Positions 1-64,000 of a stretch of 64,000 nucleotides of DNA are shown here, one piece after another. The first letter of the stretch is position 1, and each line of letters starts with the position of its first letter. The translations under genes were made by a program, and so were the position numbers. Below the pieces are notes generated by a model. That model was not told the origin of the DNA. It searched no databases and saw nothing but the letters and a program-made list of their open reading frames with translations. The stretch is from Steroidobacteraceae bacterium (lineage in GTDB: Bacteria > Pseudomonadota > Gammaproteobacteria > Steroidobacterales > Steroidobacteraceae): assembly GCA_035275585.1 (NCBI GenBank), contig DATEML010000013.1:47983-111982 (forward strand). The letters are read 5' to 3'.

Positions 1-193
1 TGAAGTGGTCGCGGAGCTGCGCACGCAGCTGCCGTCATTGCCGGTGATCGTGGCCACCGGTTACGGCGACCTGCCGGAACACGCTGCGTTACGCAACGAC
101 CCGCACATTCGCTTCATGTCGAAGCCGTACGACGTCGACGGACTCACGGCCGCGCTGCGTAGCCTGCACGTGAAGACGAAGGAAATGAGGTGA
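1..193 (+). CDS. C-terminal part of a response-regulator receiver (REC) domain, probably of a hybrid kinase; 5' truncated by the window edge
   Basis: Translation ...LPVIVATGYGD...FMSKPYDVDGL shows the REC beta4 T-G-Y and KP motifs. Confidence 0.75.
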   Translation, partial: EVVAELRTQLPSLPVIVATGYGDLPEHAALRNDPHIRFMSKPYDVDGLTAALRSLHVKTKEMR

Positions 194-194
194 G

Positions 195-590
195 CTACTG
201 CGGTATCACCGCAGTTGCTTCGATCTCGACCTTCGCCCCCTGCTCCAGCAGCGCTGCGATCCCCACGACCGACATCGACGGGTAGTGCCGGCCGATCACG
301 TCGCGGTACGCGGCGCCGATCTCCTTGAGCTCGGCGCGATATTCGTCGAGGTTCGTGACGAACCAGGTGAGGCGAACCAGATGCTCGGGACGGCCGCCTG
401 CCTGCGCGAGCAGGACGACGATGTTCTGCAGCGCCTGTCGCACTTGCACGGCGAAGCGGCTGCTGACCACCTGCTGCGATTCGTTCCAGCCGATCTGGCC
501 GGCGAGATAGATCTGCCGGCCGCTCGCGGCCACGCCGTTCGAATAACCCTTCGGGGCGATCCACCCCGGTGGCTGCAGGAATTCGCTCAT
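195..590 (-). CDS. RidA/YjgF/UK114 family protein
   Basis: [28 protein letters not shown]...KVEIEATAVIP; stop/start overlap with the upstream hydratase. Confidence 0.9.
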   Translation of the reverse strand: MSEFLQPPGWIAPKGYSNGVAASGRQIYLAGQIGWNESQQVVSSRFAVQVRQALQNIVVLLAQAGGRPEHLVRLTWFVTNLDEYRAELKEIGAAYRDVIGRHYPSMSVVGIAALLEQGAKVEIEATAVIPQ

Positions 591-1384
591 CAGTTGCCCT
601 CGAATACGGGTTTCTGCTTTGCCAGAAAGGCGCGGTAGGCGCGCCGGAAATCCTCGGTGTGCATGCACAGCGCCTGCGCCTGCGCCTCCGCTTCGATCGC
701 CTGCTCCAGGCTCATGCTCCACTCCTGGTTCAGCATCGTCTTGGTGATGCCGTTCGCGAACGACGGGCCGGCTGCGAGCTCCTGCGCGAGCTGCGTCGCG
801 ACGTCTGCCAGCTGTTCCGGCGCCGCGAGGCGATTGAAGAATCCCCACTGCAACGCTTCCTCGCCGCCCATGCTGCGCCCCAGATACAGCAGCTCAGCGG
901 CGCGCCCCTGGCCGATGATGCGCGGCAGGATCGCGCACGCGCCCATATCGCAGCCCGCGAGCCCGACGCGATTGAAGAGAAACGAGGTGCGCGAGCGCGC
1001 CGTGCCCACGCGCAGATCGCTGACCATCGCGATGATCGCGCCTGCACCCGCGCACACACCGTCGACCGCCGCGACGATCGTCTGCGGACAACCGCGCATC
1101 GCCTTGACCAGGTCGCCAGTCATGCGCGTGAACGCGAGCAGGCCGGTCGTATCCATCTTCGTGAGCGGACCGATGATGTCGTGCACGTCGCCGCCCGAGC
1201 AGAAGTTGTCGCCGGCGCCGCTGATGACGATCGCCTTGACGGCCGGCTGGCCGGCCAGCGAACCGAACAGGTCGCGCAGCTCCGCATACGATTCGAACGT
1301 GAGCGGGTTCTTGCGCTCCGGCCGGTTCAGCACGACGCGTCCGAGCGCGCCATCGACCGACCACTGGAAATGCGAAACTTGCAT
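590..1384 (-). CDS. Enoyl-CoA hydratase/isomerase family protein
   Basis: [33 protein letters not shown] crotonase motifs; start may be GTG at 1393. Confidence 0.9.
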
Positions 1385-1389
1385 GGTCG

Positions 1390-1899
1390 TCACCCCGTTG
1401 CGCGCTCGTCGAGCGGAACATTGTCGAGGATGTGTTTCTTGAGCGTGTGCAGCTGCTCGGCGAGCGAGCGCGCATCGCGCGCCGACAGTCCGGCGAACAG
1501 CTCCGCGATCCAGCGCTCGTGCTCGGTGGCCATTGCGCGGAACACGCGACGGCCTTCGCGCGTGAGCTTGACCCGCAATGCGCGCCGGTCCGCACCATCG
1601 GACTCGCGCACCACCAGGCCCTCGTCTTCGAGATTGTCCGTCAGGCCGGTGACGTTGCCGCCGGTGACCATCAGCCGGCTCGACAACTCGCTCATGCGCA
1701 AACCCTGCGGTGAGCGGTCGAGCTGCGCCATCAGATCGAAGCGCGGCAAGGTCGTGCCGAAGCGCGCCTGCAAGCGCCGGCGTACGCGGCTTTCGACCAG
1801 GCTCGTGCAGGCGTAGAGCCGCAGCCACAGGCGCAGTGCGTGATGGTCGTCGCTCGTCGCGCGCGTTTCTGCATCGCTCGGTCGAGTGTCGACGCTCAC
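1390..1899 (-). CDS. MarR family transcriptional regulator
   Basis: LRLWLRL...[11 protein letters not shown]...[35 protein letters not shown] winged helix; GTG start overlapping the SDR stop. Confidence 0.9.
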
Positions 1900-2672
1900 A
1901 TCAACTCTCCGCCCGCTACTGCGATGCTTTGCCCCGTGATGCTGCCGACGTCGTTCGTGCACAGCCACAGCACGGTCTGCGCGACTTCCTCCGACGAAAC
2001 CATGCGCCCCTGCGGGTTGTGTGCGGTGAAGATCGCGCGTACTTCGGCTTCTGGACGGCCCGTCTTGGCCTGGATGGCTGCGATGGCGTCGCGCGAGAGA
2101 TCCGTGTCCGTGTAGCCAGGGCACACCGCATTCACCGTGATGTTCTTGCGCGCAAGTTCGATCGCGAGCGCACGCGTCAGGCCGATCACCCCATGCTTGG
2201 CCGCGCAGTAGGCGGTGACATAAGCATAGCCCGTCAGACCCGCCGTACTCGCGATGTTGACGATCCGCCCGCGCTCCGCCTGCAGCATGTCCGGCAGTGC
2301 GCAGCGAATGCATCGATAGACGCCGTGCAGATTGACCGCGAGCATCTCGTTCCACAGCGACTCGTCCCCGACGTGCAACGGCGCGCTGCGCGCCTGGCCG
2401 GCGTTGTTGACCAGGACCGTCACGGGACCAAATCGCTCCCGCGCACGCGCGAAGGCCGCTTGCAGCGTCGCGCCGTCGGTCACATCGGCAACTGCTGCGC
2501 ATGTTTCCGCGCTGGGACCCAGCTCTGCCGCGACTTTCTCGAGCGATTCGCGATTGCGACCGAGCAAGCTGATCCTGGCGCCCTTCGATGCCAGCGCGTG
2601 AGCGATTGCTGCACCGATGCCGCGGCCGGCGCCGGTGATGACCGCATGTTCGGCGCGCAGCGAGTTCGTCAT
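1896..2672 (-). CDS. SDR family oxidoreductase (3-hydroxyacyl-CoA dehydrogenase-like)
   Basis: [17 protein letters not shown] (YxxxK), VNAVCPG motifs. Confidence 0.92.
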
Positions 2673-4954
2673 ACAGCACCCGCGAGCAGCGCAGCGCGCT
2701 GCAGATTGCGTTCCAATTGACTCTTGCCCGGCAGGTACTGCTGCGGCCACCACTGCTCGGAGTGCTTGAGCTGCGCGGCAGCCTGCAATGTCCAGCTCGG
2801 ATTGGCGAGATGCGGCCGTGCGACGGCACACAGATCGGCGCGGCCGGACGCGACGATCGAGTTCACGTGATCGGGCTCGTAGATGTTGCCGACGGCGATC
2901 GTCGGAATCTTGAGCGTGTTGCGGATGAAGTCGGAGAACGGCGTCTGGTACATGCGTCCGTAAACCGGCTTCTGCCACGGCACGGTTTGGCCCGTCGACA
3001 CGTCGAGAAGATCCGCACCTGCCTCATGCAACGCGCGGGCTATCGCGATGAGATCTTCGTCGCACAGACCGCCCTGTGCCCAATCGCTGGCAGAGATTCT
3101 GACCGAGAGCGGCATCCCTGCCGGCATCACCGCGCGCACGGCGCGGACGACTTCCGTCGGAAAGCGGACGCGGTTTTCAACGGTGCCGCCGTATCGGTCG
3201 GTCCGCTGATTCGTCAGCGGCGACAGGAAACTCGCGAGCAGGTAGCCGTGCGCCATGTGCAGCTCGATCATGTCGAAGCCCGCCTGCAGCCCGAGCCGGG
3301 CTGCGGTGACGAATTCCGCGGTGATCGTAGCGATGTCCTGCTCGCTCGCCTCCTTGGGCACCTGGCTCACGCCTTCGATGTACGGCAGCGGCGAGGCGGA
3401 AATGATCGGCCAGTTGTCAGCAGCCAGCGGGTAGTCGGCCTCTTCCCAGCCAAGCTGCGTCGAACCTTTGCGTCCCGAGTGTCCGAGCTGCAGGCAGAAT
3501 TTCGCCTGCGTGTGTTCGTGCACGAAGTCGACGATGCGTCGCCACGCATCGCGTTGTGTCTCGTTCCACAGCCCGGTGCATCCGGGCGAGATGCGCCCAC
3601 GCGGCGACACACAGGTCATTTCGCTGACGACGAGAGCAGCGCCGCCGGTCGCTCGTGAACCGTAGTGCACGAGATGCCAATCGTTCGGCACGCCGTCGAG
3701 CGCCGAGTACTGTGCCATCGGCGAGACCACGACGCGATTGGCGAGCTCCAGCTCGCGCAGCTTGAACGGCAGGAACATCGGCGCACAGTTGCCATCCGCG
3801 ACCCCGGCTTGCTGCGCCAGGGTGCGCTCGATGTCGCTGACGAACCCTGCATCGCGCAGCTTGAGGTTGTCGTGCCCGATGCGCTGGCTGCCCGTCAGCA
3901 GGCTGTACGTGAACTGCAGCGGCTCGAGGTGCGTGTAACGCGCCACGTTCTCGAACCACTCCATGCGATTGCGCGCCGCGCTCTGCAGTTTCAGTGCTTC
4001 GAGCTCGCGCTCTTCCTGGTAGCGCTGCAGCGCGCCGCTCACGTCCCCGCCGCGGGCGACTTCGCGACTCAGCGCAATCGCATCTTCCATCGCCAGCTTC
4101 GTGCCCGAGCCGATGGAGAAGTGGGCCGTGTGCGCGGCGTCGCCGATCAACACGATGTTCCGTGTGAACCAGCGCCGGCACAGTACGCGGTTGAAGTTCA
4201 GCCAGGCCGAGCCGCGCAGATGCCGGGCGTTGCTCATCAGGCTCGCGCCGCCAAAGTACTTGCCGAACAGCCGCTCGGCGAACTCGATCGATTGGTCGGT
4301 TGTCGCGCGGTCGAGTCCATGCGCGAGCCACGTCTCCTCGCGCGTCTCGACGATCACGGTCGAGAGGTCCTTGCTGAACTGGTACGCGTGGATCTGAAAC
4401 CAGCCGTGCTCGGTGCGCTCGAATGCGAACGTGAACGCCGGAAAGCGTTGTTTCGTGCCGAGCCAGATGAAGCGGCACTTGCGCACGTCGACGTTGGGCT
4501 CGAAAGCCGCTGCGTACTGCTGGCGCACCCGGCTGTTGACGCCGTCGGAGGCGATCAGCAGATCCGCATCCGCAAACTCCGCCTCGTCGCGAACCTCGTG
4601 CCGAAAGGTCTGCTCGACACCGAGGCTCGCCGCCCGCTCCTGCAGGATGTTGAGCAGCCGCTTGCGCTCGATGCCGGCGAAGCCGTGTCCGCTGGTGCGG
4701 ATCATGGCGCCGCGCAGATGCACGTCGATGTCATCCCAGTGATGGAAGCTGTCGACGATGGCGGCATGGGAAGGCGCGTCCGCCTCGGCGAATCCGGCCA
4801 TCGTCTGGTCCGAGAACACCACGCCCCAGCCGAAGGTGTCGTCCGGCCGGTTGCGCTCGTAGACCTCGATACGGGTGCGCGGCAGCGCCTGCTTCAGCAG
4901 GATCGCCGAGTACAGGCCCGCCGGCCCGCCGCCCATGCAGACGATGCGCTTCAC
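2669..4954 (-). CDS. abmA: Bifunctional anthraniloyl-CoA monooxygenase/reductase (salicylyl-CoA 5-hydroxylase/oxidoreductase)
   Basis: N-terminal FAD monooxygenase ([39 protein letters not shown]) fused to an Old Yellow Enzyme domain ([25 protein letters not shown]); GTG start at 4954 chosen because the 4990 TTG is the -35 box. Confidence 0.88.
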
Positions 4955-4961
4955 GCGCTGA

Positions 4962-4999
4962 ACTTTAGGACTTGGTAATTTAGATGTCAATCAATTGAC
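4962..4999 (-). promoter_or_regulatory. Sigma70 promoter of the abmA operon with an overlapping palindrome
   Basis: Minus strand TTGACA(4990-4985)-17 nt-TAAAGT(4967-4962); inverted repeat GTCAAT-CA-ATTGAC at 4986-4999. Confidence 0.7.
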
Positions 5000-5020
5000 C
5001 CGGTTTGGGTGTGGATGGGT

Positions 5021-5042
5021 GTGGGTCAGGCTTCAGCCTGAC
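5021..5042 (+). repeat. REP-like palindrome
   Basis: GTGG-GTCAGGC-TTCA-GCCTGAC; same stem recurs at 11504 and 19827. Confidence 0.65.
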
Positions 5043-5094
5043 TCCGGTTTCCCCAAGTGGGCAGCGCGCGCTGCCTCGTGTACATTTCCCGCCC

Positions 5095-5781
5095 ATGCCA
5101 TACATCTTCCCCCCGCCACCGACTCCCGCCGTCGCGATCAAGGGCCGCGCCGAACTGTTCCCTGTCCACCGCATCTATTGCGTCGGCCGCAACTACGCTG
5201 CCCACGCACGCGAGATGGGCGCCAACCCGGACCGTGAGCCGCCGTTCTTCTTCACCAAGCCGGCCACCGCGCTCGTGCCGAACCACGCGCGCGTCCCCTA
5301 CCCGTCCCACACGAACAATTTCCATCACGAGATCGAGCTGGTGGTCGCGATCGGCAAGGGCGGCCGGGACATCGCGGCCGCGCAGGCACTCGACCATGTC
5401 TACGGCTATGCCGTGGGCAACGACCTCACGCGTCGCGACCTGCAGTCCGACGCGAAAGATCACGGCCGGCCGTGGGATACCAGCAAGGGCTTCGATCACT
5501 CCGCAGTCATCAGCGCGATCACCCCGGCGGCACAGTCCGGGCATCTGCGCAGTGGGCGGATCTGGCTGAAGGTCAATGGTCAGCCGCGGCAGCAGGCGGA
5601 TCTGTCGGAGCTGATCTGGAGCGTGCCCGAAGTGATCGCGGAGTTGTCCACCCTGTTCGAGCTGCAGCCCGGCGACCTCATTTATACCGGGACACCCGCC
5701 GGTGTCGGCGCGCTGAAGCGCGGCGATCGCCTCGAAGGCGGCATCGACGGCCTCGACGAGCTCGTCACGACAATCGAATGA
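5095..5781 (+). CDS. Fumarylacetoacetate hydrolase family protein (fumarylpyruvate hydrolase-like)
   Basis: RIYCVGRNYAAH, FFFTKP, HHEIELVV, DLTRRDLQ, GDLIYTGTPAGVG. Confidence 0.92.
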   Translation: MPYIFPPPPTPAVAIKGRAELFPVHRIYCVGRNYAAHAREMGANPDREPPFFFTKPATALVPNHARVPYPSHTNNFHHEIELVVAIGKGGRDIAAAQALDHVYGYAVGNDLTRRDLQSDAKDHGRPWDTSKGFDHSAVISAITPAAQSGHLRSGRIWLKVNGQPRQQADLSELIWSVPEVIAELSTLFELQPGDLIYTGTPAGVGALKRGDRLEGGIDGLDELVTTIE

Positions 5782-6635
5782 TCATGCGTATCGCACCGGC
5801 CCTCTGCACGATCGCCCTCCTCGGCACATCGTTCGCTTGCAGCGCGGCGGACGAAGAGTGGATCCAGCTGTTCAACGGCCGCGACCTGAGCGGCTGGACG
5901 CCCAAGGTGTCGCACTATGAGCTGGGCAACAATTTCGGCAAGACGTTCCGCGTCGAGGACGGCCTGCTGCAGGTCCGCTACGACCAGTACCAGGACGGCT
6001 TCAATACACGCTTCGGCCACCTGTTCTACGCAAAGCCCTACTCCTATTATCGGCTGCGCATCGAGTACCGCTTCGTCGGCAAGCAGATCGCAAAAGGACC
6101 CGGTGCCTGGGCGAATCGCAACAGCGGCATCATGTTCCATGCGCAGCCGCCGCAGACGATGACGAAAGAGCAGGACTTTCCGATCTCGATCGAGGCCCAG
6201 CTGCTCGGCGGCTTGAGCGACGGCAAGACGCGGCCGACGGCCAACATGTGCTCGCCCGGGACGGAAGTGGTCATCAACGGCGCGCTGTACCCGAAGCATT
6301 GCCTCGACTCTGCGGGGAAGACGTATGACGGCGACCAATGGGTGCAGATGGAGATCATCGTGCTCGGCGATGCGTTGGTCACACACCTCGTGAACGGCCA
6401 GAAGGTACTCGAGTATTCGCTGCCGCAGATCGGCGGCGGCGTGGTCGCAAACTTCGATCCGAAGGCCAAGCGGGATGGCGAGCTCCTGACCGGCGGCTAC
6501 ATCGCGCTGCAGAGCGAATCGAGCCCGCTCGACGTGCGCAGGATAGAACTGTTGAATTTGTCGGGCTGCATGGATCGCAACAACGCCAGCTACCGCCCGT
6601 ACTTCGTGCATTCGGATCCCGCGAGCTGCAAATAG
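5778..6635 (+). CDS. DUF1080 (3-keto-disaccharide hydrolase-like) secreted protein
   Basis: Signal peptide, WIQLFNGRDLSGW, NSGIMFH, SIEAQLLGG, GYIALQSE. Confidence 0.85.
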   Translation: MIMRIAPALCTIALLGTSFACSAADEEWIQLFNGRDLSGWTPKVSHYELGNNFGKTFRVEDGLLQVRYDQYQDGFNTRFGHLFYAKPYSYYRLRIEYRFVGKQIAKGPGAWANRNSGIMFHAQPPQTMTKEQDFPISIEAQLLGGLSDGKTRPTANMCSPGTEVVINGALYPKHCLDSAGKTYDGDQWVQMEIIVLGDALVTHLVNGQKVLEYSLPQIGGGVVANFDPKAKRDGELLTGGYIALQSESSPLDVRRIELLNLSGCMDRNNASYRPYFVHSDPASCK

Positions 6636-6747
6636 TCCGGCACCGGACATAACTCCTTCCGGATCCGATTGCCCCCGATTGACTGCGCGTCGACGCCGGC
6701 GATAGGGTAAGCGCCGCACGGAGCGAACACACGAATAACAATGACAC

Positions 6748-6773
6748 TGCGGAGCCGCAAGATCATTGGCGCC
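6748..6773 (+). mobile_element. Degenerate right half of an attC-like site just upstream of the 6779 start
   Basis: CTGCGGAGCCGCAAGATCATTGGCG resembles the GAGCCGC..GTTRRRY right arm, but GTT is read as ATT. Confidence 0.3.
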
Positions 6774-6778
6774 AATGC

Positions 6779-7201
6779 ATGAGCGATGTATCACACCGCT
6801 ACTCCCCTCCGTCCTCTGATGTTGGCAACGCATCTGAGCACCAGTCGCCGCGACTCGGCATGCTCAGAGTAGTTGCAGCGTTCTTGATGCTCTATGCGGG
6901 GTACATCGCCACATTCGCCGTCCAGTCGCAGAGCATCGTCGATGCGCTGCTCGCCGCCTTGCTAGCGGTTACTGCCATTGGCTTGTGGCTTCGGAGGCAG
7001 TGGTCTCAATACCTGGTGTACGCGATTTCGGCTGCGCTGGTCGTGTTCTGGCTCGTACAAATGCAATCCCTGATAGCCAGTGGCTGGCCCTATCAGGATC
7101 GCGTCAGATCCTTCGTTTCCGCTGCCATCCTCTGTGTGCCTCTTATGTTTGGAGTTGGCATTGGTGTTCACGTCTTCAGAGTGTTTCGCCGCAAGCGCTA
7201 A
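6779..7201 (+). CDS. Hypothetical membrane protein, about 4 TM segments, cassette-like
   Basis: 140 aa ORF with four hydrophobic stretches; its stop TAA lies inside CGCTAAC. Confidence 0.7.
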   Translation: MSDVSHRYSPPSSDVGNASEHQSPRLGMLRVVAAFLMLYAGYIATFAVQSQSIVDALLAALLAVTAIGLWLRRQWSQYLVYAISAALVVFWLVQMQSLIASGWPYQDRVRSFVSAAILCVPLMFGVGIGVHVFRVFRRKR

Positions 7202-7245
7202 CAAGCGGCTGCAGCTAACAGCGGGTGCCCTGATGCTGGCTGTAT
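7195..7245 (+). mobile_element. Left half of an integron attC-like site
   Basis: CGCTAACAAGCGGCTGCAGCTAACAGCGG..: YAAC core overlapping the stop codon, followed by the AAGCGGCTGCAGC arm typical of attC; the complementary arm is missing. Confidence 0.5.
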
Positions 7246-7287
7246 CGCTATGGGGCTCGGTCGAGCGCTGGACCATAGTGCTATGAC

Positions 7288-7424
7288 GCAGGCCGGCCGA
7301 AGGCGATGACGCGGCCGATGCAGCTCTCGAGGCTATTGCTGTCAGCCCTGAGCACCTCCGCGGGTTGAAGGAGATGCGCGAAGCCGCCGACGCCGAGCGA
7401 GTGGACCGAACCAAGAAGAAATAG
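7288..7424 (+). pseudogene. Start-less 3' remnant of a gene
   Basis: Open frame ..EGDDAADAALEAIAVSPEHLRGLKEMREAADAERVDRTKKK* preceded by an in-frame TGA and no start codon. Confidence 0.35.
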
Positions 7425-7472
7425 ACCGCTCTCGAATCGAACATCGAACAAGACCAACTGGGAGGTCGCAAA

Positions 7473-7811
7473 ATGAAGCTCATTGGACTGGTGGTTCTGC
7501 TGGCGCTATTGGGTTCACTCGTCGGGTGCGGCAAGCCGGTTCCCGCGGAGAAGTCTGCCTATGTCGGCGAGTGGCAAACCAGGACCATGTACTTGCTGAT
7601 CACGCAGGATGGTTCGGTCCGCTACAAGCGACTCAAGGGTGGAGCCTCCACCTCTGTGGAAGGCCCACTCAAAGGCTTCACTGGAAACGACTTCGAAGTA
7701 GGCGTCGGGCCGATGGCAACAACCTTTGTCGTCAGCAAGCCGCCTTACCAAGACGGCGAAAGATGGAAGATGGTCGTGGACGGAGTCGAGCTGGTGAAGA
7801 CGGCCGACTAG
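7473..7811 (+). CDS. Hypothetical lipoprotein
   Basis: GGAGG RBS, lipobox LVGC, beta-rich mature part. Confidence 0.8.
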   Translation: MKLIGLVVLLALLGSLVGCGKPVPAEKSAYVGEWQTRTMYLLITQDGSVRYKRLKGGASTSVEGPLKGFTGNDFEVGVGPMATTFVVSKPPYQDGERWKMVVDGVELVKTAD

Positions 7812-8345
7812 ATGCGTTCAATAAGCACACTTCTGCTCCTGCTCCTGAGCAGCGTATCCGCTCTGGCCCAGGATCCGGTTGCACCCGAAAAGCTCTCTCT
7901 GGCGAAATCCATATGGGAGCCCTCGTTCCGAGAGGTGAAATACTCGGATTTGATCGAGGCATACGACGCCTATCGAGCTGCCAAAGGCATCTCCACGCCG
8001 CGGGCCATTCCGAGTCAGGAGCGGTTCGAGATGTCCAAAGAGCTGGTGTACGAAACGCTGGCAGAGGTGCTCACCGAAAGCGACCTGCAGCTGCAGCGGC
8101 GAATGTTTCAGACGGCTGTAGGCGCACGCACGTTGTCGAACGTTGCTCGCGTCATCGGAGGTTTGCCCGCCCTGCCGATCGCGCATGATCAATTCACGCA
8201 AGCGCAGTGGACGGAATGGGAGACATTTGTCTTCACCAATAGTGCTCACATGGGCGAGATGCAAAAGCGGATGTCCGCATTTCCGCAAACTCTCGCGGCG
8301 AAGAGCGCACGTCTGCCGCCGCTCGTGCCCGATGACAAGAAGTAG
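7812..8345 (+). CDS. Secreted hypothetical protein, weakly DUF2059-like
   Basis: Signal peptide (SALA-Q); LTESDLQLQRRMFQTAVG resembles the DUF2059 helix pair; abuts the upstream stop. Confidence 0.6.
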   Translation: MRSISTLLLLLLSSVSALAQDPVAPEKLSLAKSIWEPSFREVKYSDLIEAYDAYRAAKGISTPRAIPSQERFEMSKELVYETLAEVLTESDLQLQRRMFQTAVGARTLSNVARVIGGLPALPIAHDQFTQAQWTEWETFVFTNSAHMGEMQKRMSAFPQTLAAKSARLPPLVPDDKK

Positions 8346-8360
8346 CACCGGGAGAAGCGC

Positions 8361-8834
8361 GTGACTCGGAATGATCTGTTGGCGGTTCTGTGCATGCTCC
8401 TCATGGGCGAATCCGTAACAGCTCAATCTACGTCCGGCCCTTTATCGCTGGCGCAAGGCACCTATCGACTCGAGGGACGATGCATCGCCATGAAGGACGG
8501 CACAAAGGATGAAACCGCGCAATGCCTTGGAAGGTCTGTGATCGTCGCCAAGGATCCCGCTCGCCCCACGTTTGTATTTGTCAGGACCGACGGCATCTGG
8601 GCTTTCGTGAGCGCGGGAGATCCCGTCTACTCCAACGGGGCGCAGACAGCCACCTTTCCCGTTTCTCGACTCTTGGTCTCAGCAGAAAAAGGCTTGTACC
8701 TCCCAGGGGAATGCGTGCTGAACGCCGACAGCCATCCAACCCTCCGCTGCACTATCTGGCTCAAGGACGGGAAAGAGGTTGCCGCAACCTTCGATGGCGA
8801 TGGCGCCTGGTCGTTTTCCCGGGACGCAAAGTGA
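8361..8834 (+). CDS. Secreted hypothetical protein, Cys-containing beta-rich
   Basis: GGAGA RBS + GTG; signal peptide; four Cys in the mature part. Confidence 0.6.
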   Translation: MTRNDLLAVLCMLLMGESVTAQSTSGPLSLAQGTYRLEGRCIAMKDGTKDETAQCLGRSVIVAKDPARPTFVFVRTDGIWAFVSAGDPVYSNGAQTATFPVSRLLVSAEKGLYLPGECVLNADSHPTLRCTIWLKDGKEVAATFDGDGAWSFSRDAK

Positions 8835-8852
8835 GTCTGGGAAAGAATCCCT

Positions 8853-9086
8853 ATGCACAAATGGGCAATCGTTCTCGGTATACCGGCCGTCGTGGCGATC
8901 GGTATTCTCATCAATGAATATCCTGAGTACTGGTGGGTAGCGTTGGCTCTGCCACTCGCGCTGGTCAGGTACATGATGCGCAGGACTGTGGCTGAGACGC
9001 CGGCTCCTCCCAAGAGCAAGGACCCGGGGTTCACGGATCAAAGCCACACTGCCTCTGCGAGTCGTGAGGAGAACCCTCGCGGTTGA
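8853..9086 (+). CDS. Small membrane protein (2 TM)
   Basis: 77 aa with two hydrophobic segments and a hydrophilic tail. Confidence 0.55.
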   Translation: MHKWAIVLGIPAVVAIGILINEYPEYWWVALALPLALVRYMMRRTVAETPAPPKSKDPGFTDQSHTASASREENPRG

Positions 9087-9087
9087 T

Positions 9088-9525
9088 ATGAAGAAACTCG
9101 CGCTCGTAGCCATCGTCCTGGCCGCCGTCTATTTCGGCGGCGTAGAAACGGGATTCATCCCGGGGCGGCACGACACCGGCACTGAAACCAGCAGCGCCGA
9201 TCAGCTATCGGCGGCGTTCGAGAGCCATCGAAGCAACGTTCAGGTCGAAGGCAGTGGCCGGGTCACGAGAGTTCTGCCGGACGACAACGATGGCAGCCGT
9301 CACCAGCGATTCATCGTTCAGTTGGGCACCGGACAAACAGTGCTGGTGGCGCACAATATCGACCTGGCTGCTCGGGTTGCGTCGCTGAAGGCGGGAGACC
9401 GTGTCGAGTTCAACGGCGAGTACGAATGGAATGAGCGCGGTGGCGTCATCCATTGGACGCATCGCGATCCGCAACGCCGCCATGTGGACGGGTGGATCAA
9501 GCACGACGGTCGTACGTATCAATGA
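9088..9525 (+). CDS. DUF3465 domain protein
   Basis: VEGSGRVTRVLPDDNDGSRHQRFI..LVAHNIDLA..GEYEWNERGGVIHWTHRDP. Confidence 0.88.
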   Translation: MKKLALVAIVLAAVYFGGVETGFIPGRHDTGTETSSADQLSAAFESHRSNVQVEGSGRVTRVLPDDNDGSRHQRFIVQLGTGQTVLVAHNIDLAARVASLKAGDRVEFNGEYEWNERGGVIHWTHRDPQRRHVDGWIKHDGRTYQ

Positions 9526-9551
9526 GGTGCCGTCCCGGAAAGGACGGCACC
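9526..9551. terminator. Hairpin between convergent genes
   Basis: GGTGCCGTCC-CGGAAA-GGACGGCACC, 10-bp perfect stem. Confidence 0.7.
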
Positions 9552-9558
9552 TGAGACC

Positions 9559-11055
9559 TCACGCAATGGCGTACAGATAGTCCACGTACGAGCGCACCGC
9601 CGCGTCCAGCCCCGACACCTTCGGGTTCTGCGACTCGATCAGGAAGTATTCGTCCGGCGCATGCGCGCGCATGCCGTGGCCGAGCCCGAAGTGTCCCGCG
9701 GGCAACTTCAGCGGCGCGCCGGTGAACACGTAACCCGGCCAGGATCCGCCGCGGCGCGGCCAGTAGATCGGCTCGATCCCCGCTGCCCGATACACCTCCG
9801 ACTCCGCCTTGATCAACCGCGCGTCTACCGACGTCGTATTCGGATCGTAGCCGCCGGTGACGTTCACCTCGATGTCGCCGAAGCCGCGCTTGGCGAGATG
9901 CGCTTTGAGCTTCTCGACAGCGGCCTTGTGTGTCATGTCCGGAACGAGGCGCAAATCGAGCTTGGCCGCTGCGCGATGCGGCAGGATCGTCATGCCGCCC
10001 TGCCCCGTGTAGCCGCCCACCAATCCTTCGATGTTCACCGTCGGGCGACTGGCGAGATCCTCGAGCGCTTGTCGCCAGCTTGCGTTGCGCGCCCATTCCT
10101 TCACGCCCATCGATTTCTTCGCGGTGTTTTCATCGATACGACGTGCTGCGTCGTCGAGCATCTTCGACTCGGCCGCACTCAGCGGCCGCACGCCTTCCAG
10201 GTACCCGTCGATCGCCGGGTCGCCCTTCTCGTCGATCAGCGTGTTGAGTGCCTGCACGAGATGCCATGCGGGACTGTCGAGGCGCGCGCGATTGCTGGAG
10301 TGCACGTCCTTGGCCGGTCCGCGTCCCCATTTCTCGCCGCTCGCAACCAGCTCCAGCTCGGCGACGCCCTTGGCGCCGAGCGAGATCTGCACATTGCCGT
10401 CGAGATCCTGCGCGGCCTCGGGCATGAAGATGCCTTCGCATTTGGCGAGTGCCTCGCGCACCGGCGAGGCAAGCACGACCTGCGGAAAGTGCGGCGAGCC
10501 GATCTCCTCCTCGCCTTCCGCGACCAGCACGAGGTTGACAGGCAGCTTGCGACCGGCGCCGTGGATCGCATGCAGTGCAGCCAGGAAGGCCGACTGCGGT
10601 CCCTTCTGGTTCACGGCGCCGCGGCCCATCACGGCCTTGCCGAGGCCCGGCATGTCGACGAGGCGCGCCTCCCACGGCGGCGATGACCATTCCTCCGGGT
10701 TCGCCTGCTTCACGTCGTACATGAAATACAGGCCGAACGTGCGGCGCGCGCCGGCGTCGAGAGTGGCGAAGATGCCGGGCTGACCGTCGGTCGGGCGCTG
10801 CTCGACGTGCTGGAAACCCGCGTCGCGCAGCATGCGCATCGTGAAGTCGCAGCCTTCGTTCACGCCACGATTCTCGGCAGCGATCGACGGCTGACGTATC
10901 CACGCCTGCAGGCGCTGCACGGCTTCGTCGTGGCGCTGCTCAATCTGCTTGTAGATGGCGGCACGGTCCGACGCCGCGCCGGCGCGGCCAGCGGCGAGCA
11001 CCGCGCCGGTGGCCAAAGTGGTCCCGAGAAAGGTTCTGCGTGAGAGCGGAGTCAT
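9559..11055 (-). CDS. Tat-exported M20/M25/M40 metallopeptidase
   Basis: SRRTFLG Tat motif; MYDVKQ, RGAVNQKG, EGEEEIGS, AHAPDEY. Confidence 0.88.
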   Translation of the reverse strand: MTPLSRRTFLGTTLATGAVLAAGRAGAASDRAAIYKQIEQRHDEAVQRLQAWIRQPSIAAENRGVNEGCDFTMRMLRDAGFQHVEQRPTDGQPGIFATLDAGARRTFGLYFMYDVKQANPEEWSSPPWEARLVDMPGLGKAVMGRGAVNQKGPQSAFLAALHAIHGAGRKLPVNLVLVAEGEEEIGSPHFPQVVLASPVREALAKCEGIFMPEAAQDLDGNVQISLGAKGVAELELVASGEKWGRGPAKDVHSSNRARLDSPAWHLVQALNTLIDEKGDPAIDGYLEGVRPLSAAESKMLDDAARRIDENTAKKSMGVKEWARNASWRQALEDLASRPTVNIEGLVGGYTGQGGMTILPHRAAAKLDLRLVPDMTHKAAVEKLKAHLAKRGFGDIEVNVTGGYDPNTTSVDARLIKAESEVYRAAGIEPIYWPRRGGSWPGYVFTGAPLKLPAGHFGLGHGMRAHAPDEYFLIESQNPKVSGLDAAVRSYVDYLYAIA

Positions 11056-11234
11056 CGTCGTTGCCTCTTTGCTGGGTGCGACCGTCGCGCACAGTGCCGA
11101 CAGAACGTGATCCACGCACGTTAGCAAATACCGCGATCCAGGCGAACCGGACCCCGAGCCGGCCGGCAGTTTTTACCTGAACTGGAGCTACGCGGGCTCC
11201 AACCCGCCGGACGCTGCGCCCGAAGCCAGGTAGG

Positions 11235-11448
11235 GTCCTAGCGAAGCCTCTCAGCCGGATTCTCTACGTCGACGACGACGCGTCCATGCGCGAGTTGCTG
11301 GGGACTGCGCTCGCCAAGCAGGCGGACTTTTCCGTCGTGACGTGCGCCCTCCGGATTCGAAGCGCTGATCATCGTCGGCCAGCTGCGCCCCGATCTCATC
11401 CTCATGGACTTGGCAATGCCGCGGCTCGACGGCGTGCAAACACTCGAA
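11235..11448 (+). pseudogene. Frameshifted, truncated response-regulator receiver domain
   Basis: AKPLSRILYVDDDASMRELL..VVTCA / +1 C at about 11349 / SGFEAL..RPDLILMDLAMPRLDGVQTL; no start codon and no KP motif. Confidence 0.75.
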
Positions 11449-11503
11449 TGCCCGGGTGATCCGCTCGATGTGGAGCCGCATCTCCGATTGAGCGTAGACT
11501 GGT

Positions 11504-11521
11504 GTCAGGCTAAAGCCTGAC
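11504..11521. repeat. REP-like palindrome
   Basis: GTCAGGC-TAAA-GCCTGAC. Confidence 0.65.
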
Positions 11522-11528
11522 AACAACA

Positions 11529-12452
11529 ATGCGCACGTGGCTTCGTAGAACTCTCATCGCTCTCGCGGTAGTGCTCGCACTCGCGGGCGCGGCCTACTAC
11601 TGGCTCGTCGTCGAGAGCCACATGCCCCGCGACGCCGCATACACGCTCGACCTCGAGCGCGTCCGCGCGGCGGCCACTGAAGTGCCCGGTGACAAGCCCA
11701 CCTCGATCGAGGTCGAACAAGTCGCCGTCTTCACGTTCCCCGCCACGGGCGTCGTCGCCGGCGACGGTTGGGACGGAACCGCGCTGCCGGTCTACTCCTA
11801 CCGACTGATCTATCCGGACAACAGCTCGATCATCGTCGACACCGGGCTGACCGCAGACATGGGCGGCAGTGCGCTGACGAGCTTCGACGCGGCAGCGCTC
11901 GAAAGAGTGCAGGCAGCAATGTCCACGGCGACGCAGATCGTCATCACGCACGAGCACATGGACCACATCGGCGGACTCACCACGCACGCGAATCTGTCGA
12001 CGGTGCTACCGAAGACGAGACTCACGCGTGAGCAGCTGTCTCATCCGGAGCGGAGCCTGCCAGCGAAGTTTCCGGACCATGCGCTCGACGGCTATCAACC
12101 GCTCATCTACGAGCAGTACCACGCGCTCGCGCCAGGCGTCGTACTGATCAAGGCGCCGGGACATTCGCCGGGCAGTCAGATGGTCTACGTGCAGACGGCG
12201 AACGGCACCGAGCTGCTGTTGATCGGCGATGTCGCCTGGCACTTCCGCAACATCGAGCTGCAGCGCGAACGCGCGCGGCTCATGACGATGCTGTTCCTCA
12301 AGGAAGATCGGACTGCAGTATTCGGCCAGCTCGCCGCCCTGAAGCGACTGCACGAAACGCAGCCGGCCGTTCACGTCGTGCCGGGCCACGATGGCCCGGT
12401 CGTCGATGCGCTGGTCGCCGCGGGAATTCTGAAGCGCCGCTTCAGTCCTTGA
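11529..12452 (+). CDS. MBL-fold metallo-hydrolase with N-terminal membrane anchor
   Basis: THEHMDHIGG (HxHxDH), GHSPGS, GDVAW, PGHD. Confidence 0.88.
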   Translation: MRTWLRRTLIALAVVLALAGAAYYWLVVESHMPRDAAYTLDLERVRAAATEVPGDKPTSIEVEQVAVFTFPATGVVAGDGWDGTALPVYSYRLIYPDNSSIIVDTGLTADMGGSALTSFDAAALERVQAAMSTATQIVITHEHMDHIGGLTTHANLSTVLPKTRLTREQLSHPERSLPAKFPDHALDGYQPLIYEQYHALAPGVVLIKAPGHSPGSQMVYVQTANGTELLLIGDVAWHFRNIELQRERARLMTMLFLKEDRTAVFGQLAALKRLHETQPAVHVVPGHDGPVVDALVAAGILKRRFSP

Positions 12453-13389
12453 GATCGCGGAAGCGATCGGTCGCCGCCACGAGCTGGCGGCGAATGCCCG
12501 GCTCCGTCGCGGCATGTCCGGCGTCCGGCACTATCGCGAGCGTCGCTTCCGGCCACGCCGCTGCCAACGCGAGCGCCCCCTCGACGGGGCACAACATGTC
12601 GTAGCGTCCGTGCACGATCACGCCGGGCACGTGTCGGAAGCGTGGCGCGGCGTCGATGAGCTCGTTCTCCTTCATGAAGCACCGATGCTGGATGTAATGT
12701 GCTTCGAGCCGCGGCATCGCGAGCATGTTCGCGCGCGCCGGCTCCGCGACGGGCGGCAACAGCGTTGCGCAACTCGTCTCGTAGCGGTCCCAGGCGATCG
12801 CGGCCGGCATGTGCACAGCGGGATCCGGATCCATCAGCCGTCGCAGGTACGCGCCCAGCAGATCGGCGCGCTCCGCGGGCGGAATGTGCTCGACGAATGC
12901 CTGCCAGTACTCCGGGTAGATCAGCCGGATCGGGCCGAACCACCAATCGATGTCGATCTGACGGCACAGCCAGATTCCGCGCAGAACCAGCGCACGACAC
13001 GCCTGCGGATGAGCGGCCGCGTACGCCAGCGCGAGCGTCGAGCCCCACGAGCCGCCGAACACGACCCAGCGGTCGATGTCCAGATGGCGGCGCAAGGTTT
13101 CGATGTCGCTCACGAGATGCTGCGTCGTGTTTTCGTGCACGCTCGCCGCCGGCGTCGAACGCCCGGCACCGCGCTGATCGAACAGCACGATCCGATAGAC
13201 CGCCGGATCGAAGAACCGCCGATGCGTCGGGTTGCAGCCGGCGCCCGGGCCGCCGTGCAGGAACACCGCCGGGCGGCCGGAAGGATTGCCGCACAACTCG
13301 TAGACGAGACGATGCCCGCCGGAAACTTCGAGCACGCCGGTTTCGTACGGCTCGATCGACGGGTAGAGATCGCGAAGCATTTCGGTCAT
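12442..13389 (-). CDS. pip: Prolyl aminopeptidase (proline iminopeptidase)
   Basis: LYPSIEPY, FLHGGPGAG, DQRGAGRS, GGSWG nucleophile, GRYDMLCP, AGH. Confidence 0.93.
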   Translation of the reverse strand: MTEMLRDLYPSIEPYETGVLEVSGGHRLVYELCGNPSGRPAVFLHGGPGAGCNPTHRRFFDPAVYRIVLFDQRGAGRSTPAASVHENTTQHLVSDIETLRRHLDIDRWVVFGGSWGSTLALAYAAAHPQACRALVLRGIWLCRQIDIDWWFGPIRLIYPEYWQAFVEHIPPAERADLLGAYLRRLMDPDPAVHMPAAIAWDRYETSCATLLPPVAEPARANMLAMPRLEAHYIQHRCFMKENELIDAAPRFRHVPGVIVHGRYDMLCPVEGALALAAAWPEATLAIVPDAGHAATEPGIRRQLVAATDRFRDLKD

Positions 13390-14534
13390 GCGAGAAGCTC
13401 CTGCAAAGACGTGACGAGGCGCTCGAGGTCCGCCGCCGTGCTGTGCAGATGCGGGGACACGCGAATGTTGCTGCCGCGAGCGCCTACATATACATCACGC
13501 GCGGCAAGCGCGCTGAACAGATCCGGCCGCAACGTGCCGGGCGCCGTCAGCCCGATCATATGCCCGACGCGACGCGCCGGTTCCATGCATGCGAGTCCGA
13601 GCGCAGGCGCCCGCGACGACAGCTCACGCGTCCACTCGCTCAGCTGCTGCTGAACGCGCGCTGGCGTCCACTCCGCAATCTGCGTCAGCGCTGCGAGCGC
13701 CATCGGCAGCAGGTAGAACTGCGCGGACTCGCCCTGATTGAAGCGCTGCGCGCCCGGCTGGTACTCGCTGGTGTAGTCGGCCAGAGTCGCGAAGTTGTCG
13801 GCGCCTGCGCGATTCAGCCACGACTCTTCGAGCGGCGTGCCGTTCGCGTGCCAGCGGTCGGCGACATACATGTAGCCCAGGCCGTACGGCCCGAGCAGCC
13901 ACTTGTAGCCGACCGTAACCAGAAAGTCCGGCCGCACTTCGGCGACGTCGAACGGATAGGCGCCCAGCGATTGGCTCGCATCGACGACCAGCGCAGCGTC
14001 GTGGCGGCGAGCCATCGCAGCGACGCGAGGCAGATCGATGAGCATGCCGTTCGTCCAATGACAGTTCGAGACCGCCACGACTGCGGTGCTCCGATCGATG
14101 GCAGACACGATCGCGTCCGTCATGCTCTCCTTGCCTCGCGCGACTGCCGTACGGATTTCGGCGCCGCGCTCGCGAGCGAGACGATGCCAGCTGTAGTAGT
14201 TGGACGGATACTCCTGGTCGACGACCACGATGTTCTCGCCCGACGCGACGGGCACATTGCGCGCAGCGACAGCGATGCCGTAGCTGACGGACGGCACCAG
14301 AGCGACACAATCGGCTCGCGCGCCGATCAGCGATGCAAACAGCGCGCGCAGGCGGCGGGCGTCCTCGAACCAGTCCGCCGTGTGAATCTGCCACGGCGCT
14401 GCCATCCTTTCGACCGCAGCGTGCCCCGCCGCGTTCACAGCATGCAGACGTGGGCCGAGACTCGCTGAGTTCAGATAGACGACGGCATCGGTAACGGCGA
14501 AGAGACTGCGCGATGACTGGGCGCCGGAGAGCAT
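13386..14534 (-). CDS. Aminotransferase class V, PLP-dependent
   Basis: YLNSASLGP, VDASQSLG, GYKWLLGPYG (PLP lysine), IRVSPHLH. Confidence 0.9.
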   Translation of the reverse strand: MLSGAQSSRSLFAVTDAVVYLNSASLGPRLHAVNAAGHAAVERMAAPWQIHTADWFEDARRLRALFASLIGARADCVALVPSVSYGIAVAARNVPVASGENIVVVDQEYPSNYYSWHRLARERGAEIRTAVARGKESMTDAIVSAIDRSTAVVAVSNCHWTNGMLIDLPRVAAMARRHDAALVVDASQSLGAYPFDVAEVRPDFLVTVGYKWLLGPYGLGYMYVADRWHANGTPLEESWLNRAGADNFATLADYTSEYQPGAQRFNQGESAQFYLLPMALAALTQIAEWTPARVQQQLSEWTRELSSRAPALGLACMEPARRVGHMIGLTAPGTLRPDLFSALAARDVYVGARGSNIRVSPHLHSTAADLERLVTSLQELLA

Positions 14535-14627
14535 GGTGCGTCCCTGTTGCTGCGGGAAGGAAGGGCGAGCATGATGCTCGCAAATCGCCTGTTTCTGAAG
14601 AGCGAAAACCAACCGGCCTCAGCCCCC

Positions 14628-15407
14628 ATGAGCTTCCGAACTGTCTGCGCCGCGTTCGCTCTGGTCCTGGCTGCCTGCGGCGGCGGCTCCGGCGACACGC
14701 AACGCGGCGGTGCCACGTCCGGCCCGCCGCCCCTCACTGCCGATATCTCGCTGCTGTTCATGGGCAACAGCCACACGTCCTTCAACGACCTCACGAAGAT
14801 GGTCGCGGACATGGTGCGCGCCGGCAAGCCGGGCAAGACCGTCGCCTCGGTCGAAGCACCTGGGAACATGTTCCTCGAAGAGCGGCTGCACGACGGACCG
14901 ACGATGACTCTGCTGCGCAGTCAGAACTGGAGCTTCGTGATCCTGCAGGCGCAGAAATACAGCAGCAGCGGCCAGTTCGAATACTCGACAGAGGAAGCGA
15001 AGGAGCTGGTTCGCATCAGCCGCGAGCAGCACGCGGTGCCGGTGATGTTCCCCGAGTGGCCGCGCAAGGACATCGATGAGACGCAGCGCATTTACGACCT
15101 GCACGTATCGATCGCCCAGGCGGAGCCCGCCTGCGTTGCGCCGATCCCGCAGGCATGGGACCTGGCGTTGGCTCGCAACCCTTCATTGACGCTGCATGCC
15201 TCCGACGGCAATCACTCCGCGCCAGCCGGTGCGTTCCTTGCTGCCTTGGTGCTGTACGCGACGATCACCGGGCTATCGCCGCTCGATGTGCCGCCACTGC
15301 CGCAGTATCCCGTCGCCGTGTCGCTGCAGGAAACGCTGCGTGGCATCGCCGCGGAAACCGTACAGACGGTGCCGCCGCGGATGTGGTGCCCGGGAGATAC
15401 GATCTGA
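14628..15407 (+). CDS. SGNH/GDSL-like hydrolase lipoprotein
   Basis: Lipobox LAAC; FMGNSH block I; DGNHS (DxxH). Confidence 0.7.
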   Translation: MSFRTVCAAFALVLAACGGGSGDTQRGGATSGPPPLTADISLLFMGNSHTSFNDLTKMVADMVRAGKPGKTVASVEAPGNMFLEERLHDGPTMTLLRSQNWSFVILQAQKYSSSGQFEYSTEEAKELVRISREQHAVPVMFPEWPRKDIDETQRIYDLHVSIAQAEPACVAPIPQAWDLALARNPSLTLHASDGNHSAPAGAFLAALVLYATITGLSPLDVPPLPQYPVAVSLQETLRGIAAETVQTVPPRMWCPGDTI

Positions 15408-15530
15408 GGGGGCCGAGGGCCTTCTTGACCGCACATATATATTAGCGAATAGCGGGCTCCGTGGGCAGACTGCCGCGCGCCGCCGAATTCCGCTAAAAAG
15501 CGCGCCCGGATCGACTACCAGGTGCGCCGC

Positions 15531-16651
15531 ATGCCGCAACGGCCGATCGACGACGCTCCCTCGCGTCTGCTGCAAACCCTGCAAGACAATCCAGCGCTTC
15601 CTGCGCTGTTGCGTGACCTGCAACCAGCGGCCCTCGCACGCCTGGTCGATCGCGTCGGGCTCAACGATGCCGGCGAGCTGATGGCGCTCGCACCCACGCA
15701 CAAGCTGCTGCAGGCCCTGGATGAGTCGCTGTGGAAGAGTCCGCAGCCAGGCGTCGCGGGGGTTTTCGACGCCGCGGAGCTCGTCGACTGGCTCGAAGCC
15801 TGGAACGAGATCGCGATACGCTGCAGCCGGTCGGCTCGTGCGCATTCTACGGTCCTTACATGGTCGTGCCGGCGATCGAAGACGAATGGGAGATCGTACG
15901 CACATCACTCGATGCGCTGTGGACCGAGCGCCCGGAGTGTCTGCTGCACACCCTGGGAATGCTCGACGGCGCCGAATCGATGCTCGCCGCGCAGGAAGGC
16001 CGCCGACGACTCCAGATCGACGTCGCACGCGAGCGCGAGCGCCTTCGTGAGAATCGTGGTTACGTCACTGCGACCGGCGCGAGTGCATTCCTCGTGTTCG
16101 TCGCGACTGCCAGCATCGAAGAGCTCGCAGCGTTGTCTGCGTATGACGAAGAGACTCGCAGACACCTCGCCGCCTTCGGTGCATCCGACGTCGAGGACAC
16201 AGCGGACGAGGATGCAACCGAGTCGTCGCCGGACACGACAACAGTCGAACACATGCACGAGCTCCGCACAGCGCTCGAGCGCGAGGAGCTGCTGATTCCG
16301 CAGAGCACGCTGCTGCTGACCGACCAGCAGACCCGCAAGCATCACGCTCTCACGCAGGCACTCAGCGAGCTCGCGGAAACTGATCAAGCGGCATTCGAGC
16401 GCTGCGCGCGGGAATTGGCGTATCTCGCCAACGTGCTCAAGGTCGGCGTTCACGCCAAGGGAGCACCGATGTCGGATACCGACGCGCGCGACACCGCCTA
16501 CGCCGCTTGCGACCTCGGCCTCGAGCTGGCACGCGAGCGAGGTCTGGATGTGCGTCTTGCGCAGGAACCGGGGTTGATCCGCTTGTTCGCGCTCGGGTGG
16601 CGCATGCAGCGCGACGTCAGCCGGTCGCGGCAACCGAAACGCGCGCGATGA
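15531..16651 (+). pseudogene. DUF6178-like gene broken by a frameshifting junction near 15810-15820
   Basis: Frame A ..VGLNDAGELMALA..LWKSPQPG..WLEAWNEI continues in frame B FYGPYMVV..RERERLRENRGYVT..LFALGW; no single ORF covers both halves. Confidence 0.6.
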
Positions 16652-18890
16652 GCTCGCTCAGGATCGCAACGTCGACCGGCTTGACCATGTAGGCATCGAA
16701 ACCCGCCTGCGTGCCACGCTCCGCGTCTTCGCGGCTGCCGTACCCGGTCATCGCAACGAGCATGACCGGACGCCGCGCTCGCGACCGGACCGCGCGTGCG
16801 ACACCGTAACCATCGAGATGCGGCAGGCCGATATCGATCAGTGCGATGTCGGCCTGTTCACGCAGAATCGTATCGACCCCTTGCAGACCGTCACTCGCCT
16901 CCAGCACCTCGTGCCCTTCCATCTCCAGCAGCACGCGCAGGCCGGAGCGAACGTCCTCGTTGTCCTCGACGAGCGCGATGCGCCGACGCGTGGCGCTGCG
17001 CGGGGTGGCTGCGGTTTCCAGCGCTTCGGCCGGCGCCTCGATCGCCGGCAACTGCACGATGAACTCGCTTCCCTTGCCGGCGCCTTCGCTGCGCGCCTCG
17101 ACGCGGCCCTCGTGCAGCTCCGCGATCCGTCGTACCAGGGTCAGGCCGATGCCGAGGCCGCCTTGCGAGCGATCGAGCGCACGCTCGCCCTGCACGAACA
17201 GATCGAAGATGCGCGGCAGCAGCTCCAACTCCAGGCCGAGGCCTGAATCCCGCACGCTGAATACTGCATTGCCGCTGGTCCGCCGTACCGACACCTCGAT
17301 CCGCCCCGGCGGTGGCGTGTACTTCACGGCGTTGGTCAGCAGATTCGTGACCACCTGGTCGATGCGCGTCGGGTCGGCGTTCACCCACACGGGGTCGAGC
17401 TGCGTGCTGCACTCGTGACGCTGCAACTGGCCGGTATTGCGCAACGTGTCGACCGTGTTACGCACGAGCTGCGCGAGGTCGATCGGCCGGCGCTCGAGCA
17501 CGATCTTGCCCATCATGACGCGCGCCGCGTCGAGCAGATCGTCGGTCAGTTTGCCGAGATGACGCACCTGACGGCGAATGATGGCTTTGGCGTGCTGCTC
17601 CACGTCCTTGCGCGGCGTCTGCTCCGAATGCTGCAGCACCTGCGCGGCCGTAGCGATCGCTGCGAGCGGATTGCGCAGCTCGTGGCCGAGCATCGCGAGA
17701 AATTCGTCCTTCGTCTTGTTCGCCAGCTCCGCCGCAAGCCGGGCGTTCTGTTCGAGCAAACGGGCGTGACGCTCGCTGTGCAAGAGCTTCTCACGCTCGA
17801 TGTGTGCGCTGAGGAGTGCGAGCATGGCCTGACGGATTTCCGGCAAATCCGTCTCGGGCAGCATCGGCGCTTCGCCACGTGCGACCGATGCGGCGGCACG
17901 TTCGAGTTTGCGCATCGGCCCGGTCACGGTGCGTCCGGTGAAGAACGCGGCGCCGAGCCCGAGCAATACCGACGCGAGCATCGAGCCCCCAAGCACGACG
18001 TACGAGCGAATGACCGGTGCATCGACGATCGCCGTCGGAATCCCGATCGCCGCCGACCAGCCGCTTTCGGCCGAGCGACGATAGACGGTGTAGACGCTTG
18101 CGCCCTCGAGCGTGGTCGTCACACCCGACGCGCCCTCGCTGTCGCGCGCGAGCATCGTCAACAGCGTTTGCGAAGGCGGCTTTCCCACCCACGACGCCTG
18201 GTTGCGCGTGCGTGCGACGACGATGCGTCGACCATCGAGCACGACAGCGGTGGCGCCTTCCGGCAGTACGTGGCGCTTCACGATCTCCAGCACGGCCTCG
18301 GGCCGCAACACGGCGGTCAGCACATACGGAATCGAGTCGCCTTGGCGAACCGGCAGCCGTACCGCGAAGACGTACATCTTGAGCACGGGGCTCCAGATGA
18401 GATTGCCCACGCCCGGCACGCCCGCGCGCACCGTCGCCTCAACGGCGCCAGGGTCGACGGCGCGCGGCAAGGGCGAGCCGAACGGCAGACGCGCATTCAT
18501 CAGGTGCTGAGAGGTCGGGTCGGACAGAACGATGTTCGCCCAGGACGGGCGTCGCTCGAGCAATGCACGAGCCTCCACGTAGAACCCGGCGAAATCCCGC
18601 ACGCGTAGTCGGGGGCTGGCCGCGAGCGCATCGAGCGCCGCGAGCGAAGTCCTCAGCTCCGCATCCACTGCGGCGATCACGGAGCGCATCGTGTTCTCGG
18701 CGGCCTGGATCTGCTGCCGTCTCTGCGCCTGGGCGTTGTACAGCAGCGTGGCGAACGACAGCAGGACCAGCGGCAGCAGCCCGGCGACGACGATCCAGAA
18801 CAGCCGCCGCTCGAGCGGACCGAGCGCAATCGTCCGCCGCAACCCAGTGAGCGGGCGAGATGCAACTGTCGCGACTGGAGCGTCGTTCAT
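16617..18890 (-). CDS. Hybrid sensor histidine kinase/response regulator (Cache-HAMP-HisKA-HATPase-REC)
   Basis: Two TM segments; KDEFLAMLGHELRNPL; NLLTNAVKY; DSGLG; GLGIGL; C-terminal VEDN..DIGLP..KP. Confidence 0.93.
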   Translation of the reverse strand: MNDAPVATVASRPLTGLRRTIALGPLERRLFWIVVAGLLPLVLLSFATLLYNAQAQRRQQIQAAENTMRSVIAAVDAELRTSLAALDALAASPRLRVRDFAGFYVEARALLERRPSWANIVLSDPTSQHLMNARLPFGSPLPRAVDPGAVEATVRAGVPGVGNLIWSPVLKMYVFAVRLPVRQGDSIPYVLTAVLRPEAVLEIVKRHVLPEGATAVVLDGRRIVVARTRNQASWVGKPPSQTLLTMLARDSEGASGVTTTLEGASVYTVYRRSAESGWSAAIGIPTAIVDAPVIRSYVVLGGSMLASVLLGLGAAFFTGRTVTGPMRKLERAAASVARGEAPMLPETDLPEIRQAMLALLSAHIEREKLLHSERHARLLEQNARLAAELANKTKDEFLAMLGHELRNPLAAIATAAQVLQHSEQTPRKDVEQHAKAIIRRQVRHLGKLTDDLLDAARVMMGKIVLERRPIDLAQLVRNTVDTLRNTGQLQRHECSTQLDPVWVNADPTRIDQVVTNLLTNAVKYTPPPGRIEVSVRRTSGNAVFSVRDSGLGLELELLPRIFDLFVQGERALDRSQGGLGIGLTLVRRIAELHEGRVEARSEGAGKGSEFIVQLPAIEAPAEALETAATPRSATRRRIALVEDNEDVRSGLRVLLEMEGHEVLEASDGLQGVDTILREQADIALIDIGLPHLDGYGVARAVRSRARRPVMLVAMTGYGSREDAERGTQAGFDAYMVKPVDVAILSELIARVSVAATG

Positions 18891-18897
18891 CGGCGTG

Positions 18898-18904
18898 TAT
18901 TCTA
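18898..18904. promoter_or_regulatory. Overlapping bidirectional -10 elements
   Basis: TATTCT on + (6 nt before ATG 18910) and TAGAAT on - (8 nt before ATG 18890) inside a 19-bp intergenic gap. Confidence 0.5.
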
Positions 18905-18909
18905 GGCGT

Positions 18910-19836
18910 ATGAGTAGCGAACACGTACTCCCAGCGGTCGCCTTGTGTTTCTGCATTGCCGGACCTGCGATCGCGGCCGCCGAGCACGATTCCGCAATCG
19001 AAAGCCTGTGCCTCGCACATCGCGACCAGCGCGACGCAGCCACGGTCGTCGAGACCCAGCTCGCGTCGGTACCCGCACTGATGCGCGTTCCATCGAAGGT
19101 CACCCAGCCGCCGATCCTGTTGTGGCACGGATTCGGTCCGCCGGGCAGCGAGCGCGCGTTGATGGAAGCGCTGCCGCTCGATGACGTGCCGGCCATCAAG
19201 ATCTACCTCGGGCTGCCGCAGTTCGGCGCACGCGAAGCTCCGGGCGGCCGCGCAGACATGATGCGCCGTCAGGCCGAGGATCTCGGCCGTCTCGTGTTCG
19301 AGCCTGTCGTCGTCGGGGCCGCGCGAGAGTTGCCAGCGGTGATCGCGGCCTTGCAAGAACTGCAATGCGTCGGCACGCAGGACAAGGTCGGAGTGTTCGG
19401 TTTTTCGGCCGGCGGAGCCGCAGCATTGCTTGCACTTGCCGAAGGCAAGGCGCCAATCGCGTCCGCCGTGGTCGTCAACGCATCGACCGGTCTGACGGCA
19501 TCGGTGCAGGCGTACGAGCGTGCAACGAAACAGCAATACGCGTGGTCCGACTACACGCGCGCACTGGCGCGCCGCACGGACGCCATCGGACGCGCCGCGG
19601 ACATCGCTCGCAATCGCCCCGCCCTGCTGATCCTCCACGGGACTGACGACACAATGTTGGATTCCAAGAGCGCCGTCGCGCTACGGGATGCTCTCGCGCC
19701 GTTCTATCGGACGGCTGGCAGCGAACAGCGGCTGCGGCTCACTCTGGTCGACGGTTTGTCGCACGGCTGGGCAGACTCGGCTCACGCCGGCGAGCTGCGC
19801 CAGGTGATCGCACAGTGGTTCAAAGAGTCAGGCTGA
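18910..19836 (+). CDS. Secreted alpha/beta hydrolase
   Basis: Signal peptide; GFSAGG elbow; HGTDD; LSHGW. Confidence 0.82.
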   Translation: MSSEHVLPAVALCFCIAGPAIAAAEHDSAIESLCLAHRDQRDAATVVETQLASVPALMRVPSKVTQPPILLWHGFGPPGSERALMEALPLDDVPAIKIYLGLPQFGAREAPGGRADMMRRQAEDLGRLVFEPVVVGAARELPAVIAALQELQCVGTQDKVGVFGFSAGGAAALLALAEGKAPIASAVVVNASTGLTASVQAYERATKQQYAWSDYTRALARRTDAIGRAADIARNRPALLILHGTDDTMLDSKSAVALRDALAPFYRTAGSEQRLRLTLVDGLSHGWADSAHAGELRQVIAQWFKESG

Positions 19837-19844
19837 AGCCTGAC
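19827..19844. repeat. REP-like palindrome containing the hydrolase stop codon
   Basis: GTCAGGC-TGAA-GCCTGAC; TGA 19834-19836 is in the loop. Confidence 0.65.
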
Positions 19845-19869
19845 TCCCAATCTCTCCAGGAATAAACAA

Positions 19870-20256
19870 ATGCCCATCATCCAGCACAACCCACCGCAGC
19901 TATTCCCACCCTATCGCTGCTACACACACGCGACAGAAATCCGCGGCGATGCGCGCCTGCTGATCGTGAGCGGCCTCAACGGCTATCTGCAGGACGGCCG
20001 TACGATGCCGGAGTCGTTCGAGGACCAGGCCGAGATCATCTGGATGCACCTGCAGACGCTGCTGCGTTCCGCGGACATGACGGTGGCCAACCTGGTGTCG
20101 CTGCGCACCTATCTTGCCGACCCGAAGTACGACGAGGCGAATGTCCGCATGCGTGTCAAGCATCTCGGTACCCACGCGCCCTGCGGGACGGTGATCTGCT
20201 GTCAGCTGCTCGACCCGCGCTGGAAGCTCGAGGTCGAGGCCATGGCGGCAGCGTGA
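19870..20256 (+). CDS. RidA family protein
   Basis: HNPPQLFPPYRCYTHA..LIVSGLNG..KLEVEAMAA. Confidence 0.85.
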   Translation: MPIIQHNPPQLFPPYRCYTHATEIRGDARLLIVSGLNGYLQDGRTMPESFEDQAEIIWMHLQTLLRSADMTVANLVSLRTYLADPKYDEANVRMRVKHLGTHAPCGTVICCQLLDPRWKLEVEAMAAA

Positions 20257-20304
20257 TCGACGCGGTAGGCTGCGAACATTCCGCGAGCTTCTTTCGGAGA
20301 TCCG

Positions 20305-20589
20305 ATGTGTAGGAACATCAAGACGCTGTTCAACTTTGCGCCGCCGGCGACCGAGGAGGAGATCCGCGCGGCGTCGCTGCAATTCGTCCGCAAGCTGAGC
20401 GGATTCAACGCACCGTCGCAGGCGAATCGCGCGGCGTTCGAACGCGCCACCGCCGACGTCGCGGCGGTGGCACGTACGCTGATCGAATCGCTGGTCACGA
20501 CAGCGCCGCCGCGCGACCGCGAAGTCGAGGCCGCGCGCGCCAAGGCCCGCGCGGCGGAGAGGTTCGGCAATGACCCAAGGGGCGCATGA
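20305..20589 (+). CDS. DUF2277 family protein
   Basis: MCRNIKTLFNFAPPATEEEIRAASLQFVRKLSG signature. Confidence 0.9.
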   Translation: MCRNIKTLFNFAPPATEEEIRAASLQFVRKLSGFNAPSQANRAAFERATADVAAVARTLIESLVTTAPPRDREVEAARAKARAAERFGNDPRGA

Positions 20590-20632
20590 CCGCAGGGAAT
20601 GCGCCCCGAGGAAATGCCCGCGGGCCTAACCG

Positions 20633-21040
20633 CTACTGCGCTTGCGCTGGCGGTTGCGCTTGTGACTGCCCGTCACCGTGCCAGCGATGGCCGGCGCCGC
20701 GCGGCGGGTGATCAGCCAGCGCCTCGAACTTCTTCATCTGCTCCGGCGACAGCACCGCCTGCAGCTTGGTGTTCATCTCCTGTTTCATCTCGTCGTGAAA
20801 CTTGGCGCGCTCTTCGCGCGTCGGCTTGGTGCCGGCGCTGCGCTGCTGGTCGAACTGCGCCTTCATCTTCTCGTGCTGCTCGTTGAAGATCTTCTGGACC
20901 TCGGCCTTCTGCGAATCGTTCAGATCCAGCAGCGTGGCCATGCGGTCCATGTCGGGACCCGGCGGGCCGTGGTCGGGATGGGCGAGCGCGACCGCGCTGG
21001 CGAGCAGCGCCGCGGCAATCAATGCTACTCGTGATTTCAT
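20633..21040 (-). CDS. Periplasmic Spy/CpxP-like helical protein
   Basis: Signal peptide; LDLNDSQK and LSPEQ LTxxQ-like motifs; directly downstream of the HK/RR pair. Confidence 0.7.
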   Translation of the reverse strand: MKSRVALIAAALLASAVALAHPDHGPPGPDMDRMATLLDLNDSQKAEVQKIFNEQHEKMKAQFDQQRSAGTKPTREERAKFHDEMKQEMNTKLQAVLSPEQMKKFEALADHPPRGAGHRWHGDGQSQAQPPAQAQ

Positions 21041-21084
21041 GGCATTCTCCGTGACACGTGAACGCGTCCATGGGGACGCGACTG

Positions 21085-22512
21085 TCAATCTAGAGGACGC
21101 GCCGCGGCCGGGTCGTAAGCAATCGTTACCGACTGTAACCTCGGCAGCACGAGCCGGGCCTCGAGGCCGCCATCGCTGCGATTTGCAAGCGTCAGCGAGC
21201 CGCCGTGCGCCTGCGCGACATCGCGCGCGATGCTCAACCCGAGGCCGGTGCCGCCGGTGCTGCGGTTACGCGAGCTCTCGAGCCGATAGAACGGCTCGAA
21301 GACGCGCTCGAGCTCTGCTTCGGGAATTCCGGGTCCATCGTCGAGCACACGGATCCTCAACTCCTCGGCGCTGTCCGTGACGGCAATCGTTGCACGCTCG
21401 CCGTACTGCAGGGCGTTGTCGACGAGATTGCCGAGGCAGCGTTTGAGCGCAAGCGGCTTGCCTGTGAACGGCGCGGCAGCGCGACCCTCGATCGCGACTG
21501 TCGCGCTGATCTCTGCGTATCGCCGCTGCAGCTCGTCCAGCAGTGCATCGATGTCGACCGGCACCGAAGGCTCTTCGTCGTTGAGCCCGCGAAACACGCT
21601 CAGTGCGCCGCGCACCATGCGTGTCATCTCATCGAGATCCTCGATGCAGCGCGTCCGCAGTGCCTCGTCCTCGATCGACTCGACCCGCAGCCGCAGCCGC
21701 GTGATCGGTGTGCGCAGGTCGTGCGACATCGCCGCCAGCACGCGCGTACGGCTGTCGAGATATCGGTTCAATCGCTCCTGCATCGCATTGAAGGCGCGCG
21801 TTGCCCGCTTCAGCTCACGGGCGCCCCGCTCTTTCAGCGGCTGAATCGCCGTGCCGCGCCCGACCGCATCGGCAGCCGTCGCGAGAGCGGCCAGCGGCCG
21901 CGTGATGGTGCGCGTCATCGCGTACAAAACGATGCCGAGCATGATCGTGAGCAGGCCGAGCTCGAGGATGAAATGACGCGGGAACGGCGGTGTGCCGCGC
22001 GGTGAGAACGTGCGGAAGGCGACGCGGTCGCCATCCGGCAGCGTCACCACGAGATCGAACATGCGATCGGGCGGCGGCGGGCCCGCACCCGGCCCTCCCT
22101 CGCGCGCGGCAGCGGGATTGGGCTGCGCGAGCATCACGACGCGTCGATGCCCCATTCGCGGCGGCCGTGCACTGACTGCGAACGCTGCGCCCAGCTCTTT
22201 CTGGACTTCGCTCGCGAACGCCCGCTGCGCCACGGCGAAATCCTCGTGCGGATGGTCGTGCGGATGTCGCGGTGGGCGATCGTCACGCAACTGCGCCAGC
22301 ATCGAATCGCGCTGCTCGCGAGGCACGCCGGCGAGTTGCTGGCTCAGCTCGACGATGTTGGCCGCGGCGGCACTGGAACCGCTCTCCGAGAACGCCAGCT
22401 CGCGCCGCTCGCGCAGCACTATCGACACCAGCACCAGCAGCGCCATCGCAACGACGGCGACCGTCGCTGCGAACAGGCGGCCGAACAGCGTTTCCGGCAA
22501 CGGCATGCGCAT
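21085..22512 (-). CDS. EnvZ/CpxA-type sensor histidine kinase
   Basis: TM-periplasmic-TM-HAMP; MSHDLRTPITRL; NLVDNALQYG; DDGPG; GTGLGL. Confidence 0.93.
   Translation of the reverse strand: MRMPLPETLFGRLFAATVAVVAMALLVLVSIVLRERRELAFSESGSSAAAANIVELSQQLAGVPREQRDSMLAQLRDDRPPRHPHDHPHEDFAVAQRAFASEVQKELGAAFAVSARPPRMGHRRVVMLAQPNPAAAREGGPGAGPPPPDRMFDLVVTLPDGDRVAFRTFSPRGTPPFPRHFILELGLLTIMLGIVLYAMTRTITRPLAALATAADAVGRGTAIQPLKERGARELKRATRAFNAMQERLNRYLDSRTRVLAAMSHDLRTPITRLRLRVESIEDEALRTRCIEDLDEMTRMVRGALSVFRGLNDEEPSVPVDIDALLDELQRRYAEISATVAIEGRAAAPFTGKPLALKRCLGNLVDNALQYGERATIAVTDSAEELRIRVLDDGPGIPEAELERVFEPFYRLESSRNRSTGGTGLGLSIARDVAQAHGGSLTLANRSDGGLEARLVLPRLQSVTIAYDPAAARPLD
21087..21138 (-). promoter_or_regulatory. 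OmpR/CpxR-type direct-repeat box and -10 for the Spy/CpxP-like gene, inside the HK 3' end
   Basis: Plus strand CGTAA-gcaat-CGTTA-ccgac-TGTAA (10-nt period); minus-strand TAGATT 21 nt downstream. Confidence 0.5.
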
Positions 22513-23231
22513 CAGAATTGCTCGACCGGCACGCCGATCACGTATCCCTCGCCGTAGATCGTCTTGATGATCCGCGGCGAGCGCGCATCGTCGCCCAGGG
22601 TCTGACGCAGGCGGCTGATGCGGACATCGATGCTGCGATCGAATGGATCCAGCTCACGGCCGCGGACCAGCTCCATCAGCTGTGCGCGCGAGAGCACGCG
22701 GGTCGCGTGCGACAGCAACACGGACAAAAGCCGAAACTCTGCACCGCTCAGCGCCGTCTGCGTCCCGTCGCTGTGGGAGAGCGTGCGCGTCGTGTTGTCC
22801 AGCTGCCAGGCGCCGAACTTGTAGCCGCTGGCCTGGCGCAGATCCGGATCGCGCGGCATGTGCGAGGTGCGTCGCAGGATCGCCTTGATGCGTCCCACCA
22901 GCTCGCGCGGGCTGAAAGGCTTCGGCAGGTAGTCGTCCGCGCCCACTTCCAGGCCCAGCACGCGGTCGATCTCCTCACCGAGCGCGGTCAGCATCAGCAC
23001 GGGGATCTGCGACTCTGTCCGCAGGTCGCGGCACAACTTGAGGCCGTCTTCGCCCGGCAGCATCAGATCCAGCACGATGAGGTCGATGTGCGTCTGCTCG
23101 AGCGTGCGACGCATCGCCTTGCCCTCGGCGACCGCCGTGACGCGATAGCCGTTCTTCTGCAGGTAGTCGCTCAGCAGCGTACGGATGTCGCGGTCGTCGT
23201 CCACGACCAGGATATGCGGCGCTTCGCTCAT
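22512..23231 (-). CDS. OmpR family response regulator
   Basis: ILVVDDD, DLMLPGEDG, GADDYLPKPF, winged helix DRSIDVRISRLR..IKTIYGEGY. Confidence 0.95.
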   Translation of the reverse strand: MSEAPHILVVDDDRDIRTLLSDYLQKNGYRVTAVAEGKAMRRTLEQTHIDLIVLDLMLPGEDGLKLCRDLRTESQIPVLMLTALGEEIDRVLGLEVGADDYLPKPFSPRELVGRIKAILRRTSHMPRDPDLRQASGYKFGAWQLDNTTRTLSHSDGTQTALSGAEFRLLSVLLSHATRVLSRAQLMELVRGRELDPFDRSIDVRISRLRQTLGDDARSPRIIKTIYGEGYVIGVPVEQF

Positions 23232-23239
23232 GTAGGGCT

Positions 23240-23280
23240 ACTCTACACGGGCGCGCGCAGGTGCTTGTAACCAAGTGTTG
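23240..23280 (-). promoter_or_regulatory. Autoregulatory box and -10 of the response regulator
   Basis: Plus strand TGTAA-ccaag-TGTTG; minus-strand TAGAGT 20 nt downstream and 8 nt before ATG. Confidence 0.5.
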
Positions 23281-23484
23281 CAGCGCGGGCGCGGGATACA
23301 GACGGATCAAAATTGCTACGCCGGCGCGTGAATCGATCGGCTACGACGCAGAGCTGACCGTGGGGATTGCGCTGTAGGAACAGCCGTACGCCTCTGTCCG
23401 TCGCCAGCACGTGACAACGGACCTTTCTATTTTTTTGATGCGTTCCGGTGTCGTTGCCTGCACCTCGCGTGGAGACCGGATCGA

Positions 23485-24663
23485 ATGTACAACGCGCTGC
23501 GAACCCCTGCCTTGCTCCTGGCGGGATATCTGGCGCTGTCCGCATGCGGCGGCGGCGGCGGAAACAACGACAGCGCCGCACCGCCGGCGGCGCCGGCGGC
23601 GCCGGCGCCGCCGACGACCCCAGAGCCGGGCGATCCGTCGGTGTTTCCCACGAATGTGTGGGAGAGCGCGACGCCGGCTGCCATGAACATGGACGCCGCC
23701 AAACTCAATCAGGCGCGTAACTACTCCCTGATCGGCGGCGGCTCCGGATTCATCACGCGCCACGGGCGAGTCGTCTACACCTGGGGCAGTACTTCCGCCC
23801 TCTACACCGTCAAGTCGGCAACCAAGTCGATCGGCGGCGTCGCGTTGGGATTGGCGCTGGATGACGGCCGGCTGCGACTTGCGGACTCCGCGCAGATGCA
23901 CCTGCCGACGGTGGGTGTGCCGCCGAACAGCAATACGGCCACCGGTTGGCTCGACCAGATCACGATCCTGCAACTCGCGACGCACACCGCGGGCTTCGAA
24001 AAGCCCGGTGGCTTCGTTCCGCTGGCGTTCCAGCCCGGCACGACCTGGTCCTACTCCGACGGGGGCGCGAACTGGCTCGCCGACGTGCTCACGCAGGTGT
24101 ACGGAGAAGATCTGAGCTCCCTGCTGTTCTCGCGAGTGTGGTCGAACATCGGCATCACGAACGACATGCTGGTCTGGCGTGACAATTCCTCTCGCACCGA
24201 CAAGCTCAACGGAGTCAAGCGGCGCGAGATCTCCTCCGGCATCGATGCGAGCGTCGATGCGATGGCGCGCATCGGCTACCTGTTCCTGCGCCGCGGCGTC
24301 TGGGACGGGGAGCGCGTGTTGTCCGAATCCTTCGTCGATCTCGTGCGCACGCCGCGCCCGGAGTCTGCAGCTGCGACCAACGCTGATCCGGAGCACGACC
24401 CGACGGCGACGGTGAACTACGGCGTGCTGTGGTGGACCAATAAGTCCGGTGAGCTGCCCGGCGTGCCTCGCGACGCGTATTGGGCATGGGGACTCGGCGA
24501 CAACCTGATCGTGGTGATTCCGAGCCTGGATATCGTGATCGCGCGCACCGGTAACGATCCGGACGATCCGTCGCTGCCGCAGTTGCGCGAAGAGCGCGAT
24601 AGCGACTACGCGGTTCTCGCTCCGCTGTTCACGCCGATCGTCGAGTCGGTCACGGACGATTGA
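23485..24663 (+). CDS. Serine hydrolase (beta-lactamase/PBP-like) lipoprotein
   Basis: Lipobox LSAC, Pro/Ala linker, SATK (SxxK), YSD, WAWG. Confidence 0.85.
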   Translation: MYNALRTPALLLAGYLALSACGGGGGNNDSAAPPAAPAAPAPPTTPEPGDPSVFPTNVWESATPAAMNMDAAKLNQARNYSLIGGGSGFITRHGRVVYTWGSTSALYTVKSATKSIGGVALGLALDDGRLRLADSAQMHLPTVGVPPNSNTATGWLDQITILQLATHTAGFEKPGGFVPLAFQPGTTWSYSDGGANWLADVLTQVYGEDLSSLLFSRVWSNIGITNDMLVWRDNSSRTDKLNGVKRREISSGIDASVDAMARIGYLFLRRGVWDGERVLSESFVDLVRTPRPESAAATNADPEHDPTATVNYGVLWWTNKSGELPGVPRDAYWAWGLGDNLIVVIPSLDIVIARTGNDPDDPSLPQLREERDSDYAVLAPLFTPIVESVTDD

Positions 24664-24669
24664 GCCGTT

Positions 24670-25374
24670 TCAAAATTTATAACTCGTCTCGACGGCCCAC
24701 GTCTTGCCGTTGCCTGCCTCGCTCAACGGAATGCAACCCTGCAGGCGGCCGGGCACCGGCAGGTACTGCAGGATCTGCGTCGTACCGAATTCCGAAGTGA
24801 AGAAGCCCAGCAGGGTGAGCTCTTTCATCGTGAGAATGAACGGCCGCTCGGAGCGCTTCGCATCCCCGTGCAGCATCGTCGTCAGCTGCTTCTTGATCGA
24901 GCGCAGCTTGCCCACCGGCACCATGCCTTCGTCTTCGACCTTGCGCCAGTCGCGTCGCTTCTGTCGACGTGCCTGCGCTTCGGCCACCGCGCTGTCGTGA
25001 ACGCTCTGCGCAAACGCCACGCGCTGCGGCTGTGACAACTTCAGGAACGGCTTGCCGTGCGCCCGCTGCGCTGCTGCGGCGAAATCCTGCAGCCCGCTGA
25101 CGAAGGACTCCTGATCTTCGCTCGGAAAGGCGTCCTGCAACATCGATTCGATGAATCGCGGCACTCCGACGTCCGTCGCGCCCGGCGTATCCGTACGCGG
25201 GATGATGATCTCGGCGACCTCTGCAATGATCGCGCGCTGTGTCGCGTCGAACACGAGCGGCGCGCTCGCGCTCTGCTTGCGCGAACAACCGTTGAGCACG
25301 GCGAGCACTGTGGGCGCGGATACTGCGCCGCCCATCAGCCATGCGACTCGTTGCAGGAGTTCGCGACGGTTCAT
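24670..25374 (-). CDS. Gluconate 2-dehydrogenase subunit 3 family (Tat) protein
   Basis: MNRRELL Tat motif; IIPRTDTPGA; MKELTLLGFFTSE. Confidence 0.85.
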   Translation of the reverse strand: MNRRELLQRVAWLMGGAVSAPTVLAVLNGCSRKQSASAPLVFDATQRAIIAEVAEIIIPRTDTPGATDVGVPRFIESMLQDAFPSEDQESFVSGLQDFAAAAQRAHGKPFLKLSQPQRVAFAQSVHDSAVAEAQARRQKRRDWRKVEDEGMVPVGKLRSIKKQLTTMLHGDAKRSERPFILTMKELTLLGFFTSEFGTTQILQYLPVPGRLQGCIPLSEAGNGKTWAVETSYKF

Positions 25375-27053
25375 GCGGAACCCTTCAGCCCCGCGACTGC
25401 GTGGTCCACGGCGCGCGCGGTCATGGCCATATAGGTGAGCGAGGGGTTCTGACACGCGCTGGACGCCATGAACGAGCCGTCGGTGACGTACACGTTCGGG
25501 CACGCGTGCACCTGGTTCCACTTGTTGAGCACCGACGTCTTCGGGTCCTTGCCCATGCGCGCGGTGCCCATCTCATGAATGCCGAGACCGACGCCGATCT
25601 CGCGATCGTAGGTGCGAACGTCGCTGAACCCCGCGGCCTCGAGCATCTCCGCGGCGTCGCTCGCCATGTCCTTGCGCATCTTCAGCTCGTTCTCGCGCAG
25701 CTGCGCATCGAACGCGAGCAGCGGCAGGCCCCACTTGTCCTTGCGCGTGCGATCGAGCGTCACGCGGTTCGCATGATTCGGCAGGATCTCGCCGAAGCCG
25801 CCCAGCTTGATGTACCACTGGCCGGGCGCCGCGCCCTGGGTCTTCAGTGCGCCACCGAAGGTGGAATCGAGCAGCAGTCGCGTCCAGCCGAGCCGGCTGG
25901 CGTTGCCCTGGTAGCCGAAGCCGCGGATGTAGTCGCGCTTCTCGCCGCCGAGGTTGCGATAGCGCGGGATGTAGAGATCGTTGGGCCGGTTGCCGAAGTA
26001 GTAGCGGTCCTCGAATCCGTCTACGAGCGCAGTGGCGCCGACGTCGAGGTGATGATCCATGATGTTGCAGCCGAGCTCGCCGCTGTCGTTGCCGAAACCA
26101 TTCGGAAAACGCTGCGATACCGAGTTCAGCATGATGAACGCCGAGCCGAACGTCGACGCGCACAGGAAGATCACCTTCGCGGTGAATTCCACGTGCTCGT
26201 TGGTCTGCGCGTCGATGACGCGCACGCCCGTGGCGCGCTGCTTGCTGTCGTCGTAGATCAGCTCATAGACGATCGAATTCGGTCGGATCGTCATGTTGCC
26301 GGTCGCTTCCGCCGCCGGCAGCGTGCTCGAGTTGCTGCTGAAGTAGGCGCCGTAGGGACAGCCGCGAATGCACAGGTTGCGGTACTGGCATGTGCCTCGC
26401 TGCGGGCTGTGCGCCAGCGGAGCGGTCAGGTGCGCGACGCGCCCGATCGTCAGCCTGCGCTTGAACTTCTCGGCGATGGCCTGCTGCAGGTGAATCTCGA
26501 CGCAGTTGAGATCCATCGGCGGCAGGAACTTGCCGTCCGGCAGCTGCGGCAATCCTTCTGCGCGGCCGCTCACGCCAATGAAGCTCTCGACGTAGTCATA
26601 CCACGGCGCGATCTCGGCATAGCGCACCGGCCAGTCGACGCCGATGCCGTCCTGTGCGTTCGCCCCAAAGTCGATGTCGCTCCAGCGATAGGAATGCCGG
26701 CCCCACATGATCGAGCGGCCGCCCACGTGATAGCCGCGGATCCAGTCGAACCGCTGGATCTCGGTGTAGGGATGCTCGGTGTCGTCGACGAACCAGTGCT
26801 TGGCCGCTTGTGTGATCGCGTAGCCAGTGCGTGCGGCCACTTCCTGGCGCTGCAGGTCGTCCTCAGTGGGGCGACCACCGTACGGCAATTCCCAGATATC
26901 CTTCGTCGCCGTCGGATATTCGCCGTGCTTGACCATCCGACCGCGGTCCAACACCAGCGTCTTCAGGCCTTTCTCGGTCAGCTCCTTGGCGGCCCAACCG
27001 CCCGTGATACCGGTACCGACGACGATCGCGTCGTAGGCATTGTCCTGCGCCAT
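25371..27053 (-). CDS. GMC family oxidoreductase (sugar/glycoside dehydrogenase flavoprotein)
   Basis: GTGITGG FAD motif, GGRSIMWGR, CQYRNLCIRGC Cys cluster, HEMGTARMG, NPSLTYMA. Confidence 0.92.
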   Translation of the reverse strand: MAQDNAYDAIVVGTGITGGWAAKELTEKGLKTLVLDRGRMVKHGEYPTATKDIWELPYGGRPTEDDLQRQEVAARTGYAITQAAKHWFVDDTEHPYTEIQRFDWIRGYHVGGRSIMWGRHSYRWSDIDFGANAQDGIGVDWPVRYAEIAPWYDYVESFIGVSGRAEGLPQLPDGKFLPPMDLNCVEIHLQQAIAEKFKRRLTIGRVAHLTAPLAHSPQRGTCQYRNLCIRGCPYGAYFSSNSSTLPAAEATGNMTIRPNSIVYELIYDDSKQRATGVRVIDAQTNEHVEFTAKVIFLCASTFGSAFIMLNSVSQRFPNGFGNDSGELGCNIMDHHLDVGATALVDGFEDRYYFGNRPNDLYIPRYRNLGGEKRDYIRGFGYQGNASRLGWTRLLLDSTFGGALKTQGAAPGQWYIKLGGFGEILPNHANRVTLDRTRKDKWGLPLLAFDAQLRENELKMRKDMASDAAEMLEAAGFSDVRTYDREIGVGLGIHEMGTARMGKDPKTSVLNKWNQVHACPNVYVTDGSFMASSACQNPSLTYMAMTARAVDHAVAGLKGSA

Positions 27054-27254
27054 CCTCACCTCTTGCCTATCGAACAGCAAAGATTGTGCCGACCGTGCCG
27101 ACGCCCGTCGGCGACATCGGCCGCACGCTGCCTGGAAGAATCTGCAAAGCCTTGTAAAAACTCCAGCACGGAACACCAGCGCAGCTTCGCGCGTCTGCGC
27201 GCTCGGGATCGCATCGATGACGACGAGCCGAGAGTTGAAGTGCCTTACGACGAG

Positions 27255-27494
27255 ATGACGTTCTTCACCCATCAGGTGAACGGACAAACCTACGGCGGCT
27301 GGTATCGTCAACTCGCTCCGCATGAGATCGAGATCATGGGAGCGGGTTTTCTGTGCAAGACCAGCTACGCGGGCTGCGATGAATTGTCGGTCGCCCGCTC
27401 CGTCCTGGAAGAGTTCGTGCGCATGCAGATGCGGACCGGCGGCGACCCGCGACCGCTCGACAATCCCGCTCAGCGCGACAACACGCCGCGCTGA
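27255..27494 (+). CDS. Small hypothetical protein
   Basis: 79 aa, coding-like (FTHQVNGQTYGGWYRQL..); an alternative GTG at 27240 has a purine-rich RBS. Confidence 0.55.
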   Translation: MTFFTHQVNGQTYGGWYRQLAPHEIEIMGAGFLCKTSYAGCDELSVARSVLEEFVRMQMRTGGDPRPLDNPAQRDNTPR

Positions 27495-28990
27495 GCGGCG
27501 GGCAGGCGCGCGAGAACCTCTGCCAGGCGCGCGAGCTCCAGCGGCTTCATGAGATACGCGTCGAACACCGCCCCGCCCTGCGCGTCGCGGGCCTCGATGG
27601 CATAGCCTGACAACGCCACCAGGTGCGGCGTCGAGGCGCCGCCACGCTGCCGGATCAAGTCCGCGAGCGCATAGCCATCGATTCCCGGCAACCCGATGTC
27701 GAGCAGCACCAGCTGCGCGTCGAAGTGTTCCAGCTCTCGCAGCGCCGCCACGCCGTCACGAACCGTGACGACCTCGTGACCTTCCATCTCCAGCAGCACG
27801 GCCAGCGACGTCGCTGCGTCGGCGCTGTCATCGACAACCAGAATCCTTCGCGCTGCCGTAGGCGTCGCGACCGCTTCCTCCGGCACGCGTTCCGTCAGCA
27901 CACCCTGCGGCAGCGTGATCGTGAACTCGCTGCCGCGACCCGGTCCGGCACTGGCGACCTCGATGCGGCCGCCGTGCAGCTCGATGAGACGCTTCGCGAC
28001 TGTGAGTCCAATGCCGAGACCGCCTTGCGCCCGATCGAGCGATTGATCGCCTTGCACGAACAGGTCGAACACGTGCGGCAGGATCTGTGCATCGATGCCA
28101 GCGCCCTCGTCCCGTACGCGAATCTGCACCTGGCCATCCGCGGCGCGCGCAGCGGCGACGTGGATACGCGCGCCGTCGGGCGAGAACTTCGCTGCGTTCG
28201 TCAGCAGGTTGCCGACCACTTGAGTGAGCCGGACCATGTCGCCGTCGATCCGCAGCGGCTCTGGCGGGGCATCGACGGTCACCGGGTGCCGTCGCTCCGC
28301 GAACATCGGCCGCGCGGCCTCCAGCGCGCGCTCGACAACGTCCTGTGCGACCAGGGTCTGCCGCTGCAGCTCGATCTTGTCGCGGGTGATGCGCGCGACG
28401 TCCAGCAGGTCGTCGATCAACCGCGCCAGATGCGACGCCTGCCGCTGCAGTACGCCGCTCATCTGCTGAACGGTCGACGGCTCGTAAGCACGAGTGCGAA
28501 GAATTGGTGCGATGTTGAGAATCGGCGCGAGCGGGTTGCGCAACTCGTGCGCGAGCATGGCCAGGAACTCGTTCTTGCGCCGGTCCGCCTCCAGCAGCAA
28601 GGCTTCGCTGTCGAGGAGCTTGCGATGCGTGACCTGCAGGCGGTGCAGGATCTCGATCAGGGCTGCGCACAGGAGCACGAAGAACGTCACGTGGGCCACC
28701 CAGCCGAACGGGTCGCTCCAGCGGAAGTCGTCCTGGAACAGCAGCGTGCAAAGGACTGGGCTCGCCAGCGCGATCAGCCATGCGGGGCCGCGGCCGCACA
28801 GGTAGCAGGTCAGCAGCACCGGCAGCACGAACGGCAGCAAGGGACTGTGCCCGCCGATGAGCGGAGTCAGCACCGTGCGTGCGAACGCCGTACAGGCCAG
28901 CAGGCCGATTGCCAGCCCATAGCGAAGCCAGGCCGGCTCGGCCTGCAGCCTGGGGCCGACCAGTGAATCCCGGACTCGGGCCTGCATCAC
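27470..28990 (-). CDS. Hybrid histidine kinase with DUF4118-like membrane sensor and REC domain
   Basis: 4 TM N-terminus; KNEFLAMLAHELRNPL; NLLTNAAKF; GLGIGL; VVDD..DIGLP..KP. Confidence 0.92.
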   Translation of the reverse strand: MMQARVRDSLVGPRLQAEPAWLRYGLAIGLLACTAFARTVLTPLIGGHSPLLPFVLPVLLTCYLCGRGPAWLIALASPVLCTLLFQDDFRWSDPFGWVAHVTFFVLLCAALIEILHRLQVTHRKLLDSEALLLEADRRKNEFLAMLAHELRNPLAPILNIAPILRTRAYEPSTVQQMSGVLQRQASHLARLIDDLLDVARITRDKIELQRQTLVAQDVVERALEAARPMFAERRHPVTVDAPPEPLRIDGDMVRLTQVVGNLLTNAAKFSPDGARIHVAAARAADGQVQIRVRDEGAGIDAQILPHVFDLFVQGDQSLDRAQGGLGIGLTVAKRLIELHGGRIEVASAGPGRGSEFTITLPQGVLTERVPEEAVATPTAARRILVVDDSADAATSLAVLLEMEGHEVVTVRDGVAALRELEHFDAQLVLLDIGLPGIDGYALADLIRQRGGASTPHLVALSGYAIEARDAQGGAVFDAYLMKPLELARLAEVLARLPAAQRGVLSR

Positions 28991-29115
28991 CCTCCCGATG
29001 CTCCCTGTCAGTTTCTTGTTCGAATGTTCACTTGGAGTGCTCTGGGGGACCCAACGCCGGCGGACGCCCCCGGTTCCTCGGCTATGATAATTCCTACCAC
29101 AAGGGGAGCATCCAG

Positions 29116-29922
29116 GTGAGCGAAAGCTTCGTGCACTACGCGGCCGCCGACGGCGTCGCGACCTTGACCCTGAGCCGCCCCGAGAGCCGCAATGCCATCG
29201 GGGCCCAGCAGGATTGCCTCGACGTCATCGACGCCGTCCGCCGGGCGGAAGACGACGCCGCCGTCAGCTGCATCATCCTGACGGGAGCCGGAGCGAGCTT
29301 CTGCGCCGGGGGAAACCTCAAGGGCATGCAGGCCCGCAGCGGTATCGGCCGCCTCGGCACGCCCGAAGCGACGCGTACCAACTATCGCCGCGGCGTCCAG
29401 CGCATGATCCGCGCCCTGTGGGACTGCGAGGTGCCGATGGTCGCCGCGGTCAATGGTCATGCGATCGGGCTCGGGCTCGACCTCGCGTGTATCTGCGACG
29501 TCCGCCTCGCAGCCGATACCGCGAAGTTCGCCTCCAGCTTCATCAAGGTCGGTATCGTGCCGGGCGACGGCGGGGCCTGGATTCTGGCGCGAGCCATCGG
29601 CCTGTCACGCGCGTCCGAGATGATCCTGACGGGCGACACGATCGACGCTCGCACGGCCGAGTCGATTGGACTGGTGTCGCGCGTCGTGCCCGGCGATCAG
29701 CTGCTGAACGAAGCACACACCGTTGCCCGCCGTATCGCCGTCAACCCGGCGAAGGCATTACGTCTTGCCAAGCGCCTGCTGCGTGAAGGCCAGCAGCAGC
29801 GGTTGAGCGACGTCCTGGAACTGTCGGCGGCATTCCAGGCGCTGGCGCACGAGACGAAAGATCACGAAGAAGCCGTCGCGGCCTTCCTCGAGAAGCGCGA
29901 GCCACGGTTTACAGGACAGTGA
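29116..29922 (+). CDS. Crotonase/enoyl-CoA hydratase
   Basis: LSRPESRNA, FCAGGNL, NGHAIGLG, VGIVPGDGG; GGGAG RBS + GTG. Confidence 0.9.
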   Translation: MSESFVHYAAADGVATLTLSRPESRNAIGAQQDCLDVIDAVRRAEDDAAVSCIILTGAGASFCAGGNLKGMQARSGIGRLGTPEATRTNYRRGVQRMIRALWDCEVPMVAAVNGHAIGLGLDLACICDVRLAADTAKFASSFIKVGIVPGDGGAWILARAIGLSRASEMILTGDTIDARTAESIGLVSRVVPGDQLLNEAHTVARRIAVNPAKALRLAKRLLREGQQQRLSDVLELSAAFQALAHETKDHEEAVAAFLEKREPRFTGQ

Positions 29923-29941
29923 GCCGCGCGCGGAGCGCACC

Positions 29942-31096
29942 GTGCACGCCTTCAGATTCGATCCAGTCACACTGCCGGCCGGCGCTGCTGCATTCCGCAA
30001 GGAGATTCGCGAGTTCCTCGCGCGCGAGCTGCCGAACGTGCCAGCGGAGCGTCGTGCCAACTGCTGGGCAGTGTTCGATGCGGAGTTCTCGCGCAAGCTC
30101 GGAGCGCGCGGCTGGATCGGCATGGTGTGGCCGAAGCAGTACGGCGGTCACGAGCGCAGCGCGCTCGAACGTTACATATTGCTCGAAGAGTTGCTCGCGG
30201 CCGGCGCACCGGTCGGCGCGCATTGGATCGCGGACCGCCAGTCGGGGCCGAACCTGCTGCGCTACGGCTCGGAGCAACAGCGCCGAAGCTATCTGCCCGG
30301 CATGGCGCGAGGCGAGATCCTCTGCTGCATCGGCATGTCCGAGCCCGGCGCGGGATCGGACCTCGCCGCCGTCCGGACGCGCGCCGAGAAACTGCCGGAC
30401 GGCCGCTGGCGCATCAACGGTCAGAAGATCTGGACGAGCAACGCGCAACACAGCCAGCTGATGATCGCGCTCGTGCGCACCGGCCCGCTCGACGAGAAGA
30501 ACCGGCACTCGGGCCTGAGCCAGTTCCTGCTGGAGCTGCGCACACCCGGCATCCGCATCCAGCCGATCGTCGACCTGGTCGGCCATCCCGGCTTCAACGA
30601 GGTGTTCTTCGACGACGTCGTAGTCGAGCCGCACTGCCTGCTCGGCGCCGAAGGCGAAGGGTGGCAGCAGGTGACGAGCGAACTGTCGCTCGAGCGCAGT
30701 GGTCCGGAACGCTACCTCTCCAGCTTTGCGCTGTTCCTCGAGCTCGTGCGCCTCGCCGGCCGCGTCGACTCCGAGGCGCTGCGACATGCAGTCGGCCGGC
30801 TCACCGCCGAGTTGTGGACGTTGCGACAGATGTCGCTCTCGGTCGCCGGCCAGCTCGCCGCCGGCGAGGATCCGATGCTCGCGGCCGCGATCGTCAAGGA
30901 TCTCGGCAATACGTTCGAGCAGGCGCTGCCCGCGCTCGTGCAGTCGCTCGTCGGTGAGGACATCCGGCTCGAAGACGACAGTGACCTCGCCCGGACACTC
31001 GCATTGCTGCTGCAAACGTCGCCATCATTCAGCCTGCGCGGCGGCACGCGCGAGATTCTTCGTGGCATCGTCGCACGCGGCCTGGGGTTGCGCTGA
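29942..31096 (+). CDS. Acyl-CoA dehydrogenase (catalytic-type subunit)
   Basis: GMSEPGAGSDLA, INGQKIWTS, FNEVFFDDV, LSLERSGPER, LRGGTREILRGIVA. Confidence 0.92.
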   Translation: MHAFRFDPVTLPAGAAAFRKEIREFLARELPNVPAERRANCWAVFDAEFSRKLGARGWIGMVWPKQYGGHERSALERYILLEELLAAGAPVGAHWIADRQSGPNLLRYGSEQQRRSYLPGMARGEILCCIGMSEPGAGSDLAAVRTRAEKLPDGRWRINGQKIWTSNAQHSQLMIALVRTGPLDEKNRHSGLSQFLLELRTPGIRIQPIVDLVGHPGFNEVFFDDVVVEPHCLLGAEGEGWQQVTSELSLERSGPERYLSSFALFLELVRLAGRVDSEALRHAVGRLTAELWTLRQMSLSVAGQLAAGEDPMLAAAIVKDLGNTFEQALPALVQSLVGEDIRLEDDSDLARTLALLLQTSPSFSLRGGTREILRGIVARGLGLR

Positions 31097-31097
31097 C

Positions 31098-32102
31098 ATG
31101 AGCGAGCAACGACAACTGCTCGCCGACAGCGCCGCACGCGCGTTCGCGTCGCACGACCGGCAGCGCAACTCCTGGCAAGCGCTCGAAGAGCTGGGTATCG
31201 CGGACATTCTCGTCGCCGAAACGAGCGGCGGAACCGGCGCGGACTGGGACGACGCGTGCGCCGTGCTGCAAGCGAGCGGACGCTGGCAGATTGCATTGCC
31301 GCTCGCCGAAGCGATGCTCGCGCGCAAACTTGCGGCCGATGCGGGTCTGGAGGTGCCGCCGTCGCCGATCAGCATCGCGCCGGACGCAACGGGCGTGCTC
31401 TCGCGAGATGGGCGTACGTGGAGATTCTCCGGCGTGCTGCCGAGCGTGCCCTGGGGACGCGACGTCGCCCACGTCGTCACGTCGCTGCGGTTCGAGGATC
31501 GTCCGCACACTGTCGTTCTGTCCGTTACGGATGCGAATCTGCACAAACGGACAAACCTTGCGGGCGAGCCGCGAGACGATCTGCGATTCGACGCCGTTCC
31601 GGCGCTCGCTGCACAAGCAACGTGCAGAGAGGCACAGCACCTCTTCTACTACGCGGCGCTCGCACGCACGGCGCAGATCGCCGGCGCGCTCGAATCGGCG
31701 CTCGAACGCTCGATCGCTTACGCCCTGGAGCGCAAACAGTTCGGCCGACCGATCGGACAGTTCCAGGCGGTGCAGCAGCAACTGGCGCTATTTGGAGCAG
31801 AAACGGCCGCGGCCCTCTGTGCCAGCCGCTCAGCGGCGATTGCTGCGACCGCGGGCGATGCCTCGTTGCAAATCGCCGCGGCCAAGCTGCGCGCAAACCA
31901 GGCTATCGGCGTTGCGACCGCAACCGCGCATCAGGTCCACGGCGCGATCGGCTTCACGTGGGAGTTTCCCCTGCGCCACGCGACGCAACGCTTGTGGTCA
32001 TGGCGCTCCGAGTACGGCAACGACCGCTTCTGGAGCGAGCAACTCGGTCGGACGGTCATCGCACGCGGCGCGGACACTTTCTGGACCGACCTGACACGAT
32101 AG
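31098..32102 (+). CDS. Acyl-CoA dehydrogenase, short partner-type subunit
   Basis: ERKQFGRPIGQFQAVQ and AHQVHGAIGFTWE; N-terminal domain reduced. Confidence 0.85.
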   Translation: MSEQRQLLADSAARAFASHDRQRNSWQALEELGIADILVAETSGGTGADWDDACAVLQASGRWQIALPLAEAMLARKLAADAGLEVPPSPISIAPDATGVLSRDGRTWRFSGVLPSVPWGRDVAHVVTSLRFEDRPHTVVLSVTDANLHKRTNLAGEPRDDLRFDAVPALAAQATCREAQHLFYYAALARTAQIAGALESALERSIAYALERKQFGRPIGQFQAVQQQLALFGAETAAALCASRSAAIAATAGDASLQIAAAKLRANQAIGVATATAHQVHGAIGFTWEFPLRHATQRLWSWRSEYGNDRFWSEQLGRTVIARGADTFWTDLTR

Positions 32103-32116
32103 GATTTTTCTGTGTT

Positions 32117-32194
32117 TCTTCGCCGCGTTTTCCTGTTCGTTCGTCGCGGACGCACGGACGCGCGGTCAGTTTCGCGCGAACGACAGCGCATAAT
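32117..32194 (+). promoter_or_regulatory. LytTR-type direct repeat and -10 upstream of the LytS/LytTR operon
   Basis: TCTTCGCCG-N12-CGTTCGTCG (32117-32146); CATAAT at 32189-32194. Confidence 0.5.
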
Positions 32195-32230
32195 CATATT
32201 CCCACACGGCATTACCTCAGGGCAGAGATC

Positions 32231-33361
32231 ATGACAGCGTATGAGGCGCCGCTCGGCGCAACCGTTCCTGCGTCCGATGCATCGAAATCAACACCGGGGA
32301 CCGGTGCAGCGACGCGGCGCACGATGATGCAGATCCACGTGTTCAGCGCGCTGTTCTGGGCAGCGATGTTCACGATGCACACAACACAGATGCTCCTGGC
32401 CAACAATCGCGAAGACTGGCATACGATCGGCTGGCGCGCGGCGATGAACGTGCTGGCATTCGTCCTGTGCATCCCACTGGGCAAGGTGATCGCCGGAACG
32501 CTCGAGCTGCGCCTGTCGCGGCGCATCGTTGCGATCGGCAGCGCAGCTCTGCTGATCGCCATCGTGTACGCTCTGGTCGGCTACTACGTCTGGACGATCG
32601 TGCTGGAAAATCCGCCGATGCCCTACTCCTGGCTCGCTGGCCTGATCATCCAGTCGCAATACAACTTCATTCTGTTTCTGCTGTGGTGTGCGTTCTGCTC
32701 GGCGATCCTCTACGCCATGCTGCTGCAGGAGCGCGAGCGCAGGCTGTTGCACGCACAGGTGCTGGCGCGTGAGGCCGAGCTGAAAATGCTCCGCTACCAG
32801 ATCAATCCGCACTTCCTCTTCAACACGCTCAATGCGGTCTCGGCACTGATCGTGACCGACCAGGCGCTCGCCGCCGACGCGATGATCAGCAAGCTGGCGC
32901 GCTTCTTCCGCAACGCTCTGAGCCGCGAGTCGACCGCAAAGGTCACGCTGGCGGAGGAGCTGCGCGTGCAGCTGGAGTATCTCACCATCGAGCTGACCCG
33001 CTTCCCCGAGCGCCTCAGCTGGTCGACGCACATCGAGCCGGGCCTGGACAACGCGCTCGTGCCGCATCTGATCCTGCAGCCGCTGGTCGAGAACGCAATC
33101 AAACACGGTGTCGCGCGCACTGCTGCGCCGGTGGAGCTGAAGCTCAGCGCGGCTCGACGCGGCGGCGAGCTGCTCGTGAGCGTGGAGAATGGAGTCGGAG
33201 TGAAGTCCGACCTCCAGCATCAGGCAGGCGAGCGCGTCGGGCTCGCGAATGTCGCGCGCCGTCTCGAGAACTTCTACGGACCGGCCGCCGGCCTATCGGC
33301 CGCGCAACGGGATGGACGGTTCACGGTCGATCTGCGCCTGCCGCTCGAATTGACCTTATGA
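32231..33361 (+). CDS. LytS/YehU-family sensor histidine kinase
   Basis: 4-5 TM; LRYQINPHFLFNTLNAVS; TLAEEL; ILQPLVENAIKHG; VGLANV. Confidence 0.93.
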   Translation: MTAYEAPLGATVPASDASKSTPGTGAATRRTMMQIHVFSALFWAAMFTMHTTQMLLANNREDWHTIGWRAAMNVLAFVLCIPLGKVIAGTLELRLSRRIVAIGSAALLIAIVYALVGYYVWTIVLENPPMPYSWLAGLIIQSQYNFILFLLWCAFCSAILYAMLLQERERRLLHAQVLAREAELKMLRYQINPHFLFNTLNAVSALIVTDQALAADAMISKLARFFRNALSRESTAKVTLAEELRVQLEYLTIELTRFPERLSWSTHIEPGLDNALVPHLILQPLVENAIKHGVARTAAPVELKLSAARRGGELLVSVENGVGVKSDLQHQAGERVGLANVARRLENFYGPAAGLSAAQRDGRFTVDLRLPLELTL

Positions 33362-34179
33362 CAGCATTGCGAGTGATCGCGATCGATGACGAGCCCCTGG
33401 CGTTGCGCCGCCTGGAATGGTGCCTGCAGGACGTTCCGGACGTCGCGCTGATCGGCAAGACCGGCAACCCGCAGCGCGGCCTCGAGCTGATCCGCAGCCT
33501 CGCGCCGGACGTCGTGCTGCTGGACGTCGAGATGCCCGAGTTGAGCGGCTTCGAGCTGATCGATCAGCTCGGGGCGCTCGGCGGGCCGGACGACGGAGCG
33601 ATGCCGGAAATCGTGTTCGTGACGGCGTTCGATCACTTCGCCGTCAAGGCATTCGCGGTCAGCGTCGTCGACTATCTGCTGAAGCCGGTCGAGCGCAGCC
33701 GGCTGATCGAAGCCCTCGAACGCGCCCGCGTGCGCCGCGAGCTGCGCGACGCGCACGCCCGCGTCCAGGAATTGCGCGAAATCATCGACAACCTGCGCAC
33801 CGACCGGCGCGGCGACGCCCAGAAGAAGTACGAAACCGAGCTGTGGATCCGCGAAGGCGATGCACGGGTGCGGGTGCCAGTCGAAATGATCGAGCGCCTG
33901 GAAGCCGACGGCGACTACGTCCGCCTGCACGTCGGCCAACGTGTCCGGCTGATGCGCGCACGTCTCGGCGATCTCGCCGAGCGGCTCGATCCTGCGAAGT
34001 TCGTGCGCGTGCATCGCTCGGAAATCGTGCGGCACGATCTGATCGCGGCGATCCGCCGTCACGAGTCCGGTCGCACGTTCGCGGTGTTGTCCGGCGGTCG
34101 GGAAGTTCCCGTCAGTCGCCGCTATGTCTCGCGCGTCGCGCACGCATTACGTTTTCGTAAGCAACAGCACAGCGCTTGA
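33358..34179 (+). CDS. LytTR family DNA-binding response regulator
   Basis: IDDEPLA, LDVEMP, FVTAFD, DYLLKP; LytTR domain EADGDYVRLH..FVRVHRSEIV..VSRRY. Confidence 0.95.
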   Translation: MTALRVIAIDDEPLALRRLEWCLQDVPDVALIGKTGNPQRGLELIRSLAPDVVLLDVEMPELSGFELIDQLGALGGPDDGAMPEIVFVTAFDHFAVKAFAVSVVDYLLKPVERSRLIEALERARVRRELRDAHARVQELREIIDNLRTDRRGDAQKKYETELWIREGDARVRVPVEMIERLEADGDYVRLHVGQRVRLMRARLGDLAERLDPAKFVRVHRSEIVRHDLIAAIRRHESGRTFAVLSGGREVPVSRRYVSRVAHALRFRKQQHSA

Positions 34180-34242
34180 GCCGAGAGCGCGCAGAGCGCG
34201 CGATTTCCCGTGTCTGCCGATGCATGCGTTGCTCGCCGCTAC

Positions 34243-34309
34243 CGTTGGTCGTCGCGGCACGGCGCTTCGACGCAAAACTCAGCGGAACAAATTGCACTCG
34301 CTCTAGCCT
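34243..34309 (+). promoter_or_regulatory. LytTR-type direct repeat and -10 for AraC copy 1
   Basis: CGTTGGTCG-tcgcggcacggc-GCTTCGACG, then TAGCCT 31 nt later. Confidence 0.55.
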
Positions 34310-34343
34310 ATTCCCCGTGTGATTTGGCAACGCGGGCTCGTCG

Positions 34344-35336
34344 ATGGGTTCAATCATCCGGCGCTTCGTTTCGAACGGTCTGAGTGTCAGCGCCCACACG
34401 GCGCAGGGAACCGAGATTCACTGGATGCCAGCGGGTCGCACCGCGCCGGAAGTCATCGCCGGCGTTCCATCCGTGCATGCGGCGTGGAATGGCAGCTACC
34501 CGCTATGCGTCGATGGCCGCGCGCTCAGGGTGGAAGAAGAAGTATTCCTCGTGCTCAATGCCGGTCACGTGCTCACGACGCAGGGCCGGCGCGACCCGGG
34601 CACATGCATGCTCAGCATCTACTTCGCGCCCGAACTGCTGGCGCAAGCCTGTAATGCACTCGCTCCCGCCGACCGCGAGCTGCTGATTGCGTGCTCGGAA
34701 GGCCGGGGATTGCGTCTTTTCGAGCATCTGCGCGAGTGCGACCGCTCGTTCGCCTCGGTCATGCACTACGTCGCACATCACATCTGCGCGGGCGTCGACG
34801 ACCCGCTGTGGTACGAGGAACAAGTGGGTTTCCTCCTGCGACGGCTCCTGACGCACGAGATCTCGCTCGCCCGCACAGTCAGCAACATGACGCACATGAG
34901 TTCGTGGAAGCGTCGCGAAACTTTCACGCGCCTGTCACGGGTCGCCGACCTGATCCATTCCGGTTATGACCGTCCGCTGACGATCGACGAGTTAGCCGAA
35001 GCGTCGCACTGGTCGCGTTTTCACATGATGCGCGAGTTCAAGGCGGTGCACGGCATCAGTCCGTACGAGTATCTGCAACGGCGTCGGACACAAACGGCCG
35101 CACGGCTGCTGTGCTCGACGGAATTGTCCGTCGCGCAAATCGTCGAGCGCACCGGTTTCCACGAACGCAGCACGCTGGTGCGTCGCTTGCGGCGCAGCCG
35201 CGGACTCGGCGCGCGTGCCCTGCGCACGCTCGCCCAGGAAGAAGGCACGCAATCATCGCAAGTGATGCCTCACAGAATGCCAACGGCTGCCGCATCCGGT
35301 GTGAATTCCACCACTAGCATCTCCTCACTGCGCTAA
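34344..35336 (+). CDS. AraC family transcriptional regulator, copy 1
   Basis: Double HTH: YDRPLTIDELAEASHWSRFHMMREFKAVHGISPYEYL..ERTGFHERSTLVR. Confidence 0.92.
   Translation: MGSIIRRFVSNGLSVSAHTAQGTEIHWMPAGRTAPEVIAGVPSVHAAWNGSYPLCVDGRALRVEEEVFLVLNAGHVLTTQGRRDPGTCMLSIYFAPELLAQACNALAPADRELLIACSEGRGLRLFEHLRECDRSFASVMHYVAHHICAGVDDPLWYEEQVGFLLRRLLTHEISLARTVSNMTHMSSWKRRETFTRLSRVADLIHSGYDRPLTIDELAEASHWSRFHMMREFKAVHGISPYEYLQRRRTQTAARLLCSTELSVAQIVERTGFHERSTLVRRLRRSRGLGARALRTLAQEEGTQSSQVMPHRMPTAAASGVNSTTSISSLR
35276..35320 (+). promoter_or_regulatory. Putative TBDR-1 promoter inside the AraC-1 3' tail
   Basis: AATGCCAACGGCTGCCGCATC..TAGCAT; the same 39-nt spacing is seen in copy 2. Confidence 0.45.
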
Positions 35337-35349
35337 AAGCGCACGAAAT

Positions 35350-35412
35350 GGGGACATTCCTCGTTCGGAAGTGACATCAGTCACTGTCCGACCGAGGAAT
35401 GTCCCCTTTTTT
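35350..35412 (+). terminator. Long hairpin plus U-tract in the TBDR-1 leader
   Basis: GGGGACATTCCTCG/CGAGGAATGTCCCC 14-bp stem, then TCGGA/TCCGA and AGTGAC/GTCACT, loop ATCA, followed by TTTTTT. Confidence 0.7.
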
Positions 35413-35434
35413 GTTCACGCAGGAGGGCTTCTCG

Positions 35435-38400
35435 ATGTCGACGAATCTTTTCATCCGGCGCGCGGTCCGCTGCGCGCTGTTTACCGGTGCAGCTACCGCG
35501 CTCACCGGCCTGTTGCCCGCACAGGCGCAACAGCAACAACAGGAGACCATCCAGGAAGTGGTCGTGACGGGCTCGCGCATAGCGCAACCGAACCTGACGA
35601 GCGTCAGTCCGGTGACCGCTATCAGCTCCGACCAGATCAAGATCGAAGGCGTGACACGCACCGAGGACCTGATCAACAACCTGCCGCAGGCGTTCGGAGA
35701 CTTCGGCGGCAATGTCTCCAACGGCGCGACCGGCGCCGCGACCGTGAACCTGCGCAATCTCGGCTCGCAGCGCACGCTGGTGCTGGTCAACAGCCGGCGA
35801 CTGATGCCTGGCGATCCGACGCAGAACGGCGCGGCCTCGCCCGATCTCAACCAGATTCCCGCGGCGCTGATCGAGCGCGTCGAAGTGCTGACGGGCGGCG
35901 CCTCGGCCGTGTACGGCGCCGACGCCGTGGCCGGCGTCGTCAACTTCATCATGAACGACAAGTTCGAGGGCGTGCGACTCGACACTCAGTACGGCTTCTA
36001 TCAGCACGACAACAACAGCGACATCGGCAACGTCGTGCGCGACTCCGGCTTCAACTCGCCCGATGGCAATACGCGCGACGGTTACAGCAAGGACTTCACG
36101 TTCCTCGCCGGCATCAACACCGAGGACGGGCGCGGCAATGCCACCGTCTACATCGGCTATCGCACGCTGAGCGCGGTTACGCAGAACAAGCGCGATTTCA
36201 GCGCGTGCGCACTCGCCTCGGGTGACACGTTCAGTTGCGGCGGCTCCGGCACGACGGCGCCGGCGCTGTTCCAGACCTACAATCCGAACGATCCGAACGA
36301 CCTGTCGCCGACCGGCGCGTTCACCGTGGGCAGCAACGGCGTGATCCGCGAATTCAACGACTCCACCGACCTGTTCAACTTCGCACCCCAGAACTATTAC
36401 CAGCGTCCGGACGAGCGCAAGACCGCGGGCCTGTTCGCGCACTACGACTTGAGCGACAAGGCAACCGTGTACACCGAGTTCATGTTCATGGACGATGACA
36501 CGCAGGCGCAGGTGGCGCCGAGCGGCGCGTTCCTCGGCTCCGGCCCCGGCCAGCCGCCGTTCTTCGGCCGCTACGCGGTGAACTGCAACAACCCGTTGCT
36601 CTCGCCCTCCGCCGTCGACACGTTCTGCGGCGGCAATGCCAATGCCGGCGACGTCCTGCTCGACATCGGCCGGCGCAATGTCGAAGGCGGCGGCCGCCTC
36701 GACGATCTGCGGCACACCTCGTTCCGCGGCGTCGTCGGCCTGAAAGGAGACATCGCCGAGGGCTGGAACTACGACGTCTACGGCTTGTACGGCACCTCGA
36801 TCCTGTCGGAGCGGTTCCAGAACGACATCTCGAGGACCCGGCTGAACAATGCGCTGCTCGCCGTGGCCGGCCCGAACGGCCAGCCCGTGTGCCGCATCAA
36901 CGCCGATGCCAATCCGACGAACGACGATCCCACCTGCGTACCGTACGCGATCTTCGGCGTCGGCAGCGTCACGCCGGATCAGCTCGCGTATCTGCAGGTG
37001 CCCGGCCTGACGGAAGGCGAGACGGTCGAGCAGATCCTGAGCGGCTCGATCTCCGGCGACCTCGGCCAGTACGGCCTCAAGTTGCCGACGGCGAACGACG
37101 GTCTCGCGATCGCGTTCGGCGCGGAGTACCGCTCGGAGCGCTCGGACCTGCGCGCCGACGAGGCCTTCCAGACGGGCGACCTCGCCGGCCAGGGCGCGCC
37201 GACGCTCGATACCACCGGCCAGTTCGACGTCAAGGAAGTGTTCGCCGAGGCGCGCCTGCCGCTGATTCAGGGCAAGCCGTTCGCCGACACGCTCTCGTTC
37301 GAAACCGGCTACCGCTACTCCGACTACGATCTCGGCTTCAAGACGGACACCTACAAGGCCGGCCTGCAATGGGCGCCGATCAGCGATGTGATGCTGCGCG
37401 GAAGTTATCAGCGAGCGGTGCGCTCGCCGAACATCCAGGAACTGTTCCTGCAACCGCGCGTGCAGCTCGACGGCAACACTGATCCGTGCTCGAACGCGCT
37501 CGGCGGGACGCCGGATGCCAGCTTCGAGGAATGCGCGAGAAGCGGCGTGACGGCTGCGCAGTACGGCAACATCCTGCAGAACCCGTCCGCGCAGTACAAC
37601 GGCCTGGTTGGCGGCAACACCAATCTCGATCCTGAAGAGTCGGATACGTACTCGTTCGGTCTCGTGCTGACGCCGGAATTCCTGCCGGGCTTCAGCTTCA
37701 CCGCCGACTACTACGACATCAAGGTGGACAAGCTCATCAACTCGCTGGGCGCGGACTTCATCCTCAACCAGTGCCTCACGACCGGCGATTCGACGTTCTG
37801 CGATCGCGTGCACCGCGCGGCCAACGGTTCGATCTGGCTCGGCAACACCGGGTTCATCGACGATCCGATCCTCAACACGGGCTCGCTGCAGACGAAGGGG
37901 GTCGATGCCGAGGTGGACTATCGCTTCCAGATGGGCAGAGTCGGCAGTCTCGGCGTGCAGCTCATCGGCACGTACGTCGACGAGTTCCTGACCGAGCCGC
38001 TGAAGGGGGCGAGCAAGTACGACTGCGTCGGACTGTACGGCACAGTCTGCGGCACGCCGATCCCGGATTGGCGGCACAGGATGCGCGCCACCTGGACAAC
38101 GCCGTGGAACATGGACCTGTCGCTGACGTGGCGCTATATCGCCGCCGTGGACGACGACCGCACCAGCTCGGACCCGAACCTGGCGGGCGACGTCATTCCG
38201 ACGGACAAGCGCCTCGGCTCGCGCAACTACTTCGATGTGAGCGGCTCGTACACGTTCGCCGACGTAGCCATGTTCAAGAGCGTGACTGGACGACTCGGCA
38301 TCAACAACCTGCTCGACAAGGATCCGCCGCTGGTTGGCCAGTCAACGTGTCCGGCCGTGTTCTGTAATGGCAACACGTTCCCGCAGGTGTACGACACGCT

Positions 38401-38440
38401 CGGACGGTTCGTCTTCATCGGGCTGACGGCGGACTTCTAG
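35435..38440 (+). CDS. TonB-dependent receptor, copy 1
   Basis: Signal peptide; EVVVTGSRI TonB-box region; LRNLGSQRTLVLVN; ERVEVLTGGASAVYGADAVAGVVNFI; C-terminal Phe. Confidence 0.95.
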   Translation: MSTNLFIRRAVRCALFTGAATALTGLLPAQAQQQQQETIQEVVVTGSRIAQPNLTSVSPVTAISSDQIKIEGVTRTEDLINNLPQAFGDFGGNVSNGATGAATVNLRNLGSQRTLVLVNSRRLMPGDPTQNGAASPDLNQIPAALIERVEVLTGGASAVYGADAVAGVVNFIMNDKFEGVRLDTQYGFYQHDNNSDIGNVVRDSGFNSPDGNTRDGYSKDFTFLAGINTEDGRGNATVYIGYRTLSAVTQNKRDFSACALASGDTFSCGGSGTTAPALFQTYNPNDPNDLSPTGAFTVGSNGVIREFNDSTDLFNFAPQNYYQRPDERKTAGLFAHYDLSDKATVYTEFMFMDDDTQAQVAPSGAFLGSGPGQPPFFGRYAVNCNNPLLSPSAVDTFCGGNANAGDVLLDIGRRNVEGGGRLDDLRHTSFRGVVGLKGDIAEGWNYDVYGLYGTSILSERFQNDISRTRLNNALLAVAGPNGQPVCRINADANPTNDDPTCVPYAIFGVGSVTPDQLAYLQVPGLTEGETVEQILSGSISGDLGQYGLKLPTANDGLAIAFGAEYRSERSDLRADEAFQTGDLAGQGAPTLDTTGQFDVKEVFAEARLPLIQGKPFADTLSFETGYRYSDYDLGFKTDTYKAGLQWAPISDVMLRGSYQRAVRSPNIQELFLQPRVQLDGNTDPCSNALGGTPDASFEECARSGVTAAQYGNILQNPSAQYNGLVGGNTNLDPEESDTYSFGLVLTPEFLPGFSFTADYYDIKVDKLINSLGADFILNQCLTTGDSTFCDRVHRAANGSIWLGNTGFIDDPILNTGSLQTKGVDAEVDYRFQMGRVGSLGVQLIGTYVDEFLTEPLKGASKYDCVGLYGTVCGTPIPDWRHRMRATWTTPWNMDLSLTWRYIAAVDDDRTSSDPNLAGDVIPTDKRLGSRNYFDVSGSYTFADVAMFKSVTGRLGINNLLDKDPPLVGQSTCPAVFCNGNTFPQVYDTLGRFVFIGLTADF

Positions 38441-38449
38441 AAAACATGA

Positions 38450-38467
38450 GTCAGGCTCGAAGCTGAC
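38450..38467. repeat. Degenerate REP-like palindrome
   Basis: GTCAGGC-TCGA-AGCTGAC. Confidence 0.4.
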
Positions 38468-38475
38468 ACATTCGG

Positions 38476-38507
38476 ACGGCGGGCTTCGGCCCGCCGTTCT
38501 TGTTTCT
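38476..38507 (+). terminator. Intrinsic terminator after TBDR-1
   Basis: ACGGCGGGC-TTCG-GCCCGCCGT then TCTTGTTT; stem identical to that after TBDR-2. Confidence 0.8.
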
Positions 38508-38552
38508 CTTTAAAACTGCGCGCTGCGCGATGCATGCGTTGCTCGCTTGTGT

Positions 38553-38619
38553 CGTTCACCGTCGCGGCACGGCGATTCATCGCAAAAAAATGCAGAGCCA
38601 TTCCTCGCCCGTTTAGCGT
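38553..38619 (+). promoter_or_regulatory. LytTR-type direct repeat and -10 for AraC copy 2
   Basis: CGTTCACCG-tcgcggcacggc-GATTCATCG, then TAGCGT 31 nt later. Confidence 0.55.
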
Positions 38620-38677
38620 AGGCCCCGTGGGAATGCAGCAACGCGCGAGCGGATGCTGCGACCGGGGAGGTTCGTCG

Positions 38678-39646
38678 ATGCGTTCGATCGTTCGCACCAA
38701 CGGATCGCATTCCGCGCAAGGCACCGAGATCCATTGGATGCCTGCGGGGCGCGCGGCGCCGGAAACTATCGCCGGCGTACCGTCCGTTCATGCTGCGTGG
38801 AATGGCAGCTACTCGCTGTGCGTCGACGGCCACGTCGCGCTCAAGCTCGAGGACGAAGTCTTCGTTGCGCTCAATGGCGGACACGTACTGACGTCGCGCG
38901 GCCGGCGCGATCCGGGCGCATGTCTACTGAGCGTCTATTTCGCACCGGACCTGCTGACGGAGGCGCTCGCAGCCCTGGCGCCGACGGATCGCGACCTGCT
39001 GATCTCGTGCTCGCAGGACAGGTCTTTCCGCCTGTTCGAGCACGCACGGGATAGCGACCGTTCGCTGGCCTCGGTGCTGCGCTACATCGCTCATCACGTC
39101 AGCGTCGGTATCGACGATCCGCAGTGGTATGAGGAGCAGGTGAGCTTCCTGCTGCGCCGGCTGCTCGGACACGAAGTGTCGCTGGCGCGGGGCGTCAGCA
39201 ACATGACCCACATGAAGTCGTGGAAGCGGCGCGAGACGTTCATGCGGCTCGCGCGCGTCACCGACCTGATCCACGCGTGCTACGAGCGTCCGCTGACGAT
39301 CGAAGAGCTGGCCGAAGCTGCTCACTGGTCGCGCTTTCACATGATGCGCGAGTTCAAGGCGGTGCACGGCATCAGCCCGTACGAATATCTGCAACGCCGC
39401 CGGACACAATCGGCCGTGCGCCTGCTGTGCTCCACTGACTTGTCGGTCGCTGAAATCGCAGAGCGCACCGGCTTCCACGTGCGCACGCTCGTACGTCGCT
39501 TGCGTCGCGACCGCGGGCTCGGCGCGCGCGCACTGCGCATGCTTGCGCAGGAAGAGACGCAATCACAGCAATCCGCGTCCGGCAAAATGACAACGAGTGT
39601 CGTATCGCGCGTTGACCGCGCAACTAGCATCTCCTGCGTTCGCTAA
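38678..39646 (+). CDS. AraC family transcriptional regulator, copy 2
   Basis: Paralog of 34344..35336; HWSRFHMMREFKAVHGISPYEYLQRRRTQ is identical. Confidence 0.92.
   Translation: MRSIVRTNGSHSAQGTEIHWMPAGRAAPETIAGVPSVHAAWNGSYSLCVDGHVALKLEDEVFVALNGGHVLTSRGRRDPGACLLSVYFAPDLLTEALAALAPTDRDLLISCSQDRSFRLFEHARDSDRSLASVLRYIAHHVSVGIDDPQWYEEQVSFLLRRLLGHEVSLARGVSNMTHMKSWKRRETFMRLARVTDLIHACYERPLTIEELAEAAHWSRFHMMREFKAVHGISPYEYLQRRRTQSAVRLLCSTDLSVAEIAERTGFHVRTLVRRLRRDRGLGARALRMLAQEETQSQQSASGKMTTSVVSRVDRATSISCVR
39586..39630 (+). promoter_or_regulatory. Putative TBDR-2 promoter inside the AraC-2 3' tail
   Basis: AATGACAACGAGTGTCGTATC..TAGCAT with 39-nt spacing. Confidence 0.45.
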
Positions 39647-39669
39647 ACCTTTTTCGCAGGAGGTGCGAG

Positions 39670-42600
39670 ATGTCGAAGAATAATTCCATTCGGCGCGCGG
39701 TTCGCTGCGCGCTGTTCACGAGTGCGGCCGCTGCGCTCGCCGCTGCAATGCCGGCGCAGGCGCAGGAGAGCTCGACCATTCAGGAGGTGGTCGTGACCGG
39801 CTCGCGCATTGCGCAACCCAATCTCACGAGCGTCAGCCCGGTGACGTCGGTGGGCTCCGACCAGGTCAAGATCGAGGGCGTGACGCGCGTCGAGGACCTG
39901 ATCAACAACCTGCCGCAGGCGTTCGCCGACTTCGGCGGCAACCTGTCGAACGGCTCGACCGGCGCGGCCACCGTCAATCTACGCAACCTCGGCTCGCAAC
40001 GCACGCTCGTGTTGGTCAACAGCCGCCGGCTGATGCCCGGCGATCCGACGCAGAACGGCGCGGCTTCGGCCGACCTGAACCAGATTCCGGCAGCACTGAT
40101 CGAGCGTGTCGAAGTGCTGACGGGCGGCGCGTCCGCCGTGTACGGCGCCGACGCGGTTGCCGGCGTCGTCAACTTCATCATGAACGACAAGTTCGAAGGC
40201 GTGCGGGTCGATGCGCAGTACAGCATGTACCAGCACAACAACGACGACGACGCGATCGCGAACATCGTGCGCGACAGCGGCTTCGGCCTGCCGGAGAGCA
40301 ACGTTCGCGACGGCTACACCAAGGACATTACGTTCATCGCCGGCATCAACACGCCGGACGGCCGCGGCAATGCCACGGTCTACATCGGCTATCGCACGCT
40401 CGATCCGATCACGCAGGACCGACGCGACTTCAGCGCGTGCGCGCTGGCGTCCTCCGACGCGGGCGATCCGACCTCCAATACGTTCGGCTGCGGCGGCTCG
40501 GGCACGACGGCGCGCGGGTTGTTCCAGACCTACAACCCGGCCGATCCGTTCGACTTCAGTCCCACGGGCACCTTCACCGTCGGCGAGGACGGCGCGATAC
40601 GCGACTTCCAGGGGTCCGACCTGTACAACTTCGCGCCGACCAACTACTACCAGCGCGCCGACGAGCGCAAGACTGCGGGCCTGTTCGCGCACTACGATTT
40701 CAGCGACAAGGCCAGCGTCTACACCGAGTTCATGTTCATGGACGATCGCACGCAGGCGCAGATCGCGCCGAGCGGCGCGTTCCTCGGCAGCGGACAGGGC
40801 CAGCCGCCGTTCTTCGGTCGCTATGCCGTGAACTGCGACAACCCGTTGCTCACGCCTTCGGCGCTGAGTACGTTCTGCGGCGGTGACGCGGGCGCGGGCG
40901 ATGTGTTGCTGGACATCGGCCGGCGCAACGTCGAAGGCGGCGGACGCAACGACGACCTGCGGCACACGTCGTTCCGAGGTGTCATCGGTCTGCGCGGCGA
41001 CATCGCCGAGGGCTGGAACTACGACGTGTATGGCCTGTACGGCACCTCGCTTCTGTCCGAAAACTTCCAGAATGATTTCTCGCGCTCGCGGCTGCGCAAG
41101 GCGCTGAACGCGGTCACCGGTCCGACCGGCCAGCCGGTTTGCCGTGTGAACGCCGATGCGGACCTGACGAACGACGATCCATCCTGCGTGCCGTACCAGA
41201 TCTTCGGTGTCGGCAGCGTCACGCCGGATCAGCTCGCGTACCTGCAGATCCCCGGCATCTCCAAGGGCGAGACGGTCGAGCAGATCCTGAGCGCGTCGGT
41301 GTCCGGCGATCTCGGCCAATACGGCTGGAAGCTGCCGAGCGCGAACACCGGTCTCGGCGTCGCGTTCGGCGCGGAGTACCGCTCCGAGAGCTCGGAGCTG
41401 CGCACCGATGCGGCCTACCAGAGCAACGACCTGGCCGGCCAGGGCGCGCCGACGCTCGACACTGTCGGTCAGTTCGACGTCAAGGAGCTGTTTGCCGAAG
41501 CGCGCTTGCCGCTCGTGCAGGGCAAGCCGTTTGCCGACACGTTGTCGTTCGAGGCGGGCTATCGCTACTCGGACTACGACCTCGGCTTCAACACGGACAG
41601 CTACAAGCTGGGCCTGCAGTGGGCACCGGTGAGCGACGTGATGTTACGCGGCAGTTATCAGCGCGCCGTGCGTTCGCCGAACATCCAGGAGCTGTTCCTG
41701 CAGCCGCGCGTGCAGCTCGACGGCGTAACCGATCCGTGCTCGAACGCGCTCGGGGAGACACCGGCTGCGAGCTTCGAGGAGTGCGCCCGCAGCGGCGTGA
41801 CGGCCGCGCAGTACGGCAACATCCTGCAAAACCCGGCCTCGCAGTACAACGGACTGGTCGGCGGCAATCCCGACATTCAGCCCGAGGAGTCGGATACGTA
41901 TTCGTACGGCTTCGTCGTGACGCCGGGCTTCCTGCCGGGCTTCAGCTTCACCGTCGACTATTACGACATCAAGGTCGAGAAGCTGATCAACTCGCTGGGC
42001 GCCGACTTCATCCTCAACCAGTGCCTGACGACGGCCGACCCGACGTACTGCGACCGCGTGCAGCGCGCGGGCAACGGCTCGATCTGGCTGGGCGATACCG
42101 GCTTCGTCGAGGATCCGATCCTCAACACGGGATCGCTGCAGATCACGGGCATCGATGCCGAGGCGAACTATCGCTTCGAGATGGGGAATGCGGGAAGCCT
42201 CGGCCTGCAGTTCATCGGCACTTATGTCGACGAATACATGACTGAGCCGCTGCCGGGGGCGAGCAAGTACGACTGTGCCGGACTGTTCGGCGCGGTATGC
42301 GGCACGCCGATCCCGGATTGGCGCCACAAGCTGCGCGCGAACTGGACGACGCCGTGGAACATGGACCTGTCGCTGACGTGGCGGTACATCGCCGCCGTGG
42401 ATGACGACCGCACCAGCTCGGATCCGAACCTGTCGGCGGCCATCATCGAGACGGACAAGCACCTCGGCTCGCGCAGCTACTTCGACCTGACCGGCTCCTA
42501 CACCTTCAGCGAAGTGGGCGTGTTCAGCAACCTCACCGGCCGCCTCGGCATCAACAACATCCTGGACAAGGATCCGCCGCTCGTCGGCCAGGACACCTGC

Positions 42601-42690
42601 CCGGCTGTGTTCTGCAACGGCAACACGTTCCCGCAGGTGTACGACACGCTCGGACGCTATGTCTTTGTCGGCCTGACAGCGGACTTCTAA
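39670..42690 (+). CDS. TonB-dependent receptor, copy 2
   Basis: GGAGG RBS; paralog of 35435..38440 over the full length; ends GLTADF. Confidence 0.95.
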   Translation: MSKNNSIRRAVRCALFTSAAAALAAAMPAQAQESSTIQEVVVTGSRIAQPNLTSVSPVTSVGSDQVKIEGVTRVEDLINNLPQAFADFGGNLSNGSTGAATVNLRNLGSQRTLVLVNSRRLMPGDPTQNGAASADLNQIPAALIERVEVLTGGASAVYGADAVAGVVNFIMNDKFEGVRVDAQYSMYQHNNDDDAIANIVRDSGFGLPESNVRDGYTKDITFIAGINTPDGRGNATVYIGYRTLDPITQDRRDFSACALASSDAGDPTSNTFGCGGSGTTARGLFQTYNPADPFDFSPTGTFTVGEDGAIRDFQGSDLYNFAPTNYYQRADERKTAGLFAHYDFSDKASVYTEFMFMDDRTQAQIAPSGAFLGSGQGQPPFFGRYAVNCDNPLLTPSALSTFCGGDAGAGDVLLDIGRRNVEGGGRNDDLRHTSFRGVIGLRGDIAEGWNYDVYGLYGTSLLSENFQNDFSRSRLRKALNAVTGPTGQPVCRVNADADLTNDDPSCVPYQIFGVGSVTPDQLAYLQIPGISKGETVEQILSASVSGDLGQYGWKLPSANTGLGVAFGAEYRSESSELRTDAAYQSNDLAGQGAPTLDTVGQFDVKELFAEARLPLVQGKPFADTLSFEAGYRYSDYDLGFNTDSYKLGLQWAPVSDVMLRGSYQRAVRSPNIQELFLQPRVQLDGVTDPCSNALGETPAASFEECARSGVTAAQYGNILQNPASQYNGLVGGNPDIQPEESDTYSYGFVVTPGFLPGFSFTVDYYDIKVEKLINSLGADFILNQCLTTADPTYCDRVQRAGNGSIWLGDTGFVEDPILNTGSLQITGIDAEANYRFEMGNAGSLGLQFIGTYVDEYMTEPLPGASKYDCAGLFGAVCGTPIPDWRHKLRANWTTPWNMDLSLTWRYIAAVDDDRTSSDPNLSAAIIETDKHLGSRSYFDLTGSYTFSEVGVFSNLTGRLGINNILDKDPPLVGQDTCPAVFCNGNTFPQVYDTLGRYVFVGLTADF

Positions 42691-42697
42691 GACGCAT

Positions 42698-42719
42698 GTA
42701 GGTCGGGCTTCGGCCCGGC
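42698..42719 (+). repeat. GTAG-type REP-like element
   Basis: GTAG-GTCGGGC-TTCG-GCCCGGC. Confidence 0.6.
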
Positions 42720-42727
42720 ATACCCTG

Positions 42728-42755
42728 ACGGCGGGCTTCGGCCCGCCGTTTTTTT
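42728..42755 (+). terminator. Intrinsic terminator after TBDR-2
   Basis: ACGGCGGGC-TTCG-GCCCGCCGT-TTTTTT. Confidence 0.88.
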
Positions 42756-43002
42756 ATCTGGCGGCTCGATACCGCACGATCTCCGCAAGCAACTCCGTCC
42801 GATCGAAATACACCGTCCACACCCAGCGCGGATTGTTCGCGAGCAGCTTGCGAAAGTACGCGAGCAGTTCGGCCTTGCCGCGCACGCCGGCCGGAATGCC
42901 GGGATCGATATACAACGCATCGTCGGAATAAAAAGCGGCCAGCCGTGCATCGAGTCCTCCTTCTACGACAGCCTGCAGGAATTCGCCCCGGCAGGGATCC
43001 AT
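42754..43002 (-). pseudogene. SnoaL/NTF2-like gene with an apparent internal deletion
   Basis: LAAFYSDDALYIDP..GKAELLAYFRKLLANNPRWVWT runs directly into VYFDRTELL; the central beta strands of the fold are absent. Confidence 0.6.
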
Positions 43003-43053
43003 TGTGGCCGATGGGGATTGAGTGAGGACACCCCGATCGAAAAGGAGAACCCC

Positions 43054-43434
43054 ATGCTCGGCAAACAAGACGCTGTCGCGACCGTCGCGGTCAAGAATCT
43101 TCCCGCGGCGAAGAAGTTCTATGAAGGCACGCTCGGCCTGAAGCCGATCGACGCCGAAGGCGACGAGGTCGTCGTGTACGAGAGCGGCAATTCGCGCCTC
43201 AACGTCTACCGCTCGCAATACGCGGGCACGAACAAGGCAACCGCCGTCACGTGGGCCGTGGACGACGTGGAAGGCGAAGTGAAAGCGCTGAAATCGAAGG
43301 GCGTCGCCTTCGAGCACTACGACATGCCGGGGATGAAGGTGCAGGGCGATCTGCACGTCGCCGACGGTCAGGACTTCAAGGTTGCCTGGTTCAAGGATCC
43401 GGACGGCAACATCTTCAGCCTCATCAACCGCTGA
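43054..43434 (+). CDS. VOC/glyoxalase family protein
   Basis: AKKFYEGTLGL, LKSKGVAFE, AWFKDPDGNI; AGGAG RBS. Confidence 0.92.
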   Translation: MLGKQDAVATVAVKNLPAAKKFYEGTLGLKPIDAEGDEVVVYESGNSRLNVYRSQYAGTNKATAVTWAVDDVEGEVKALKSKGVAFEHYDMPGMKVQGDLHVADGQDFKVAWFKDPDGNIFSLINR

Positions 43435-43448
43435 CTCGTTAGAGTCAG
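43431..43448. terminator. Short hairpin between convergent genes
   Basis: CTGACTC-GTTA-GAGTCAG. Confidence 0.45.
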
Positions 43449-44375
43449 CTAGCGAGCCGTCACCCGCTCCTGCGCGCGCGCGCCGCCGAGGATCATCTCG
43501 ATCGCGCGATTGCCCTCATGGCACGCGTACTCGAACATCTGATACTGGTCGTCGCGCGCCAGCGGGTACGCAATCTTCCACGGCGCCGTGTAGTTCGCCG
43601 GATCCTCGATGGTGATCTCGTACTGCATCGTGGCGCGATCGGTCGGCGTGAAACGCTCGACGATGTGCAACTGCTCGCTGTAAGGCGCGCCGCGCAGCGC
43701 AGCCGAATTCCCGCCCGTGGCAATCCAGCCGCGGGCGTTGAAGTTCGTGGTGTCGACGACGAGCGTCTTGCCTTCCCAGTGACCGCGTGAGTCGCCGCCC
43801 CACGAGCGCACGCGTGCGTCCGCGTGGCCGCCGCGACCGATCGGGATGATGCGCGCGTCGTGGATCATCTCGGTAACGATCAGCACGTAACCCGGCGTCT
43901 GCACGATCTGATACGCGTTGTTGTAGACGACCGGAAACATCGTGGTGGGCTCGCGCGTGATGCAGCGGTCCCACTGGCTCATGGTCTCGTACGAATCGAA
44001 GCTGGTCAGGTTGAAGTCGCGGCGCTTGAGCGCCTCCGGCCGAAACGGCACCTTGCCGTCGGCCGGCTCGACGACCAGCGAGGTCTGGCCGTTCGGCAGG
44101 ATCGCGAGGTGCTGGTCGATGAACGCGTCGTTGTCGCGCCCGACGTCGCCGGGCTTGTGGCCCGCCGCCCAGAATTTCTCGGCGGCGACGCGCTGCTGTT
44201 CGGACCGTTCGCCTTCGGGAAGCTGCGCTGGCCGCTCGAACGGAGTCAGGGTGCCGCTGGTCCAGATGCCCTGCAGATCGGGCGGTGACTCGGCTGCACA
44301 CGCGGCGCCACCCGCCAGCACTCCGGACACGATCCACGCCAATCGACGACTCGAGCGGTGACTGGGAGCGCGCAT
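43449..44375 (-). CDS. Secreted hypothetical protein of a recurring uncharacterised family
   Basis: Signal peptide; PDLQGIW, RCI, YNNAYQIVQTP, GDSRGHWEGKTLVVDTTNF, EYACHEGN. Confidence 0.8.
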   Translation of the reverse strand: MRAPSHRSSRRLAWIVSGVLAGGAACAAESPPDLQGIWTSGTLTPFERPAQLPEGERSEQQRVAAEKFWAAGHKPGDVGRDNDAFIDQHLAILPNGQTSLVVEPADGKVPFRPEALKRRDFNLTSFDSYETMSQWDRCITREPTTMFPVVYNNAYQIVQTPGYVLIVTEMIHDARIIPIGRGGHADARVRSWGGDSRGHWEGKTLVVDTTNFNARGWIATGGNSAALRGAPYSEQLHIVERFTPTDRATMQYEITIEDPANYTAPWKIAYPLARDDQYQMFEYACHEGNRAIEMILGGARAQERVTAR

Positions 44376-44433
44376 GGAGGCCGAGCATACTCGCGTAGCT
44401 CGGCCGCAGTCGATTGCCCTGATGGGCGGACGG

Positions 44434-45774
44434 TCAGCGGCTGGTATCCGGCTGCAGAATCGCCGTCCCGAACTTGCCCTCCAGCTTGCGCGTACGAATC
44501 CAGGAAGCCAGCAGGTCGTGATACCCGGCGGACTGGCGGTCGTCTTCGATGATGCCGTGATCGGCGTTCGGGAAGACGGCGATGTCGAGCTGCGTCGGCT
44601 CTGCCTGCAACTTGCGGATGAATTCGAGCGTCGGCACCGGCGGAGCTTCGGTGTCCTTGCCTGCGACGATCCACAGCATCGGCGTGCGCACGCGGCGCAG
44701 TGCCGCTCGTGCGTCGTAGTCGAGAATCGCGTCGAAGCCGAGCGCGTTGCGCAACTCGGTGAACTGCTCGTCCGGCGAGCGCAGCAGCGGTCCGGTGAAG
44801 TCGCCTTCGACCTCGTGCAGCCACTTCTCGTCGGCGTGCGCAGCCTTGAACTTGCGCAGATCATCCACGCCGTCCGTGAAGCGGGACAGCATGACGCGGC
44901 CAGTGATCGACGTCAGCTCGCGGCCCTTCGCGATCACGCTGTCGTCGTAGTGCTTCGCGCGCAGCTCGCCGAGTACTTCTTCGCGATCTTCCTCCAGTGG
45001 ACTGATTGCAAGCCCGTACGATACGACGACGAAGTCGACGGGCGAGCGGCTCGCCGCGAGCGGCGCGATCCAGCCGCCCTGGCTTTCGCCCATCAGGCCG
45101 ACGGGCACATTGGGCATCGCGAGGAGTTTGCGCGCCTCTGCCACGGCAGCAATCGCGTCATCGGCCAGCTCGCTGAAGTCGACCGTGAAGCGACCGGTCG
45201 ATCGACCGGTGCCGCGCTTGTCATAGACGAACACGGCGATGTCGTAGGTCGGCAGCAGGTGCTGCACATAGTTGTAGGTGACCGCACTGTCCTGGCCGGA
45301 GCCGAAGACCAGGACGACGAGCGCCTGCGGCCTGGCGGGCGCATACAACTCGCCGTACAGCGTATTGCCGAGACTGGAGAAGTTGGCCGGCGTTCTCGTC
45401 ACGGCCACGCGCTGCGCGACGCCCGAAGGTCCGCCCTGCAAGCGAAACTCGAGGCGCTTGCCCGGGCAGCCGTCGAACACGGCGTCAGCGACGCGCGGCT
45501 CGCGCGATGCCCAGCCGGGCCCGCCGTGAAAATTACCATCAGAACGATTGGGGTCGTCGGGATAGAGCCGGCCGCTGCGGCCGTCGGCCAGGCGGTAGCG
45601 CAATGCGCCTTCGTCGCTCGGAGAAATGATGATGTTGCCGCCGCCGTGATCGAGCTGGTACGCGCCCGAGTAGCATGCATTCGGCGGAGCGTCTGCCGAG
45701 TCTGCGCGACTCGCGATCGGCAGTGCTGCAACGACGAGCACAACTGTACCGAAGAAAGCAGAGGAAACTGTCAT
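44434..45774 (-). CDS. Secreted alpha/beta hydrolase (S9/S15-like)
   Basis: Signal peptide; YDKRGTGRS; GESQGG; AGKD; ADHG. Confidence 0.85.
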   Translation of the reverse strand: MTVSSAFFGTVVLVVAALPIASRADSADAPPNACYSGAYQLDHGGGNIIISPSDEGALRYRLADGRSGRLYPDDPNRSDGNFHGGPGWASREPRVADAVFDGCPGKRLEFRLQGGPSGVAQRVAVTRTPANFSSLGNTLYGELYAPARPQALVVLVFGSGQDSAVTYNYVQHLLPTYDIAVFVYDKRGTGRSTGRFTVDFSELADDAIAAVAEARKLLAMPNVPVGLMGESQGGWIAPLAASRSPVDFVVVSYGLAISPLEEDREEVLGELRAKHYDDSVIAKGRELTSITGRVMLSRFTDGVDDLRKFKAAHADEKWLHEVEGDFTGPLLRSPDEQFTELRNALGFDAILDYDARAALRRVRTPMLWIVAGKDTEAPPVPTLEFIRKLQAEPTQLDIAVFPNADHGIIEDDRQSAGYHDLLASWIRTRKLEGKFGTAILQPDTSR

Positions 45775-45840
45775 GGTGCTACCTGGTCTTGCGAGAAAGT
45801 GTGCTGGTTCGGACGCAGCGGCACTCGATCGGGTTGCAGC

Positions 45841-45874
45841 AAATAAAAACGGCGCAGTCTCGCGACTGCGCCGT
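45841..45874 (-). terminator. Intrinsic terminator downstream of the DUF1579 gene
   Basis: ACGGCGCAGTC-TCGC-GACTGCGCCGT 11-bp stem; TTTTATTT follows on the minus strand. Confidence 0.8.
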
Positions 45875-45887
45875 GTTGAGAGAGGAA

Positions 45888-45907
45888 TCGGGTTAAGCCC
45901 GACCTAC
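45888..45907 (-). repeat. GTAG-type REP-like element
   Basis: Minus strand GTAG-GTCGGGC-TTAA-CCCGA. Confidence 0.55.
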
Positions 45908-45908
45908 G

Positions 45909-46442
45909 TCATTCGGTCTTCTTCGTCGACTTGCCTTCCATGACCGTCGTCCACTTCGTGCCGTCCTCGGACATGTCCCACTTGTACGTGTACGAAGTCG
46001 GCGAGCTCTCGACCATCGTGTAGCGCGAGTGGAACGGCTTGCCGTTCATCTCGCTCTTCGAGCCGAACGACCAGGTCTTGCCGCTCTTCTGACCTTTCGA
46101 GTAGTCGGCCATCCCGGTGCTGTCGATGCCGTAGTACGTATAGGACTTCTCTGTAGGGCTGTACGCGATGACGCCGAGCGTCGTCATCGAGCCCATCGCA
46201 CCACTCCCCTGTCCGCGGCACACGAGCTGAAAGCCGCCGGCGAACCACTCACACGTGTCGACGCTCGTCATCTTGCCGCCGGGCCCGAACGGGCCGGGCT
46301 TCATCTCGGCTTCGCTGGTCCACTTGCCGGCGAAGTAGCCGAGCGCTTTCTGCTCCGGACCGGGCTTTGGTGCGTCCTGCGCCAGCGCGACGCCGAACGC
46401 CAATAGCATGCTGCTGCCAACTACGATGATCTTCGTTCGCAT
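45909..46442 (-). CDS. DUF1579-like secreted protein
   Basis: GGAGG RBS; signal peptide; PGPEQKALGYFAGKW; CEWFAGG..C; DGTKW. Confidence 0.78.
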   Translation of the reverse strand: MRTKIIVVGSSMLLAFGVALAQDAPKPGPEQKALGYFAGKWTSEAEMKPGPFGPGGKMTSVDTCEWFAGGFQLVCRGQGSGAMGSMTTLGVIAYSPTEKSYTYYGIDSTGMADYSKGQKSGKTWSFGSKSEMNGKPFHSRYTMVESSPTSYTYKWDMSEDGTKWTTVMEGKSTKKTE

Positions 46443-46515
46443 AAGCCCTCCTGATCCCCACTGCGGGTTGGCGAGGGCCGGAGCATAGTCCTGCGGCCGC
46501 GGGCCTGGAAGACGC

Positions 46516-48546
46516 TCAGCGTGCCTGGAAGCGGATCGCCTGGCCGCCGCCCGGCGCCAGCTTCAGCTGCAGGGTGTCGCCGCGGCGGACCGAGCGGCGC
46601 TCGATCGCGATCGCCTGTGGGTGCGTGCGCCAGTCCGCGTTTGCGCCGTCGCGATAGATCTGTGCGCGATATGAGCGATCCGGGTCGAGGAAATCGAGCC
46701 GCAGCTCGAGCGTGCGCGCGTTCTCGTCCGTGATGCTGCCGAGGTACCAGTCGTCGCTGTTGCGATCCTTGCGCACGATGGTGACGTAGTCGCCGACCTC
46801 GCCGTTCGGCACCAATGTCTGCGCCCAGTCGGTCGGCACGTCCTTGATGAACTGGAACGGCGCGGGGAACTTGCGATAGTTCTCCGGCAGGTCGGCCGCC
46901 ATCTGCAGCGGGCTGTACAGCACGACGTAGTTCGCGAGCTGCTTCGCGATCGTCGACTGGATCGGGCGTCCGCCCTTGCCTTTCAGGCTCAGCACGCCCG
47001 GCGTGAAGTCGAACGGGCCGGAGAGCATGCGCGTGAACACCAGGTTCGCTTCGTGCTCGGGCGGGTTCGGCGGATTGCCCCAGGCGTTGTACTCCATGCC
47101 GCGCGCGCCCTCGCGCGCGATCCAGTTCGGATAGGTGCGGCGCAGACCGGTGTCCTTGATCGGTTCGTGCGCCACCACGGCGATGTGGCGCTTCGCTGCT
47201 TCGGTGACGACCTTCAGGTGATGGCGCGACATGACCTGCCCGTCGTGCCATTCGAAATGAATCCGCCCATCCTCGCCCAGCGCCTTGACGCCGCCCGCAT
47301 CGGCGACATAGCCGGTCTTCACGCTGTCGATGCCGAGCCGCTGATACAGGTCGAGCGCGGCCTCGAGCTGCGGCTCGTAGTGCGCGATGTTGGCGGACGT
47401 CTCGTGATGACCGATCAGGTGCACGCCTTTCTTCTTCGCATACTCGGCGAGGCCTTCCAGGTCGAAATCGGGATACGGCTGCGTGAAGCTGAAAGTCTCG
47501 CCATTCGCGAACCAGTCGCCGTCCCAGCCGACGTTCCAGCCTTCCACCAGCACGCCGCGAAAGCCATTTTGCGCGGCGAAGTCGATGTAGCGACGCGTGT
47601 TCGCCGTGGTGGCGCCGTGCTGCGGACCCGACGCCCAGCTCCACACGCCCAGGTGCATCGCCCACCAGATGCCGACGTACTTCGCCGGCTTGACCCAGGA
47701 GACGTCGCCGAGCGCGTTCGGCTCGTTGAGGTTCAGGATGAGGTCCGACGCCATGTACAGCGCGCCGGCGCTGTCGGCGATCATCAGCGTGCGCCACGGT
47801 GTCGTGAATGGCGCGACCCGCCGGACTTTCGCGCCCTGCGACGCCGGCGACAGCACTGCCTTCAACCGCGTCCCGTCTACACGACGCAACCACATCGAGG
47901 AGTAGTCGACCAGCGCGGCCTCGTGAATCGCGATGTGCAGACCCGCGTCGGTGCGGATCGTGAGCGGCGTGTGTGCCTGGGCGACTTCGCTGAGCGGCGT
48001 GCGGTTGTAGAGATACTCGTAACGGTTCCACTCTCCGCCCGGGATCCACCACGCCGTGCCCGGGTCGGCAATCGCGAACTCGGTCAGCTCGTCGCCGATG
48101 TTCACCTCGTGCAGCTGCGGCTGATCGGGAAATTCATAGCGGAACCCGATGCCTTCGTCGAACGCGCGGAACACGACGACGAGAGCGCGCTTCAACGCGG
48201 ACTTCTCCACGAGCCGCACGCGCATCTCGTTGTAGTGATTGCGGACATAGCGCCGCTCGCCCCATGGCTGCTCCCAGGTCTCGTCGAAGCTGCGCGTCTC
48301 CACGCCGTCCCCGACGAAGTTGCGTTCGAGCTTCGGCGCGTCGGTCAGCAGAAATCCCAGGCGCGATTCGCTGACTATTTGCCGCCCTGCCCGCGTCACC
48401 GTGTAGCCGGGGCGTCCCTCCTCGTCGATCGTCACGCTGACGGACAGGATGTTGCCGGGAGAGGTGACTGTGCCGACGGTCGTGGCATCGGCAATGCAAG
48501 CCCAGAGGGAAAAGAAAAGAATCAGAGTCAGGCGCGACGCGGTCAC
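46516..48546 (-). CDS. Glycoside hydrolase family 97 (SusB-like alpha-glucosidase)
   Basis: WEQPWGE, YNEM, FRYEFP, WVKPAKYVGIWW, VEGWN, GHHET, TYPNWIAREGARGME, FTRMLSGPFDFTPG. Confidence 0.93.
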   Translation of the reverse strand: MTASRLTLILFFSLWACIADATTVGTVTSPGNILSVSVTIDEEGRPGYTVTRAGRQIVSESRLGFLLTDAPKLERNFVGDGVETRSFDETWEQPWGERRYVRNHYNEMRVRLVEKSALKRALVVVFRAFDEGIGFRYEFPDQPQLHEVNIGDELTEFAIADPGTAWWIPGGEWNRYEYLYNRTPLSEVAQAHTPLTIRTDAGLHIAIHEAALVDYSSMWLRRVDGTRLKAVLSPASQGAKVRRVAPFTTPWRTLMIADSAGALYMASDLILNLNEPNALGDVSWVKPAKYVGIWWAMHLGVWSWASGPQHGATTANTRRYIDFAAQNGFRGVLVEGWNVGWDGDWFANGETFSFTQPYPDFDLEGLAEYAKKKGVHLIGHHETSANIAHYEPQLEAALDLYQRLGIDSVKTGYVADAGGVKALGEDGRIHFEWHDGQVMSRHHLKVVTEAAKRHIAVVAHEPIKDTGLRRTYPNWIAREGARGMEYNAWGNPPNPPEHEANLVFTRMLSGPFDFTPGVLSLKGKGGRPIQSTIAKQLANYVVLYSPLQMAADLPENYRKFPAPFQFIKDVPTDWAQTLVPNGEVGDYVTIVRKDRNSDDWYLGSITDENARTLELRLDFLDPDRSYRAQIYRDGANADWRTHPQAIAIERRSVRRGDTLQLKLAPGGGQAIRFQAR

Positions 48547-50330
48547 GTTCCGTCTCCAGCGGCGCACACGACGAAGTCCAGCGGCGCGAGCACGACGCGA
48601 TAGGCTCCCGGTGCCACCACATCGCTCTCGCAACGGCCGTACAGCGCGGTGAAACCGCGGGAACGCGCGTCCACCTCCATCGTGGTCGCGATCGGCTGGA
48701 GCGACGTATTGAACGCGATCGCGATCTCGCGACCGGTGGCCGGATCGAGCCGCGATACTGCGAACAGCCCCGGGGAATCGGCAGCGTTGCGCACCACTTG
48801 CCGCCCGCTGCGCAAGGCAGCATTCGCGCGGCGCAGTGCCGACAGTTGAGCGATGGCACGCGCGATGGGATGGTTCAGGTCGAAGTTCGATTGTTGCAGG
48901 TCAGGCTTTCCAATCCTGCGATCTGCGAGGTAGGACGGCGTCTGGCTCGTCATCATGTCCTGGCGCGCGTCCTGGTCGCCGCCGACGCCGGTGAAGCCCT
49001 GCTCGTCGCCGTAGTACACGACGGGAACTCCGCGAAGCGTGAACAGCATCGCGTGCGCCAGCAGCACGCGCTTCAGCACTTCGTCGTCGCTCGCCTGCGG
49101 CAGCGTTTTGCGCACGTAGTACGCGAAGCGTCCTGCGTCATGGTTGCTGATGAATGTCGGCAGCTGCAGCGCCGCCTTCTCGCCGCCCTCGTACAACACG
49201 TCGTCGGCGAACAGACGTGCCAGCTTGTCGGTGCCGGCGTCGCCGGCGACTGTCGCGCGCACCGCGGCCGCGAAAGCGAAGTCGAGCACTGCGGGCAACT
49301 TGGCTTCGCGCGTGTAGCGCGCCAGCAGCGCCGTGTCGATATCCGAAGTCGAAACTTCGCCGAATATGTGAAAGTGCGGGATACCCTGCGCTGCCGCCCG
49401 CTGCAGTATCGCCGGCACGAACGCCTGCCAGAACTCCGCGTTCACATGGCGCGCCGTGTCGATACGGAAACCGTCGACGCCGTACTGATCGATCCAGCGT
49501 CCATAGATCTCGATCATTCCCTGCACGACGCGCGGATTCTCCGTCATCAGGTCGTCGAGCCCGACGAAGTCGCCCATCTCCGAGCTCTCGCCGGCAAACG
49601 TGGAATTGCCGCGGTTGTGATACAGCAGCGGGTCGTTCAGCCACTGCGGCCGCTTGCTGCGCTCTTCGCCGGCCGGCAGGTAGGGCGTGTACGCGAAGTC
49701 GGGCCGCGTCAGCTGCGCAAAATTGTCGCCGGTGAAGCCATCGTTGATCGGCTCGCCTTGCAGCCCGCCGCGGCGCGAATACGGATACTCGGCACGCGAG
49801 CGATAAGGACAGCTGTCCGTCGGGCATTCGCGGTAAGCGATCACGTCGGCCGTGTGGTTGGCGATGATGTCGAGATACACCTTCATGCCGCGGCCGTGGG
49901 CGGCGCGCACGAAAGCCTGCATCTGCGCTTCGTCGCCAAGATGCGGATCGACGCTCGTGAAATCGGTGATCCAGTAGCCGTGATAGCCGGCCGACTCCTG
50001 GCCGGGCGCGCCCTGCACCGGCTTGTTCTTGAACACCGGCGTGAGCCACACGGCAGTCGCACCGAGCGCCTGGATATAGTCGAGCCGCGCCGTGAGCCCC
50101 TGCAGATCGCCGCCGTGGAAGAACGCCTTCGACGTCGGATCGAAGCCGTGCTTCAGGCGCTCGCCACGCAGGCCGCCGCGATCGTTCGCCGGATTGCCGT
50201 TCTCGAAGCGATCGGGCAGCACGAAATAGATGATTTCTTCCGTCTCCGTGCGATCGCGGAAGGCGTCCTGCGCATTTGCAGTACAAGTGAACGCCAGCAA
50301 CAACAGCAGGTAGCGGACGTCAATGCTCAT
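48543..50330 (-). CDS. GH13 alpha-amylase family protein (secreted)
   Basis: IYFVLPDRFENG, YHGYW, DIIANH, GFRID, FGEV, SNHD catalytic regions. Confidence 0.92.
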   Translation of the reverse strand: MSIDVRYLLLLLAFTCTANAQDAFRDRTETEEIIYFVLPDRFENGNPANDRGGLRGERLKHGFDPTSKAFFHGGDLQGLTARLDYIQALGATAVWLTPVFKNKPVQGAPGQESAGYHGYWITDFTSVDPHLGDEAQMQAFVRAAHGRGMKVYLDIIANHTADVIAYRECPTDSCPYRSRAEYPYSRRGGLQGEPINDGFTGDNFAQLTRPDFAYTPYLPAGEERSKRPQWLNDPLLYHNRGNSTFAGESSEMGDFVGLDDLMTENPRVVQGMIEIYGRWIDQYGVDGFRIDTARHVNAEFWQAFVPAILQRAAAQGIPHFHIFGEVSTSDIDTALLARYTREAKLPAVLDFAFAAAVRATVAGDAGTDKLARLFADDVLYEGGEKAALQLPTFISNHDAGRFAYYVRKTLPQASDDEVLKRVLLAHAMLFTLRGVPVVYYGDEQGFTGVGGDQDARQDMMTSQTPSYLADRRIGKPDLQQSNFDLNHPIARAIAQLSALRRANAALRSGRQVVRNAADSPGLFAVSRLDPATGREIAIAFNTSLQPIATTMEVDARSRGFTALYGRCESDVVAPGAYRVVLAPLDFVVCAAGDGT

Positions 50331-51075
50331 TACGATCGACGCCAAGCTCGCGCAGGATCGCGACGCGCAGGTCCTGAACGTGCGGGCTCGCCAACCGGCG
50401 CGGATGCGGGAACGGCACGTCGAAAGTCGCCTGGATTCGCGCCGGGCGCGGCGACAGCACCAGGATGCGGTCGGCGAGGTGAATCGCTTCTTCGACGTCG
50501 TGCGTGATCAGCATCACGGTGTGACGCTCCTTCGCCAGGATCCGCAGCAGCTCGCCGCGCATCCGCAGGCTCATGAGCGCATCGAGCGCCGCAAACGGCT
50601 CGTCCATGTAGAGGATCTCGGGCTTTACCACGAGCGCGCGCGCCAGCTCGGCGCGTTTCAGCATTCCACCCGACAACTCGTGCGGATAGCTGCCCTCGAA
50701 ACCTTTCAGTCCGACGATCGCAGCGTAGGTGTCCGCGAGCTCGGCCTTGTTCGCCGGCGCATGGCCGTTGAGACCGAACATCAGATTCTCGCGCACCGTG
50801 AGCCACGGAAAGACCGAGCCGTGCTGCGAGATGAGAATGCCCTTCGAGTCCGGTTTCGCGCGCGGCACGCCGTCGATGACGATCGAGCCGGCATCCGGGT
50901 GCACGAAACCCGCCATCATGTGCATCAGCGTCGTCTTGCCGCAGCCCGATGGGCCCACGATGGCGACGAATTCACCGTCGCGAACCGTGAAGCTCACGTC
51001 CGCGACGACCGACAGGGATCCCTGGTCCGACTCGAAGCTCTTCTTCAGGTCACGGACTTCGATCTTAGTGCGCAT
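50320..51075 (-). CDS. ABC transporter ATP-binding protein, NitT/TauT/SsuB type
   Basis: GPSGCGKT, FPWLTVREN, LSGGM, MDEPFAALDA, ITHDVEEA. Confidence 0.95.
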   Translation of the reverse strand: MRTKIEVRDLKKSFESDQGSLSVVADVSFTVRDGEFVAIVGPSGCGKTTLMHMMAGFVHPDAGSIVIDGVPRAKPDSKGILISQHGSVFPWLTVRENLMFGLNGHAPANKAELADTYAAIVGLKGFEGSYPHELSGGMLKRAELARALVVKPEILYMDEPFAALDALMSLRMRGELLRILAKERHTVMLITHDVEEAIHLADRILVLSPRPARIQATFDVPFPHPRRLASPHVQDLRVAILRELGVDRNEH

Positions 51076-51823
51076 AGCGCCACCTGACCCGATCGATGCG
51101 TTCCAGCATGCGCATGAACCCGTCCAGCGACAACCCGATCAGACCGATGATGACCATGCCGGCGACGACCAGATCGTAGCGATTCCCGGCGTTGCGCGAA
51201 TCCATGATCATGTAACCCAGACCCGAGTGCAGCGCAATCATCTCGGCGGCGACGACGACCAGCCAGGCGACGCCGAGGCCGATCCTCATGCCGACGATGA
51301 CCTGCGGCAGAACCGCTGGAATCACGACCTGCGTGAACAGCGTGTGGCGTGAGACGCCGAAGTTCTCCGCCGCTCGCAGATAACGCTTTTCGATCGTGTG
51401 CACGCCGACGGTCGTCTGCACGACCATCGGAAACACCGATGAGATGAAGATCAGGTAGATCGGCGAGGCGTTGCCGACGCCGAACCAGAGGATGGCGATT
51501 GGAATCCAGGCGATCGGCGAGATCGGACGCAGGATCTGAAAAATAGGATTCAGCGTGCTGTAAGCGCCTCGCACCCAACCCATCCACAGGCCGAGCGGCA
51601 CGGCGACGCACACCGCCAGCAGGAAGCCCGTCCCGACCCGCATGAGCGACGCGCCGATGTGCCGGTACAGCGAGCCATCCCGCAGCAACTCGAACGTACC
51701 GCTGACGACGTCCCACGGAGTCGGGAAGATCACGCTGCGCGTGACGACGACCGTTGTCCACCACGTTGCAATCAGCGCGGCGATCACGGCCAGCGACGGC
51801 AGGCTTTCTTTGATTCGCTTCAT
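51065..51823 (-). CDS. ABC transporter permease, NitT/TauT/SsuC type
   Basis: LRPISPIAWIPIAILWFG, EAA-like RAAENFG, VAAEMI, GLGYMI. Confidence 0.95.
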   Translation of the reverse strand: MKRIKESLPSLAVIAALIATWWTTVVVTRSVIFPTPWDVVSGTFELLRDGSLYRHIGASLMRVGTGFLLAVCVAVPLGLWMGWVRGAYSTLNPIFQILRPISPIAWIPIAILWFGVGNASPIYLIFISSVFPMVVQTTVGVHTIEKRYLRAAENFGVSRHTLFTQVVIPAVLPQVIVGMRIGLGVAWLVVVAAEMIALHSGLGYMIMDSRNAGNRYDLVVAGMVIIGLIGLSLDGFMRMLERIDRVRWRYAH

Positions 51824-52266
51824 CCGAGCTCACGCATCAGTTCGCGCACGCGCCAGTGGATTCTCGCCCAGGGCGTCACCGGGTATGGCTCGACGATCAC
51901 ACTCATCTGTCCGCTCGCATGCGCCGTGCACGCGAACTGATACTCGGACGCCTGCTCGAACGGCAGCCGGAAGCTCTGTCCGGGCATCATGAGTGCGGGA
52001 CCGAAGATCTGCGGCACATCGTCCAGGTTCCTCAACAGCAGAATATCCCGAATGCCCAGCGTCAGGCGGATCTCGTCCGGCAGGATGCCGATCTTCTCCC
52101 CCGACATCCGGCGGGCCCACGTTCCCTTCGGAATCTCGAAAATCTCTTCCCGCGACGCGCTGGCCTGCACGCGATCGATCGGCGTCAGTCCCGCCCAGCC
52201 CAGCACGGCGATTGCGCCGGCGACGCCGAGCCACAACAACGCGCGCCACAGCGAACGCGGACGCAT
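51820..52266 (-). CDS. Membrane-anchored cupredoxin-like protein
   Basis: N-terminal TM; RNLDDVPQ, PGQS, YQFACTAHASGQM (C-x2-H-x4-M); lies in the 51820..52908 track ORF; start ATG 52266 or GTG 52272. Confidence 0.7.
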   Translation of the reverse strand: MRPRSLWRALLWLGVAGAIAVLGWAGLTPIDRVQASASREEIFEIPKGTWARRMSGEKIGILPDEIRLTLGIRDILLLRNLDDVPQIFGPALMMPGQSFRLPFEQASEYQFACTAHASGQMSVIVEPYPVTPWARIHWRVRELMRELG

Positions 52267-52268
52267 GG

Positions 52269-52850
52269 TCACTCTTGCAGCAGCATCTTCAGATCGTGCA
52301 CGTAGTCGTCGGGACCGTGTCCATAGGGCATCAGTGCCCGAAGGCTGCCGCTGCGATCGATCAGAAAGACGAAAGAGGAATGTGCCACCGTATAGGTGCT
52401 GCCCTGAGTTTTCTTCTCGGCGAAGACGCCATAGTCCTTGCGCACGGCGGCCAGCCGCTCGGCTGCGCCGGTGCCGCCGACGAAAGTCGGATCGAACGCT
52501 CCCAGATAGTTCTTCATGCGCTCTGCGACATCGCGCTCCGGATCGACCGTGACGTAGACGACTTGCACGTCTGCCGCGGCGGAGCCGAGCTTGCGGCGTG
52601 CCTGAGCCAGCGTCGCGAGCGTGACCGGGCACACTTCCGTACACGAAGTGAAGCCGAAGCCGAGCAGCACGACTTTGCCGTTGAAGCGACTCAGAGTCAG
52701 CGCGCGGCCGTCGGAGCCCTGCAGCGAGAAATCGGGCGCCGGTCGCGGCGGGCTGAAGACACCGGCCTTGAGCGCCGGCGCGTCTGCGCCCACGGCTGCA
52801 GCGACGAACAGCAGCGACAGCAGCAGTGCATGGGCGAGAAGCGATTTCAT
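52269..52850 (-). CDS. SCO1/SenC family copper chaperone
   Basis: FGFTSCTEVCP (CxxxC), VTVDPERD, VAHSSFVFLID (His ligand). Confidence 0.93.
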   Translation of the reverse strand: MKSLLAHALLLSLLFVAAAVGADAPALKAGVFSPPRPAPDFSLQGSDGRALTLSRFNGKVVLLGFGFTSCTEVCPVTLATLAQARRKLGSAAADVQVVYVTVDPERDVAERMKNYLGAFDPTFVGGTGAAERLAAVRKDYGVFAEKKTQGSTYTVAHSSFVFLIDRSGSLRALMPYGHGPDDYVHDLKMLLQE

Positions 52851-53875
52851 AACGGGATGACGGCCGGACGCGCCGCGCGCGCGAAACGATCGTCCACATA
52901 TTTTTCATAAGCGACCGGTTTTTTGATCGTGCCGGCCTGGAGCGACAGCTGCATGAGCTCGTCGAACTCGCTGCGGATCATGCGCAGATCGCCATAGGTC
53001 ACGCGATCGGTCGGATTCTGCATCACGAAGCGGAGGATCTTCGGGTCCTGATTGAAGAAGCGGGGGCCGGCGGCGATCTGAATCGCCTTCTCGCGGTTCG
53101 CAGGCTGCTGATCGAGCCACACGCCCGCTCCCAGAACCTGGTTGACGAGATCCTGCACCATCGCCGGATTCTCCGCGATCAGCTCCTCGCGCACCGTCAG
53201 TACGCAGCAGATGTACTTCGGCCATTCGTCGCGGGTCATGCGCAAGGGCCGGGCGTATCCGGCCTCCTGCGCGGCGGCGCCAAACGGTTCACCGGTGCAA
53301 TAGGCATCGACGGCCTTCGCGTACAGCGCCGCGGGCATGTCGGGCGGCGGCATCTCGACGATCTCCAGCTCATCGACGCGCATGTTCTCCTCGGCGAGCA
53401 TGCGGCGCAGAAACAGGAAATCGACGGCGAACCGGCTGGGAATGGCGATGCGCTTGCCGGCGAGCTGGCGGAACGTCTGGTACGGGGACTCGGTGCGAAC
53501 CATGATCACCGCGCCCGACCGATGGCCGAGCGAAACGATCTTGACCGGGATGCCCTTGTCCGCCAGGTCCATCACGAGCGGCGCCAGCATGTAGCCGGCC
53601 TGGATGCGGCCGGCCATGAGCGACTCCTTGATTTCCGGCCAGCCGTTGTACTTGTTGTACTCGTACGCGAACTTGGGGCTCGCGGCTGGGGCCGTGCCGT
53701 TGACCGTCGTCTTTCCCACGCACGCAACCGGCAGGGTGAGATTGCAGGTGACGGGCAGCCCGCCCACGACCAGCGAGTTCGCGTCTCTGTGGGTGCACGC
53801 GAAGGTGCCCAGAGGCAGTGCGACTGCCGCCAGGCTCTGGATCGCGTGCCTGCGCGAAATGAGGTATCCGCTCAC
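52847..53875 (-). CDS. ABC substrate-binding lipoprotein, NrtA/CmpA/SsuA-like, Cys-rich
   Basis: SRRH + TFAC Tat-lipoprotein leader; GWPEIKESLMAG, LAPL, GHRSG, GKRIAIP, MPPPDM, GEPF, ICCV. Confidence 0.88.
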   Translation of the reverse strand: MSGYLISRRHAIQSLAAVALPLGTFACTHRDANSLVVGGLPVTCNLTLPVACVGKTTVNGTAPAASPKFAYEYNKYNGWPEIKESLMAGRIQAGYMLAPLVMDLADKGIPVKIVSLGHRSGAVIMVRTESPYQTFRQLAGKRIAIPSRFAVDFLFLRRMLAEENMRVDELEIVEMPPPDMPAALYAKAVDAYCTGEPFGAAAQEAGYARPLRMTRDEWPKYICCVLTVREELIAENPAMVQDLVNQVLGAGVWLDQQPANREKAIQIAAGPRFFNQDPKILRFVMQNPTDRVTYGDLRMIRSEFDELMQLSLQAGTIKKPVAYEKYVDDRFARAARPAVIPL

Positions 53876-53911
53876 CCTGCCCTCGAGATGCCGATGCGTT
53901 CGGTCTGGCCG

Positions 53912-55414
53912 CTATGGTATCGCAGCCTTCGAAGGCGTACCGGGCATCTCGACAACCGGGTTCGCGACCCGCAGCACGGCCAGCCCGGCGATGAACAGGC
54001 TCACACCGCCGATGACCAGCGCGTAAATCGGTTGCCCGTGGGCGAACGCCCGCAACAGGAACCCGAGCACGCTGGCGGCCAGCAATTGCGGAATGACGAT
54101 GAAGAAATTGAAGATGCCCATGTAGATGCCCATCTTGGCGGCGGGCAGGTTGTTGGACAGCAGTGCGTAGGGAAGGGAGACGATCGAAGCCCACGCGAAT
54201 CCGACGCCGACCATGGCGACGATCAGCCAGTGCGGATCGCGAATCAGCAGGAAGGACAGGAGCCCGGCAGCGCCGAGCCAAAGATTGATCAGGTGACTGG
54301 TGCGCAGGCCGAAGCGCCGCACCAGCAGCGGAATGACAACGGCGGCAACGGCCGCAAAGCCGCTGTAGGACGCAAACAGCACGCCCACCCAGTTCGCCCC
54401 TTCGTTGTACCTCGCCGATTGCGGATCAGTCGTGCCGAAATGGACCTCGGTGACAGCAAGCGTGGTGTAGATCCACATCGCGAACAGAGCGAACCACGAG
54501 AAGAACTGCACGACCGCCAGGCGTCGCATCGCCGGCGGCATCTCATGCAGGTCCGCCACGATGGCGGTGAATGCGTTGCGCGTATGCCAGATGCTGAGAA
54601 TCAGCAACGCAATGCCATATGCCAGCAGTAGTCCAGCCAGCAAGTAGAGCTCTGCCTCGAGGCGGAAGCTGCGGATCACCACCAGCGCAACCGCACCAGC
54701 CGCGAACCACAGCCAACCATCGCGGCGCGCTTTGCCCACGTTGATCGGCGTATCGCCCGTCGCGTTGGCATCGTCGAAGCTGTTCAATTGTGCCGGCGGA
54801 TACTCGCGCGTGCTGAAGACCGTCCACCCGACGGCGAGGAACAGGATCGTTCCACCCGCGTAGAAGGCGTACTTCACCGTATCCGGAATCCCGCCGGGCT
54901 CAGCACTGTTCTCAACGCCCGACGCCGCGAGCAGCCAGGGCAGAAGACTCGCCACGACCGCGCCGATGCCGATGAAGAAGCTCTGCATCGCATAGCCCGT
55001 CGGCCGTTGCCGCGGCGAGAGCTGATCGCCGACGAACGCGCGGAACGGTTCCATCGAAATGTTGAGCGATGCATCGAGCATCCACAGCAGTCCCGCGGCG
55101 ATCCACAGCGACGGCGAATTCGGCATCGCGAACAGCGCTAGCGTAGTCAGCACTGCGCCGACCAGAAAATACGGCCGGCGGCGGCCGAGGCGATTCCAGG
55201 TGCGGTCCGAGTAGTAGCCGACGATGGGCTGCACGATCAGTCCGGTCAGCGGCGCGGCGATCCAGAGAATCGGAATGTCCTCGACCCGTGCTCCGAGCGT
55301 CTGGAAGATGCGGCTGACATTGGCATTCTGTAGCGCGAAGCCGAACTGGATTCCGAGGAATCCGAAACACATGTTCCAGATCTGCCAGAACGAGACCTGC
55401 GGCTTGGCAGTCAT
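53912..55414 (-). CDS. MFS maltose/sucrose-type transporter (MalY/SUC1-like)
   Basis: WQIWNMCFGFLGIQFGFALQ, GRRRPY, NISMEPFRAFVGD, MGIYMGIFNFFIVIPQ. Confidence 0.92.
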   Translation of the reverse strand: MTAKPQVSFWQIWNMCFGFLGIQFGFALQNANVSRIFQTLGARVEDIPILWIAAPLTGLIVQPIVGYYSDRTWNRLGRRRPYFLVGAVLTTLALFAMPNSPSLWIAAGLLWMLDASLNISMEPFRAFVGDQLSPRQRPTGYAMQSFFIGIGAVVASLLPWLLAASGVENSAEPGGIPDTVKYAFYAGGTILFLAVGWTVFSTREYPPAQLNSFDDANATGDTPINVGKARRDGWLWFAAGAVALVVIRSFRLEAELYLLAGLLLAYGIALLILSIWHTRNAFTAIVADLHEMPPAMRRLAVVQFFSWFALFAMWIYTTLAVTEVHFGTTDPQSARYNEGANWVGVLFASYSGFAAVAAVVIPLLVRRFGLRTSHLINLWLGAAGLLSFLLIRDPHWLIVAMVGVGFAWASIVSLPYALLSNNLPAAKMGIYMGIFNFFIVIPQLLAASVLGFLLRAFAHGQPIYALVIGGVSLFIAGLAVLRVANPVVEMPGTPSKAAIP

Positions 55415-55418
55415 GGCG

Positions 55419-56933
55419 TCATGCAGCCGCAGGCGCGGCGGCGCAGTTGCGAGCGATGAAATCCGCGTGGTCGGGAAGCTGTTGCGTCGCATGGGCAATC
55501 AGCCCGCGCAGGTCGCGCAAGTATCCATTCCGGTCGGCAGGCGACACGGCCTCGACAAATGGATGCGCAGCTCGCGGCCGCACGCCCTGCCCCCACAGCA
55601 CCTGCAGCCAGCTCGTCAGCTGGAACAGATCGTCGGACGCGCAGAAGATGCCCGCCGTCTCGCGGAACAACTCGATGCGGTGTCGCAGGGAATCGGGGAT
55701 CGACATGGTTCGACAGGCGTCCCAGAACGGCTCGCCGCGGCGATTGTTGGCGTGGTAATGCAGGATGATGAAGTCACGGATGTACTCGTATTCCGCTGCC
55801 GCCGCGCGGTTGAACTCCTTGCGCCGCTCCTCGCAGTCGCCACGGTGCGGAAACAGCAGGATCAGCCGTTGAATCGTCACCTGGATGAGATGGATCGCCG
55901 TCGACTCGAGCGGCTCCAGGAATCCGCTCGCGAGGCCCATGCACACGACGTTTCGATTCCACAACTGCTTGCGGCGCCCGGTCGTGAACCGGATCAGCCG
56001 CGGCTCGGCGAGCGCTTCGCCATCGAGGCCAGAGACCAGCAGCTCGCGCGCGCGCTCGTCACTCACGTAAGAGGAGCAGTAGACGTGGCCGTTACCAGTG
56101 CGGTGCTGCAAGGGAATACGCCACTGCCACCCGGCTTCGAGCGCAGTGGAACGTGTGTGGGGCAAGAGCGGGCTCGTGCGCCGTGACGGGAGCGCCCACG
56201 CGCGATCGCAGGGCAGCCAATGCGACCACTCCTCGTAGCCTGTGCGGAGTGCCTGCTCAATCAGCAGGCCGCGAAAACCCGTGCAATCGATGAAGAAGTC
56301 CGCCGCGAGCTCGCGTCCGTCGGCCAGCCGCAAGGCACGCACGTCGCCACTCTCCGGCTCGAGCAGGACCTCGGCGATGGTGCCATCCACCCTGCGCACG
56401 CCGAGCCCCTGTGCCAGGCGCGACAGATAGGCCGCGTAGAGCGAAGCGTCGAAGTGGAAGGCCCACGTCAGCCCGGCAAGAGGCGTCTCGACGATGCGAT
56501 CCGTTCGCGCGAACCGCGCCTGCTTCGCGGCGAGCCAGTTGAAGCTGTAATCCCACAGCGAGCCCGCGCTTGCCTGCGCCTGATCGCGCAACCAGTAATG
56601 GTGAAAAGGGATGTAGGCGAGGTCGCGACCGACCGGCCCGAAGGCATGCATGTACACATGCCCCTTCTCCCACCAGTCGACGAACTCGATGCCGAGCTTG
56701 AACGTGCCCTGCGTCTGCCGCAGGAAATCGTCTTCGTCGATGCGCAGCAGCTTGTTGAACAGCGCGATCGCCGGGATCGTCGCCTCGCCGACGCCGATGA
56801 TGCCGATCTCGGAGGACTCTACCAGCGTGATGGAGAGTCGTGGCCCGAGCACGCGCGCCAGGGCGGCCGCCGCCATCCACCCGGCGGTGCCGCCTCCAGC
56901 GATGACGACCGATCTGATTTCCTGATCAACCAC
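55419..56933 (-). CDS. Tryptophan halogenase family flavoprotein
   Basis: GGGTAG, GVGEAT, TFKLGI (catalytic Lys position), FIDCTG, WQWRIP (WxWxIP), FLEPLEST. Confidence 0.92.
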   Translation of the reverse strand: MVDQEIRSVVIAGGGTAGWMAAAALARVLGPRLSITLVESSEIGIIGVGEATIPAIALFNKLLRIDEDDFLRQTQGTFKLGIEFVDWWEKGHVYMHAFGPVGRDLAYIPFHHYWLRDQAQASAGSLWDYSFNWLAAKQARFARTDRIVETPLAGLTWAFHFDASLYAAYLSRLAQGLGVRRVDGTIAEVLLEPESGDVRALRLADGRELAADFFIDCTGFRGLLIEQALRTGYEEWSHWLPCDRAWALPSRRTSPLLPHTRSTALEAGWQWRIPLQHRTGNGHVYCSSYVSDERARELLVSGLDGEALAEPRLIRFTTGRRKQLWNRNVVCMGLASGFLEPLESTAIHLIQVTIQRLILLFPHRGDCEERRKEFNRAAAAEYEYIRDFIILHYHANNRRGEPFWDACRTMSIPDSLRHRIELFRETAGIFCASDDLFQLTSWLQVLWGQGVRPRAAHPFVEAVSPADRNGYLRDLRGLIAHATQQLPDHADFIARNCAAAPAAA

Positions 56934-56939
56934 GCTCGC

Positions 56940-59780
56940 CTAGAACTTGTAGGTCACGGCGAACGAGTATACCGCCCCGTACTCCTGGTACTTGATCACG
57001 TTGTAGGTCGGATCGTCCACGTTGTTCAGCACGAACGGCTCGTCGGTCAGGTTCGTCCCGGAGACACTCAGGCTCAAGCCCTTCATCATGCCTTCCTGGA
57101 ACTCATAGCCGACCTGCGCATCCAGCAGCGACTCGGCGCCCACGTTCTTGAGCGTCAGGCTCGAGTCGAACTCCGGCACTTCGCCGATGAAATCGCCGCG
57201 ATAGCGGTTGCTCACGCGCGCAGAGAAGCCGGCCTTTTCGAAGTACAGCGTGCTATTGACCACCTCGTCCGACAGGCCCGGCACGGCCGTCTCGACTCCG
57301 TTGATGTCGATCTGGGAGTCGTTCACAGCGCCGCTGATGATGAAGCCGAAGCCATCGAGCGTCTGCGAGAAGATCGACAGCGGCAACGAGAGCGTCAGCT
57401 CAGCGCCTCTTATGTAGCCGCCGCTGCCGTTCACCTTGACCGTCGAAACGCCGGTGCGATTCGCATCCGCCTGCGTGTAGCCGGTGTTCGGATCGTCGGG
57501 CGAGTTCTGGCCCGGCAGCAGCACGCCTTCGAAGCTCTGCAGGACCGAGCTGTTGAAGATGTAGGTCGTCAGGTTCTTGTAATAGGCAGCCAGCGAGACG
57601 TATGCCTGATCACCGAAGTATTTCTCGAGCGACAGATCGAAGGTGTTCGCCTTCCACGGCTTCAGCTCCGGATTGCCGCCGCCCGTGCGTCGCCAGTACA
57701 GCAGTTGCCCGTTGACGTTTTCCGGAACGGCGCTATCGGGCACTACGGTGTAGCCCGCGCCGCCAGCCAGATCATCCATCCGTGGCCGCGCTACGGTGAT
57801 GGCTGCTCCGAACCGCAACTTCATGTCGTGCGGCAGCTGCAGTGCGAGGTTCAGACTCGGCAGCACATCGGTGTACTTGTCACCCGAGGTGACGATCGAC
57901 ACGCTCTGCTCGATCCCTTGGGAGGCGTCCGGGGGAGAGAAATAGCTGATGTCCGAGGATTGATCGGCCGTAACGCTTTGCACGCCGATGTTGCCTCGCA
58001 ACGGCAATGAGCCGATCGCGGTATCGATCCCGACCTTCACGAATGCGGTCGTGAGCTTCTCGGTCACCTGCCAATCGTTGGTGACGGCGCTCTGGCGATC
58101 TCCATTGCCCACGGCCGGGTTCGGATCCAGGAAGGCATCGACCGGCTGCCAGAATCCGGCGTGATACAACGCGATCGCGTCGTAACCGATCATGCCGTGC
58201 GGACTGCCGAAGAACGACGTATTGGTGGTCCCGGTGCGGAATCCTTCCGGCACGACGGCGTGAGAAATGTCGCCGGGCAGGTACAGGATGCTCTGGAAGT
58301 TGTCCTTCGACTTCACGCGCTCGGCGTAATTCGCGCCGAACGTCACGCCATCGAGGAAACTGACGTCGAGCTTGCGCGAGGCCGCCAGCCGGACCGCCTT
58401 GATCTCGTCCTCGATCTCGGGGTTGCCGACGAAGCCGGAGCGGCGCGGGCCGCCGCCCCAGCCGCCTGGATCGGTCAGGAACACCGTGTTGTAGTCGCTG
58501 TAATCGAGCGTCGGGGTGAAATGCGTGATGCCGTCGGCGTCGGTCGTGAAGGAAATCGAGTCGACCTGCGGCAGGAAATTCGGATCGTTGTTCGTGCCCG
58601 TGCCCGCCGTCGATTCCAGGCGCAGATCTTCGCGCTTGACGCGCGACCAGCTCAGATCGCCGTTCACGCTCCAGTTCTCGTTGATCTCGAATTGCGTGTT
58701 CCAGCCGATCGAGTCGACGTCCGCGTTACGGTCGTTGTTGTAATTTTCGATCACCACGAACGGTACGTTCGCGAACGTGCCCGATTGCACGCGGCCATTC
58801 ACGACCGGTCCGGGATTCGAGAGCGTCGCTCCCGCCCAGATCGTGCCGAACTCGATGCGCTGGATCGTCTGCAGCTCCTGGAAATCGGAGTGGTAGGCAT
58901 CGACGACCATGTGCAGCCGATCGTTCGGTTGGAACTCGAACACGCCCAGGTAGGCCTTGCGCTCGTAGAAGGACGATTGCACGCCGTCCTTGTCGCCGCC
59001 GATGACCAGACCGCCCGGAACCTCCGGGTAACCCCACGGCTCGCGCGTCTGCGCCTGATAGGGAGTCTTGTTGTATGCGACTCCGAGCGCGATGCCCACT
59101 GTGTTGTCGCGGAACTGGTCGATGTAGGTGAGGTTCGCGCGATCGCCGGCGCGGTCCAGCCCCGGGATGTTGGCGTCTTGCTCGTTGTACTCGTGACGAT
59201 AGGTCGCCGCCACGCGGCGCTCGTCGTACACGAGAGGATGTACCGTCGCGATGTCCGTCGTGCCCGCGATGCCCTGGTACGCCATGCCGGCGTCGGGAGT
59301 CTTGTAAATCTTGACCTGAGTCACGAGCTCCGACGGATATTGGTCGAACTCGACCGTCCGGTTGTCGTTCGTCGACGCCTGCTCGCGGCCGTTGAACGTC
59401 GTGACGGTGAAGTCAGGGCCGAGGCCACGGATCGAAAGCGTCTGCGCGCGGCCGTTGGTGCGCTGCGCAGCCAGGCCCGGCAGGCGCGCGATCGATTCGG
59501 CGATGGAGGAATCGGGAAGCTTGCCGATGTCCTCCGCCGACACCACTTCGACGATCGAGTCGTCGTTCTTCTTGACGGCGATCGAATCCTCGATGCTCTT
59601 GCGGATACCGGTGACGATGACCTCTTCGATGTTCCCGGAGGCCCCTGGGGTCTCTTGCGCAAGAGCGGCGCCGCTGCAGGTCACCAGAAAAATCGCGCAA
59701 CCCGCGGTCGCACTGATCTCGCGCTGCGAACGACGCTGCAGCGACTGGGTGCGATGACCCTTCCTCTTTGAAGTCTTCAC
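56940..59780 (-). CDS. TonB-dependent receptor, maltodextrin (MalA-like)
   Basis: EVIVTGIRKS, AEDIGKLPD, IRGL, VEFDQYPSEL, KTPDA; C-terminal Phe; PUL context. Confidence 0.92.
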   Translation of the reverse strand: MKTSKRKGHRTQSLQRRSQREISATAGCAIFLVTCSGAALAQETPGASGNIEEVIVTGIRKSIEDSIAVKKNDDSIVEVVSAEDIGKLPDSSIAESIARLPGLAAQRTNGRAQTLSIRGLGPDFTVTTFNGREQASTNDNRTVEFDQYPSELVTQVKIYKTPDAGMAYQGIAGTTDIATVHPLVYDERRVAATYRHEYNEQDANIPGLDRAGDRANLTYIDQFRDNTVGIALGVAYNKTPYQAQTREPWGYPEVPGGLVIGGDKDGVQSSFYERKAYLGVFEFQPNDRLHMVVDAYHSDFQELQTIQRIEFGTIWAGATLSNPGPVVNGRVQSGTFANVPFVVIENYNNDRNADVDSIGWNTQFEINENWSVNGDLSWSRVKREDLRLESTAGTGTNNDPNFLPQVDSISFTTDADGITHFTPTLDYSDYNTVFLTDPGGWGGGPRRSGFVGNPEIEDEIKAVRLAASRKLDVSFLDGVTFGANYAERVKSKDNFQSILYLPGDISHAVVPEGFRTGTTNTSFFGSPHGMIGYDAIALYHAGFWQPVDAFLDPNPAVGNGDRQSAVTNDWQVTEKLTTAFVKVGIDTAIGSLPLRGNIGVQSVTADQSSDISYFSPPDASQGIEQSVSIVTSGDKYTDVLPSLNLALQLPHDMKLRFGAAITVARPRMDDLAGGAGYTVVPDSAVPENVNGQLLYWRRTGGGNPELKPWKANTFDLSLEKYFGDQAYVSLAAYYKNLTTYIFNSSVLQSFEGVLLPGQNSPDDPNTGYTQADANRTGVSTVKVNGSGGYIRGAELTLSLPLSIFSQTLDGFGFIISGAVNDSQIDINGVETAVPGLSDEVVNSTLYFEKAGFSARVSNRYRGDFIGEVPEFDSSLTLKNVGAESLLDAQVGYEFQEGMMKGLSLSVSGTNLTDEPFVLNNVDDPTYNVIKYQEYGAVYSFAVTYKF

Positions 59781-59894
59781 GCGATCCCCTCCTGACTATT
59801 TATCCCGCGCGGCCAGTTCGAGCAGTGCGCGAGTAACGGTTCTCGAAATTTCTCGTACAAGGATGTCGGCAGCGGCAGTCAAATGGCAATCTCA

Positions 59895-59908
59895 TGCATA
59901 CGTATTCA
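59895..59908. promoter_or_regulatory. LacI-type operator, copy 1
   Basis: TGCATACGTATTCA near-palindrome with central CG, upstream of the TBDR; identical copy at 63023. Confidence 0.8.
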
Positions 59909-59923
59909 CGCATAATCCGTTTC

Positions 59924-61336
59924 TCAGTCGGCCCGCGACACGCGGCTGAAAACCCTGAATTCCCACGCAGCGAGAGCCACCGCTGGCAGCGTCGCCGACG
60001 CCGGCGCAGCCGCGCGCGAACCTGGCGTGATCTCGCGATATTCGCCCGCTGCGATTTCCACGGTGCCCGCGTAGTTCTGGGATGACAGATTGACCACGAC
60101 TACGAGCGTCTCGCCCGCGCCCGCGCGCTCATAACTGAGCACGCGCTGTTCGTCGTCATTGCGCAGCCACCGCACTGCACCGCGTGTGAACGCTGGATGC
60201 GTGCGTCGCAGCGCCGCGAGCGCCTGGTAATAAGGTGTTACCTGCGTGCGTCGCTCCGCCATTTCCCAGGCGATCGGAGCTCGCTCGAACAGCGCTGGCG
60301 CCGTCGATTCGGTGGTGTCTCCCACCTCCATGCCGTTGTAGAGCAGCGGCACGCCATCCAGCGTGAACATGACCGCAGAAGCTGCGAGCGCGGCCGGCAA
60401 GCCGAACTGTCCCGTGGCGCGGAGCTGGTCGTGGTTGTCGGAAAATCGCAGACGCAAGGCGCCGCGCGGATAGCGCGCCTCGGCGCGCTCCCACACTTCG
60501 CGCACCCCCGAAGCGGGTGCTCGCCCGGAAAGCGCAGCGCTCATCGCGTGATAGAAATCCCAGGCGTAGTCGATGTCGAATGCGCGGGCCAGCAGCGCCG
60601 GTTCGTCGGCCTCGGCCATGAACGCAAGTCCAGGACGGACGCGGTCGAGCTGCGGTCGCAGGGATTCCCAGAAATCACGCGGCACGCCGATCGCGTAGTC
60701 GCAGCGGAAGCCGTCGAGACGATAGTCGCGCAGCCAGCGCACCAGCATTGCGCTCATGTATTGACGCAGCGCCGGATTGGAATAGTCGAGCTGCGCGACG
60801 TCCACCCAGTCCGGATTCGGCGGCACGATGTGGCCGGCACCGTCGTGTCGGAACCAGTCAGGGTGTTGCTCGATCAGCATCGAATCCCACGCTGTGTGGT
60901 TGGCGACGATGTCGATGAACACCTTCATGTCGCGGCGGTGCGCAGCGTCGACGAGTTGTTTCAGGTCCTCGGCAGTGCCGTAGTCCGGATTGATCGCATC
61001 GTAGTCGCGGACTGCGTAGGGGCTGCCGAGCGTGCCCTTGGCCTTCAGCTTCCCCAGCGGATGGATGGGCATCAGCCAGATGACGCTCACGCCGAGCTCC
61101 TTCAGGCGGTCGAGCTGCGCGGTGACGCCCTTGAAATTTCCCTGCGGCGAGAATGCGCGCGGGAACACTTCGTAGATCACGGCGTCGCGAAGCCAGTCAG
61201 GGCTTTGGCGCGCCGCCGGCTGAGCGTTGCCCGCATCTGCTGCGCGTGCAAGCGGTATCGCGACGAGCGCCGCGACGACCAGGCAGACGAGCAACGCGCA
61301 GACGCGCGCGGCAGTCCGATACAGATTCAAGCGCAT
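59924..61336 (-). CDS. GH13 alpha-amylase family protein (secreted)
   Basis: IYEVFPRAF, YAVRDY, DIVANH, GFRCD, MAEA, SDNHD. Confidence 0.92.
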   Translation of the reverse strand: MRLNLYRTAARVCALLVCLVVAALVAIPLARAADAGNAQPAARQSPDWLRDAVIYEVFPRAFSPQGNFKGVTAQLDRLKELGVSVIWLMPIHPLGKLKAKGTLGSPYAVRDYDAINPDYGTAEDLKQLVDAAHRRDMKVFIDIVANHTAWDSMLIEQHPDWFRHDGAGHIVPPNPDWVDVAQLDYSNPALRQYMSAMLVRWLRDYRLDGFRCDYAIGVPRDFWESLRPQLDRVRPGLAFMAEADEPALLARAFDIDYAWDFYHAMSAALSGRAPASGVREVWERAEARYPRGALRLRFSDNHDQLRATGQFGLPAALAASAVMFTLDGVPLLYNGMEVGDTTESTAPALFERAPIAWEMAERRTQVTPYYQALAALRRTHPAFTRGAVRWLRNDDEQRVLSYERAGAGETLVVVVNLSSQNYAGTVEIAAGEYREITPGSRAAAPASATLPAVALAAWEFRVFSRVSRAD

Positions 61337-62961
61337 CCGGCCTCCTTCAGTGGTATCGCGAATACGGCGCCGTGTGCGGGCAATCGCAATCGGCCGCGCA
61401 CGAGCTCTCCTTCGAGAAGTCCCGGACTGCCGATCTGGCGCCAGTCCTCGAACCCGGACGCGCGTGCATCCACTGCGTCCGCGGACAAATTGAATGCCGC
61501 CAGGATTTTTTCGTCGCCGTAGGTGCGCTCGAATGCAAACACCGATTCGGCGATGGTGAGCAGACGAATGTCTCCCCACATCAGTGCGGGCACCTTCTTA
61601 CGCCAGCGCACGAAGGCGCGAAATGCATTCAACGTCGAATGCCGGTCGGCGTCCTGGCGCGCCACGCACATGGCGCGGTGTTCCTGCGGCACGGGCAGCC
61701 ACGGCGTTGCAGCGCTGAAACCGCCGTGTTCAATGTCATCCCAGGGCATCGGCGTGCGACAACCGTCGCGTCCCTTGAAGTTGGGCCAGAAGGCAATGCC
61801 ATAGGGATCGCGCAGCGCCTGGAGCGGCAAGTCCGCTTCGGGCAGTCCGAGCTCCTCGCCCTGATACAGGCACACCGAGCCACGCAGCGAACACAGCAGG
61901 GCCAGCAGTTGAATTGCGAGTGGCCGCGCTGGACGCACGCCGCCCCAACGCGTGACCACACGACGCACGTCGTGATTGGACAACGCCCAGCAGGGCCAAC
62001 CCTCCGACATGCGGCTTTCGAGCGTTGCGACCGTAGTGCGAATGTGCGCCGCAGAAGCGTCATCCGACAGCAGCTCAAAGCTGTACGCCATATGCAGGCG
62101 ATCGCCACTCGTGTATTCGGCCATCGTGGCGAGCGAGTCTTCCGAGGAGACCTCACCGAGCGCGACGGTCCCCGGGTAGTCATCCAGCAGCGCGCGCAGC
62201 TCGTTCAGGAATTGCAGATTCTCCGGCCGCGTGTTGTCGTGATGGTGGTACTGATAGGCATAGGGATTGTCGGGACTGAAGGCGCGCGCGATGCGCTGCT
62301 CCGCCGGTTTTGGCGGATTGTCACGCAGCAGCGGGTCGTGAAAACAGAAATTGATTGCGTCGAGCCGCAGACCATCGACACCTTTGTCGAGCCAGAATCG
62401 CAGGTTGTCGAGCACGGCCCGGCGCAGCTGCGGATCGTGAAAGTTCAGATCGGGTTGCGATGCGAGGAAGTTGTGCAGGTAGTACTGACGGCGGCGCGGC
62501 TCCCAGCGCCACGCCACGCCGCCGAAGATCGACAACCAGTTGTTGGGCGGCGTGCCGTCCTGCTTCGGGTCGGCCCACACGTACCAGTCGGACTTCGGAT
62601 TGTCGCGGCTCGCGCGGCTCTCCCTGAACCATGCGTGCTCATTGGAGGTGTGGCTCAATACCTGGTCGATGATGACTCTGAGGCCGAGACTGTGCGCCCG
62701 GGCCAGCAGGCGATCGAAATCGCCCATCGAGCCGAACATGGGATCGACGCTGCGATAGTCCGCCACGTCGTAGCCGAAGTCCGCCATCGGCGATTGGAAG
62801 AACGGCGCAATCCAGACCGCATCGACGCCGAGGTCGGCAACGTAGTCCAGCCGGTCGATGATGCCCTGCAGGTCGCCGATGCCATCGGCATTGCTGTCGC
62901 TGAAACTGCGCGGATAGATCTCGTAGATCAGCGCGCCGCGCCACCATGGCGGTTGCGTCAT
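61327..62961 (-). CDS. GH13 alpha-glucosidase
   Basis: WWRGALIYEIYPRSF, DQVLSHTS, QPDLN, GLRLDAIN, LGEV, SNHD, YQGEELG, GRDGCRTPMPW. Confidence 0.94.
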   Translation of the reverse strand: MTQPPWWRGALIYEIYPRSFSDSNADGIGDLQGIIDRLDYVADLGVDAVWIAPFFQSPMADFGYDVADYRSVDPMFGSMGDFDRLLARAHSLGLRVIIDQVLSHTSNEHAWFRESRASRDNPKSDWYVWADPKQDGTPPNNWLSIFGGVAWRWEPRRRQYYLHNFLASQPDLNFHDPQLRRAVLDNLRFWLDKGVDGLRLDAINFCFHDPLLRDNPPKPAEQRIARAFSPDNPYAYQYHHHDNTRPENLQFLNELRALLDDYPGTVALGEVSSEDSLATMAEYTSGDRLHMAYSFELLSDDASAAHIRTTVATLESRMSEGWPCWALSNHDVRRVVTRWGGVRPARPLAIQLLALLCSLRGSVCLYQGEELGLPEADLPLQALRDPYGIAFWPNFKGRDGCRTPMPWDDIEHGGFSAATPWLPVPQEHRAMCVARQDADRHSTLNAFRAFVRWRKKVPALMWGDIRLLTIAESVFAFERTYGDEKILAAFNLSADAVDARASGFEDWRQIGSPGLLEGELVRGRLRLPAHGAVFAIPLKEAGCA

Positions 62962-63022
62962 GTTCTCGTTCCCCGTGGCCGGCGTGCAGCTTAACGGCAG
63001 CGCCTATCGGGCAACGAGAGCT

Positions 63023-63036
63023 TGCATACGTATTCA
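63023..63036. promoter_or_regulatory. LacI-type operator, copy 2
   Basis: TTGCATACGTATTCAA, upstream of the alpha-glucosidase. Confidence 0.8.
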
Positions 63037-63049
63037 ATGCCGGAAGACT

Positions 63050-64000
63050 TCACCCGCACGAGCGGCGAATGACCAGGCGGGTCGGCAGGACCTTGTTCTC
63101 GGCGGGCTCGCCGTGCACCGAGCGCAGCAGACTGTCGACCAGCGTCTCGCCGGCGAGCCGCGTGTCCTGCATGACGGTCGTCAGCGGCGGATTCGCGAGA
63201 CTCGCGGCGGGAATGTCGTCGAAGCCGACGACGGAGACCGTGCCGGGCACATCGATGCGACGCTCCTGCAATGCTCGCAGCGCACCGATCGCGATCAGAT
63301 CGCTCGCAGCGACGATCGCATCGAAAGGCTCGCCGCGCGCGAGCAACTCGCACGCGGCCTCGTAACCCGATTGCTCCATCGTGATGGCGTCGACCTGCAG
63401 CGCCGGCGACGCGCTCGCGCCAGCTGCAGCGAGCGCCTCGATGTAGCCGCGATAGCGCTCGAGGAATTCCGGATAGTGACCCGAGGCACTGCCGAGGAAC
63501 GCGATTCTGCGGCGGCCGAGACCGAGCAGCCGCTGGGTCGCCTCGCGTCCGCCATGAAAATTGTCGCAACCGACCGAGAGGCCGGGCTGACCTTCCAGCA
63601 CCGCGCCCCAGCGCACGAAATGCGTGCCCTGCCGGACCAGCTGCTCCAGGCGCAAGCGATACTCGAGGTAGTCGCCGTAGCCAAGCAGGATGATGCCGTC
63701 CGCTTTGCGGCTGTCCTCGTAGTCGACGTGCCAGTTGCCCGACTGCTGCTGGAAAGACACCAGCAGATCGTAGCCGCGCTGCGCGCAGGCGCGCGTGATC
63801 GAGCCGAGCATCGCGAGGAAGAACGGGTTGATCTGCGAATCGTCGGGCGTGGGATCTTCGAACAGCAGCAGCGCCAGCGTATTGGAGTGCTGGCACCGCA
63901 GGTTCGACGCGTTCTTGTCGACCTTGTAGTTCAGCTGCTGCGCGATCGACTCGATGCGCCGCCGCGTTTCCTCGCTGACCATCGGGCTGCCGCGCAAAGC
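63050..64000 (-). CDS. LacI family repressor (MalI/MalR-like), 5' truncated by the window edge
   Basis: ALRGSPMVSEETRRRI..YKVDKNASNLR; DGIILLG; VGCDN; VSVVGFDD; PPLTTV. Confidence 0.93.
   Translation of the reverse strand, partial: ALRGSPMVSEETRRRIESIAQQLNYKVDKNASNLRCQHSNTLALLLFEDPTPDDSQINPFFLAMLGSITRACAQRGYDLLVSFQQQSGNWHVDYEDSRKADGIILLGYGDYLEYRLRLEQLVRQGTHFVRWGAVLEGQPGLSVGCDNFHGGREATQRLLGLGRRRIAFLGSASGHYPEFLERYRGYIEALAAAGASASPALQVDAITMEQSGYEAACELLARGEPFDAIVAASDLIAIGALRALQERRIDVPGTVSVVGFDDIPAASLANPPLTTVMQDTRLAGETLVDSLLRSVHGEPAENKVLPTRLVIRRSCG

Follow-up and report, generated by a model that had tools for sequence, protein, structure and literature searches.

How a bacterium decides when to make its outer-membrane receptors is a question that matters in many soil and rhizosphere Proteobacteria, in which TonB-dependent receptors are the chief nutrient gates and the signals for large non-siderophore receptors are mostly unknown. 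The window analyzed here, a whole stretch of 64 kb from a Steroidobacteraceae soil bacterium, brings together a sensor kinase, a LytTR-family response regulator, two AraC-family regulators and two TonB-dependent receptors, and the question is which of the regulators controls which of the promoters. A sequence-only reading had proposed a two-tier cascade, in which the two-component system switches on two AraC proteins and each of these gates its own receptor. We compared 49 related loci, drawn from genomes of Steroidobacteraceae and from soil metagenomes, and analyzed their promoters by phylogenetic footprinting. Judged from its sequence, the locus is a clade-specific regulatory cassette conserved in relatives, and it is probably best explained as a whole by LytTR-dependent araC-TBDR units that would be controlled through a shared bipartite operator.

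Gene order and composition of the cassette

The cassette consists of a lytS-like kinase gene and a LytTR response regulator gene, followed by a unit of promoter, araC, TBDR and terminator that is present once or as a tandem duplicate. Gene identities were assigned by Pfam (kinase, LytTR regulator, two AraC proteins, two receptors), and the earlier gene calls are correct by this measure apart from the start of the first receptor, which lies at 35435 and not at 35399:

32231..33361, + strand, sensor histidine kinase, 376 aa (Pfam, hydropathy; start codon backed by ortholog alignment)
33358..34179, + strand, LytTR-family response regulator, 273 aa, Response_reg and LytTR domains (Pfam)
34344..35336, + strand, AraC-family regulator 1 (AraC1), 330 aa, C-terminal HTH_18/HTH_AraC and a putative, divergent AraC_binding-like N-terminal domain
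35435..38440, + strand, TonB-dependent receptor 1 (TBDR1), 1001 aa, signal peptide, Plug and beta-barrel, corrected start
38678..39646, + strand, AraC-family regulator 2 (AraC2), 322 aa, 70% identical to AraC1 (Pfam)
39670..42690, + strand, TonB-dependent receptor 2 (TBDR2), 1006 aa, 81% identical to TBDR1

The order lytS-lytTR-araC-TBDR(-araC-TBDR), for which a search across genomes had been suggested, was kept in every related locus long enough to hold it, and searches with AraC or with LytTR gave the same result. No sigma or anti-sigma genes were found in the cassette by Pfam annotation. The name LytS given to the kinase fits its core, composed of His_kinase (PF06580, E=1.3e-23) and HATPase_c (E=3.8e-6); it is otherwise a loose label, because the 5TM-5TMR_LYT sensor domain (like GAF) has no Pfam match in this protein of only 376 aa, and hydropathy indicates about four N-terminal membrane helices without a periplasmic domain, an AlgZ/FimS-like layout. 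The start codon of the LytTR regulator overlaps the kinase stop codon (ATGA). The best NCBIfam match of this regulator is BtsR, with 148 bits, below the cut-off of 246, and its PDB matches cover the receiver domain only.

Predicted bipartite operators in three promoters

The cascade had been read from 9-bp direct repeats, TCTTCGCCG-N12-CGTTCGTCG at 32117 before lytS, CGTTGGTCG-N12-GCTTCGACG at 34243 before araC1 and CGTTCACCG-N12-GATTCATCG at 38553 before araC2, all of which were verified in sequence and coordinate. Ortholog comparison extends them to 10-bp half-sites and defines three predicted operators:

32116..32146, + strand, predicted bipartite LytTR-type operator of the lytS promoter, TTCTTCGCCG-N11-TCGTTCGTCG (18/18 orthologous promoters, fixed register)
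34242..34272, + strand, predicted bipartite LytTR-type operator of the araC1 promoter, CCGTTGGTCG-N11-CGCTTCGACG (23/24 orthologs, spacer variable)
38552..38582, + strand, predicted bipartite LytTR-type operator of the araC2 promoter, TCGTTCACCG-N11-CGATTCATCG (24/24 orthologs)

Taken by themselves, the repeats could be chance self-similarities of low quality that the eye singles out in a GC-rich sequence, the second and third sites being mere duplicates. The two 9-mers of each site match each other at only 6/9, 5/9 and 6/9 positions, and self-similarity alone is not beyond chance, since at least 6/9 is reached at 3% and at least 5/9 at 11% of all window positions. The upstream regions of araC1 and araC2 are paralogous over >100 nt, so that their sites count as a single observation, and the window has no more single AlgR-like 9-mers than chance predicts (3, against 3.25 expected). 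This explanation by chance and paralogy nevertheless has almost no probability left, being already refuted by conservation, by a PWM trained without the window sequences and by the specificity of that PWM over 420 kb. Both half-sites and their 21-bp register are kept in 65/66 distinct orthologous promoters of lytS, araC1 and araC2, among them the lytS promoters, which are not paralogous to the others, while flanks and spacers diverge; the check for ortholog conservation proposed along with the repeats was thus positive. The consensus common to all three promoters is a 10-bp direct half-site, YCRTTCRNCG, with starts 21 bp apart, and the full operator reads YCRTTCRNCG-N11-YNRTTCRNCG. Spacer length is invariant in all orthologs (12 bp between the 9-mers, equal to 11 bp between the 10-mers), and spacer sequence is variable in the araC promoters; the half-site core holds 1.65-1.93 bits, as against 0.72 in the araC1 spacer and 0.33 in the lytS upstream flank. 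With the window-free PWM, the three sites rank 1st, 2nd and 5th among 128,000 positions (27.0, 21.4 and 15.9 bits), the araC2 operator being the top match of the window at 27.0 bits and the lytS operator scoring 21.4 bits, and the same PWM gives a maximum of 10-18 bits per window in 20 random windows. The observed promoter scores are almost never attained by shuffled promoters.

The lytS operator has the ortholog consensus TCATYCRTCG-CGTTTTCNTGT-TSRTTCRTCG. Its spacer, which includes a conserved T-tract, is as conserved as the half-sites, and a simple model of two half-sites does not account for this.

LytTR-family operators consist of two imperfect direct repeats of 8-13 bp each, about 12 bp apart, and this spacing is critical (PMC4064291); AgrA binds as a dimer, with the proximal repeat centred near -60 (PMC4227749). 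The first half-site of the araC1 operator in the window contains CCGTTGGTC, which is the footprinted AlgR site of mucR (PMC4787818), and among the 24 orthologs 9 carry CCGTTCGTC and 2 carry CCGTTCATC, all three sequences being footprinted AlgR 9-mers (PMC4064291, PMC4787818). The proximal half-site of the lytS operator is TCGTTCGTC. The LytTR-family architecture and the AlgR-like half-sites claimed for the three sites have therefore stood up to footprinting and the PWM search, as genuine, conserved bipartite elements. We infer that these elements are operators bound by the LytTR regulator of the cassette. The first tier of the proposed cascade, LytTR acting on lytS, araC1 and araC2, is a well-supported prediction, because of the conservation in footprinting, the specificity of the PWM and the identity of half-sites with footprinted AlgR sites. 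The predicted operator precedes lytS-lytTR in 18/18 orthologs, and such a position before the regulator's own operon is expected for two-component autoregulation.

The repeats could also serve an unlinked factor, such as a global regulator or a nucleoid protein, or form a structural feature of the promoter, with LytTR acting elsewhere. The conserved T-tract in the lytS spacer, which could be a bending or UP-like element, would suit this alternative. We nevertheless hold it to be very unlikely: the motif is nearly confined to the three promoter classes (81 PWM matches in expected promoters and 2 elsewhere in 420 kb of related loci), it fits the known specificity of the LytTR family, and there are no further intergenic matches in the 64-kb window, where both remaining high-scoring positions fall within coding regions.

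Promoter geometry

The promoters carry -10-like boxes at characteristic distances from the predicted LytTR operators:

32189..32194, + strand, -10-like box CATAAT of the lytS promoter (GCATAAT nearly invariant in orthologs)
34304..34309, + strand, -10-like box TAGCCT of the araC1 promoter (31 nt past the operator in 21/22 orthologs)
38614..38619, + strand, -10-like box TAGCGT of the araC2 promoter (30-31 nt past the operator wherever the extracted stretch reaches)

The distances originally given, 31 nt from the repeats to TAGCCT and TAGCGT and 42 nt to CATAAT, are all correct. The box of lytS lies 41-43 nt past the operator in 17/18 orthologs, and orthologs likewise preserve the difference in distance, about one helical turn, that separates lytS from the araC promoters (41-43 vs 30-31 nt). 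At the araC2 -10-like region TTTAGCGT is conserved. No sigma-70 consensus promoter and no conserved -35 were found at the cassette promoters, which, together with -10-like boxes at fixed distances, fits activator dependence.

AraC regulators and a second candidate operator

The helices of the HTH domains are near-identical in AraC1 and AraC2, and the C-terminal double HTH gives PDB profile matches to MarA, Rob and AdpA. Ligand sensing, which had been ascribed to both proteins, is plausible through the homolog P0246 (61% identical), which passes PF02311 AraC_binding with 25.3 bits against a cut-off of 21.1; remoter homologs match faintly. The window proteins themselves have no Pfam match to an N-terminal AraC_binding domain even at E = 10, and the AF2 model has pLDDT <30 over residues 1-103. 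Upstream of both araC operators lies a further conserved element:

34219..34235, + strand, 17-bp box GATGCATGCGTTGCTCG (consensus GANGCATSCRTTGCTCG) upstream of the araC1 operator, conserved in orthologs
38529..38545, + strand, second copy of the 17-bp box GATGCATGCGTTGCTCG upstream of the araC2 operator (araC1/araC2 upstream paralogy, box search)

This box is present in all main-clade araC1 and araC2 promoters and nowhere else (58 matches in ~440 kb). Candidate roles are an AraC autoregulatory site and an extra LytTR contact, and the former is weakened by the divergent loci L012 and L014, in which a second repeat pair of the LytTR-like lytS type replaces the box.

Dimers of the AraC/XylS family recognize two direct half-sites about 21 bp apart that adjoin the -35 region (AraC I1-I2, XylS/RhaS). 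The 21-bp-periodic repeats might accordingly be sites of the AraC paralogs, which would then autoregulate and control lytS-lytTR, with the two-component system placed downstream or in parallel. Near-identical HTH helices would lead one to expect shared sites, as are observed, and because AraC and LytTR co-occur in all these loci, genomics cannot separate them as binders. We regard this assignment as unlikely, however: the half-sites exactly equal experimentally defined AlgR/LytTR 9-mers, a repeat of 9/10 bp with a spacer of 12/11 bp is the canonical LytTR layout while AraC half-sites are usually ~17 bp, autoregulation of the two-component system is the simplest reading of a site that precedes its own genes, and a separate conserved box, confined to araC promoters, is available for AraC. 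LytTR thus remains the preferred binder of the bipartite operators.

Receptors and RNA elements

Both receptors have the make-up of TonB-dependent receptors, with a signal peptide, a Plug and a 22-strand barrel domain, and at about 1000 aa they matched no recognized siderophore subfamily. An N-terminal signalling (STN) extension is absent from them, the mature N-terminus leading directly into the TonB box. A TonB-dependent transducer of ECF cell-surface signalling was rejected on the lack of this extension and of sigma/anti-sigma genes in the cassette. The statement that such receptors usually answer to Fur, LacI or ECF systems is incomplete, since it leaves out positive control by two-component systems and AraC-type regulators (PMC10654771). 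Three hairpin elements were predicted around the receptor genes:

35350..35415, + strand, stem-loop (35350-35406) and U-tract (35407-35415) between araC1 and TBDR1 (folding, ortholog comparison)
38474..38509, + strand, predicted intrinsic terminator after TBDR1
42727..42757, + strand, predicted intrinsic terminator after TBDR2, with the same stem as that after TBDR1

The stem-loop between araC1 and TBDR1 (-55.2 kcal/mol, z = -8.7) resembles an intrinsic terminator or attenuator. Its structure is kept in orthologs, with variation in the sequence and length of the inner stem, and no further copies, as of a repeated element, occur in the window. So strong a terminator-like hairpin at this place is awkward for a simple operon. 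The last ~90 nt of araC1 are conserved at the DNA level. Between araC2 and TBDR2 the gap is 23 nt (21-23 nt in most orthologs), with room for a ribosome-binding site only, and the 3' end of araC2 (CATCTCCTGCG) could pair with the Shine-Dalgarno sequence of TBDR2. No separate intergenic TBDR promoter was found, the araC2-TBDR2 gap being too short and the araC1-TBDR1 gap being taken by the hairpin and U-tract. The second tier of the cascade, in which each AraC would gate its own receptor in an AND gate, is for this reason not readable from the cis-elements. The wiring looks more like LytTR-dependent araC-TBDR units with AraC feedback.

A proposed mechanism

Because three promoters share the LytTR-type motif, the membrane sensor probably switches on itself and two AraC/receptor units. 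The comparison itself shows which genes are present, how conserved, specific and regularly placed the elements are, and the hairpin; which protein occupies which element, whether it activates or represses, how the genes are grouped into operons and what AraC does are inferred. The membrane-embedded kinase would phosphorylate the LytTR regulator, a dimer of which would occupy each operator upstream of weak promoters that require an activator. At lytS-lytTR this would amount to autoregulation, the half-site centres lying near -59 and -80 given the predicted -10 box, and araC1 and araC2 would be activated from operators nearer by one helical turn (about -48 and -69). TBDR2 is probably co-transcribed and translationally coupled with araC2, and TBDR1 expression would need readthrough or regulation of the conserved hairpin and U-tract. 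The AraC proteins, with a presumed cupin-like N-terminal domain, probably add a ligand-dependent layer, possibly through the 17-bp box.

A more elaborate and rather doubtful reading is a three-checkpoint switch, in which the kinase would report on the envelope or periplasm, a cupin-type AraC on imported ligand in the cytoplasm, and RNA elements would gate the amount of receptor. These RNA gates would be the hairpin before TBDR1 and, before TBDR2, the pairing of the araC2 3' end with the Shine-Dalgarno sequence. If true, a LytTR system, AraC and an attenuator would form a real AND gate, undescribed for TonB-dependent uptake.

Comparison with known systems and significance

One of the closest likenesses is to AlgZ(FimS)/AlgR of P. 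aeruginosa, with a small PF06580 kinase of about four membrane helices, no periplasmic domain and a LytTR partner, and with AlgR 9-mers, CCGTTCGTC, CCGTTCATC and CCGTTGGTC (PMC4064291, PMC4787818), that recur in the predicted operators. AlgR feeds into regulators of iron uptake (pvdS/pyoverdine; PMC5790918), a case in which one regulator, of the LytTR type, acts through another on a receptor pathway. However, AlgR sites are mostly single and scattered and AlgR is global, whereas the cassette has strict pairs and looks local, with three promoters. AgrA, ComE and PlnC share with the cassette two imperfect direct repeats separated by ~12 bp; their strict need for this spacing, binding as a dimer, weak promoters and autoregulation of their own operon are predicted features of the cassette. 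They belong to Gram-positive peptide quorum sensing and use AT-rich repeats, while the cassette is gammaproteobacterial, with GC-rich AlgR-like half-sites and with regulator and receptor genes as predicted targets. BtsS/BtsR and YpdA/YpdB of E. coli likewise pair a LytS-family kinase with a LytTR regulator and have a transporter gene as main output. In BtsS and YpdA the sensor part is made up of 5TM-LYT and GAF domains, and these systems act directly on inner-membrane transporters. The cassette kinase, in contrast, lacks 5TM-LYT and GAF, and the predicted target unit is an AraC regulator with an outer-membrane receptor. YpdB has a direct-repeat operator at its target transporter gene (PMC4847170).

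Receptor genes are known to be positively controlled by an adjacent ligand-sensing AraC or by a two-component system (PMC10654771). Resembling the cassette in one respect each are PchR-FptA and YbtA-Psn/FyuA, with AraC-type control of TonB-dependent transporters, and PfeS/PfeR-PfeA and PirS/PirR-PirA, with two-component control; these use one mechanism each, and their two-component regulators are of the OmpR type, whereas the cassette combines LytTR with AraC. This is not a new principle: LytTR operators, AraC-controlled receptors and two-component-controlled receptors are each known, and only the combination is new. The strict pairing of sites in this proteobacterial LytTR system could help to explain single versus paired AlgR-type half-sites. 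For an uncultured yet widespread soil lineage, sequence alone here allows an unusually precise prediction of regulatory wiring, comprising a defined operator with three promoters as its targets, a further, candidate operator and an RNA hairpin. The promoters (three), the LytTR regulator and both AraC proteins are directly testable reagents.

HTCS of Bacteroidetes control SusC-like receptors and join a phosphorelay to an AraC-type HTH output onto TonB-dependent receptors. They differ from the cassette in being fused into one polypeptide chain, in sensing sugar in the periplasm and in lacking a LytTR domain, while the cassette has three separate proteins and a LytTR-type operator; an HTCS AraC domain is among the PDB matches of the cassette AraC proteins.

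Gene content and duplication of the cassette

The region from 32.1 to 42.8 kb holds six genes, all on the forward strand and assigned with Pfam: a LytS-like histidine kinase, a LytTR regulator and two successive pairs of an AraC-family regulator and a TonB-dependent receptor (TBDR). The start of TBDR1 was placed by a conserved ribosome-binding site (GCAGGAGG) and ortholog alignment, and the ATG of the longest ORF (35399), which lies inside the descending arm of a hairpin, was rejected.

Features of the cassette (window positions; genes with strand)
32116-32146, operator before lytS: two direct half-sites, starts 21 bp apart
32231-33361, +, histidine kinase, 376 aa (His_kinase PF06580 and HATPase_c)
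33358-34179, +, LytTR regulator, 273 aa (Response_reg and LytTR); start overlaps the kinase stop codon
34219-34235, 17-bp box GATGCATGCGTTGCTCG
34242-34272, operator before araC1, built as that of lytS
34344-35336, +, AraC-family regulator 1
35350-35406, long stem-loop (-55 kcal/mol, z = -8.7) between the araC1 stop (35336) and the TBDR1 start (35435)
35435 (start ATG), +, TBDR1, 1001 aa
38474-38499, intrinsic terminator after TBDR1
38529-38545, 17-bp box GATGCATGCGTTGCTCG
38552-38582, operator before araC2, built as that of lytS
38678-39646, +, AraC-family regulator 2
39670-42690, +, TBDR2
42727-42750, intrinsic terminator after TBDR2

Identity is 70% between the two AraC proteins, whose HTH helices are almost the same, and 81% between the two receptors. 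Since the regions upstream of araC1 and araC2 and the terminators behind each receptor are paralogous as well, a promoter-araC-TBDR-terminator unit has been tandemly duplicated, and the stem shared by the terminators (GACGGCGGGC-TTCG-GCCCGCCGT) shows that this unit spans promoter to terminator. With about four hydrophobic helices, no periplasmic domain and, by Pfam, no 5TM-LYT sensor domain, the kinase resembles AlgZ/FimS in layout rather than LytS proper. Searches of the LytTR regulator against PDB sequences gave receiver-domain matches and no LytTR-domain structure. The receptors carry signal peptides and lack an N-terminal signalling extension; their matches in NCBIfam and PDB amount to generic plug-domain similarity and thus give no clue to the substrate.

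The exact sequence is present in soil and rhizosphere metagenomes. Both flanks are conserved: upstream, from 28879 to 32102, lie an enoyl-CoA hydratase and two acyl-CoA dehydrogenase genes, and downstream (42754-48633) a SnoaL-like gene, overlapping ORFs without a Pfam hit (43449-44864 on the reverse and 44374-45846 on the forward strand) and a GH97 glycosidase. A functional link of these genes to the receptors is not obvious.

Conservation of the operator

A sequence-only reading of the window had proposed a cascade from LytTR through two AraC regulators to two receptors, read from 9-bp repeats with 12-bp spacers. Its sequences, coordinates and distances all proved correct on re-checking. Taken alone, however, the self-repeats are not significant: the paired 9-mers agree at 6, 5 and 6 of 9 positions at the three sites, and at 12-bp spacing an agreement of 6/9 is attained at 3%, and of 5/9 at 11%, of all positions in this window (65% G+C). 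The araC1 and araC2 sites are, moreover, copies of one ancestral promoter, and single AlgR-like 9-mers are not enriched in the window (3 found, 3.25 expected). A pattern TTSNNCG-N14-TTCNNCG, with 4 matches against 0.68 expected, was dismissed as post hoc and circular. On the evidence of the window alone, the repeat finding could have been pattern-seeking.

Comparison with related loci (GTDB genomes supplied 14, JGI metagenomes 32 and LytTR homologs a further 3) confirms the repeats on firmer grounds than those of the original reading. The gene order lytS-lytTR-araC-TBDR(-araC-TBDR), for which a search had been suggested, recurs in every locus with enough flanking DNA, with acyl-CoA dehydrogenases ahead. 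Counted as distinct upstream regions, both half-sites are conserved in a fixed 21-bp start-to-start register in 18 lytS, 23/24 araC1 and 24 araC2 promoters. The pooled half-site reads Y-C-R-T-T-C-R-N-C-G, and its core positions carry 1.65-1.93 bits of information, compared with 0.72 and 1.23 in the spacers of araC1 and araC2 and 0.33 in the upstream flank of the lytS site. The araC spacers vary freely in sequence at constant length, the pattern that marks bipartite protein-binding sites. Unlike them, the lytS operator spacer (32126-32136; CGTTTTCNTGT), which includes a T-tract, shows the same degree of conservation as the half-sites, and a simple two-half-site model leaves this conservation unexplained.

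Scored against 12 criteria, real promoters reach 12 (46 cases), 11 (17) or 10 (3); shuffled promoters mostly score 8-9, with 11 reached by 12 of 1,320 shuffles and 12 by none. Among 128,000 positions, a matrix (PWM) trained on orthologs only ranks the araC2 site at 38552 first (27.0 bits), the lytS site at 32116 second (21.4) and the araC1 site at 34242 fifth (15.9), and in 20 random windows the top scores are 10-18 bits. In related loci totalling 420 kb, both strands counted, the matrix reaches 18 bits or more 81 times at promoters of the three classes and twice elsewhere, and in the loci reached through LytTR the matches lie at lytS and araC promoters only. Two further window matches, at 55867-55897 (-) in a Trp-halogenase-family CDS (20.1 bits) and at 53989-54019 (-) in an MFS CDS (17.9 bits), are probably due to chance; the former has an araC-like spacer (CATCCAGGTGA).

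In the orthologs a -10-like box follows each operator at a fixed distance, GCATAAT by 41-43 nt at lytS and TAGCST by 30-31 nt at the araC genes, so that the offset of one helical turn between the two promoter types, noted originally in a single genome, holds clade-wide. No sigma-70 consensus match was found in 31900-43000, and a sigma-54 reading of the shared spacer GGCACGGCGCTTCG was rejected, its -12 GC being missing and the spacer unconserved in orthologs.

Some loci depart from the full arrangement. Two (L008, L012) have one araC-TBDR unit only, and a third (L047, 8001-10300) keeps lytS-lytTR-araC and both operators and has no receptor gene. Most of TBDR1 is missing from L001, through either deletion or assembly collapse of the 80%-identical paralogs.

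Candidate binders of the repeats

LytTR regulators recognise pairs of imperfect direct repeats, each 8-13 bp long and separated by about 12 bp, and the spacing is critical (PMC4064291); AgrA sits on DNA as a dimer, with the centre of the proximal repeat near -60 (PMC4227749), and sequences protected by AlgR include CCGTTCGTC, CCGTTCATC (czcR) and CCGTTGGTC (mucR) (PMC4787818). This work upholds the premises on LytTR and AlgR sites from which the cascade had been drawn. In the window, CCGTTGGTC lies within the distal half-site of araC1, and at the same place 9/24 orthologs have CCGTTCGTC and two have CCGTTCATC; TCGTTCGTC forms the proximal half-site of lytS. Given the -10 boxes as predicted, the half-sites would be centred near -59 and -80 in the lytS promoter and near -48 and -69 in the araC promoters. 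Because the operator stands before the regulator's own operon, matches LytTR-family half-sites exactly and occurs almost nowhere else, the adjacent LytTR regulator is the most likely candidate and, as far as sequence can tell, quite probably binds the repeats. A serious rival is that AraC itself does so, since AraC/XylS dimers likewise use direct repeats with 21-bp periodicity and AraC and LytTR always occur together in the loci compared. Among the matches listed for the LytTR protein, all belonged to the same clade (at least 67% identity), and AraC lay downstream in all three contexts examined. We favour binding by LytTR, and the model as a whole appears reasonably probable.

Relation to known systems

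LytS/LytTR systems with a transporter gene as output are known in BtsS/R and YpdA/B. TonB-dependent transporters are positively controlled by two-component systems such as PfeS/R and PirS/R and by AraC-type regulators such as PchR (PMC10654771), and AlgR itself feeds into pyoverdine regulation via pvdS (PMC5790918). The earlier list of usual TBDR regulators was therefore incomplete, two-component and AraC-type control being textbook knowledge (PMC10654771). Full-text searches turned up no paper in which a LytTR system, AraC and a TonB-dependent receptor are joined; the combination appears new, would belong to one soil lineage only and stands out by how clean its predicted operator is. The cis-elements are real and open to experiment, but the principle itself is already known, and the organism is uncultured.

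Wiring of the proposed second tier

The proposal that each AraC gates its own receptor is not readable from cis-elements: the first araC-TBDR gap is filled by the hairpin and the second measures 21-23 nt in most orthologs, so that neither can accommodate an AraC-dependent promoter for the receptor alone. With a U-tract (TTTTTTGTT) directly after it and the TBDR1 ribosome-binding site just beyond, the stem-loop at 35350-35406 looks like an intrinsic terminator or attenuator. Its structure is kept in orthologs, with an inner stem that differs in sequence and length (gaps 31-118 nt). Compensatory substitution has affected at least one pair of the conserved basal stem, which is U-A in the window and G-C in the related locus L010. 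A dispersed REP-like origin was rejected, as the hairpin is not a repeated element, and Rfam gave no match near gathering scores for the whole cassette, hairpin included. At the second junction, the TBDR2 Shine-Dalgarno is predicted to pair with the araC2 3' end (CATCTCCTGCG/CGCAGGAGGTG). In both araC genes the final ~90 nt (35245-35336, 39560-39646), which in the second unit supply this pairing segment, show conservation of the DNA itself (e.g., ACAGAATGNCAACG, ACTAGCATCTCC), and in several orthologs (L010, L001, L004 and others) the araC2 frame ends earlier and the DNA beyond is still conserved.

In the simplest wiring, a LytTR-dependent promoter would drive araC and, through read-through or coupled translation, the receptor as well. 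The circuit may be an AND gate. Exact-sequence matches came from DNA metagenomes only. Relatives at 88-95% identity are represented in soil metatranscriptomes by contigs over the 3' part of araC and the 5' part of the receptor gene. One of these contigs, from a relative with a shorter hairpin, joins 35358 to 35404 and thus spans the araC-TBDR junction. This is compatible with co-transcription but carries little weight, since the contigs are short and undirected and may include DNA.

The N-terminal domains of the window AraC proteins had no Pfam match even at E = 10, and the AlphaFold model of AraC1 (pLDDT 54, below 30 in the N-terminal domain) is too poor for a fold search. Indirect support for ligand sensing comes from a 61%-identical homolog that passes the Pfam AraC_binding threshold and from remoter full-length homologs (30-39% identity) with faint matches to the same domain families. 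This AraC type forms a small clade of ~190 sequence clusters, essentially all from the Steroidobacteraceae lineage.

One candidate for an AraC site of action is the nearly invariant 17-bp box, GANGCATSCRTTGCTCG, whose start precedes that of the distal half-site by 16 nt. It occurs in all main-clade araC1 and araC2 promoters (58 matches) and is absent from lytS promoters and all else searched (~440 kb). Some orthologs have a short GC palindrome (GCGCGC-AGA-GCGCGC) 3' of lytTR (34180-34215). Others have the lytTR stop codon directly against the box, so that read-through from lytS-lytTR into araC1 is possible. The box may itself be LytTR-derived, since in the two most divergent loci, L012 (~9825-9855) and L014 (~172-202), its position is occupied by a further repeat pair of the lytS type, 41 nt upstream.

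Follow-up and report, generated by a model that had tools for sequence, protein, structure and literature searches.

A tightly packed operon of a Steroidobacteraceae bacterium, in which SCO and cupredoxin-fold genes lie between the binding protein and the permease of a NitT/TauT-type ABC importer, most probably represents a copper-uptake system that is as yet undescribed; we found no published account of it. Our tentative reading is that it performs chaperone-assisted, probably reductive, import of Cu(I) on the ABC importer. Three parts of this reading are inferred from the evidence below: which way copper flows, that it is reduced, and that it is the species transported.

Organization of the operon

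The five genes lie on the minus strand between positions 50320 and 53875 of the window (the whole stretch of 64,000 nucleotides that was analysed), in the order SBP–SCO–CUP–permease–ATPase:

52847..53875, minus strand: binding protein (SBP), NMT1_2 / NitT-TauT type, 342 aa (Pfam NMT1_2, 4.5e-29)
52269..52850, minus strand: periplasmic SCO1/SenC copper chaperone (SCO), 193 aa (PF02630, 1.9e-39)
51820..52266, minus strand: membrane-anchored cupredoxin-fold protein (CUP), 148 aa (AlphaFold2 and Foldseek)
51065..51823, minus strand: ABC permease, type I, NitT/TauT-like, 252 aa (BPD_transp_1, 1.2e-21)
50320..51075, minus strand: ABC ATPase, 251 aa (ABC_tran, 9.5e-30)

All five ORFs lie at the coordinates given for the module in an earlier note on this DNA. 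The overlapping or nearly overlapping junctions that it described were also read from the sequence: SBP and SCO overlap by 4 nt, SCO and CUP are separated by 2 nt (or overlap by 4 nt if CUP begins at an alternative, in-frame GTG at 52272), CUP and the permease gene share 4 nt (ATGA), and the permease and ATPase genes overlap by 11 nt.

In the window, the module is flanked by carbohydrate genes; downstream lies an alpha-amylase gene whose start overlaps the ATPase stop. The adjoining MFS gene encodes a sugar carrier of the GPH sucrose type and not a CcoA-type copper importer. Pfam searches detected no CalT (MFS) or CopD domain in the module genes. The earlier observation that oxidase, nitrite reductase and nos genes are missing from the neighborhood was borne out across the 29 open reading frames scanned, out of the 31 larger high-GC3 ones listed for the window. 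All the runs that hold the sequence are DNA metagenomes.

Conservation of the module

We used the CUP protein as a query and recovered 20 GTDB species loci. The gene order recurs in all 20 of these species-level genomes, which come from Steroidobacteraceae, Burkholderiales, Lysobacterales, Cellvibrio and Acidobacteriia; the synteny spans four bacterial orders plus Acidobacteriia, i.e. two phyla. SCO lies directly upstream of CUP in 20/20 loci, SBP lies upstream of SCO wherever the contig reaches far enough (18/18), the permease gene is downstream of CUP in 18 of the 20 loci, and the ATPase gene comes after the permease gene in every locus with a sufficiently long contig (17/17). In two Acidobacteriia genomes the SBP–SCO–CUP trio has no permease or ATPase gene within 6 kb, which counts against the import reading. 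Outside close relatives, the 20 loci share no flanking genes, and the flank comparison revealed no conserved ligand-using enzyme or redox partner adjoining the module.

The co-occurrence in other genomes that the earlier note had proposed to check was thus clearly found, and the five-gene arrangement is not due to chance, because the order recurs in 20 loci with differing flanks. It is extremely improbable that the operon is an ordinary sulfonate/nitrate importer into which two copper genes have been inserted. The carbohydrate genes around it in the window and the lack of a copper enzyme nearby would fit such an insertion, but the synteny survey, with the same order in several orders and two phyla, contradicts it, as do the scores of SBP, which reach none of the equivalog cutoffs for sulfonate, taurine or nitrate.

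The binding protein has a predicted thiolate-rich site

The N-terminus of SBP carries a twin-arginine signal and a lipobox cysteine, Cys27, and both RR and Cys27 are present in the consensus. SBP stays below every NCBIfam equivalog cutoff, the best models being SsuA_fam (115 bits vs a cutoff of 163.5), SaoX (52 vs 300) and TauA (35 vs 304); its assignment as a sulfonate, taurine or nitrate equivalog was therefore rejected. As judged by sequence matching, it belongs to the 3UN6-like branch, PDB 3UN6 being the closest solved structure (1.9e-29 with the single sequence, 1.2e-67 with a profile). According to PMC13592312, the 3UN6 protein binds zinc.

The cleft of SBP is predicted to contain a site made of five cysteines and one histidine (C44, C52, H118, C193, C223 and C224), conserved in 17–18 of the 18 module orthologues. 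The 3UN6-like site comprises a His in the strand 1 loop, a His in a GH motif and a Cys-Cys pair, which line the cleft. In the alignment, GH118 and C223–C224 are conserved and common to both proteins, and SBP has Cys44 in place of the first His as well as two further cysteines, C52 and C193; among the 3UN6-type relatives compared, only the R. albus protein shares C193. SaoX similarly has a CC motif and further cysteines (50, 192, 224 and 225) clustered in the cleft of its AlphaFold model, which suggests a soft-metal ligand (bioRxiv 10.1101/2022.07.06.499078). From a very tight thiolate site, Cu(I) would not easily pass to a type I permease, a point against copper import.

The main alternative, which we consider somewhat unlikely, is that SBP uses copper (or zinc) as a cofactor and that the cargo is a small ligand. 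SCO, helped by CUP, would load the Cys/His site much as SCO and PCuAC build CuA, and the metallated SBP would capture a metal-coordinating ligand (sulfur, cyanide/cyanate-type or small anionic) for ABC import. There is a precedent in the related bicarbonate-binding protein CmpA, where a bound Ca2+ helps to bind bicarbonate. By sequence comparison, the H118/CC site is an ancestral feature of a broader branch of SBPs, associated with clade B CODH and with enzymes of the organosulfur type, in which the metal may serve as a cofactor instead of being transported. The His and Cys-Cys site is common to SBPs of operons with cytoplasmic enzymes (clade B CODH; acyl-CoA-dehydrogenase-like/OsmC/sulfurtransferase), which suggests small-molecule cargo (PMC13592312). 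However, no ligand-using enzyme is conserved beside the module, and the three extra cysteines of SBP would leave little open coordination. Note that the 3UN6-type transporters, among them the ones encoded in clade B Ni-CODH operons, have the same ABC architecture, His118 and Cys223–Cys224, but the module differs from them by SCO and CUP between SBP and the permease and by the absence of CODH.

The permease, the ATPase and upstream regulators

Pfam, NCBIfam and PDB searches place the three ABC parts in the NitT/TauT family, nearest nitrate, taurine and sulfonate systems. The best NCBIfam models for the permease are SaoP (186 bits vs a cutoff of 295) and NtrB (158 vs 209), with TauC also matching; the ATPase, which has no C-terminal regulatory domain, matches SaoA best (197 vs 360), then NtrCD and TauB. 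SaoP and SaoA are thus the best models for the permease and the ATPase, and SaoX the second best for SBP, but all three scores are far under the equivalog cutoffs. Moreover, V191/A192 of the permease lie at or beside the gate position of the SaoP selenocysteine (VVVAAEM in the module permease vs SMVUAEF in SaoP), where the module has neither selenocysteine nor Cys. No further Sao genes, the MerB-like lyase included, were found in the window, and the module is carried by aerobic Proteobacteria of soil, whereas the SAO system occurs in anaerobes. We rejected the module as a SAO organometallic transport system, since the gate, the lyase and the other Sao genes are all absent.

In alignments, the permease displays no thiophilic gate residue, and no conserved Cys or Met-rich motif that would distinguish it from non-copper relatives. 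At the sequence level, this absence counts against copper import and favors SBP metal as a cofactor. The regulators point the same way: a divergent CynR-like LysR regulator is found at two module loci and LysR-type dyads at five, and LysR control is usual for small-anion NitT/TauT operons, as opposed to known copper regulons.

SCO is a canonical copper chaperone by sequence

SCO scores 135.2 bits on PF02630 (cutoff 22.8) and has a Sec-type signal peptide, a C70-x3-C74 motif and His157. C70, C74 and H157 are present in 20/20 module orthologues and align with the CxxxC and H of Bradyrhizobium japonicum ScoI (Blr1131), the best PDB match (1.8e-28). On this basis, SCO is a canonical SCO1/SenC protein whose predicted copper ligands are intact.

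SCO also matches AhpC-TSA/Redoxin and TlpA-like models. It could accordingly act as a thiol-disulfide reductase that keeps the five SBP cysteines reduced in the oxidising periplasm, with CUP passing electrons, and the cargo would then be another thiophilic species (Zn, Ni, Co, Cd, an organometallic or reactive sulfur). We regard this as unlikely. Export of SBP by the Tat route fits a need to protect cysteines, 3UN6 binds zinc, nickel import has been proposed for clade B CODH transporters (PMC6344411), and organometallic substrates have been proposed for the Sao system, the nearest to the ABC parts in NCBIfam (bioRxiv 10.1101/2022.07.06.499078). By contrast, the copper ligand His157 is invariant and the nearest structure is that of a proven copper chaperone, CUP keeps the Cys/His/Met of the cupredoxin copper loop, members of its family occur together with the dedicated Cu(I) chaperone PCuAC and with nos genes, and the module encodes no electron source of the CcdA/DsbD type.

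CUP has a cupredoxin fold and an atypical ligand set

CUP comprises an N-terminal transmembrane helix (residues 4–27), a beta-sandwich (40–126) and a C-terminal amphipathic helix (132–147). Its AlphaFold2 model (pLDDT 93.3) gave Foldseek matches with probability 1.0 to amicyanin, the purple cupredoxin of Nitrosopumilus, Cupredoxin_1 and CuA domains; CupA (4F2E) was also matched. Target-normalised TM-scores were 0.52–0.64 for small single-domain cupredoxins and about 0.4–0.45 for CuA domains. The model thus confirms a cupredoxin fold (Greek-key beta-sandwich).

The predicted ligand positions are Q86, C113, H116 and M121, with the Cys-x2-His-x4-Met loop in its canonical place; among 120 close homologues, 119 have Q86 and all 120 have the other three. 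C113 is the sole cysteine of CUP. We rejected CUP as a classical type 1 (blue) cupredoxin because its first His ligand is replaced by Gln86, which leaves the His...Cys-His-Met set incomplete.

CUP has 6834 homologues at E<=1e-3, which form 442 clusters at 50% identity. The match of CUP to Pfam Copper-bind (PF00127) is weak (0.0058; 17.5 bits vs a gathering cutoff of 21.2), there is no NCBIfam match, and only 3 of 32 family members are hit by Pfam, weakly (E<0.01): the family is without a Pfam or NCBIfam model.

Some distant members with a complete His/Cys/His/Met set are neighbors of c-type cytochromes and NosZ, as true electron carriers would be. CUP could likewise be the end user of the copper, i.e. 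a membrane-bound redox protein metallated by SCO with SBP as the copper source, while the ABC proteins import an ordinary NitT/TauT anion and are merely co-regulated. SCO proteins do metallate a membrane-anchored cupredoxin domain, the CuA of Cox2. We find this quite improbable: it leaves the module-specific SBP cysteines unexplained, SBP stays with SCO and CUP even where the permease and ATPase genes are absent, and the module has no conserved redox partner.

Links to copper in related loci

In six independent loci, a distant CUP homologue immediately follows SCO and PCuAC, and another is found inside a nosZ–nosDFY cluster along with cytochrome c, SCO and PCuAC. The SCO of the module is 47% identical to that of one SCO–PCuAC–CUP triad, and SBP occupies in the module the place of the Cu(I) chaperone PCuAC in these triads. 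In Cellvibrio sp. UBA7661, a gene for a TonB-dependent copper receptor (TIGR01778, 727 bits vs a cutoff of 472) lies beside the module in divergent orientation, with two ATAG-N7-CTAT dyads in the intergenic region; this is the only module locus with an adjacent copper receptor. The exchange of PCuAC for SBP and the Cellvibrio receptor point to traffic of copper itself, against a mere cofactor role. The earlier proposal of a single metal-handling unit, made of SCO, the cupredoxin and SBP and feeding the importer, is strengthened by the SBP cysteine site, the linkage of CUP with SCO and PCuAC, and the copper receptor; taken as a whole, it is partly supported.

Comparison with known copper systems and proposed pathway

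The module resembles the SCO and PCuAC systems that deliver copper to CuA (Bradyrhizobium ScoI/PcuC, Thermus Sco1/PCuAC) in having a canonical SCO and a membrane-anchored cupredoxin-fold partner, and in the sister loci of the CUP family the genes are exactly SCO–PCuAC–CUP. It differs from them in having neither PCuAC nor an oxidase, with SBP in the partner position, and CUP has one Cys (predicted mononuclear Q/C/H/M site) where CuA has a two-Cys binuclear motif. CupA of the Streptococcus pneumoniae CupA–CopA pair likewise combines a membrane anchor with a cupredoxin fold and acts as a Cu(I) chaperone together with a transporter, but this transporter is an exporter, and CupA has a Cys/Met binuclear site. 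In the nos machinery, too, an ABC system is coupled to the delivery of copper in the periplasm. The CUP homologue of the nos cluster extends this likeness to NosL–NosDFY–NosZ; however, NosDFY is an ABC complex of the exporter type and lacks a classical SBP.

In the copper-import reading, copper would reach the periplasm, in at least one genome via the adjacent OprC/NosA-type TonB-dependent receptor, and would be taken up by soluble periplasmic SCO at its CxxxC and His site. SCO and membrane-anchored CUP (Gln86/Cys113/His116/Met121) would form a relay and/or carry out a one-electron step yielding Cu(I), which would be passed to the Tat-exported lipoprotein SBP and its cleft of five cysteines and one histidine. 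SBP would then dock on the permease/ATPase, and copper, bare or with a small ligand, would enter the cytoplasm.

According to a 2020 review, the inner-membrane copper importers are CcoA-type MFS proteins and the putative CopCD/YcnJ only, and others likely exist (PMC7558416). The role proposed here, moving periplasmic copper across the inner membrane for cuproenzymes, is that of CcoA/CalT and CopCD/YcnJ–YcnI (PMC7558416), but the module is unrelated to them in sequence and is predicted to depend on ATP and on SBP, with SCO and a cupredoxin in accessory roles. As with CcoA, the copper that it brings to the cytoplasm would enter the routes of cuproenzyme assembly.

Organization and conservation of the five-gene module

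The earlier note had read window positions 50320-53875 as five genes that overlap or nearly so, and the open reading frames and junctions agree with this reading. From upstream to downstream, the genes are as follows:

52847-53875, minus strand: NMT1_2 (NitT/TauT-type) substrate-binding protein (SBP), 342 aa; Pfam NMT1_2, 4.5e-29
52269-52850, minus strand: SCO1/SenC copper chaperone (SCO), 193 aa; Pfam SCO1-SenC, 1.9e-39
51820-52266, minus strand: membrane-anchored cupredoxin-fold protein (CUP), 148 aa, with an alternative in-frame GTG start at 52272; Pfam Copper-bind, sub-threshold
51065-51823, minus strand: permease, 252 aa; Pfam BPD_transp_1, 1.2e-21
50320-51075, minus strand: ATPase, 251 aa; Pfam ABC_tran, 9.5e-30

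As read from the sequence, the SBP and SCO genes overlap by 4 nt, the SCO and CUP genes are separated by 2 nt (or overlap by 4 nt if the GTG start is used), CUP and the permease overlap by 4 nt (ATGA), and the permease and the ATPase by 11 nt. The nearest NCBIfam models for the SBP, the permease and the ATPase are those of nitrate, taurine, sulfonate and Sao systems (Sao being the SaoX/SaoP/SaoA ABC transporter), all curated cutoffs being missed, and no NCBIfam model matches CUP.

The neighbourhood survey suggested in the earlier note was carried out with CUP as the query against one genome per GTDB species, neighbours being typed by tblastn with the window proteins. It yielded 20 loci, spread over several orders and two phyla (Steroidobacteraceae, Burkholderiales, Lysobacterales, Cellvibrionaceae, other Gammaproteobacteria and Acidobacteriia), and the gene order of the module recurs among them: SCO lies immediately upstream of CUP in 20/20 loci, the SBP upstream of SCO in all 18 loci whose contig extends far enough, and the permease downstream of CUP in 18 loci, followed by the ATPase in 17, wherever the contig allows. 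Identities to the window proteins in these loci are 67-84% for the SBP, 51-79% for SCO, 52-82% for CUP, 77-89% for the permease and 64-90% for the ATPase (tblastn). This synteny contradicts the view that the five genes are chance neighbours, to which we give hardly any credence.

All-against-all clustering of the ORFs of 21 loci revealed no other recurrent neighbour, except a GH1 gene in close Steroidobacteraceae. When PCuAC, YtkA, OprC, cytochrome c and Cupredoxin_1 were sought in the module loci and in the window, only OprC (in L016, the Cellvibrio sp. UBA7661 locus) and Cupredoxin_1 (in two Acidobacteriia loci) were found. These Acidobacteriia loci (L019, 4396-7248, and L020, 2406-5255) retain SBP-SCO-CUP, but neither a permease nor an ATPase gene occurs within 6 kb; downstream of the trio come a small ORF encoding a CxxCH-like motif and then the Cupredoxin_1-domain protein. 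Given the outcome of the clustering and this trio, the five genes are a self-contained unit, of which SBP-SCO-CUP is the most constant core.

No match to CUP was found among plasmid records, and the SBP has only distant relatives there (24-29% identity), in other operon types. A metagenome scan with one CUP protein returned three short loci, and the matching sequencing runs are exclusively soil and rhizosphere DNA metagenomes, with no RNA.

Surroundings of the module in the window

The module is embedded in a long co-directional carbohydrate locus of the maltodextrin type (window 45909-63997, minus strand), which comprises:

63050-63997, minus strand: LacI regulator
56940-59780, minus strand: TonB-Xanth-Caul receptor
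55419-56933, minus strand: tryptophan-halogenase-like gene
53912-55498, minus strand: GPH sucrose-type MFS
48543-50345, minus strand: alpha-amylase
46516-48633, minus strand: GH97
45909-46442, minus strand: DUF1579

The MFS stop lies just 36 bp from the SBP start, and at the other end of the module the stop of the ATPase gene overlaps the alpha-amylase start. A scan for sigma-70 promoters and terminators over window 46-60.5 kb gave none exceeding the shuffled expectation, and the whole window has no Rfam match. The absence of a nearby cytochrome oxidase, nitrite reductase or nos gene, pointed out in the earlier note, was borne out: no oxidase, nitrite reductase, nos protein or known copper regulator was found among the larger window ORFs scanned (29 of the 31 listed).

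Three candidate copper partners in the window were rejected: the adjoining MFS is a GPH sucrose-type carrier and not a CcoA-like copper carrier, the two-component system at 21-23 kb is EnvZ/OmpR-like and not CopRS, and the TonB receptors are not copper receptors. Two TonB-dependent receptors of about 1000 aa (35399-38440 and 39670-42690), which NCBIfam assigns to no specific type, are encoded upstream of the carbohydrate locus. In other Steroidobacteraceae, the module is found beside GH1-LacI-MFS-TBDR-halogenase-SapC loci (L036 and L038) or after GH97 (L004). That this recurrent carbohydrate neighbourhood is linked to copper-dependent polysaccharide enzymes is pure speculation.

SCO is canonical and CUP belongs to a family tied to copper traffic

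All 20 SCO orthologues retain the C70-x3-C74 motif and H157. Among solved structures, Bradyrhizobium ScoI comes closest, and the motifs align with it; the N-terminus reads, by inspection, as a cleavable Sec signal.

CUP scores 17.5 bits against Pfam Copper-bind, below the threshold of 21.2, and just 3 of 32 family members are matched by Pfam, weakly. Its AlphaFold2 model, built on 32 diverse members (pLDDT 93.3), comprises a transmembrane helix (4-27), a beta-sandwich (40-126) and a C-terminal amphipathic helix (132-147). Foldseek matched it in the PDB, always with probability 1.0, to amicyanin, Nitrosopumilus purple cupredoxin, B. anthracis Cupredoxin_1, CuA domains and CupA, a Cu(I) chaperone. 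The C113-x2-H116-x4-M121 loop aligns to the Cys-His copper loop of amicyanin and, in the model, is placed where strand 7 ends and strand 8 begins, like that of true cupredoxins. The position of the first His ligand is occupied by Gln86, after an invariant N80-x-D82 motif. Among 120 close homologues, Q86 is conserved in 119, and C113 (the sole cysteine of CUP), H116 and M121 in all. Thus, CUP has a cupredoxin fold, but, with Gln86 in place of the first His and a sub-threshold Pfam score, it fails the ligand and score tests of a classical type 1 protein. The family is large (6834 homologues at E<=1e-3 in a search of 90%-identity clusters, for the most part unnamed proteins of soil metagenomes, those with a name coming from Steroidobacteraceae; 442 matches among 50%-identity representatives), and the commonest ligand patterns of its distant representatives (QCHM, QCHL and HCH[L/M/I]) indicate that it descends from real copper proteins.

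Several representatives are on contigs too short for their context to be read. Where it can be read, distant CUP homologues directly follow SCO and PCuAC, a Cu(I) chaperone, in six loci (L022, L024, L026, L031, L032 and L033); in L022, whose SCO is 47% identical to that of the window, an MFS gene precedes the triad and a YtkA gene follows it. A further homologue is located after a cytochrome c. Another (L023, 103-8903) sits inside a nosZ - unknown - nosD/F fusion - nosY cluster and is followed by genes for a dihaem cytochrome c, SCO and a double PCuAC protein; since no NosL domain is among those listed in this locus, these genes may stand in for NosL. The triads and the nos-cluster homologue show that the CUP family is tied to SCO-based copper traffic in several gene arrangements independent of one another. 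Where the triads have PCuAC, the ABC module has the SBP.

The SBP carries a predicted thiolate-rich metal site

The consensus N-terminus of the SBP contains a twin-arginine motif and, in most sequences, a lipobox (C27). Among solved structures, S. aureus 3UN6 is the nearest to it (E 1.9e-29 with a single sequence, 1.2e-67 with a profile). This protein is described as a zinc-binding protein of unknown function (PMC13592312), and the SBPs of clade B Ni-CODH operons have it as their nearest structural relative (PMC6344411; PMC13592312). In alignments, the module SBP and the 3UN6 branch have in common a GH118 motif and the C223-C224 pair. They differ at the strand-1 loop, where 3UN6 and a Ruminococcus clade B protein have a His (ITH) and the module SBP has Cys44, and by the additional C52 and C193 of the module SBP, C193 being otherwise found only in the Ruminococcus protein. 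Among module SBPs, C44, H118, C193, C223 and C224 are present in 18/18 and C52 in 17/18, and we infer by homology that these six residues would form one site. In the related SaoX, the SBP of the Sao system, cysteines 50, 192, 224 and 225 were reported to come together in the cleft in an AlphaFold model (bioRxiv 10.1101/2022.07.06.499078), and the strand-1 motif NNCDH corresponds in position to C44. A cysteine-rich site of this kind could also belong to a soft-metal or organometal SBP of which SCO and CUP are the redox guardians; we regard this as rather unlikely, the company that the CUP family keeps with SCO and PCuAC favouring copper import.

More distant SBP relatives on alphaproteobacterial plasmids (L028, L029 and L030) keep the His and the Cys-Cys pair, with Asp at position 44. 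They are encoded in ATPase-SBP-permease operons beside acyl-CoA-dehydrogenase-like genes, with OsmC in L029 and L030, a sulfurtransferase in L030 and, in L028 instead, a carboxymuconolactone decarboxylase-family gene. These relatives point to a wider branch of metal-site SBPs, as yet uncharacterised.

Transport core, regulation and outer-membrane link

Set against non-copper relatives, the permease has no Cys or Met cluster specific to the module. In the gate region, the module permease reads VVVAAEM whereas SaoP reads SMVUAEF, so that Val/Ala (V191/A192) stand at or adjoining the selenocysteine gate position of SaoP. H55 and H142 of the permease are conserved within the module, and the ATPase has no regulatory domain.

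An ATAG-N7-CTAT dyad, i.e. a LysR-type T-N11-A box, lies 79-226 bp 5' of the SBP start in five loci and nowhere else in these 9-12 kb loci:

L009, 847-974
L010, 4250-4264
L015, 4133-4147
L016, 4062-4156
L017, 1773-1861

L009 and L017 also encode a divergent LysR regulator whose best match is CynR, below cutoff; both the dyad and such a divergent CynR-like regulator are absent from the window. In L014, the sequence immediately upstream of the SBP encodes, on the strand of the SBP, a LysR-like N-terminus (MTLTELSYVVALAQEQHFGR, ~4180-4276), perhaps a relic or the product of an assembly join. In L016, a TonB-dependent copper receptor (1916-4063, minus strand; TIGR01778, 727 bits vs a cutoff of 472) is divergent from the module, and two dyads are located in the intergenic region between them. 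LysR control is typical of anion systems. The copper receptor, adjacent to the module in 1/20 loci only, favours copper import. That CUP is itself the end user, the transporter carrying an unrelated anion, we consider improbable.

DISCUSSION

We tentatively favour, at somewhat less than even confidence, the view that the module is a chaperone-assisted copper import system. Copper would be captured, and probably reduced, by SCO and CUP. Cu(I) would then pass to the SBP, whose cysteines would be protected by Tat export in the folded state, and the ABC core would bring the Cu(I) in. In favour of copper import are the canonical SCO, the conserved copper loop of CUP, whose family travels with SCO and PCuAC, the thiolate enrichment of the SBP site, the SBP standing in for PCuAC, and the Cellvibrio copper receptor. 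Our confidence goes no further because the permease has no thiophilic path, LysR regulators are typical of anion systems, and the Acidobacteriia trio has no membrane parts. It is also limited by the His/Cys-Cys site being ancestral to SBPs that probably carry small molecules. This last point bears on the main alternative, in which copper is likewise transferred from SCO to the SBP but serves there as a cofactor that binds a small-ligand cargo; the extra thiolates and the exchange with PCuAC speak for copper import, and we judge the cofactor role less likely, though the most probable of the alternatives.

Among known systems, similarities to the module exist in the SCO/PCuAC pathway, CcoA-type import, the CupA-CopA pair and the 3UN6, clade B CODH and Sao transporters. 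The only groups to which it belongs are the broad SCO and NitT/TauT families. Our literature searches found no description of a copper-linked NitT/TauT transporter or of an SBP-dependent copper importer. A survey of beta-proteobacterial copper proteomes noted only a statistical association of cupredoxin and SenC (PMC6769254), and a 2020 review lists for inner-membrane copper import only CcoA-type MFS and the putative CopCD/YcnJ, further importers probably existing (PMC7558416). More tentatively still than copper import as such, we propose that this may be the first SBP-dependent ABC importer for ionic copper, a reductive and chaperone-gated uptake route in which SCO and CUP, of a new membrane-anchored 'QCHM' cupredoxin family, capture and reduce copper and load Cu(I) on a Cys5His SBP, and that it may fill the place of the long-missing high-affinity inner-membrane importer in many soil Proteobacteria and Acidobacteria.

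The passage of copper across the bacterial inner membrane is poorly known, and the module is a concrete, widespread candidate for it (public data hold about 6,800 CUP-family homologues, and the module itself in 20 species-level genomes of several orders and two phyla). Small, easily expressible parts and sharp predictions make it worth following up experimentally. If copper is the cofactor of the SBP, the module would represent a new mode of ligand recognition by an ABC receptor and could shed light on the S. aureus 3UN6 protein and on the unexplained transporters encoded in clade B CODH operons. If copper import is true, the substrates of the NitT/TauT ABC family would include a soft metal besides anions, an ABC binding protein would join the clients of SCO, and a new cupredoxin family would be defined.
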